34,446 nucleotides of DNA. It comes from Aduncisulcus paluster. Its lineage: Eukaryota. Where the stretch lies: NCBI GenBank assembly GCA_024181965.1, contig BQXS01012435.1, positions 1-34,446 of the forward strand, given 5' to 3'. Every line of letters starts with the position of its first letter. Position 1 is the stretch's first letter. The notes under the pieces are model-generated. The model was not told the origin of the DNA and made no database searches. It saw nothing but the letters and a program-made list of their open reading frames with translations. Position numbers and translations under genes: made by a program. This document shows positions 1 to 34,446 of the stretch, piece by piece.

Positions 1-584
1 AATACGAAAATTATAAAAAGAAAGAAGGTAGTGTTAGTATGATGGTATTACAATGTTGTTTATTTATTATTGACAGAAACTATTATTATTATTTATTATT
101 TTGAAGTTATCATCTTATTATATTAAAGGATTAAGAATGTTTTATTTTTTGGTTCCGGTTTGGTTTCAAATCCAAAAACTGGGAATTTATATTTTATTTC
201 AAAATAGTAAATTTGCTCCAAGCATAAATTCTGTAGAACAGCTAACAAAAAGCAAATCAATACCCATTTTCCTCCACAATATTTCAAGTTATATTTAAGA
301 TTATGTTGAAACAAGATCGAGATTTATTGAAAACAGCTGGAAAAAAAAAGCATGCGTAGTTCTAATCAAAAATAGTTTAAGAAACGTTACATTTTCATAA
401 GAAGGCGATAACATGATGAATGCCATGACATTTGGGGATAGCAAGACGAAAGAAGATATGGGCCTTCAAACAGGGTCATTAACAATAACGATGACCCTAA
501 CGGGAAGAATTCAGGATTGAAAAAGGGAAAGATATTATTATTATTTTAATAATCAAAATATATTTCTTTCGTATATACAAAAGC

Positions 585-1230
585 TTAACAACCACATCCA
601 CCACCAGATGAGGAAGGAAGACCTCTATCTCCAATTGACATATCTTCTGATATTCTTTCGGCAATTCGTTTAAACATGGGCGAAATATTTACATTTTCTT
701 TGCTGGAACATTGGAAAAACAAAAGACCTTCTTTTGACGCAAAACTTTTGGCTTCATCAACAGATACAACTCTTCTTGACGCAAGATCACTCTTATTTCC
801 TGCCAAAGCAATGACCGTCTTTCCTTCTCCATTTTCTTCTTTGACTTTCTTTACCCATTCCTTGGCCTTTTCGAAGGAACGCCGACTTACAACTTCATAC
901 ACAACGATTACCCCGGCGGCTTTACGGTAATACATTGGGGCTAAAATGCTATATTGTTCTTGTCCAGCTGTATCCCAAATTTCAAACTTAATCACCTTCC
1001 CTGGTAGAGAAACTTTCTTACAAACAAAAGCAGCTAACAGAAAACGACCAAGTAAAAAGGTTAAATTGCTCAAAAAATATGATAAAAATCAATAAATTTC
1101 AATGTTTAAAATACATACCTCCAATTGTAGACGGCTGATGGTCAAAATACTGATCCTTGGTGAATCTTAACACAATACTGGTTTTTCCAGCACCAGATGA
1201 ACCCAACAGTACCAATTTATATTCATCCAT
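585..1230 (-). CDS. RAB5: Rab5/Rab22-family small GTPase, 186 aa, join(1119..1230, 585..1033)
   Basis: Spliced translation MDEYKLVLLGSSGAGKTSIVLRF...QPSTIG|AAFVCKK...WDTAGQEQYSILAPMYYR...GNKSD...GGCGC*. It has the P-loop, DTAGQ and NKxD motifs, the Rab5-type STIGAAF and LAPMYYR motifs, and a C-terminal CxC prenylation site. The ORF track missed exon 1. Confidence 0.88.
1034..1118 (-). other. Spliceosomal intron (85 nt, phase 1) in Rab gene
   Basis: GTATGT donor at 1118, TTTAAC branch-like motif at 1065-1060, TTAG acceptor ending at 1034. Removal restores STIG-AAF in frame. Confidence 0.9.
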
Positions 1231-1386
1231 CTATTGTTTATGTTGATAGTCAAACAAAAGTCAAGAACTAGAACAATCTAGATCTACCTCCCCAAATGAA
1301 TGTCTAATCCCATCTTCCAATGAGGTTTTTAACTCTCAAATAAAATATAAAAATGAATGGAATTTATTATATGTTGCAAGCACTTA

Positions 1387-2286
1387 TTATTCATCATCAC
1401 CACTAATAGTCCCAGTCTTCCTAACATTTCTCATCATCCTTGTCCCATCTTTCTTTATGACAACGATATCAACATTACTTCCACTTCCAAGATCATTGAG
1501 AATACCAGCTTCAATAGCATCACCGATAAGTCCAATAGCCGCCTCTTCCTCCAAACCATCTTCATATCTAGCTTCAAGGAATGACATAGCAGCAACACTA
1601 CCACTTCCCATGGTCAAGTATGGAAGACAATCCACAGAACCATGGGGCCAAACAGAATATAAATGAGGACCAGTAGCATCAACTCCTCCAAGAATAAGAG
1701 CAGCAGTTAAATACCCCATATGCTTAAAAAGATGATCCTTTAACATTGTCATTGCAGAAACTACACGAGGATGTTCACCAGAACGGAGAGAATGCAGAGA
1801 CAGACGTGAACTAACCATTTCAGTAATGTGTTCAGTATCAGCAGCAACTCCAGCACCAGCACAATAAATGTTTTCCGAGATAAAATGTAATTTTTCACAG
1901 TTTTTATCAGCAACGATCTTATCAACAGTAGATCTTGTATCAGCCGCTAAAACAACACCATCTTTGAAGATCATACCAACAATAGTGGTTCCAGTTTTTA
2001 AAAACGTCTTTTTTAAATCTTTTGATGAAGCTAAAAGATGAGCATTTCTAATTGATAATATAAGACCAGAGAACACGATAAAATAGTATAAAAAAAGAAT
2101 AAAACAATAAATAAAAGCATATAAGATTGAAAAATCAGGAATGAATCCATCAAATTAGTTTTAATTCAGCCAGGAGTAGGAATATGTATTGACATGGCAA
2201 CAATACACGGAAAGGACATACCTTTCAGAATATGTGAATGAGGTTTTCTTTGGTTCTTCGAGTAGCTTTTTCTCGAGTGTATACAT
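1387..2286 (-). CDS. PSMB7: 20S proteasome subunit beta type-2 (PSMB7/Pup1-like), 241 aa, join(2222..2286, 1387..2047)
   Basis: A 41-aa propeptide (MYTLEKK...YSER|NAHL...KTG) precedes the catalytic Thr in TTIVG. Also present: [31 protein letters not shown] and [10 protein letters not shown], typical of beta-2. Confidence 0.93.
2048..2221 (-). other. Spliceosomal intron (174 nt, phase 2) in proteasome beta-2 gene
   Basis: GAAAG|GTATGT donor and TTAG|A acceptor. Splicing gives E-R-N-A in frame with the downstream ORF. Confidence 0.85.
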
Positions 2287-2932
2287 ATTTCTTTTCTGTA
2301 ATGAAGTCAAATGCCGAATGTGAAAATCAGATAGTGAGAATAAGATCAAAATTTAATTTAAGTTCCATAAAATACCATAAATTGAATCCTCCATATAATT
2401 TTATTCATTCCATATTGCCAAAATGGGCTATTCATTGCAGGGGGGGAAATTTGATTAAGATATTGAACAGGAAGAAATATTCATCTTTTAACATAGAAAT
2501 CACGTATATATTTAACCCACAAGATATTTTAATGTTCTATCTTTAGCATTCTGATGATTCTCTCAAGTCAAAAGACTCAAAAAAATTCCCCATTGAATTA
2601 CTCTTGGGAAACTATAGAAGTGGAGAAAGTTGAAATAATATACTTCATAAAACATATTATAATTATCAAAGTTAAATTTAAGGAAAGCTTTTGCTGTTTT
2701 TTCATAAACCTGTTGCCTATTGGGTGATTTGAGCATTTTTCACTTATCCAAACATGAAATTAAAAAACTAAAAATCCTTTTATTCATAATTCAAGGTGAT
2801 ATTTCTCGATTTTGTTCATATTCAGGCTAGAACCTTTCTTCAAGCAAATCTGGTAGAGCTGTAGAAGATCTTTTCTGAACACATTTAATTCTTCTTTTTT
2901 CTGAAGATATATAAATCAACTACATACATCCA

Positions 2933-3955
2933 ATGGGTCCAATTGGTATTATATTAATTATTATGGGATGTATTCTTGGGCTTATCTTGCTCATTGGTAT
3001 TTTCAAGAGCATTGTTGTCGTAAAGGAAAAAGAAGTTATCATCGTTGAGCGTTTTGGAAAGTTTAGGGATCTCTTAAAACCAGGAATTCATTGCATGATT
3101 CCTTTTGCTGATCGTGCCAAAAAAATTGTTGAAAGATACTACGTCTCTGATGCCAGAGGACAAATCCACCTGGTTCATAAAGTATTAAACCGTGTATCTG
3201 TTCAAAGCGAAGTTATTGATTTTGCCAAAACCTTTGTTATCTCCAAGGATAATGCTAGTTGTTTCCTTGATGCCATCCTCTCTTATTCGATCAAAAGTCC
3301 AAAGGTAGCTGTCTACTCATGTAAAAACATTCCTCTTCTTTTGTCCAAGTTACTTCAAGCACAGATTAGAAATGTTGCTGCTGGACTTGATGTTGATCAG
3401 CTCATTAATGATGTGAGTACCATGTCAAGGTTAACTTCTTTAATGGCCAGTGAAGTCCAGAGTCTTGGTGTTGCCATTCAATTTGTTAAAGTCCAAAAAG
3501 TTGAAACTAAGGGAATTAAGGATGATCTTGAGAAAAACAACCAGGCTCTCTACCGAAACAGAGAACAGATCACATTGGCCAAAGCTAGAAAGCAAGTTGC
3601 CGTAACCAACGCTGAAGGTCAGAGAGATAGTGAAATTAAGGGAGTTGAGGGTGAAGCTCAAGAAATGATAAGTCGTGCTCGTGGTAATGCTCAGGCCATC
3701 CGTAACGCTGCTTCGTCAGAAGCTACCAGTATTAAAGAAATGGGTAAAACTCTTCTTGCTGGATGCAAAGTTGGTTCTGATTCTCCAGTCCACTATTTCT
3801 TACGTGTCAAATATCTGGAAGCTCTTCAACACATTATGCAAAGTGGGAAGGTCGACACCGTCAGCAGTCTTAAGGGAACTGAAGGAACAGCCGGACTTGA
3901 TCTCTTCGATATCAAGACTTTGGCCACAATCGGTTCTTCAACCCAATTAGAGTAG
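2933..3955 (+). CDS. SPFH/band-7 stomatin-like protein (SLP-2/QmcA type), 340 aa
   Basis: N-terminal TM helix, then IVERFGKF..LKPGIHCMIPFADR and VISKDNA, and a coiled coil with AEGQRDSEI..EGEAQ repeats. Confidence 0.88.
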   Translation: MGPIGIILIIMGCILGLILLIGIFKSIVVVKEKEVIIVERFGKFRDLLKPGIHCMIPFADRAKKIVERYYVSDARGQIHLVHKVLNRVSVQSEVIDFAKTFVISKDNASCFLDAILSYSIKSPKVAVYSCKNIPLLLSKLLQAQIRNVAAGLDVDQLINDVSTMSRLTSLMASEVQSLGVAIQFVKVQKVETKGIKDDLEKNNQALYRNREQITLAKARKQVAVTNAEGQRDSEIKGVEGEAQEMISRARGNAQAIRNAASSEATSIKEMGKTLLAGCKVGSDSPVHYFLRVKYLEALQHIMQSGKVDTVSSLKGTEGTAGLDLFDIKTLATIGSSTQLE

Positions 3956-4318
3956 AGAATGTGGTATGAAGTGTGAAATAAATGTTCTTATTTCTTAATT
4001 TAATTAATTAGAACCTTTAAACTTATTTATGTATTGTTTTTGTCAAAACCTTTGAAATATTTTTTCCGGCCGAGTTTTCCCGGTTATTACCGGCGACAAT
4101 ACGATATCCCTCAAGCAGGCGTATAAATTTGATAATTTATTACAAATGAATAATAATCCAAGTAATCTAAGACTAATTTGAAGTCTCTCACTTGATAAAG
4201 GCAACTATATATGGTGGAAATGCCTGAAGGCAGAACAAGAAAAAAAAAAAAAAAAAAAATCCAAAACTAATCAGGTACACTATAAAATTGAAGAAATAGA
4301 AACTATTCGAACAAACCA

Positions 4319-4956
4319 AAATAACAAAAAATCATCTTTCTATGTTATTTGCAGCTTGGTTGAGATAAGCACAGGTTAACTGAAGTACTGGCTCAGAAAT
4401 CTCTTCCATCGGCAACATACACCAAAACAGCAAAGTAAAGTCACGTTTGTCCGAGAACCTTGCATACATCTTCTTGTGTTCAATCAATGAAAGTATAAGG
4501 ACACAAATCAACGCCAATACAATTCCTAAGATACAATAGAACACCATGGAGGCCATGTTTGAGTCTAAGATCTGTTCGGCCTCATCAACTACCATCATAA
4601 TCCCGGCTTCAGTATCAAATGGCAGAGNNNNNNNNNNNNNNNNNNNNAAATAACAAAAAATCATCTTTCTATGTTATTTGCAGCTTGGTTGAGATAAGCA
4701 CAGGTTAACTGAAGTACTGGCTCAGAAATCTCTTCCATCGGCAACATACACCAAAACAGCAAAGTAAAGTCACGTTTGTCCGAGAACCTTGCATACATCT
4801 TCTTGTGTTCAATCAATGAAAGTATAAGGACACAAATCAACGCCAATACAATTCCTAAGATACAATAGAACACCATGGAGGCCATGTTTGAGTCTAAGAT
4901 CTGTTCGGCCTCATCAACTACCATCATAATCCCGGCTTCAGTATCAAATGGCAGAG
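4319..4956. repeat. Tandem 309-bp duplication around 20-N gap (4319..4627 = 4648..4956); probable assembly overlap
   Basis: The same sequence lies on both sides of N run 4628-4647. It produces the spurious ORF 4332..4664. Confidence 0.9.
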
Positions 4957-7900
4957 TATTGTTCAGAGTCTTTGTGAAAGCGGTCACATCAGGAGTCGTT
5001 GTATATGGAGCATTTGTCTCAAGTGCAGACAAAGTCTCAATAGCATTCAGAGTCTTGTCAATGTGATTGATAAGAGATAACGAGGCCTCAGAGTCTGTGC
5101 ATGATGTGTATCTGTAACATTGGGCACTGTAGAACAGTTTGTTCATCACAGGCGAAATTGAAGGGAGAGGATCAATAATGGAACCTTCGAGCAACTCCTC
5201 ACGACTCTGCTTTATATCAGCATAGATGGAGTTTAATTGGTCAAGCATTTCATCCCGAAGGAGCTGAGAGTCATACTCACTCACCGCCCCAACCTCAGCG
5301 AACAAAAGCATCGTACTAATAGATTTTGCATTAGAGAATTGAGCCTGAGTCGTAGAGGCGAGAGAGACAGCTCTACAGTTAGTAATGACAATCGGAATCT
5401 CCATAAACAAAATAACAACAATAATTATAGTTACTAAAGGAACCCAAATGTGGTAGGGAAGCCAGAAACGAATGATACTGGCCTTTGAGTGCAGAGCAAA
5501 GGTATTCTCTTCTTCATCATCGAGATCTTCCACACACGCCACACTGGAATCGTCATCAGAGACATTGGAAGAGGAGATGGAAGTGTGTCTACGAAGGGTG
5601 GCGGCTCTCATTCTCCGCTCTCTCTCCTTCTTGAGCTTTTGTTTCTCACGGTTTACAGCATCCTTGAGTTTCAAATCGGTCAGGGTCTTGATTTCCTTAT
5701 GAGTTTTTGGCTTTTCTTCAATCTTACTGACACGAGACGACGCTCTCTTCTCCTTGGAAAAGACAATTTTCCTGATATGAAGATTATATAGAGATTGGAG
5801 ATAAGCCCTGGAACCAATATTAAAGAATAAACTCGAAATGGAGTGAGTTTTACGCTCAATCTTCGTCGTAGGAAACACAAAGAAAACAATAATACAGAAT
5901 GTACTCCAAATGACGCCAACAAGGAGCAGAACAACAACCCAAATGTTCAATAGGTTGTTATACTGATCCCAATGAGTGTATAGGGAGTTTAGAGAAGTCT
6001 CAAGTGCATTCTTCACGGAGAATGGAATCATAGACACAAGCGTTCTCCATTCTCCATACCCACTGAGGGTCTGAGACATCTCCAGAGTTTCATCGGGGTC
6101 TGGGATAGTGGTTTGAGAGGACACAATCGGGAAGTAAGTCGCAGTGGGGAAGTCAGAAGTAAGGGATTGAGCAGCAATGTTACACAATGACATGGCACGA
6201 ATGAGAGACACAGAGGATGTTAGAAGCGGTTGAAGAGAGTCTGGTAATGAATCCATGTCAAACATTGTCGCCTCAGAGTCGAGATCAGCAAGTTCATCAT
6301 CGTCGACAGTGACGAACAGGTACTCATCCACACCACTGTGCATGTACATCTCAAGCTCATCTGTTGGAAGAGAACGTCTAACGACACTATCTCCCTCCGA
6401 CATAATCTCAGAGATCGACAGGTCAGAGGCATCGGATGCACCCTCGAGAACCTCATAATTAGTCAGGAACAGCTCATCGGTGCGATCTGACACATTTGAG
6501 AAGAACATACTCTCAGTGCCACTCCACACTGATTGAGCGAGAGAAGCCACCACGTCGAGATTCCTTGTTAGGGGTAACTGGAACAGGGATGAAGTAAAAG
6601 TATGGAGTGACGATAGTGTGTTCGTGGTCACAGAAATGAGATCAACAGTCTCTTGAATTCCTCCGAGGACATTCAAAATAAGGGCCAACACAATGATCAC
6701 AGCAGCGGAAATAAGCACAAAGCCAATCATGGGTAGAATAGAACCCAACAATCGTAACCCATACATTTGACCAATCTTCTTCCTTCCTTCTCCGGGAGGA
6801 GGAATCGCATTCATCATCTCCTTGTATTGACTCCTCTTCTTCTTGTTCTTGCTGGCCTTGTCGAAGAGATCCTGCAAGAAAGTGTTCAAGAAAGTGTGGG
6901 TACGCTCCTCTATGCCATCGTCAGCGACGGACACCATCTTCCAAAGCTCAGAGATAGTGGGACGGGCTAGAACATGGCGCTCTTCATGCTCCTTCATGGT
7001 AGAGGCTATATCCATGTAATATTCAGCCAGACCACGATTTCCGAGGATAGATTTGCACACATTGGCGTACAAAGTCACTGAATCTTTTGTGGCAGGATTA
7101 AGAAGAACGTCGAACACCTCATCGAGACGTCTCATTTGCTTGCTGACTTCACGTAACCGAGATGTGAACTCCGAATAGTATCTCCTTATAAACTTATTCG
7201 AAGTGACATTCTTGGAACTATCGGTGGATGACACAGAGTTTGCACTGTAGAGCATGGAACGAGAGGTCGATTGCCTCAGGTATGATGGAGTGAGATGACC
7301 TGAGGGATCCACTCTAGCACTCTGCATAGCAACATCTCCTTGCACCATAGAGGCTGAAATGTTACTCGGGGGCTGGGTTGTGGTAGATTGTCCAGGACTG
7401 AGGGCAGAGGCCTTAGGGCTCGGAGGAAGAGAGAACTGGTAGATGCGAGGAGTGGATGCCTGCTGGCCGAGCTGAGACGTTGAGACATTCATCGACATCA
7501 TGCGCATTTGACCCCGAGTAGACTCTTCCTCAATAACCTTAGCAACATACATGAAGGTCCAAAGTTTCTCAAGTTCAGATAATAGTCTAAAAATAGCTGG
7601 GAACACACGTCTAGTGTATCGCATTCTCTTTTTCCGACGACCACCAATGCTGGCAAAGTTATTTACACTTGCATCCATCAAAGCCTGAACAAAAACAGCC
7701 CTTGCATCATTGGGCATATGATTCATGCATAATTCGGCATTCTTTTGAACTCTACCAACACTTTGAGGTCTAAAATCACGTTCGAACAGCATCCACATTG
7801 TCAGGAAGGATGGATTGTTCCTCAGGTTCTCATTGTCTATCCCTGTAAGCATGAAAGCAGCTACTAAGGATGTCAAAGCACGAAGCTCGGTGTTTTCATC

Positions 7901-10765
7901 TTCAGTCTCATCCAAGAGAATATGCTTTTTTGTGCTCAAGAAACCCATCCGTCTTATAAGTACACGTAGATAGAACTCCAGGGCCCACACAGATTTGAAT
8001 AGAGGAGAGAAACTCCTTTGAACGTACTGGGAGGATGGCTGGCGAGTTGCACATCCCTCCAACAAGCTCCCCTTGGGATACAGGTCATCAAAGTCAGTAT
8101 TCCTTCCAGAAGCGTAGAATCTACCCGAAGGCGTCACATATGGTTCTGGTTTAGCTGGACTTTCGAGTCTCGAGTTGGAGGGGGAGAGCAAAGAGGAGTT
8201 AAAGGCCAAGTGAGGAATCGAGAAATCGCTTGGGAAGGAAATAGTTGGACGAATGGGCTTGATTTGTTTCACGAAAGGTGAAGGATCCTGTTCCTTTTCG
8301 CGCCCAAGATCGTCCACATGGATTTTNNNNNNNNNNNNNNNNNNNNGCTCCCCTTGGGATACAGGTCATCAAAGTCAGTATTCCTTCCAGAAGCGTAGAA
8401 TCTACCCGAAGGCGTCACATATGGTTCTGGTTTAGCTGGACTTTCGAGTCTCGAGTTGGAGGGGGAGAGCAAAGAGGAGTTAAAGGCCAAGTGAGGAATC
8501 GAGAAATCGCTTGGGAAGGAAATAGTTGGACGAATGGGCTTGATTTGTTTCACGAAAGGTGAAGGATCCTGTTCCTTTTCGCGCCCAAGATCGTCCACAT
8601 GGATTTTAATAGAATCAGATAACTCAGCCCTCTGTGAGGAAGACCCATCATCCGGACTATCGCTTCCTATCAGCTCTGCCTCCTTCTCCTGGTCATCGCT
8701 AGCTTTATCTTCTCCCTTATCGCTGTGGATATGCTCTACTTCTTTCCCAAAATCAGCCTCGAAGCTACGACGTGCAAGAGATGAGGGAATATTGAACACA
8801 GATGATAATCCTTGACTTGTGGGGGATAAGTCTGTCAGACTAGTAGTAGGTTGGTATGAATGGATCGTGTTACCAGATTTAACGTCAGTTGTGGTAATAG
8901 CGAATCCAACACTCTTTTTTTCGCGAGCACTCTGACTTCTCTTGTGACTTGGGCTCCCACTGAGAATTCCCTTGTGAAGATCTTGGATCGAAGAACTCTG
9001 AACAATTTGACGGGGAATAACACCACGTAACGATCCTTTTGTGAAGTCCTCTTCTCCTTGTCCTGTTGATTCCTCTTCTTCCTCTTCTTCACCTTCTTCC
9101 TCTTCTTCAGAATCTGATTCTTCATTTGACTCAGACTCAGAGGAATCCTCCTCTTCGGACGAATCATCTTCGCTTGAGCTTTCTCTTCTTCTTCTTCGAT
9201 TTCTTCTTATTATTCTTCTTCTTCTGATTATTCTTTCCTTTCTTATTCTTTTTGGCAGTTTCTTTCTTCTCTTGTTGCTCTTGGAGTCTTTTATCTTTTC
9301 TTCTTGACCACCAACTCTGTTTTGAGAGATCGAGGAAAGGATCATTCTCATCGTGGCTGAGAACAAACTTAAGCCTGCTAATAAAGGACTTGTTGCACAG
9401 AACAACCTTCAGGAAGACAACGCCTGACCACACAACACCCGTGATGCTTGGAATGATGAAATACAAGGCAATGTATGTCGAGGAGTTGTCTGAATACACT
9501 CCAAGAAGAGTATTGGAGGCAGAGGAGGAGGTGGAATGTTTGATATCGCCAATACAACAGATAGAAGCAAGTCCAATGCCGATCAGAGTGGACAAGAGGA
9601 AAGTAGTGGACACAGTGGCGAATAAGGAGAAGTGAGGGGTGGAGATGGTATAATAAAGGGTCACACAACACATCGATACGACAAATATAGCAATTATAAC
9701 AACACCATTCATATTATTCAGAACATGAGTGAGAAAACAAAATAATATTATAGTGATGGTACAAATAACATCAAAACGACCATTCTTCCGGGAGTAAGTA
9801 AAATAATGGGACATTTTCCACATAAAGGCCCCAACTCCAACAGTTTTATGTGTATATCCATGCTTCATGATTTCCATACCACCTGGCATGCCTGCAGAAG
9901 TATCATCATCTCCTCCAAGCTTTTTAGCCAGGAATTTCTGGGCAATAGCAATGGCACTTGAAGGATTGGAAGCATTGTTGTTGTCATCTTCACCTTCATT
10001 GACAAAATTAACACGTTTTTCCAACTCTTTTGAACGCTGACGGGTAATATGTTTTAACGCATGATTAGAAGAGTTATCTACACATAAATAAGTGTAGAGA
10101 ATGCAATCGACGGACAAAATAAGAAGTCCAAGGATTCCAAAAATGAAATTGATAATATGAGTACGGTTAATGGTCTCTACACGACTAAAGGTCATAATAG
10201 CAATAGAAAATATGTTACTAATAATAGGAAGGAACGTAAGACTTTCAAATCTCGTTAAAATCGCAACGATGCTTGTGAAACTACGAACAAACGCTCCTTT
10301 TCCAGATTTTCGTGCTTTTCTGTTGAACTCGAAGAAAAACTTAACAAAAAACAGGAAAATAACTACTATAGCCAAAATACCTGTGATATATAGCTGAGAA
10401 CGATCTGAATAACCTATAATGGAATTTCCATTGGCTGCTGACAAGAAATCAACTAATGATCGTAATTGAGGTGCAAACAATACAGCATTATCAGTAATTA
10501 CAAAAGTAAATAAACAAAACCAGGTGTAAAGATACGATAAGAATAGGATGATAAATGGGAATTGTGTTGAACGATCTATCGAGCAATATATATAGACGAG
10601 AAAATTTCCAAGTTCTCTTTTCTTATTGTTTTCAACTCCACTTATACTACTCCCTCCAACAGAAGACAACGCCCGTTCACTACTTGGGGCTGAGTCGGAA
10701 GGGGTAGAGGCGCCGGAATTTTGAGATAACGAAGCATGCTGATCGTTACCACGCCCACTAAACAT
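4661..10765 (-). CDS. Large multipass membrane protein, TmcB/TmcC (tiny macrocysts)-like, ~1940 aa after collapsing the gap duplication and one +1 frame change
   Basis: ORFs 9164..10765, 8269..9405 and 4661..8317 join into one protein. It has an N-terminal TM bundle, a Lys- then Glu/Ser-rich linker, a TPR-like helical segment (FDVLLNPATKDSVTLYANVCKSILGNRGLAEYYMDIA), paired TM helices flanking luminal domains, and a C-terminal TM followed by ...TLLFWCMLPMEEI. The family call is from remembered motif pattern, not a search. Confidence 0.6.
8066..8607. repeat. Tandem 261-bp duplication around 20-N gap (8066..8326 = 8347..8607); probable assembly overlap
   Basis: The same sequence flanks N run 8327-8346. 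Collapsing it fuses ORFs 8269..9405 and 4661..8317 in frame. Confidence 0.9.
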
Positions 10766-11110
10766 TTTGAAATTGAAATTTCACGATGAAGGTAAATACC
10801 TGGCAAAATCGAACGGTTGAGATCTTCCCTAAGATTCTTTCAAATTTTAGAGAATATTATGCCATTTTTATTCACGAATCTGCCTTACTTGATTATTATA
10901 TATTTAAATAAGTGGATTACTTTGCTATTCATCGATTTGGGATGATTTTTATATATTTTTACAAAAACGAGCGAAAAACTGAAACAGACTGTAAGAATAT
11001 AACAAACGATAAGTGCAGATGATTAATCATAACAAAAGAAACCCGAAACTCAAAGTTGCTCTCGATTCGAGAACATCCAATTTTATTTTTTTCGAAGAAC
11101 GAGGGGATTA

Positions 11111-12868
11111 TCACACGGAGACTTTCTCAGTGTCTTCAAAATACACAGCCATGCTATCAACAGCACACAAACCACGTTGAACATTGATGAATCCATTGTC
11201 TCCAATACCTTCACCCCATGAGTTTCTGATGATCCAGTAATCAAGATCCGTGTCATCATCATGACCGTAACCGACCAAAAGAACAGCATGATCAGTCTCA
11301 ACGAAGTTGTCAGGACCGTTATCACCTCTTTCAAGACGGGCATATTTGGATGCAGAACCATCATAAATACCAGATTCAACAACTTGGAGAGCACAACCAG
11401 AGTTAGGATCTCTGTTAACCATAACACCAATAGCAAGAGGACCGTGTTGGTCAAGGTAATCGGTCATAAGATCCTCGGTACAAGCACCGAAGGCACCACC
11501 AATGTAACCGTAGGTTCCAGCAAAGTATCTATCGTAGTCATCACCTTGGAATCTATCCAAATCACAAGTATCAAGGGTAACATTGTCGTCAGCATCCATA
11601 GGGTAAGGCCATTTGTCTTCCCTGACCCATCCGAAATCACGGCCATAACGACCCATCAGATAGCTGAATCCACCATCACAACCCTGACCGAGAGGACTGC
11701 ACTCGAGCATGGGAGTAGGAGCCATTCTGAATTCATCCTCAACAGTACGGTTGTCGAGGTCATAGACACATTCAGTTCCATCCTGGGATTCTTCATGTTC
11801 AATACAATACATGGCCTTCATGAGACCAGCAGAGGCGAATGAGTAGCAAGAACCACACTGACCTTGGTCACGAGCAGGTCCAACATAATTTTTGTTATCC
11901 TTATTCCTCCAGTCAATTCCTTTTCCCTCCCAAGAGGATTTGACAGAACTGGTACCTTCGAATCCAACAGAGTTTCCAAAGACATTACGAGGAGAACCAC
12001 TGTTCTTACGGAAGGTAACATTAGGCTCGTGCTCATGCAATTTGTAATTCAAATTTAGGGAGTTGATGTATTTAGCATAGTCCTCATAGTTTGTGAAGAC
12101 TGGGATATCGTCAGAGTTCTCAGGGGCTTCAGAAACAGGTTCCTCGGTGTTATCTTGAAGACAACCATCAGTGGGTCTGGGGGCAACAAGAGTACCAGTG
12201 TAGCACAAGGTGTCAGGATTGGTGAAACTACCAACGCTGTTAAGGTCAAGGTTCTTGGCCCAACCAGACATAGTTCCAGCACAGAAGGAGAAATATTTAT
12301 AAGTAACGGCAATATCGCTGGGGTCTATCACATTTCCATCTTTATCATACATTACTTCAGTGGAAGCTGGACGAGCGTAGGCTGAGAATCCGTAAACACT
12401 GAAGTTTCCTGTGGTTGAGGTTTCAGCATCATCAAATGTAAGAGTAAGGGAGAGGTTCATCTCAAATCCTTGGTTGTAGACACCAGTCCATGTCCCAATT
12501 ATCTCATCTCCTTTGCTCCAATCATTTCCACCATTGTTAATAGCTTCATAAACGTTATACTCGTAATCAAGCCACACACGAACAACAGTTTGAGTGGGGT
12601 GATACTTCCATTTCCTGGTCATGGTTTGCATATGTGTGAAATCAGTACCTTCAATAAATCCATCATCTCCATGGTCAACAGGGAAAAAATCATGGCAAAG
12701 GCCATAAACTGAACTGTCGTCAGATCCAGTGTGAGTGAGATAACCGTCGCTACTGAATCTTAACTCCCAGACACCCAAAAACTTGCAAGAAGTACATTGG
12801 GCTTGTGTATCAGCACTAATAAAAACAATGAGAGCAAGTATCAGTGTTAAAAAAAGTTTTAAGTGCAT
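11111..12868 (-). CDS. CTSC: Cathepsin C / dipeptidyl peptidase I (papain family C1A), 585 aa
   Basis: Signal peptide then DTQAQC..FLGVW (exclusion-domain start) and GTWTGVYNQGFE. Catalytic motifs DQGQCGSCYSF, QGCDGGF, TDHAVLLVGYG and WIIRNSWG. Confidence 0.9.
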   Translation of the reverse strand: MHLKLFLTLILALIVFISADTQAQCTSCKFLGVWELRFSSDGYLTHTGSDDSSVYGLCHDFFPVDHGDDGFIEGTDFTHMQTMTRKWKYHPTQTVVRVWLDYEYNVYEAINNGGNDWSKGDEIIGTWTGVYNQGFEMNLSLTLTFDDAETSTTGNFSVYGFSAYARPASTEVMYDKDGNVIDPSDIAVTYKYFSFCAGTMSGWAKNLDLNSVGSFTNPDTLCYTGTLVAPRPTDGCLQDNTEEPVSEAPENSDDIPVFTNYEDYAKYINSLNLNYKLHEHEPNVTFRKNSGSPRNVFGNSVGFEGTSSVKSSWEGKGIDWRNKDNKNYVGPARDQGQCGSCYSFASAGLMKAMYCIEHEESQDGTECVYDLDNRTVEDEFRMAPTPMLECSPLGQGCDGGFSYLMGRYGRDFGWVREDKWPYPMDADDNVTLDTCDLDRFQGDDYDRYFAGTYGYIGGAFGACTEDLMTDYLDQHGPLAIGVMVNRDPNSGCALQVVESGIYDGSASKYARLERGDNGPDNFVETDHAVLLVGYGHDDDTDLDYWIIRNSWGEGIGDNGFINVQRGLCAVDSMAVYFEDTEKVSV

Positions 12869-13235
12869 TTTATCTCTTCTCTATTGTCAAATAGAAAAGA
12901 AACATACTTGAAAAAAATTGAAACCAAAAATAGATTTTAATTCCACCCCTATACTCTTCTTGTGATGAAAATATTTTCCAAATAAAAAATAATAATTAAT
13001 ACTGGTATGTAGAATGATTTATTAAAAACATTTTTTGCTCAAAATGCATATTCCAGCTCAACAAAAAAATCTGGAGAAACAAAAGAGAAAATAAAAATTA
13101 CATCAAAAGAAAATGAGCAAAAAGCAATAACATAAGAACTCAAGATAGCAAAATTGGCCTAGCAGAAGGAAAAAACTACAAAAACAAAAAAATAAAGCTG
13201 AGACGAGTAAAGGCTTCATAAATTCATTCTACAAA

Positions 13236-15878
13236 CTATTTGCCTTCAGATTTCCATTCATTCATCAATCTTGAAAGCTTTATATCACGAGGAGTGCCCA
13301 TTCCACCAGGAAGGTCTAAAATAGGAACCCCTGGCGCAGCTTGGCGAGGACTCCGAGGAGATCCAACCCCGTCAGGGTTAGAAGGATCAAGAAGGTCATT
13401 CATAACCCTTTCCATGCTTCTCTTGGCCTTTGTGACATCACGAAGTTCAATTCTCATTGTATCACTCACCATTACTTGCCTCTTAAGGGCCGTCTTGGTG
13501 GTCCTAAGTGATCCGAGTGCAAAGAAGAGGAGCAAAATCATAATGAGAGCCAGGATACCCAGAATTCCAGGGTGGAATGCAATGGACAATACCCGACTTA
13601 ACGAAGCTCCAGGCAACGTGACAGACTCGGAATAATGCATAATCACTCCGACCATACTTCCATAATCCTGTTGAGCACCACAGATAGTCACCTCTTTCTG
13701 CATCACCCAGAACAGGACAAGAAGCATAGATACAAACACTATGGCACAGGCTCCCACAAGGAATCTGTTGAGACTCTCAACACCCCAAGGCTTGTCTTCA
13801 CGCCGGCAAAAGAAAAGGGCTTCCCACTTCCGAACGTAGAATACGATAAAATTAGTCACACATGCCATCACAACAACTCCTGGGGAAGCAACCATCCCGA
13901 GGAACATGATGCACTGCCTGTAGAGCATATCCACAGCAATGACCTCCACTTTGAGTGGATATGGCTTGAAACAAGCAAACAACGAAAGGAATCCTGGTAC
14001 AATCAGAGATAAGGAGAGCTGCATGATGAGATCTATCCACATGAGAAGCCATAGGTCCTGTCCAGCTGAGGTATATGGACAGATGTCTCCAGTAAAAAGA
14101 TCCATCATCGAGATGCACATGGTTCCTAGGATAATAGCTTTCACAAGGGTCACCCGGACAACGGTATGCACAAGCCTGGTGGAAGCATACTTCCAGGGCT
14201 CAACAGAACGAATAATGGCCCTCACAAGAAGTGGAGATATGGTGTTCATTCCAGAAACGATCATTGGGATATACCATAAACCTGTTCCATCCTCAGAATC
14301 AGCCTCAAAGCGCTTCAAAAATACAAGCGCCAAAACAAAGCCGAAACAGATTCCCGAGGTAAGGGCAAGTCCAATGAAAGCACGGAAGAAATACTGAAAC
14401 ATTGGTCCGATCGATCCTTTCTTGGCATTCATCTCAGCCAATTCCTTCTTGAGAATCTTTCTCTTCTTTACGAGCTCTGATATCTTTGTCGTAAAAGCGA
14501 TGTGGCTATCCTGAACACCCAATGGGTCTTGTTTGGAATGGTCCCAGAACGAGAATAGTGCGCTTGAGAATGCCGTATGTTTTCCAAGACCTTGGGCACT
14601 GTTCTTATTGCCCTTGGGCTTGTACAAGGCTCGTAGAGTTAAGATGGTGAAGAAAAAAAACAAGATCAGACAGACACAGAAGGTTAAGGTGTATCCTAGA
14701 TCCATATGATACACGTTACTATTGTAGAGATCATAAGAATACTCATATTCGGGAAGAAGGGGTGCATAAAATAAGGCGGAATCCTCAAACACACCACTAC
14801 CTTTGAAAAAATGAAAGAAATTGCGTGAAAATATATTGATTAACACGCTATTATGCTCCCCTGATAGAATCGCAGGAATAGACACGAATGCAACAAAAAG
14901 AATGGTGATTAAAAGGTTTAATTCAAATAACCACCGAATAAATTCAAATAAGGCCCCTTCTCCGGCTCCGAAACGACCACGGATCTTTCTAATACTATCT
15001 CTCCAAAGAGGATTAACATCACTCGTCCTTCCACTTTGTTCCTTCATTCGTTTCACGGAGTCCCATTTATCCTTGAGAGTTTCAGAATTGGTACAACACG
15101 TGGGCTTGCAACATAGGTCTTGTTCATCAGAATCGGCATTCATTTTTTGAAGCAACAGTCCTGGATGGAACCCAGCAATGAGTTTCTGCATGTAAGATCC
15201 ATATTTCCTCCTGTCTGAAGATGAAAAGGGAAGAACTTTACCCTGAAATATCCTAATCTCAGCAGCAGTCATATATTCTCTCTCTGATAGAGAATTGGTG
15301 GTGATTCTTTGCAATTCTTCAAGATGACCAAGGATTTTTTTGTTTAAAACAAGGGCATTGTCATCTGGAACCTCACGGGAGATATCACGTTCGCTATCAA
15401 CACTAAGAACAGTGGGACGCATGTTACGGGGAGATGCTATAAAACCTTCCTTGTTTGCAGCAGCCATTTCTTCAAGGGCCTCCTTTTCAGCCTTCTGCTG
15501 AGCTCGTAGTACCGTGGGATTAATTTGGATATCATCTGATGGATCGGCTACCGATTCTTCTTTAATCGCTCCACCATCTTCTTTCTCAGGTTGGAGCCTG
15601 GAAGATTCAGGAACAGAACCAACAGATAAATGAGAGGATACTGGTGGAGGTTCTATTTCATCCTTGACTGCTTCTTCTTTAACGACAACACCAAAGGCTT
15701 GAATATCCTTACTGATAGCTTCCCGATGGGAGTCTTGTCCCCCAATTACATACCCATTTGTATCATAAACATTATCATCACTTTGAACATCGACGGGTAT
15801 GGATGAGGGTTTTGGAGGTTGGGATGATATAATCTGTCGAACAGGTATAGATAAAAATTGTGGAGTTACTTGTTTCAT
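13236..15878 (-). CDS. Transmembrane channel-like (TMC) family protein, 880 aa
   Basis: LWRDSIRKIRGRFGAGEGALFEFIRWLFELN matches the TMC pre-TM1/TM1 motif. Also FKGSGVFEDSALFY, CPYTSAGQDLWLLMWID (cf. CWETxxGQE) and LYRQCIMFLGMVASP...FYVRKW...C. About ten hydrophobic helices. Confidence 0.85.
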   Translation of the reverse strand: MKQVTPQFLSIPVRQIISSQPPKPSSIPVDVQSDDNVYDTNGYVIGGQDSHREAISKDIQAFGVVVKEEAVKDEIEPPPVSSHLSVGSVPESSRLQPEKEDGGAIKEESVADPSDDIQINPTVLRAQQKAEKEALEEMAAANKEGFIASPRNMRPTVLSVDSERDISREVPDDNALVLNKKILGHLEELQRITTNSLSEREYMTAAEIRIFQGKVLPFSSSDRRKYGSYMQKLIAGFHPGLLLQKMNADSDEQDLCCKPTCCTNSETLKDKWDSVKRMKEQSGRTSDVNPLWRDSIRKIRGRFGAGEGALFEFIRWLFELNLLITILFVAFVSIPAILSGEHNSVLINIFSRNFFHFFKGSGVFEDSALFYAPLLPEYEYSYDLYNSNVYHMDLGYTLTFCVCLILFFFFTILTLRALYKPKGNKNSAQGLGKHTAFSSALFSFWDHSKQDPLGVQDSHIAFTTKISELVKKRKILKKELAEMNAKKGSIGPMFQYFFRAFIGLALTSGICFGFVLALVFLKRFEADSEDGTGLWYIPMIVSGMNTISPLLVRAIIRSVEPWKYASTRLVHTVVRVTLVKAIILGTMCISMMDLFTGDICPYTSAGQDLWLLMWIDLIMQLSLSLIVPGFLSLFACFKPYPLKVEVIAVDMLYRQCIMFLGMVASPGVVVMACVTNFIVFYVRKWEALFFCRREDKPWGVESLNRFLVGACAIVFVSMLLVLFWVMQKEVTICGAQQDYGSMVGVIMHYSESVTLPGASLSRVLSIAFHPGILGILALIMILLLFFALGSLRTTKTALKRQVMVSDTMRIELRDVTKAKRSMERVMNDLLDPSNPDGVGSPRSPRQAAPGVPILDLPGGMGTPRDIKLSRLMNEWKSEGK

Positions 15879-16297
15879 ATATTAAGTTAGGAGAGAAAAT
15901 AATGGATCGCGAGAAACAAGTTAAAAAAAATGATAATAATTGATATAAACGCAAGATAAGGGTAAAAATAGATTTAAACAGGTCCTTGAACAAAAGTTAA
16001 GGTTAGATTGTTGGCAAAAACACCATCGTTCACCAGTGTGGATTTAAATCCCTCAGATTGGGACCTTTCCCATAATAATATGAATTTTTTTTGCTTTATT
16101 TTTTTAATAAAATGATATATTGAAATAAATAAATCTGATATTTTAAAATTTCTTTTCACAAATCGAGAAATATTGAAACGGAGCAGATTTTCTTTCGGGC
16201 AATACCAACATTTTGTCGCCATATATCTTCTGTTTACAAATTAATCTTGTATTCTGATTTAATCGTAAATTAAATATAGAGATAAGAATAGTTCTTA

Positions 16298-19200
16298 ATG
16301 GCTGATCTCAACACGTCTGAGATAATGATGTTGTTATGTCTAAATAGCGAAAATGGAAAGTTAGAACCTTTTATTTCACGAAAAAATGCAAGATCTATGT
16401 TTTTTGCTGCTATTATTTTTTCGCTACTCCAAGGTAATCAAAATTTATATATTAATCCCTCTTCTGGTGAATTGCAGGTGCTAACAACTGAGAATCTTGA
16501 GGTTGATTTGGGTCGGCTTTCTTTTGGCCGTACAGAAACACGTGGAGATGTCAATACTGAGATTTTGAAGGCCTTTTCTCATGTTGTCCCTTATCATGAT
16601 CATTCTTTGCCCTCTAGTGAAATGGATACATGCTCAAGTGTGGATGGAGTTACAATATTTAAAGGAAAACAACATGTTGCCACTGATAAAAGTGGTGAAT
16701 CCACAATCGGTGTAGATTCCATCCATTCATCTGATAAAGAGATATCCATGGGAGAACTACCTTCGTCGTATAGAGAAGAGCTCTCAGATGTTTTAATGGC
16801 AAGGAAATCTCCTGTAATGCGCCTTTCTCATGTATTTTCAAAAAAGCAACAGCGTCAGCAGGAAAAATTTTATATTCCTCCCGAAGCTCAAGAAATATTA
16901 AAACCAGAACAACGTGATCGAACATCTCTCCAATTTCCTAAATCATCTGGCGATGAACTTCATCGCAAAAGTACCGAATATCACCCCATATATAAAACCC
17001 TACCAAACCCGTCTTCCCCATATTCAACTGCTCTCCACAATACAGATCATAAAAAACCATATGATGATGTTGCTCTCACCCCATCTTTGTGTCTATCACT
17101 TTCATACAACGCCTTTTTAAATCTTATGCGGTCCACCCACATTCCACATCATCTTTCTTTCTGGCTTGATCCTGGTGTCTACGATATTTTATACAAACAA
17201 ACATTTCTTCAACGTGGTAAGGCTATGAGTTATCAGCGATTTAAACCATTGCCATGGACTCACAAAATTGTAAGGAAATATGTTCGTGAAAATCAGTTTA
17301 AACATAAAGCCCTAACGATGGTCATTAAACAAATTCAAACTAACCCAGACAAAGACTTCGTTGTAGATCCTCATATGCATGACCAAAGTGATGTTCCTAC
17401 CCACGGTTCAACTGCTCTTGACGATGATACCTCCGGGAGGAAGCTCTCACAACACCCTATTTTACAAGATAGAGCATCGTCTCCGCAATATGACACTGGG
17501 ACTGGGTTTGCAACGACAAAGAATCCACATCTAATTGAGGAGGATGCTCTGGGACTTTCATGCTCAGTTCCCCAATCTATTATCTCTGAATATTCCACTT
17601 CTGACACACTGGATGGTGCCAAAGATAGGTCCATGGAAGAAAGCACTGGAGACACAGGTGTACATCGTGTCCAAGGAATATTCCAGCCTCACACAGCCTC
17701 CCCATTATTCGATACAATGAAGATACCATCTGATGGGACATCTGATTCATTCGAGTCTGGCCCTGACCACCTTGAGCATGACCACGGGATATGCAAGAGC
17801 TATGATGTGGCCGTGGATGATGGAGAGGCCGAGGATGAGTTCTTTAGTGATGATATGGGGTATGTGCTGTGTCGTGCAGATACGGAGATCGCTGGAGAAC
17901 TCGACATATCGTCTGATAACGAGAAGGGGTATGAATCGTTAAGAGAGAGATTATCACAGAAATTGAAGATGAAACCACTCAAATCTGACATTCCTGACAG
18001 TCGCAGAGATATTATGATGGAGAGTACTATTGGTCGTGATAAAATAGACATTTGTGAAGAGGAGACTAGACATGTTGACGGGGGTTGGACTGATGATTCT
18101 GAAGGACGAATAGATAGGGTTTCGCTACCAAGAATACATGAAGGAAAGCGTGAAGAGGATATTATTCCTTCTCATATTGAAGGAAAAGTGGAACTATTTG
18201 CAAGGACTCCCTTTGAAAAGGAGCATAATGTAGGAGATACTGATATATATTCTTCCCAACCCAACCCTATTCGATGTGTAATTTCGTCTGATTCAAAGGA
18301 GGAGGAAGAGGATGAAGTGCGATCCTCAGAGAAGGTCATAGAAGAGGAGGAAGAGAGTGGGAATGTCGATAGTGGAGCTGATACAGACGATATATATGAT
18401 ACAAACGAGACCTATGGACCTTTTAGGAGGNNNNNNNNNNNNNNNNNNNNCTCATATTTAAGGAAAAGTGGAACTATTTGCAAGGACTCCCTTTGAAAAG
18501 GAGCATAATGTAGGAGATACTGATATATATTCTTCCCAACCCAACCCTATTCGATGTGTAATTTCGTCTGATTCAAAGGAGGAGGAAGAGGATGAAGTGC
18601 GATCCTCAGAGAAGGTCATAGAAGAGGAGGAAGAGAGTGGGAATGTCGATAGTGGAGCTGATACAGACGATATATATGATACAAACGAGACCTATGGACC
18701 TTTTAGGAGGTTCTTTTGTGCGTTAGGTGTTTTTCTTCTCTCTTTGCTTGAGTTTATTGCCTTTGACCTTGTTTCTTGCTTCTCCTGCTCATCCTCTGAA
18801 GATGAGGAGAGTGATGGGAATCCTATCTCAAATGAAGCAAGAGTGAGATGCTTCAGACAAAAACAGGCCTTCCAACGTTTGATTGAGAGTACACAAAGGT
18901 CTGACTATGCTTCATTTCCGGGTAGTTCTCTGGAGCAAGATGTGAGGACTCAGATCCTTGGGAATATGTATGCATATGCTGATGTGTACAAATACAATAC
19001 CATTGAGGATGATCTTGCTGTTCCCGAGAGTTCTGTGGCCATTGGTATTCCTGATGTTGCCGCTGATCATGTCCTTCTTGGAGACGTATGCCAGGCTGAT
19101 GTGACTGGTGGGGTCATTCATGAAAGAGAGAGGAGGAAGGAAGAAGAGGATGAGAAGGATGAGGATACTGAAAAGAAAGCGTTGGAACAAGCACAAGAGA

Positions 19201-19787
19201 GACATAAAAAGCATCGTGAAGCATGCGCATTGGTGGTCTCTCTACCTTTCTCCCCTGCTCTTCATATGTCATCAATGCTTTTGTCTCTTATCAGTAAGAA
19301 GTATCTTTTCCTCCTCCTTGATCCTCTTGCAGTGCTTTTTACTGAGCGCCACAAAGAAGATCTTCTCCTCTCACAACCCTTGAAATCACGGTTCTTGTTC
19401 TTCTTCACTCACCAGTGTAGAAGGGGAGTTCGTAAAGGAATCATAGCTTGTGCCGTGAGGTGGGGCAAGTCTTGGAGAACAGATAAGCACAAAGTTACGC
19501 TGAATGGACTTGAATTCTCCTGTGTATTTGCTTGCATTGCTGTTTCTTTGATCGCTTGCGATGAATGTAAGGATGATAAGGAGACGTCTATCCATGATGT
19601 GGCTAAATCTGATTCTTGGAAACGAGGAAATGCTGAATACCCATTTATATCTCATTTTCGCATTCTATTTTTAGATATTCTCAACGCTGTATGCAAAGAT
19701 GTTTCTGCGTTCCCTCCTCAATTATCCCAGACTGTTCTTCTTTTAAGCACTCTGTATAATGTGACTCACTCCAGTGAATTATCGTAA
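16298..19787 (+). CDS. Hypothetical protein, ~1069 aa after collapsing the gap duplication
   Basis: ORFs 16298..18496 and 18468..19787 fuse in frame once the 260-bp duplicate and gap are removed. Long acidic/low-complexity middle; no confident family. Confidence 0.75.
18171..18710. repeat. Tandem 260-bp duplication around 20-N gap (18171..18430 = 18451..18710); probable assembly overlap
   Basis: The copies match except for one mismatch near the contig end (G18179 vs T18459). Confidence 0.9.
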
Positions 19788-20026
19788 ATATAAATATTCT
19801 CTCTTTCCTTTCCTTGTCTCCTCAATGTCTCCTTTATTCTTTATTCTTCACTATTATTTTCGTCTTTCCATTTTAATTTTATAATAATCCACATATATAT
19901 ATTGGTTTGTTAATTTATTATATAAATTTTTATTTGTCTTTTTCTATACCCGATATCTTGTTCGATTTCATTTTGGATGCTTTTGTTTCCTCTACATCCC
20001 TAAAGTCTTTCTTTTTGAAGATTATC

Positions 20027-20057
<31 letters not shown>

Positions 20058-20525
20058 AAACATTTTTCCATCACAAATTGTAATAATATATTGATCGGAG
20101 TTTGTAACGGGGAAGTTCGAGTGATTTCTACTTGATACATACTCTTTTTTTCAACCTCTTCATTCCAATTTGGAATTCTTTTTTTATTGAATTTGATGAC
20201 GATTTTTGCGAATCGATTGGTTATTATTTTCAATTTTTATCGGTTTTTTGTTATTTTTCTTACATATAAGATAAATTTCGAGGGAATTTTTCAAGTTGTT
20301 TTCTTTGATTAGTATCAAACTGATATAAATAAGACTCGGCTGGTTGGCATCGTTTTAATTATTATATATTATTATTCTTATTATTTGGCTTTCTTATTGT
20401 AGATAATTTGAGATAGGAGTAGATTTTGATTCATTGGATTTTTCAACAGTCATTTTTGATTCTATAATAAACCCTGACTAGCAATACAATGAGATGGAGA
20501 ACAGGGGTTGGGTTTCAGGGATCTC

Positions 20526-20544
20526 ACAAATTCAACCCTCAACC
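20526..20544 (+). repeat. 19-bp direct repeat, left copy (ACAAATTCAACCCTCAACC)
   Basis: Exact match to 23152..23170. Lies 45 bp beyond the kinase stop codon. Confidence 0.9.
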
Positions 20545-20589
20545 AAAATACAAGATTCGTCTCATTCATACAACACAATTTATAGAAGA

Positions 20590-23064
20590 TCATGTGGATC
20601 CAGAATGTTTTCGATTTTGTTCTTTGATAATACCATCAATAGACGGGTATTCAAACCCTTCCCCAATCTCTGGCAGTAAAGATTTGATAGTTTGCACTTT
20701 TTTGCGAGCATCATGAACACTCATACGTGCATCTTCATCTCGCTGAATGAGACCTGTGAAAACCTCATTGAAAACCTCATTAACAGTTTTGTATTTCCCA
20801 TCTTCAATGGTCAACAAGGATTTGAACAAAGGAACTCAACAAAGCCGTGGACACAAATCACATTCTATCAAACGAATAAGGACTTTTATGACATCAATAT
20901 CATCTGCTCTTCCCAAGTTAACTTTTCTATTAACTTCTCTGACAAGAGGCAATGAAACAAAAGGTTGCTCACATAAGAATAATGAAAGGATCGACATTCC
21001 AAGAGAATACGCATCACTCTTTTGGGTTTGAGTCCCATTCAAAAGGGTTTCATAAGAGTTATACACAAGAGTTCCACATCTGGATTTATCATGTTTTGGA
21101 TTCTTTTCTTTCTTCTCACCCCGAATTGGTTCAGCGGCTGACTTGGAAGATGCTGAAGAAGAGATGGAATCCAAGATTCGGACCATTCCAAGATCAGAGA
21201 GAACAACAGTGCATTCGCCATCCTTGGGACCAATACGAACAAGAAAGTTGTCAGGTTTCACATCTCGATGCACAAGGCTGCGTTCCGCTCTAAACACATC
21301 ATCAACACTCACATACTTGCCAGCTGCACACCAACTCTTTGCAAACGAACTCACACTACCTCCAACACAAAATTCCATCAAGAAACCATACACACCATGG
21401 AAATCTGCATCAAGAAGGTCAAGGATATACAAGGGACGTGGGATATGGTTGAAACATTTGGGATTCGTGAATAACTTGAGTTGCACCTTAAACTCCTTCC
21501 GACACCCTTTCACAACCTTTTTGTCTGCAACTCGAAGGATCTTCTTCAGAACACATGGGAAAGGAAGACCATTAACTTTCACAAGAAGAACCTCTCCGAA
21601 TGTACCCCTGCCAATGATGCACTGAGGAGTGATGGTGGATGCAGAAGTCAAGGTTAATGAGTCGTGCTTTGGCAAGATTTTATCATCTTTAGGACCTGAA
21701 TCTTGATCGACTGAGGATTTTTCAGGAAGAAAACTCGAAGCAAGCGAAGAATCTAGCAAGTGGTGCTTGGGCTTACCATCCTTGGGGTTATGTTTCTTTT
21801 TATCCTGAGGTTTCTTCTGTTTGGTGTCTTTTGGTGCTGAACCCTTACCATTTCCAATTATGACAACTTCTTGTCTTTCTTCAGCATCATCTTCTTCTTC
21901 TTTCAGGGCAGCTCTCACAGGTTTTGATGGCAAAGGCAAAGTTGATGTGGGTGTCCTGGAGTAACTGGAAGGAACAGGAGTAAGAAGAGGAGAAGAGTTG
22001 GGATTATCATCACCTCGAATGAAAACAAGGGATTGGATACGGAAATATCGGCAATAATGATTATTTAGAATTCCTTTCCCTTCAATCTCACACAATACAA
22101 TATTATTTAAATCAATAGGAAGGAAGTACCATTGGTATCTATATTTAGGTTTTGGGAATTCATACTTCTTGAATATTTTTTTCCTATCACAATCAGTGAA
22201 AGTAAAGAGAAGAGATGGGGAACTATCATCTTTATCCACACAGATATAAGCAGCTTTTAATGGACTTGGCGATGGGAAAGGGATGGAAAGGTGGGATAAA
22301 CGGACATCATCTTCCCCTTTTAACATTCTTTGGGCTCTTGAACTTTGATCATAATACAAAGATTCCTTTCTCTTTGAATCATCTTTGCATTTAACCATTG
22401 AGAATAAAGGATCAACAAGATGTGGATCATCACGTGGAATGGGAATAGATTTTCTACCATGTGATTCTTTATCTCCTTTCTTAACAAACTCTGGTTTCAC
22501 AACTGGAGCTTCAGACCATAGTTTCTTTTTGACTTCTTGAGCTAGGAGTTCCTCAGGGCTTTTTTCTCGAAAGAAAACAAGGGATTTGATGCCAAAGCAA
22601 TCTCTACTTCTTCCTTTCCCTGAAATCTCACACAAAACAACATCAGAGAGATCAACAGGAAGTAAATACTAATGGGCTTCCTTAAATTCAGGAAATTCGT
22701 ATTTTTTAGATGCTTTCTCCTTCTTTGAAGATGTGAACCTGAAGATAAGATGTGATGGAAGCATGGTCCAAGAATAATTTGAAAGACAAACATAAGCAGC
22801 TTTCATTGGGAAAGATGAGGAGAAAGGAATAGAGATATTAGTAAAGTGTCCATAATTAAGCTCTCCTTTAATCGTCTTTTCTGCACTATAACTCTGATCG
22901 AATCCTTTATCACCTTCTTCCTTGCTTCCATCTATTGCTTTGATATCTTGAAATTCGGCACTCATAATATTGGGGGCGTCTCCAGGAAGTGGACAACAAT
23001 CCTCCCATCCCTCATGAACAAACTCTGGTTCCACAGTTTGAAAAACATCTGAGAATGAACTCAT
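20590..23064 (-). pseudogene. Divergent Ser/Thr protein kinase with two tandem N-terminal domains; pseudogene
   Basis: ORFs 22669..23094, 20836..22635 and 20590..20829 share one frame, split by TAG (22669-22671) and TGA (20836-20838). Kinase motifs IGRGTFGEV, VLKK, HRDVKPDN, SDLG, GTLVYNSYE and SDAYSLG. The segment between the hinge and HRD is too short (helix E apparently missing). Confidence 0.8.
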
Positions 23065-23151
23065 TTGACAAGAATTTAACATAAAATAAAACAAACAGAA
23101 TTGTGATAAACAATAATGCGAATGTCAAGAAGAACGGTCCTCAGAAAAAAG

Positions 23152-23170
23152 ACAAATTCAACCCTCAACC
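23152..23170 (+). repeat. 19-bp direct repeat, right copy (ACAAATTCAACCCTCAACC)
   Basis: Exact match to 20526..20544. Lies 87 bp upstream of the kinase ATG at 23064. Confidence 0.9.
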
Positions 23171-23425
23171 GGCCCTACCGGTATTTGAAGGCAACTCGTT
23201 AAACCACGAATTAATTTATAAAATCCAAATTAAATTGTCAAAATAAACATAAGCCTTGAGATATATAATGTTATTTTTCATCAATGTATGTGAACTGCAA
23301 GATTTTTGCCAATAGAATCTATTTTGAAAAAATATTATTTTTCTCGCTATTAACAAGCTACATTATGTATTGGGTATTTTATTTTATTATAAATTCGGTT
23401 TTACTATGATTATATAAATACAATG

Positions 23426-24089
23426 CTAGTGAAAAATTATTTTTGCGAGTTGTTGGATAATAGGCTTCTCCACCAATCCTGGTCCGCTCACGACAGTTTG
23501 GCAAGTACTCTTTTCCATTCCAGGCCTTTTCATACTGGCAAAGATTTCACTAAATGGGATTATTTGTTCCAAAGCACGGTCCCATGCAGATTTTTTCTTG
23601 TCTTGAATCTTTTTGGTCCTGGGTGCGAATGGAACTCGTTCACATTTCCGTCTCGTGACAACTTCATTGAGCTTAATGGCCTGGGTTCTCAATCTCTCTC
23701 GCATGGTTGCCTCAGCCTCGGTCAATTCCTTCTCAAGCTCGAGATTACGATTTCTCACACGTGTAACTTCCTGGTTGTCGCTGAAGAACCTCCATGGGCA
23801 GCACAGGCTTCTCAATTTTCTTTCCTTCCAAATATTCAGCCCAATCGGGCAAAAAAAGGGATTGCTTTAGTCTATGACTGTTTGTATTTTTTTAAAAGCA
23901 TGAACATTTTCCTTTGACGCATGGAATTCCTGCAATGAAACAAGGGCAAGTCATCTTTCCTGCGCAATTATTAGCTCCACAACATTTACATTGGCCAGGA
24001 TAACCTGAAATCTTGCACACTTTGACTAAATTATCATGTTGACGAAACAGCTTTTCCCGTTCAATTGCTATGAATTTCCATGCAGCCAT
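23426..24089 (-). pseudogene. Degenerate ORF with CXC-like Cys cluster followed by a coiled coil
   Basis: QCKCCGANNCAGKMTCPCFIAGIPCVKGKCSC, then an in-frame TAA (23892), protein-like continuation (DWAEYLEGKKIEKP), and a frame change into RNRNLELEKELTEAEATMRERLR. Confidence 0.4.
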
Positions 24090-24582
24090 TCTCGTACCAC
24101 GATGGACATGGTGAAAGGATGTGGTTACTGAGATACGTATTTATTTGACAGCAAAACTCTGCACCTGTGCGAAAAGAAATAAACAATAAATTCCTTTAGA
24201 AAATAATTTCTTACATAAAAGTCGGCAAAACCGAGACGGAGATCGAAACGAAAAAGTGTTTTGGAAATGTTGACAAGTAATTCAGAATGATTACGAGAAA
24301 TGACATTTCTTATTTGTCAATCCTCAAAAGTTGTTCAAAACGACTTGGAAATCTATTTTTTTCGTATTTCGCTTCGATTAACAAGTTTTTATGCATATAT
24401 TTGAGTTGCAAAGTCATTTTAGAACAAAAATAAAACAGCGTGTTCTAAAAATAGATTTTCTAAAAATAGAAATGGGCATTTGTAAATGGGTTTAACACAC
24501 TCTATTTCTTATTATTTGATAAATGAAAAGATATTTCTGCATCAATACAACCAATTCCACCTCTTGTTGAAAAGTAAAGTTG

Positions 24583-27500
24583 TTATTTTGCCAATTTTGA
24601 GAGTCGTTCTCGCTCCCTCGCATTTCTTATCTCCTCCCGAAGTGTAATTTCATATTGTTCCTTGACTTCTGGTTTCACAAATATGGATAGAGAACGTGCT
24701 AATTTCACGCGTTCAGAAAGGGAAAATGAGAGTGATTTTCGTGTATTCTTTGGCAAAAACACACGAGACATTGACTTACAAAGCTTTACCAACGTTCCTT
24801 TTTCCATCTTTTGTCCCTTCATTCCTTTCAAAGCAGTCTTAAATATTGCATATTCATCATCCGAGAGAGTTTGTTTGACATCTTTGATATATTTCAATTT
24901 CCCTTCCTTTGATGATGAATAACTCAGAGAAGAAATCGCTGATGAACTGCTGCTCTGAGATTTCTCAATTTGTTTCTCTTGAATCTTTTTATGCTGCGAG
25001 AACAATTCCTCCATTCCAACGATATTATCCATGATTGTTTTTTGCTTCTTCTTCCTCCGTTTCTTCTCTCCGAGCACCTTTACACCGAATATTCCACTTT
25101 TCACCGAGGGAGAGTCAGAAATGACATGTTGTTTCACGCCAAAGAATTTACACATCCTGTCTATCCACTCGGCTTCCCCATTCTCTGATATTTCCAACCC
25201 TCTCTTCACCCATCCACTGAGTCCTTTCATGTGATTATCTTGTGCATACCGTTCGTCGCAGAGCACCACCAATCCATAATCATCTTTATGCCGGCATACT
25301 CGACCGATAGCCTGATTCGAGGATCGAAGAGCTTCGAGAGTGTACCATTCAGAGTCAGTGAGGGGAGGAGGGGGAAGAGAATAAATTCCTTGGCATATCT
25401 CGAGGATAAAAAAGGCTGATTCAATCGACACATCTGTGAAGGCCGAGTATGTTGAGGTATACAAGGCTGTTGCATCACGATGAGCACTGAGAGCTGAGTC
25501 CATTTCTGATTTTATATTGTTACACATGGCATAACCTTGTCTCATGCGTTGACCCCCTTTTATAAGAGACAAGGCCTGAGAAAGTTGTTTTTTATAATGA
25601 GGAGGATGAACTTGATGAGATTTTATCTTCTGCTCGAGAGTTTTCACCTTATCTCCCCAATGTCTTCTCATACGTTTGTAGTACTCTTTCTGCATCTGGA
25701 CACCCCTATCATTAACAGGGGGGTAGGGGAGACCAGTAAGGATTACACATCGACTCATGTCATCTTTGCTATCGAAGCCTTCACTGATCTTACCACGACA
25801 CACGGCAAATAAGGCTCCACCACGACTCTTTCGGGCAGAGCTGGAGGTTCTTCTCTTGACGCCAACTGAAACACTATCCAGGGCTGCCTTATATTCGTCG
25901 ATGACGTCTTGGAGTTCTTCAGCTTTCCGGGGTTCGATGACAAGATGTTTTAAAGAATGTAATGAATCCCAATATCCTTTGCGTTTGAACACATCAATGG
26001 TATCACGCATCGCAGCAAAAGAGGGGAAAAAAACAAGCACCCCACCTTTGACATAAGCAAAACAAGCAAACAATAAGGAAGCAAGATTATCAATATACGT
26101 ATCAGTGAGTCTATTTTTAAACCGACTATTTAAAGAAGTGGGTGAGAAATCAGTAGTCGTTGTGAAAGCAGAATATGATGAAGATGAAGAAGAAGAAGAT
26201 GAAGATGATGATGAAGTCAAGGGAGCAAATGAATTCTCCATGCTGTGGCGAAAATCGAAGGCTGAACCCTTTCCAACGCTCTCTGGTATTACCATTCCAC
26301 CCCTTGTTCTTCCTTCACCTTGAACTTTTACAAGAGCTTCTTGCATCTTCAATTTGTCCCCTTGATCCCTCGCTGATACATATTCCCACCAAGCCCTACG
26401 AAGACCCTTGGTTACACCCTTTGTCACAACACACGGAACTTGGGAAGAAGCAACAACATGTTCGTTGGCAAGTTGGATAGGAAATGGTAGGGAATATTCC
26501 TTTTCATAGGGCGATAGGGGAGACAAGGTTCCACTGGTGAGAATTAAGGACCAACACCTCGCTCGAGCACACAACTTCCTAACGGCATATGAAGGAGAGA
26601 AACAACGGAATTCAAATTCTATGTCATAAATTCCATGAGGACGGAGTGCAGGGGGCAAGGAAGGTGCAAGAGAAACTGCAGCTTTTGACACAGCTTCTTG
26701 GCGATGGGGAGGAGCATGTTGGACGAACAAGGGTTGGGCTGCTCCTGAAAACAAATCACAAGAACCATCAGATTTCACTCTAAAAATAGAATTGAGAAAT
26801 TCATGGATTATTGATAAAGCAGGATCATAACTTACTCCCATAAAGAATGGATGGGAACAGCATTGAGCAATAGTCCTTATTTGAGCACTAACCGAGGTTT
26901 TGTAATCTTTGACTTTCATAGTTGCAACCATTTTCTCACCTTCCTCACCTTGAGTCCATCCTTCTGCTTTGATACCACAAAGCAACCCAATATGTCGAAT
27001 GAGTTCAGATGACTCAATGGCAACAAAAGGGGCCGTTTCAGATGGGGTTATTGATTTTGAAGGAGGAAATGGCTTGAATACATTTCCATCTTCCAATATC
27101 GGACTTCCGAGTACTTGAGGTTTTCCTGGAGATGTTGCAAAGCTATAAAGTGAAGAGGAGGAGGAGATACCAATTTTCTTTGACGAAGAATGGCTAGTTT
27201 TCTTCTTTCTTTCTGTCCACCTCTTGGCATCAGGAGGAATGGTGCTTGTGTTGATTCCGATCCCATAACGAATGATCAACGAATGTAACTTTCTGAGGAT
27301 TCTTACAAGAGTTTTCATTTGAACATCGTCGAATAACTTGTTTTCTTCACTATATGGAAGAGTTGGTGTGGATAACATAAGAATATTGCCTCTGACAACA
27401 TATTTGCTCTTTCGAAGCTGATCAATCTCTTCCTTGGACAAGATAGAGACAATTTTCTCCGATGAAGTTGATTTAGAGTCTCCTTTATCGCTTGAAGTTC

Positions 27501-28653
27501 CCATAGGAACAGGAGCAATGTTGTAGACAACTGTGATACCTATTCCTTGCATCTTTTTAAGCATTCTATGGACTTCATTCTTGGCCTGGGTGATCTTAGT
27601 TCCGGTCAAAGATCGTGTTTCTTCGGCTGAACTGGCCCCATGAAGGTTGTGAGCCTCATCAAAAATTATGACGCTCCCAGGTCGATCGAAGAGCCCAGTT
27701 ACTCCACGCATGGATGATGATAAAGCATAGGAATATGGCATGAGGACAACACCACGGCCTCTCTCTGCAACATCCTTTGATGAATGGCGGCAAAGAAAAT
27801 ACGGACATACGAGATTACGTTCCCCATATGAAGTAGCATCTTCAATATCGAACGCATGAGTCTCCATTTTATCGCGCATCCTCATCAATTGGTTATCAAA
27901 GAAGTCAGAAAGACGATCATTTCCCATTCCTCCTCTCTTTCCACCGACACCTCTCTTGAACTTTCCTCCACGAGAACCAGATACAATTTGATCGACTGCT
28001 TCACTCACAGAAATACCACCACTTGGTCCATCACCGGTGTAAGGATAATATTTGCATCGTCCTTCTGCTCGTAGAGAAGCACACATCACCCGAGCAATAT
28101 TGGGAGACTTCGAGTTTACATCAGGATTCAAACATAAATGTTTGCGACTTGCAAGAAGACCAAATGGAACAGATGATAATTGCTTTAACTCTTTTGAGAC
28201 CTGAGTCAACTGAGAATGAGTTCGAGAAGTATAGATAATAACAGGTGAAGGACGCGAATCTTCCGTTAATTTCAATACAGAAGCCTCTAAAACGGCAGAT
28301 CCACTGACTTTTCCGACAGAACGGACCATTTTTTGCTGTTCTTGCTGAAATCTTACATGATATTGAGCAGCGACTGCTGAACTGGCACAACGATCTCCAA
28401 TAATGGCATTATCATTATTAGCAACCTCTTTCTGCCATGATAAAGATGCAGACAATAAGCAGATGGTCTTTCCAGTCCCGGTTGGACTCTCCAATAACGC
28501 ATTACTTCCAGAAACTAATGCAGTCATTAATCTCTCCATATATTTCCTTTGTTGAGGATAAGGCTTGTAAGGAAATTCAATATTCACTCCATGTTCAGTA
28601 ATATCCATCCCCTCATTGACGAAAAAGTGATTGCAGATATTGGAGAATATCAT
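24583..28653 (-). CDS. RTEL1: RTEL1-like Fe-S cluster DNA helicase (XPD/FANCJ/RTEL1 family); start may instead be the ATG at 28608
   Basis: FPYKPYPQQ (Q motif), ESPTGTGKT, YTSRTHSQL, four Fe-S Cys (RKHLC, MC, RCKYY, CPYF), DEAHN, TSGTLSP, VFFPSF, AVCRGKISEG and NQAIGRVCRHKDDYG. The C-terminal YIKDVKQTLSDDEYAIFKTAL resembles the RTEL1 harmonin-N-like domain. Confidence 0.85.
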   Translation of the reverse strand: MIFSNICNHFFVNEGMDITEHGVNIEFPYKPYPQQRKYMERLMTALVSGSNALLESPTGTGKTICLLSASLSWQKEVANNDNAIIGDRCASSAVAAQYHVRFQQEQQKMVRSVGKVSGSAVLEASVLKLTEDSRPSPVIIYTSRTHSQLTQVSKELKQLSSVPFGLLASRKHLCLNPDVNSKSPNIARVMCASLRAEGRCKYYPYTGDGPSGGISVSEAVDQIVSGSRGGKFKRGVGGKRGGMGNDRLSDFFDNQLMRMRDKMETHAFDIEDATSYGERNLVCPYFLCRHSSKDVAERGRGVVLMPYSYALSSSMRGVTGLFDRPGSVIIFDEAHNLHGASSAEETRSLTGTKITQAKNEVHRMLKKMQGIGITVVYNIAPVPMGTSSDKGDSKSTSSEKIVSILSKEEIDQLRKSKYVVRGNILMLSTPTLPYSEENKLFDDVQMKTLVRILRKLHSLIIRYGIGINTSTIPPDAKRWTERKKKTSHSSSKKIGISSSSSLYSFATSPGKPQVLGSPILEDGNVFKPFPPSKSITPSETAPFVAIESSELIRHIGLLCGIKAEGWTQGEEGEKMVATMKVKDYKTSVSAQIRTIAQCCSHPFFMGVSYDPALSIIHEFLNSIFRVKSDGSCDLFSGAAQPLFVQHAPPHRQEAVSKAAVSLAPSLPPALRPHGIYDIEFEFRCFSPSYAVRKLCARARCWSLILTSGTLSPLSPYEKEYSLPFPIQLANEHVVASSQVPCVVTKGVTKGLRRAWWEYVSARDQGDKLKMQEALVKVQGEGRTRGGMVIPESVGKGSAFDFRHSMENSFAPLTSSSSSSSSSSSSSYSAFTTTTDFSPTSLNSRFKNRLTDTYIDNLASLLFACFAYVKGGVLVFFPSFAAMRDTIDVFKRKGYWDSLHSLKHLVIEPRKAEELQDVIDEYKAALDSVSVGVKRRTSSSARKSRGGALFAVCRGKISEGFDSKDDMSRCVILTGLPYPPVNDRGVQMQKEYYKRMRRHWGDKVKTLEQKIKSHQVHPPHYKKQLSQALSLIKGGQRMRQGYAMCNNIKSEMDSALSAHRDATALYTSTYSAFTDVSIESAFFILEICQGIYSLPPPPLTDSEWYTLEALRSSNQAIGRVCRHKDDYGLVVLCDERYAQDNHMKGLSGWVKRGLEISENGEAEWIDRMCKFFGVKQHVISDSPSVKSGIFGVKVLGEKKRRKKKQKTIMDNIVGMEELFSQHKKIQEKQIEKSQSSSSSAISSLSYSSSKEGKLKYIKDVKQTLSDDEYAIFKTALKGMKGQKMEKGTLVKLCKSMSRVFLPKNTRKSLSFSLSERVKLARSLSIFVKPEVKEQYEITLREEIRNARERERLSKLAK

Positions 28654-28703
28654 AACAGAGAAAATATTAAAAATAACAAATAATAGGTGAATTTTATCAA
28701 TAT

Positions 28704-29755
28704 TTATTCCGTTTTAAGCATTTTCGCTTCATTAAACCAGTTTACGATAATTTTCTTGCAAAACTTACAAACACCTTCTTCATAAAGAGTACCATCCTCA
28801 TAGAAAGCATCTTTGAGTAAATATAAACCGTAACTCACAACATTTCCCTCTTGTGTCTGTGAATCGAAAAAGGGTTTTTTCCAAGAGGGTTTTGTGAAGT
28901 GTTTTTCCACTTTCTTCTTATCATCATGACGTTTCTTTTGTTTGAATTCTTCATCATCAGCTAAATATAATATTTGATCCGTTGAAACTCCTTCATCGAC
29001 ACATAACAATTTTAGAACCATCTCCTTGTCATCAAAGAAAAAGAAAAGGGAAGGTCTTTTTGACTCAGCAAGAAGCTTTGATGGCATAAATTTTTTGCTA
29101 AAAATCGTAAAATCAATCTCCTCTTTTTTATCTTTCTGAACTTTGGGAGATGATGATGAGGAAGATTCTTTGGGGGGTTTTTGGCCTTGAGATCCCTTTT
29201 TGATATCTCTAACTCCAATTATTTTCCCAATTTTTCCAANNNNNNNNNNNNNNNNNNNNCCTTGTCATCAAAGAAAAAGAAAAGGGAAGGTCTTTTTGAC
29301 TCAGCAAGAAGCTTTGATGGCATAAATTTTTTGCTAAAAATCGTAAAATCAATCTCCTCTTTTTTATCTTTCTGAACTTTGGGAGATGATGATGAGGAAG
29401 ATTCTTTGGGGGGTTTTTGGCCTTGAGATCCCTTTTTGATATCTCTAACTCCAATTATTTTCCCAATTTTTCCAATTTTAAGATCTTTTGATTGGATTCT
29501 ACTAAAAACAAAATAAAGCCCAAAAAATAAAATACTGATGATTGAAAGGACAAATCTATACTTTGTATGGTTTCCTGGAGTTCTTAATATCCACCAAGAT
29601 AATCCAGTTAATCCTAGACAAACTACACCAATGACAATTTGAATATACATGGTTCCGGAACTCAAAGAAAATCTATTCTCCAAAACCTGGATGAAACATT
29701 CATTTAAAACTCGAAAAATGGTGTTTCTATCTGATAAATTCACTTTTGTTGGCAT
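28704..29755 (-). CDS. Probable signal peptidase complex subunit 2 (SPC25/SPCS2-like), 271 aa after collapsing the gap duplication
   Basis: MPTKVNLSDRNTIFRVLNE..., two adjacent TM helices, and C-terminal FYEDGTLYEE resemble SPC25. ORFs 29219..29845 and 28704..29087 fuse in frame when the duplicate is removed. Confidence 0.55.
29024..29475. repeat. Tandem 216-bp duplication around 20-N gap (29024..29239 = 29260..29475); probable assembly overlap
   Basis: The same sequence flanks N run 29240-29259. Confidence 0.9.
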
Positions 29756-29935
29756 TTGGCGTCCAAAACCTCTCCAAGAAGCTTGAGATAATAAAACAAA
29801 AGAAAAACATCCCATAAAAAGACAATATAGCACCTTATTATGCAAAATTAGAATGAAAATGTTTTCTGAAATCTGAATGGAAAGATAGCCATGATTTTGC
29901 CGCTCTTTGATAATTCTACTCTTTGAAAAAGGAAG

Positions 29936-32785
29936 ATGAATGCAAAGGTTAAACGAGGCCTTCGTAAATTACGAATTAAAAAGAAAAAAGTGGTTAAATC
30001 CAAGCGCCATGTATGTTCTTGATTGTTTGTTCTTTCTTCTGATTCCGTTCGTATTTTGTATTTGTAAATTCTCGTTAACATTATTAATATACTTTTAGTC
30101 AAGTGTTTTACGTACTCCACACCCATTTGCCTATTTTGAAGCTCAATTACAAGAAACAGGTTGGAAAAAAAGAACTTCTGACCTAAGAAATGCATTAGAT
30201 TTATTTTTAGTTCCGAAACTTGTTTCTAAAACTCCCAAAAAGTCAGTTACCGAACAAAAATCTTTCCCTCTTGGATTGGTTGCTTCAGCTAAACGAGCTG
30301 TTGATGATTTCATAGAATCTTCGAGGGTAGATACTGGATATGATTTGTCTCCTACCAAAAAGGGAGATTCATTCCCCCCTGAGGACTCCAATCCCTCTCA
30401 ACAGGAACCTGGATCATCTTCTCATTCTCCTTCATCCCATTCGTCAACAGCCGGGAGTCCTCTTGCATTTTCTCTTCCTCCAACCGGAATAGAGGAAGNN
30501 NNNNNNNNNNNNNNNNNNTTTTAGTTCCGAAACTTGTTTCTAAAACTCCCAAAAAGTCAGTTACCGAACAAAAATCTTTCCCTCTTGGATTGGTTGCTTC
30601 AGCTAAACGAGCTGTTGATGATTTCATAGAATCTTCGAGGGTAGATACTGGATATGATTTGTCTCCTACCAAAAAGGGAGATTCATTCCCCCCTGAGGAC
30701 TCCAATCCCTCTCAACAGGAACCTGGATCATCTTCTCATTCTCCTTCATCCCATTCGTCAACAGCCGGGAGTCCTCTTGCATTTTCTCTTCCTCCAACCG
30801 GAATAGAGGAAGTTGAAACCCCCATGCGTTCTCCCTCACTCCACGCTACCCCTACATCTATCACGAGACAATACCTACCTTCCGACGATCAACGTGATCG
30901 TAGGACCAGCCCTCCCTCTCAAGGCATTAGAAATATTCACCTTACTCCAAAGAAATCTGCAGTCTCCATCCCATCCTCCCTGTTCTCAAAGAGTCCAGCC
31001 CCTTCCCTTGAAATGGATCTAGCCTCTTCGATCACCCATGTTATCGGAGGAGTGGAGCACGGGAGTTCAATCCCTTCATTTCAGCACCATAAGCATATGA
31101 CACAGCCATTATCATCAGCGGATACTCAAGATATACACCTCGATAACACCGCTGAGCCTGATAGGACTCCCACTGAGCCCTCCCTAACTTCAAGTCTATT
31201 TGGCGGTACTCTTTCATCGCTGGGCAGTGGAGATAGTGGAGATTCAAAGAAAGGATTGACATCTGCTCTCTCCAATCTTGGCTCTCTATTTGGAGGCTCC
31301 GAGAAGACCTCCAGTGACTCCAAGGATACGACGACACCCACCAAGAGTGACGAGCTTTATGCTAATGTTCTCTTTGGCTCATCGATGGCTAATTCACAGG
31401 TTCCAGGGAGTGGGACGAGTGAAACGAAGGATAAGGATTCTTCAGGAACTCCAAAGACATCCTCTGAAAAAGATGATAAAGATTCTTCAAAGGATTCCAA
31501 AAAGGTCACATTCAGTGAGCCTATATCCGAGAGTCTGAAAGATGTAGCAAAGAAAACCGACACTTCCTCTTCTTCCTCTTCTTCTTCCTCTTCATCATCT
31601 CTCTTTGGAGATGTCTCTGCTGGTGATAGCAAAGCCAAAGATACCTCTGATAAAGAAAAAGAGGGCGATGGACTGTTAATGTTTGGATCTCCTTTAAGGA
31701 AAGATGCTAAGACTGCCTCTGGTGACGATGATAAGAGCTCTAAAGGCTCCAATATGACAGAAAGTCTCTTTGGGGCAACTGCCAGTGGGGATAGTGGCGG
31801 TTCTTTAGGAGGGAGCTTATTTGGGAGTGGAGGAAATTCAGATCATAAGGAAAAGGAAAAAGGAAAAGACACATCTAAATCTACTGATTTGGGTAGTTTG
31901 TTTGGTGGAGGTTCTTCCTCTTCCTCCTCCTCCTCTTCTTCTTCGGCATCTACAGGTAATCTCGATGTCAAATCTTTGTTTGGGGGAAATACTTCTGAAG
32001 AAACAAAATCATCCCATGACAGGAAATCTTCTTCTGATTCTTTGTTTGGTGGAGGTTCTTCCTCTTCCTCCTCTTCCTCTTTTTCTTCTTCAGGTCACGA
32101 TGGATCCTTGTTCGGTAGTGGAGCGTCCACAAATAATAATAATGATGTCGATATTTTTGGTGTTGGCTCATCCGGTAAGAATAGTGGTGATATCTTTGGT
32201 GCTGGGTCTTCCTCTTCCTCTTCCTCTTCCTCTTCCTCTTCCTCTTCCTCTTCCTCCTCTGGCGGTGGAGGTGTTGATATATTCGGAGTTGGATCATCTG
32301 GAGACACTGGTATGTTTGGGTCTGGAGGATCAGGATCTGATGGTATCTTTGGGTCTTCCTCCTCTTCCTCCTCTTCCTCCTCTTCCTCCTCTGGCGGGTC
32401 TCTCTTTGGAGATGGAGGAAATAGCTCCGAATCGAGGGGAGGTATGTTCCCTTCTGATCTCGATAAGGAGGCTGGCTCATCGAAACGGAGCACAGGCGGT
32501 GGGTTGTTTGATTCTGCGTCCTCCTCTTCCTCAAGTTCAAGTGGTGGTTCTTCCTTGTTCGGCGATAATAATGCAGGCTCTGGTTCCGGGGGTGGTTTGT
32601 TTGGGGGTGCTTCTGGGAGTGGCTCAAGTGATATCTTTGGTGGAGGTGGTTCTTCGTCAGCTTCTTCCTCCTCTGGCTCAGGAGGTGGATTGTTTGGTTC
32701 AGGGGGTGGTCAAGCTGGGAGTCACAACTCTGGAGGAACCTCTTCTAACAACCGAAAGTTTCGTAGACTGAAAAGGGGTAAATAA
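29936..32785 (+). CDS. FG-repeat nucleoporin, Nup1/Nup153-like, ~815 aa, join(29936..30010, 30099..32785 minus gap duplicate)
   Basis: Exon 1 MNAKVKRGLRKLRIKKKKVVKSKRH is spliced to SSVLRTPHPF.... There are many SLFG/GLFG/DIFG repeats in Ser/Gly spacers and a basic C-terminus RKFRRLKRGK*. Confidence 0.75.
30011..30098 (+). other. Spliceosomal intron (88 nt, phase 0) in nucleoporin gene
   Basis: CAT|GTATGT donor, GTTAAC branch-like motif at 30074-30079, and TTTTAG acceptor. Joins the ATG at 29936 in frame to the long ORF. Confidence 0.8.
30205..30812. repeat. Tandem 294-bp duplication around 20-N gap (30205..30498 = 30519..30812); probable assembly overlap
   Basis: The same sequence flanks N run 30499-30518. 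Confidence 0.9.
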
Positions 32786-33162
32786 ATTTATATATCACTC
32801 GATTGACATTTCTATATTCATTTATATGTATTTTATAAATGCCTAAGGATTGAATTGGATATCATAACGTTGAATAACGGTTCTGATCGCACCGTGACAG
32901 GATTGACCTTCATTTCTCGAAAGAACGAATTATGAAAAAAAAAAATTATAAAAATGGAAATTAATTTAATATAAATATTTAAATTTGAGCCATTAAATTG
33001 TTGAAAGAATCGAGTAAAAACGAGAATGAGCATCAATTAATATCTGAATCTGACATGTGACCCTTTTTTTGGATCAGTGAAAATTATTTTTCTTTATTTT
33101 ATTTTTTTGTTTGTTCTTCTTGGTTGAATTAATAATTCTAAAATATTATTATTGCCAGTTGA

Positions 33163-34446
33163 ATGTGTTTGGTCCCAACTATAGAAAAACGTGTGTTACG
33201 AAGGTACAAAATTTTTGAAAGTATTGGAAAAGGAGCTTATGGTGAAGTTTTTAGAGGAAAAGATCGAAAGACTGGGAAAATTGTTGCCATAAAAAAATGC
33301 TCAAAGTGCTTCTCCAACAAGATTGATGCTCAACGAGTTTTCCGAGAGGTATTCTATTTGAAATCGCTTAAACATGTAAATATTATTTCTCTTATTGATG
33401 TTCTCATGGGATCTGACTTCAAAGACTTGTATCTCATTTTCCCATATTTTCCATCTGATCTCCATGCCGTCATTCGGTCCGGGATATTACAGGATATTCA
33501 TCGTGAATACGTCATTTTCCAATTGTTTCTTGCGCTAACTTTTTTACATAGTGGAGATATTCTCCACCGTGATTTGAAACCCTCAAATATTCTCATTGAT
33601 AGTGATTGTAAGATCAATGTTGGGGATTTTGGTATGTCTCGTGGAATATCTCGGGGCGATTCTCCCATTTCTGAACCTCATTGTTCAGTTATGACTGACC
33701 ATGTGGCCACCAGGTGGTATCGGGCTCCTGAGTTGCTATTCGGCGTAAGAAATTATTCTACTGCTGTTGATATTTGGGCAGTTGGTTGTTTAATGGCTGA
33801 ATTATTCTCTGGAAAACCTTTATTCCCTGGAACATGCTCTCTGAACCAACTCACTCGAATCATCAACTTGATCGGATATCCAACGGACAAACAAATCTCT
33901 TCCATGAAATCTCCATATGTAATTCCTCTTCTTGAGTCATTGCCAATATCTATTCCTCCGCCAAAGCCCAAAAAACGTCCCAGCCTTTTGGCCCCTTCGC
34001 CCCTTGATGGAAGGTCGAGATCTTCAAGTCGAGAGCGGCCTTCTACAATACACAAGTCAAAATCTACCTCTCAAGTCCTCTCAAAGACAGCTAGCGCCAC
34101 GAGATCCTTCACTCGAAGCCTTTCCCAGGAACCTCCCACCACTCTTCACCCCAACCATATGCTTTCCTCCATTACATCTGATCCAGAACTCTCACAAAAG
34201 TTCGCCTATTGCACTCCCTCTGCTCATACTGTCAATCGTCTACGAATGACCCTCCCTTGTGCTCCAGCTGAAGCTATTGATTTAATTTCACGTATGTTAC
34301 TTTTCGATCCTGCTTGTCGCATCACTGCTGAAGATGCCCTTCACCATCCTTACCTTGCCCAATTTGCCCGTGGAGAAGGATCTGCGGAGAAACACTCCAT
34401 GTCTCTCCCCGTTATCCCTGTGCCTCATCTCACTTCCCCTATCAGT
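33163..34446 (+). CDS. MAP kinase, ERK7/MAPK15-like, 3'-partial (not in ORF track)
   Basis: Manual translation is open to the window end: IEKRVLRRY, GKGAYGEV, VAIKK, DAQRVFRE, SDLHAVIRSGILQDIH (ERK7/8-type), HRDLKPSN, DFGMSR, MTDHVATRWYRAPE and RITAEDALHHPY. Confidence 0.9.
   Translation, partial: MCLVPTIEKRVLRRYKIFESIGKGAYGEVFRGKDRKTGKIVAIKKCSKCFSNKIDAQRVFREVFYLKSLKHVNIISLIDVLMGSDFKDLYLIFPYFPSDLHAVIRSGILQDIHREYVIFQLFLALTFLHSGDILHRDLKPSNILIDSDCKINVGDFGMSRGISRGDSPISEPHCSVMTDHVATRWYRAPELLFGVRNYSTAVDIWAVGCLMAELFSGKPLFPGTCSLNQLTRIINLIGYPTDKQISSMKSPYVIPLLESLPISIPPPKPKKRPSLLAPSPLDGRSRSSSRERPSTIHKSKSTSQVLSKTASATRSFTRSLSQEPPTTLHPNHMLSSITSDPELSQKFAYCTPSAHTVNRLRMTLPCAPAEAIDLISRMLLFDPACRITAEDALHHPYLAQFARGEGSAEKHSMSLPVIPVPHLTSPIS

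Follow-up and report, generated by a model that had tools for sequence, protein, structure and literature searches.

What placed a single protein-kinase gene copy between two exact 19-bp direct repeats in the genome of the free-living Giardia relative Aduncisulcus paluster? The copy lies in the 34,446-nt stretch of DNA analysed here (contig BQXS01012435.1, forward strand; hereafter the window), and the initial annotation proposed it as a candidate mobile gene cassette that arrived as a discrete unit. The feature is real and the cassette headline is wrong. Our best reading is a one-off insertion of a now-broken paralogue into an intergenic spacer, with a likely 19-bp target duplication, and a eukaryotic gene-cassette system is not supported.

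The same exact 19-mer occupies positions 20526-20544 (left copy, putative target-site duplication, on the 3' side of the gene) and 23152-23170 (right copy, on the 5' side), both given on the plus strand, in agreement with the initial annotation. It has no further match in the window at up to three mismatches, and two matches were seen in 0/100 shuffles. The pair is the only non-simple exact repeat of at least 17 nt in the window, at a spacing of 200-6000 bp and away from N gaps; an exact repeat of 19 nt was reached in none of 100 Markov simulations of the window, the largest being 18. There is no N gap between 18450 and 29240, and separately assembled contigs of run X1 span both junctions (20105-20627 and 22634-23511) with 0 differences, as a contig of run X2 does for the left junction. 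These contigs rule out mis-assembly; as the assembly may itself derive from X1, the check tests the assembly and adds no second sample. The view that the repeat is no scaffolding duplication artefact was thus upheld, with no gap at the unit and the junctions spanned by run contigs. Elsewhere in the window, five exact duplications of 216-309 bp flank 20-N gaps (4319-4947, 8066-8607, 18171-18710, 29024-29475 and 30205-30812) and are scaffolding artefacts.

The unit between the repeats has no mobility function of its own. Its Pfam matches are kinase families only, with the N-terminal piece matching nothing, in line with the initial annotation, which saw no transposase or reverse transcriptase inside; no Rfam match or tRNA was found in the unit and the family spacers. 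The initial annotation had described a single intact kinase reading frame, and this did not hold. The frame (20590-23064, minus strand) encodes two ~180-aa repeat domains (the N-terminal half consists of two repeats ~540 bp apart), a linker and a protein kinase, and it is disrupted at several places. A premature TAG (22671-22669) lies at the end of the first repeat domain and is present in X1 and X2 contigs with 0 differences. A premature TGA (20838-20836) replaces, in the kinase C-lobe, an Arg of the closest paralogue; the only run contigs that cover it carry the paralogue's letter, so this stop is unconfirmed. The Pfam Pkinase match (20956-21618, minus strand, E 3.5e-12) keeps the HRD and DLG motifs and lacks the segment before the catalytic loop. 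Compared with the closest kinase relative, C11063, the copy is without 147 bp (49 codons), deleted in frame between TTGATGA words with the junction at 21299-21308, and it has two further deletions near the C-terminus. The stretch is 120-189 bp longer in every gap-free relative listed across it. By kinase anatomy we take the 147-bp segment to hold helix alphaE, and its loss suggests that the kinase of the bracketed copy is probably dead. A disabled frame is a trait of processed pseudogenes.

Two explanations that would keep the frame open were rejected. An altered genetic code does not fit stops that are one TAG and one TGA, with open frames in the paralogues. The public gene model P0001 (765 aa) bypasses both stops by two predicted introns (~123 and 72 bp), which remove sequence that is kept as coding in the relatives; no joint for these introns was found among the run-contig joints listed (15 of 27), and we treat them as a gene-finder workaround.

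The kinase belongs to a large family, with at least 266 matches in its own genome (142 of 457 candidates scored); the protein matches listed, 120 of 221, are all labelled Aduncisulcus paluster. The copy is a mosaic of paralogues, closest to C12606 over 21761-21400 and to C11063 over 21266-20598 (82-89 of 90 nt), and for its 5' half none of the loci compared is a close relative, the best being 75-86% identical per 200 nt. Upstream, the relatives have several hundred non-coding bases in common, and they often stand in tandem. None of 37 relative loci has a GT-AG insertion relative to the copy; the relatives are intronless, and intron loss therefore cannot be seen in the copy. The sequence 3' of the stop differs in nearly every family member (35 distinct tails), and two clear pairs share tails; a third case is a short partial match only. 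In one gene model, P0012 on C12386, a family kinase follows an integrase/chromodomain fragment (PF22938, PF00385) to which it is fused, and this suggests an LTR element beside a family 5' end. An unrelated gene on C11063 has, directly after its stop, a 203-bp orphan copy of the kinase 3' end (L067:2310-2512, 99.5%); what is probably the source lies ~600 bp downstream of the orphan, whose ends show no evident duplication. We found nothing relevant on this family or this copy in a search of mainly open-access literature, and the accessible text of the Aduncisulcus genome announcement (PMC9933649) holds no discussion of the kinase family.

The ends of the unit are informative. As annotated, 45 bp separate the repeat from the TGA (20592-20590) and 87 bp separate it from the ATG (23064). 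On the 5' side, the non-coding sequence shared with the family (23065-23156, minus strand) is shortened, with many paralogues sharing several hundred bases more. Family similarity begins 92 bp ahead of the ATG and overlaps the right repeat copy by 5 nt (23152-23156), TTTGT on the coding strand, so that the first shared family letters are the last five of the repeat. On the 3' side, a 35-bp tail that is unique in the assembly (20545-20579, minus strand) runs from a remnant native stop of the C11063 type (TAA, 20582-20580) to the repeat. The tail has a T-rich end, and the reported absence of poly(A) at the gene 3' end was reproduced. The unit thus ends 87-92 bp ahead of the ATG and 35 bp beyond the remnant native stop.

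Outside the repeats, the left flank (20486-20525, unique in the assembly) has 50% GC against 17-33% further out, and the right flank (23171-23210) has 50% against 12-28% over the next 240 bp, a level reached by only 3/189 sliding 40-nt bins of local non-coding DNA. Two GC-rich outer bins are as expected if one patch of ~100 bp was split by an insertion. From the private 19-mer, the right copy at the similarity boundary and the split GC-rich patch we infer that the repeat is probably a target-site duplication. These three lines agree with the part of the initial annotation that proposed discrete arrival with a long target-site duplication. In the genome search that it had suggested, the 19-mer occurs only at these two places at up to two mismatches and is thus locus-specific, the outcome that it had linked to target-site duplications. 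No empty site was found in the assembly. The site does not form a marked hairpin (best z -1.75; modelled empty site, z -0.84). Short GGTT-type repeats are abundant at 20500-20544 of the window and at the 5' boundary region of locus L065 (oriented 1768-1801), a weak hint of site preference that is not above chance.

The other part of the initial annotation, in which a tyrosine recombinase put a circular gene cassette into a 19-bp site common to the family, which was spread in this way, is largely refuted, and we regard it as very improbable. It could draw on a gene-sized unit between exact repeats and on 19 matches to Phage_integrase (PF00589) in the assembly, a few of them in long open frames; none of the 19 is on this contig. 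The recombinase matches in open frames of 348-930 aa are on C11504, C12441, C11726 and C12185, with an RVT_1 match on C11726 too, and DIRS-like or virus-like elements may be present in the genome. Against the cassette, the 19-mer is private, the cargo is broken, and no joint skipping the unit, such as excision would leave, was found among the run-contig joints listed (15 of 27; contigs drop rare forms). At three mismatches the genome holds nine further places for the 19-mer, against four for the reversed control. Three of the nine (on C43, C9976 and C12655) were inspected, and those on C9976 and C12655 share a 14-16-nt core and are both inside unrelated open frames. The prediction that paralogues would be flanked by repeats failed: with boundary-aware flanks (42 of 67 units, 25 being dropped near a locus edge and some sharing a contig), a repeat longer than 12 nt was found in 0/41 other units, and their repeat lengths match those of 1722 cross-pairs of unrelated flanks. 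With fixed 1.5-kb flanks (32 units), an exact repeat of at least 13 nt was found in 0/31 other kinase units, and at stop-adjacent boundaries the repeats were like the null in 6/6 usable units (of 9).

Several further candidates for the origin of the repeat were rejected. A 10-nt repeat resembling the 19-mer at the 5' boundary of L065 is of a length seen in 135/1722 null pairs, and the 3' copy of this repeat falls within sequence common to another locus. The resemblance of the 19-mer to the family upstream region, which would make it what is left of a motif there, is not significant (equalled by 24/500 shuffles on the mean and 48/500 on the maximum). A cut-and-paste DNA transposon does not fit unit ends that show no inverted arms among the longest 25 of 78 pairs, which bears out the annotated absence of terminal inverted repeats, nor an interior with kinase Pfam matches only. 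An LTR retroelement would have long terminal repeats with TG...CA ends that recur at other loci; the repeat here is 19 nt, does not end in TG...CA on either strand and is unique to the locus, and an LTR remnant was rejected as well.

We tentatively favour, at somewhat less than even confidence, a single RNA-templated insertion: the unit would be a tailless retrocopy of a family transcript that later decayed. The activity would come in trans from a reverse transcriptase, with an R2-like non-LTR protein as the likeliest source; alternatively, cDNA made by an LTR element could have been captured at a break. Copying of the transcript into a staggered cut would begin inside the short 3' end, the new cDNA would anneal by the five shared bases to the other target end, and filling of the stagger would duplicate 19 bp. 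The stops, the microhomology deletions and the patchwork exchange with paralogues would arise with the insertion or after it. Both ends of the unit are where a short-UTR transcript would end, which argues for an RNA template, since a DNA copy could carry several hundred shared upstream bases. The private 19-mer, the GC-rich bins outside both copies and the 5-nt overlap at the 5' end also argue for a retrocopy. In the accessible part of PMC2912911, retrocopies with microhomology at the 5' junction are described, and the target-site duplications of L1 peak at 14-16 bp; in that of PMC5322556, tailless mammalian retropseudogenes made by L1 have flanking direct repeats of 8-35 nt and a TT/WAAAAWW target. 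Other observations argue against it: the absence of poly(A) and of visible intron loss speaks against passage through RNA, the lack of a near-identical parent for the 5' half and of such a repeat in the 41 other units speaks against a retrocopy, and gene fragments nearby that were copied without evident duplication point to DNA repair. The site is not TT/AAAA, the L1-type target. RNA-templated arrival of the copy is plausible but unproven.

A close rival of the retrocopy, which we consider possible with about one chance in three, is the capture of a DNA copy while a break was being repaired. By the 5-nt match, one end of the break would invade a paralogue, copy 2.6 kb and rejoin the home strand 19 bp behind its point of departure. 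Alternative end joining or microhomology-mediated template switching would in this way duplicate 19 bp with no RNA step. The paralogue mosaic, the internal deletions between short matching words, the absence of poly(A) and a neighbouring spacer that is a patchwork of fragments from other loci all fit this route. According to the accessible text of PMC8516963, metamonads lack NHEJ and lean on homologous recombination (Aduncisulcus is not named there) and alternative end joining is complete in Carpediemonas membranifera, and according to that of PMC4516963, breaks can take up genomic DNA as well as cDNA. What this route explains poorly is the position of both breakpoints just beyond the coding frame, at ~90 bp or less from it, since copying of DNA at random would seldom stop there. 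Microhomology at the 3' end is unsupported too, since the match of the tail plus repeat to 35 family 3' flanks was equalled or beaten by 62/300 shuffles.

That same comparison bears on a head-to-tail junction, in which, read on the coding strand, the first 14 nt of the repeat would be family 3' flank and the last 5 nt the family 5' start, left by a circle or tandem piece of more than unit length. The family does occur in tandem arrays, and one of the nine three-mismatch places, that on C43, lies ~80 bp behind a family kinase stop in the same orientation. This C43 match, though, belongs to another subfamily, where it sits in a short simple tandem, the alignment is not significant (62/300 shuffles, and 295/300 for the 35-nt tail alone), the upstream look-alike is weak (24/500 mean, 48/500 maximum) and the GC-rich patch across both outer flanks fits an origin in the target; we consider such a junction unlikely. 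Coincidence, with the two 19-mers unrelated to the arrival of the gene, is even harder to accept and has only a slim chance. Cross-pairs of unrelated flanks came near this length, with maxima of 18 nt in 1/992 and 17 nt in 1/1722, but 19 nt was reached in 0/100 simulations and in no cross-pair, and the right copy stands exactly at the end of family similarity.

The retrocopy reading needs a source of reverse transcription, and the genome offers candidates. RVT_1 has at least 150 matches (150/436 candidates scored). C11425 carries, at L186:2-3004, an R2-like non-LTR element whose open frame of 1000 codons has RT, CCHC, RH and PD-(D/E)xK-type motifs. Its protein has R2 proteins as best PDB matches (E 1.2e-28) and 86 related matches in the genome. 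The element has a short AT-rich 3' end without poly(A), and it is convergent with a neighbouring gene that is presumably SET-domain-like. The L1-type endonuclease PF14529 gave 0 matches in the assembly, which is incomplete. At two partial R2-like loci no clear end duplication was found, the longest exact repeats off gaps being 11 and 13 nt, and a third locus gave no match; this and the missing L1-type endonuclease count against the retrocopy. The unit and the R2-like protein tested shared no sequence. It seems unlikely to us that the copy is the single well-kept trace of a general route by which R2-like (RLE) elements, acting in trans, spread the hypervariable repeat-kinase family of this fornicate to new loci by way of tailless retrocopies. 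On this reading, most copies would have 5' ends that vary, a 3' end close to the stop codon and a target duplication that is small or absent. In 23/34 kinase 3' ends with a partner, similarity stops at a median of 18 bp beyond the stop (maximum 110), a hint that is confounded by the 3'-end partners being more diverged than the 5' set. The 5' similarity ends of the family vary over hundreds of bases; the 5'-end half of the comparison took in internal domain starts and duplicate loci and is unusable as a count. If true, this would be the expansion of a host-gene family by RLE-type machinery in a lineage in which no L1-type endonuclease was found.

The unit is set among ordinary host genes, as judged by Pfam: a DEAD_2/Helicase_C_2 helicase (24583-28653, minus strand), a TMC-domain protein (13236-15878, minus strand) and a cathepsin C-like protease (11111-12868, minus strand). 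The genes flanking the unit are convergent, as the initial annotation had it. The spacer to the right of the unit (23481-24474) is a patchwork of fragments from other loci. Within it, 23625-23772 resembles, at 79%, a long coiled-coil frame on C10917 in its 3' end; C10821 holds a copy of 23511-23793 at 92-93% that has an internal deletion; 23804-24111 matches C13843 and C12721 at 66-70%; and short dispersed repeats, each present in many copies, make up 24138-24209 and 24415-24474. A 36-bp stretch of the right flank (23481-23514) is found again (92%) on C9692 (L079:3637-3672), a few bases ahead of where another family gene has its 5' boundary, with the relative orientation reversed.

The unit is a single and probably dead copy of a gene whose insertion left a clean footprint, and as such a small data point on how several hundred kinase genes were scattered. 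Retrocopy formation has mostly been described for L1-type elements, and R2-like elements acting on host mRNA would for this reason matter. Long reads showing many such copies would, if this is true, raise the importance of the locus.

Among known systems, integron cassettes and Crypton or DIRS elements also place one gene between short direct repeats; the unit differs from them by having no shared site, no site array, no recombinase on the contig and a broken cargo. With the tailless retropseudogenes, as described in the accessible part of PMC5322556, it has in common a single gene copy without poly(A) and a direct repeat within 8-35 nt. It differs in a target that is not TT/WAAAAWW, in the lack of an L1-type endonuclease match and in its protist host; with neither the target consensus nor the L1 machinery found, it is not of the strict L1-made tailless class. 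Processed pseudogenes, by the available text of PMC2912911, are likewise gene-sized units with target-site duplications near 14-16 bp, 5' microhomology and decay, but the unit has no poly(A) and is not of the classical class. The R2-like RLE elements, whose RT, CCHC, RH and PD motifs are set out for R2Bm and R2Tg in the accessible part of PMC4838377, are present in the genome and are candidate machinery, the unit itself encoding none of these motifs; in that candidate role they would have to act on host mRNA and leave 19-bp duplications. Break capture, as far as the available text of PMC4516963 describes it, likewise gives one-off insertions that lack poly(A) and are joined through short homology; it was seen at CRISPR breaks in the mouse, and a 19-bp duplication would need a staggered break or a backward template switch. 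Taken together, the unit behaves as a tailless retrocopy would, or a gene copy captured at a break.
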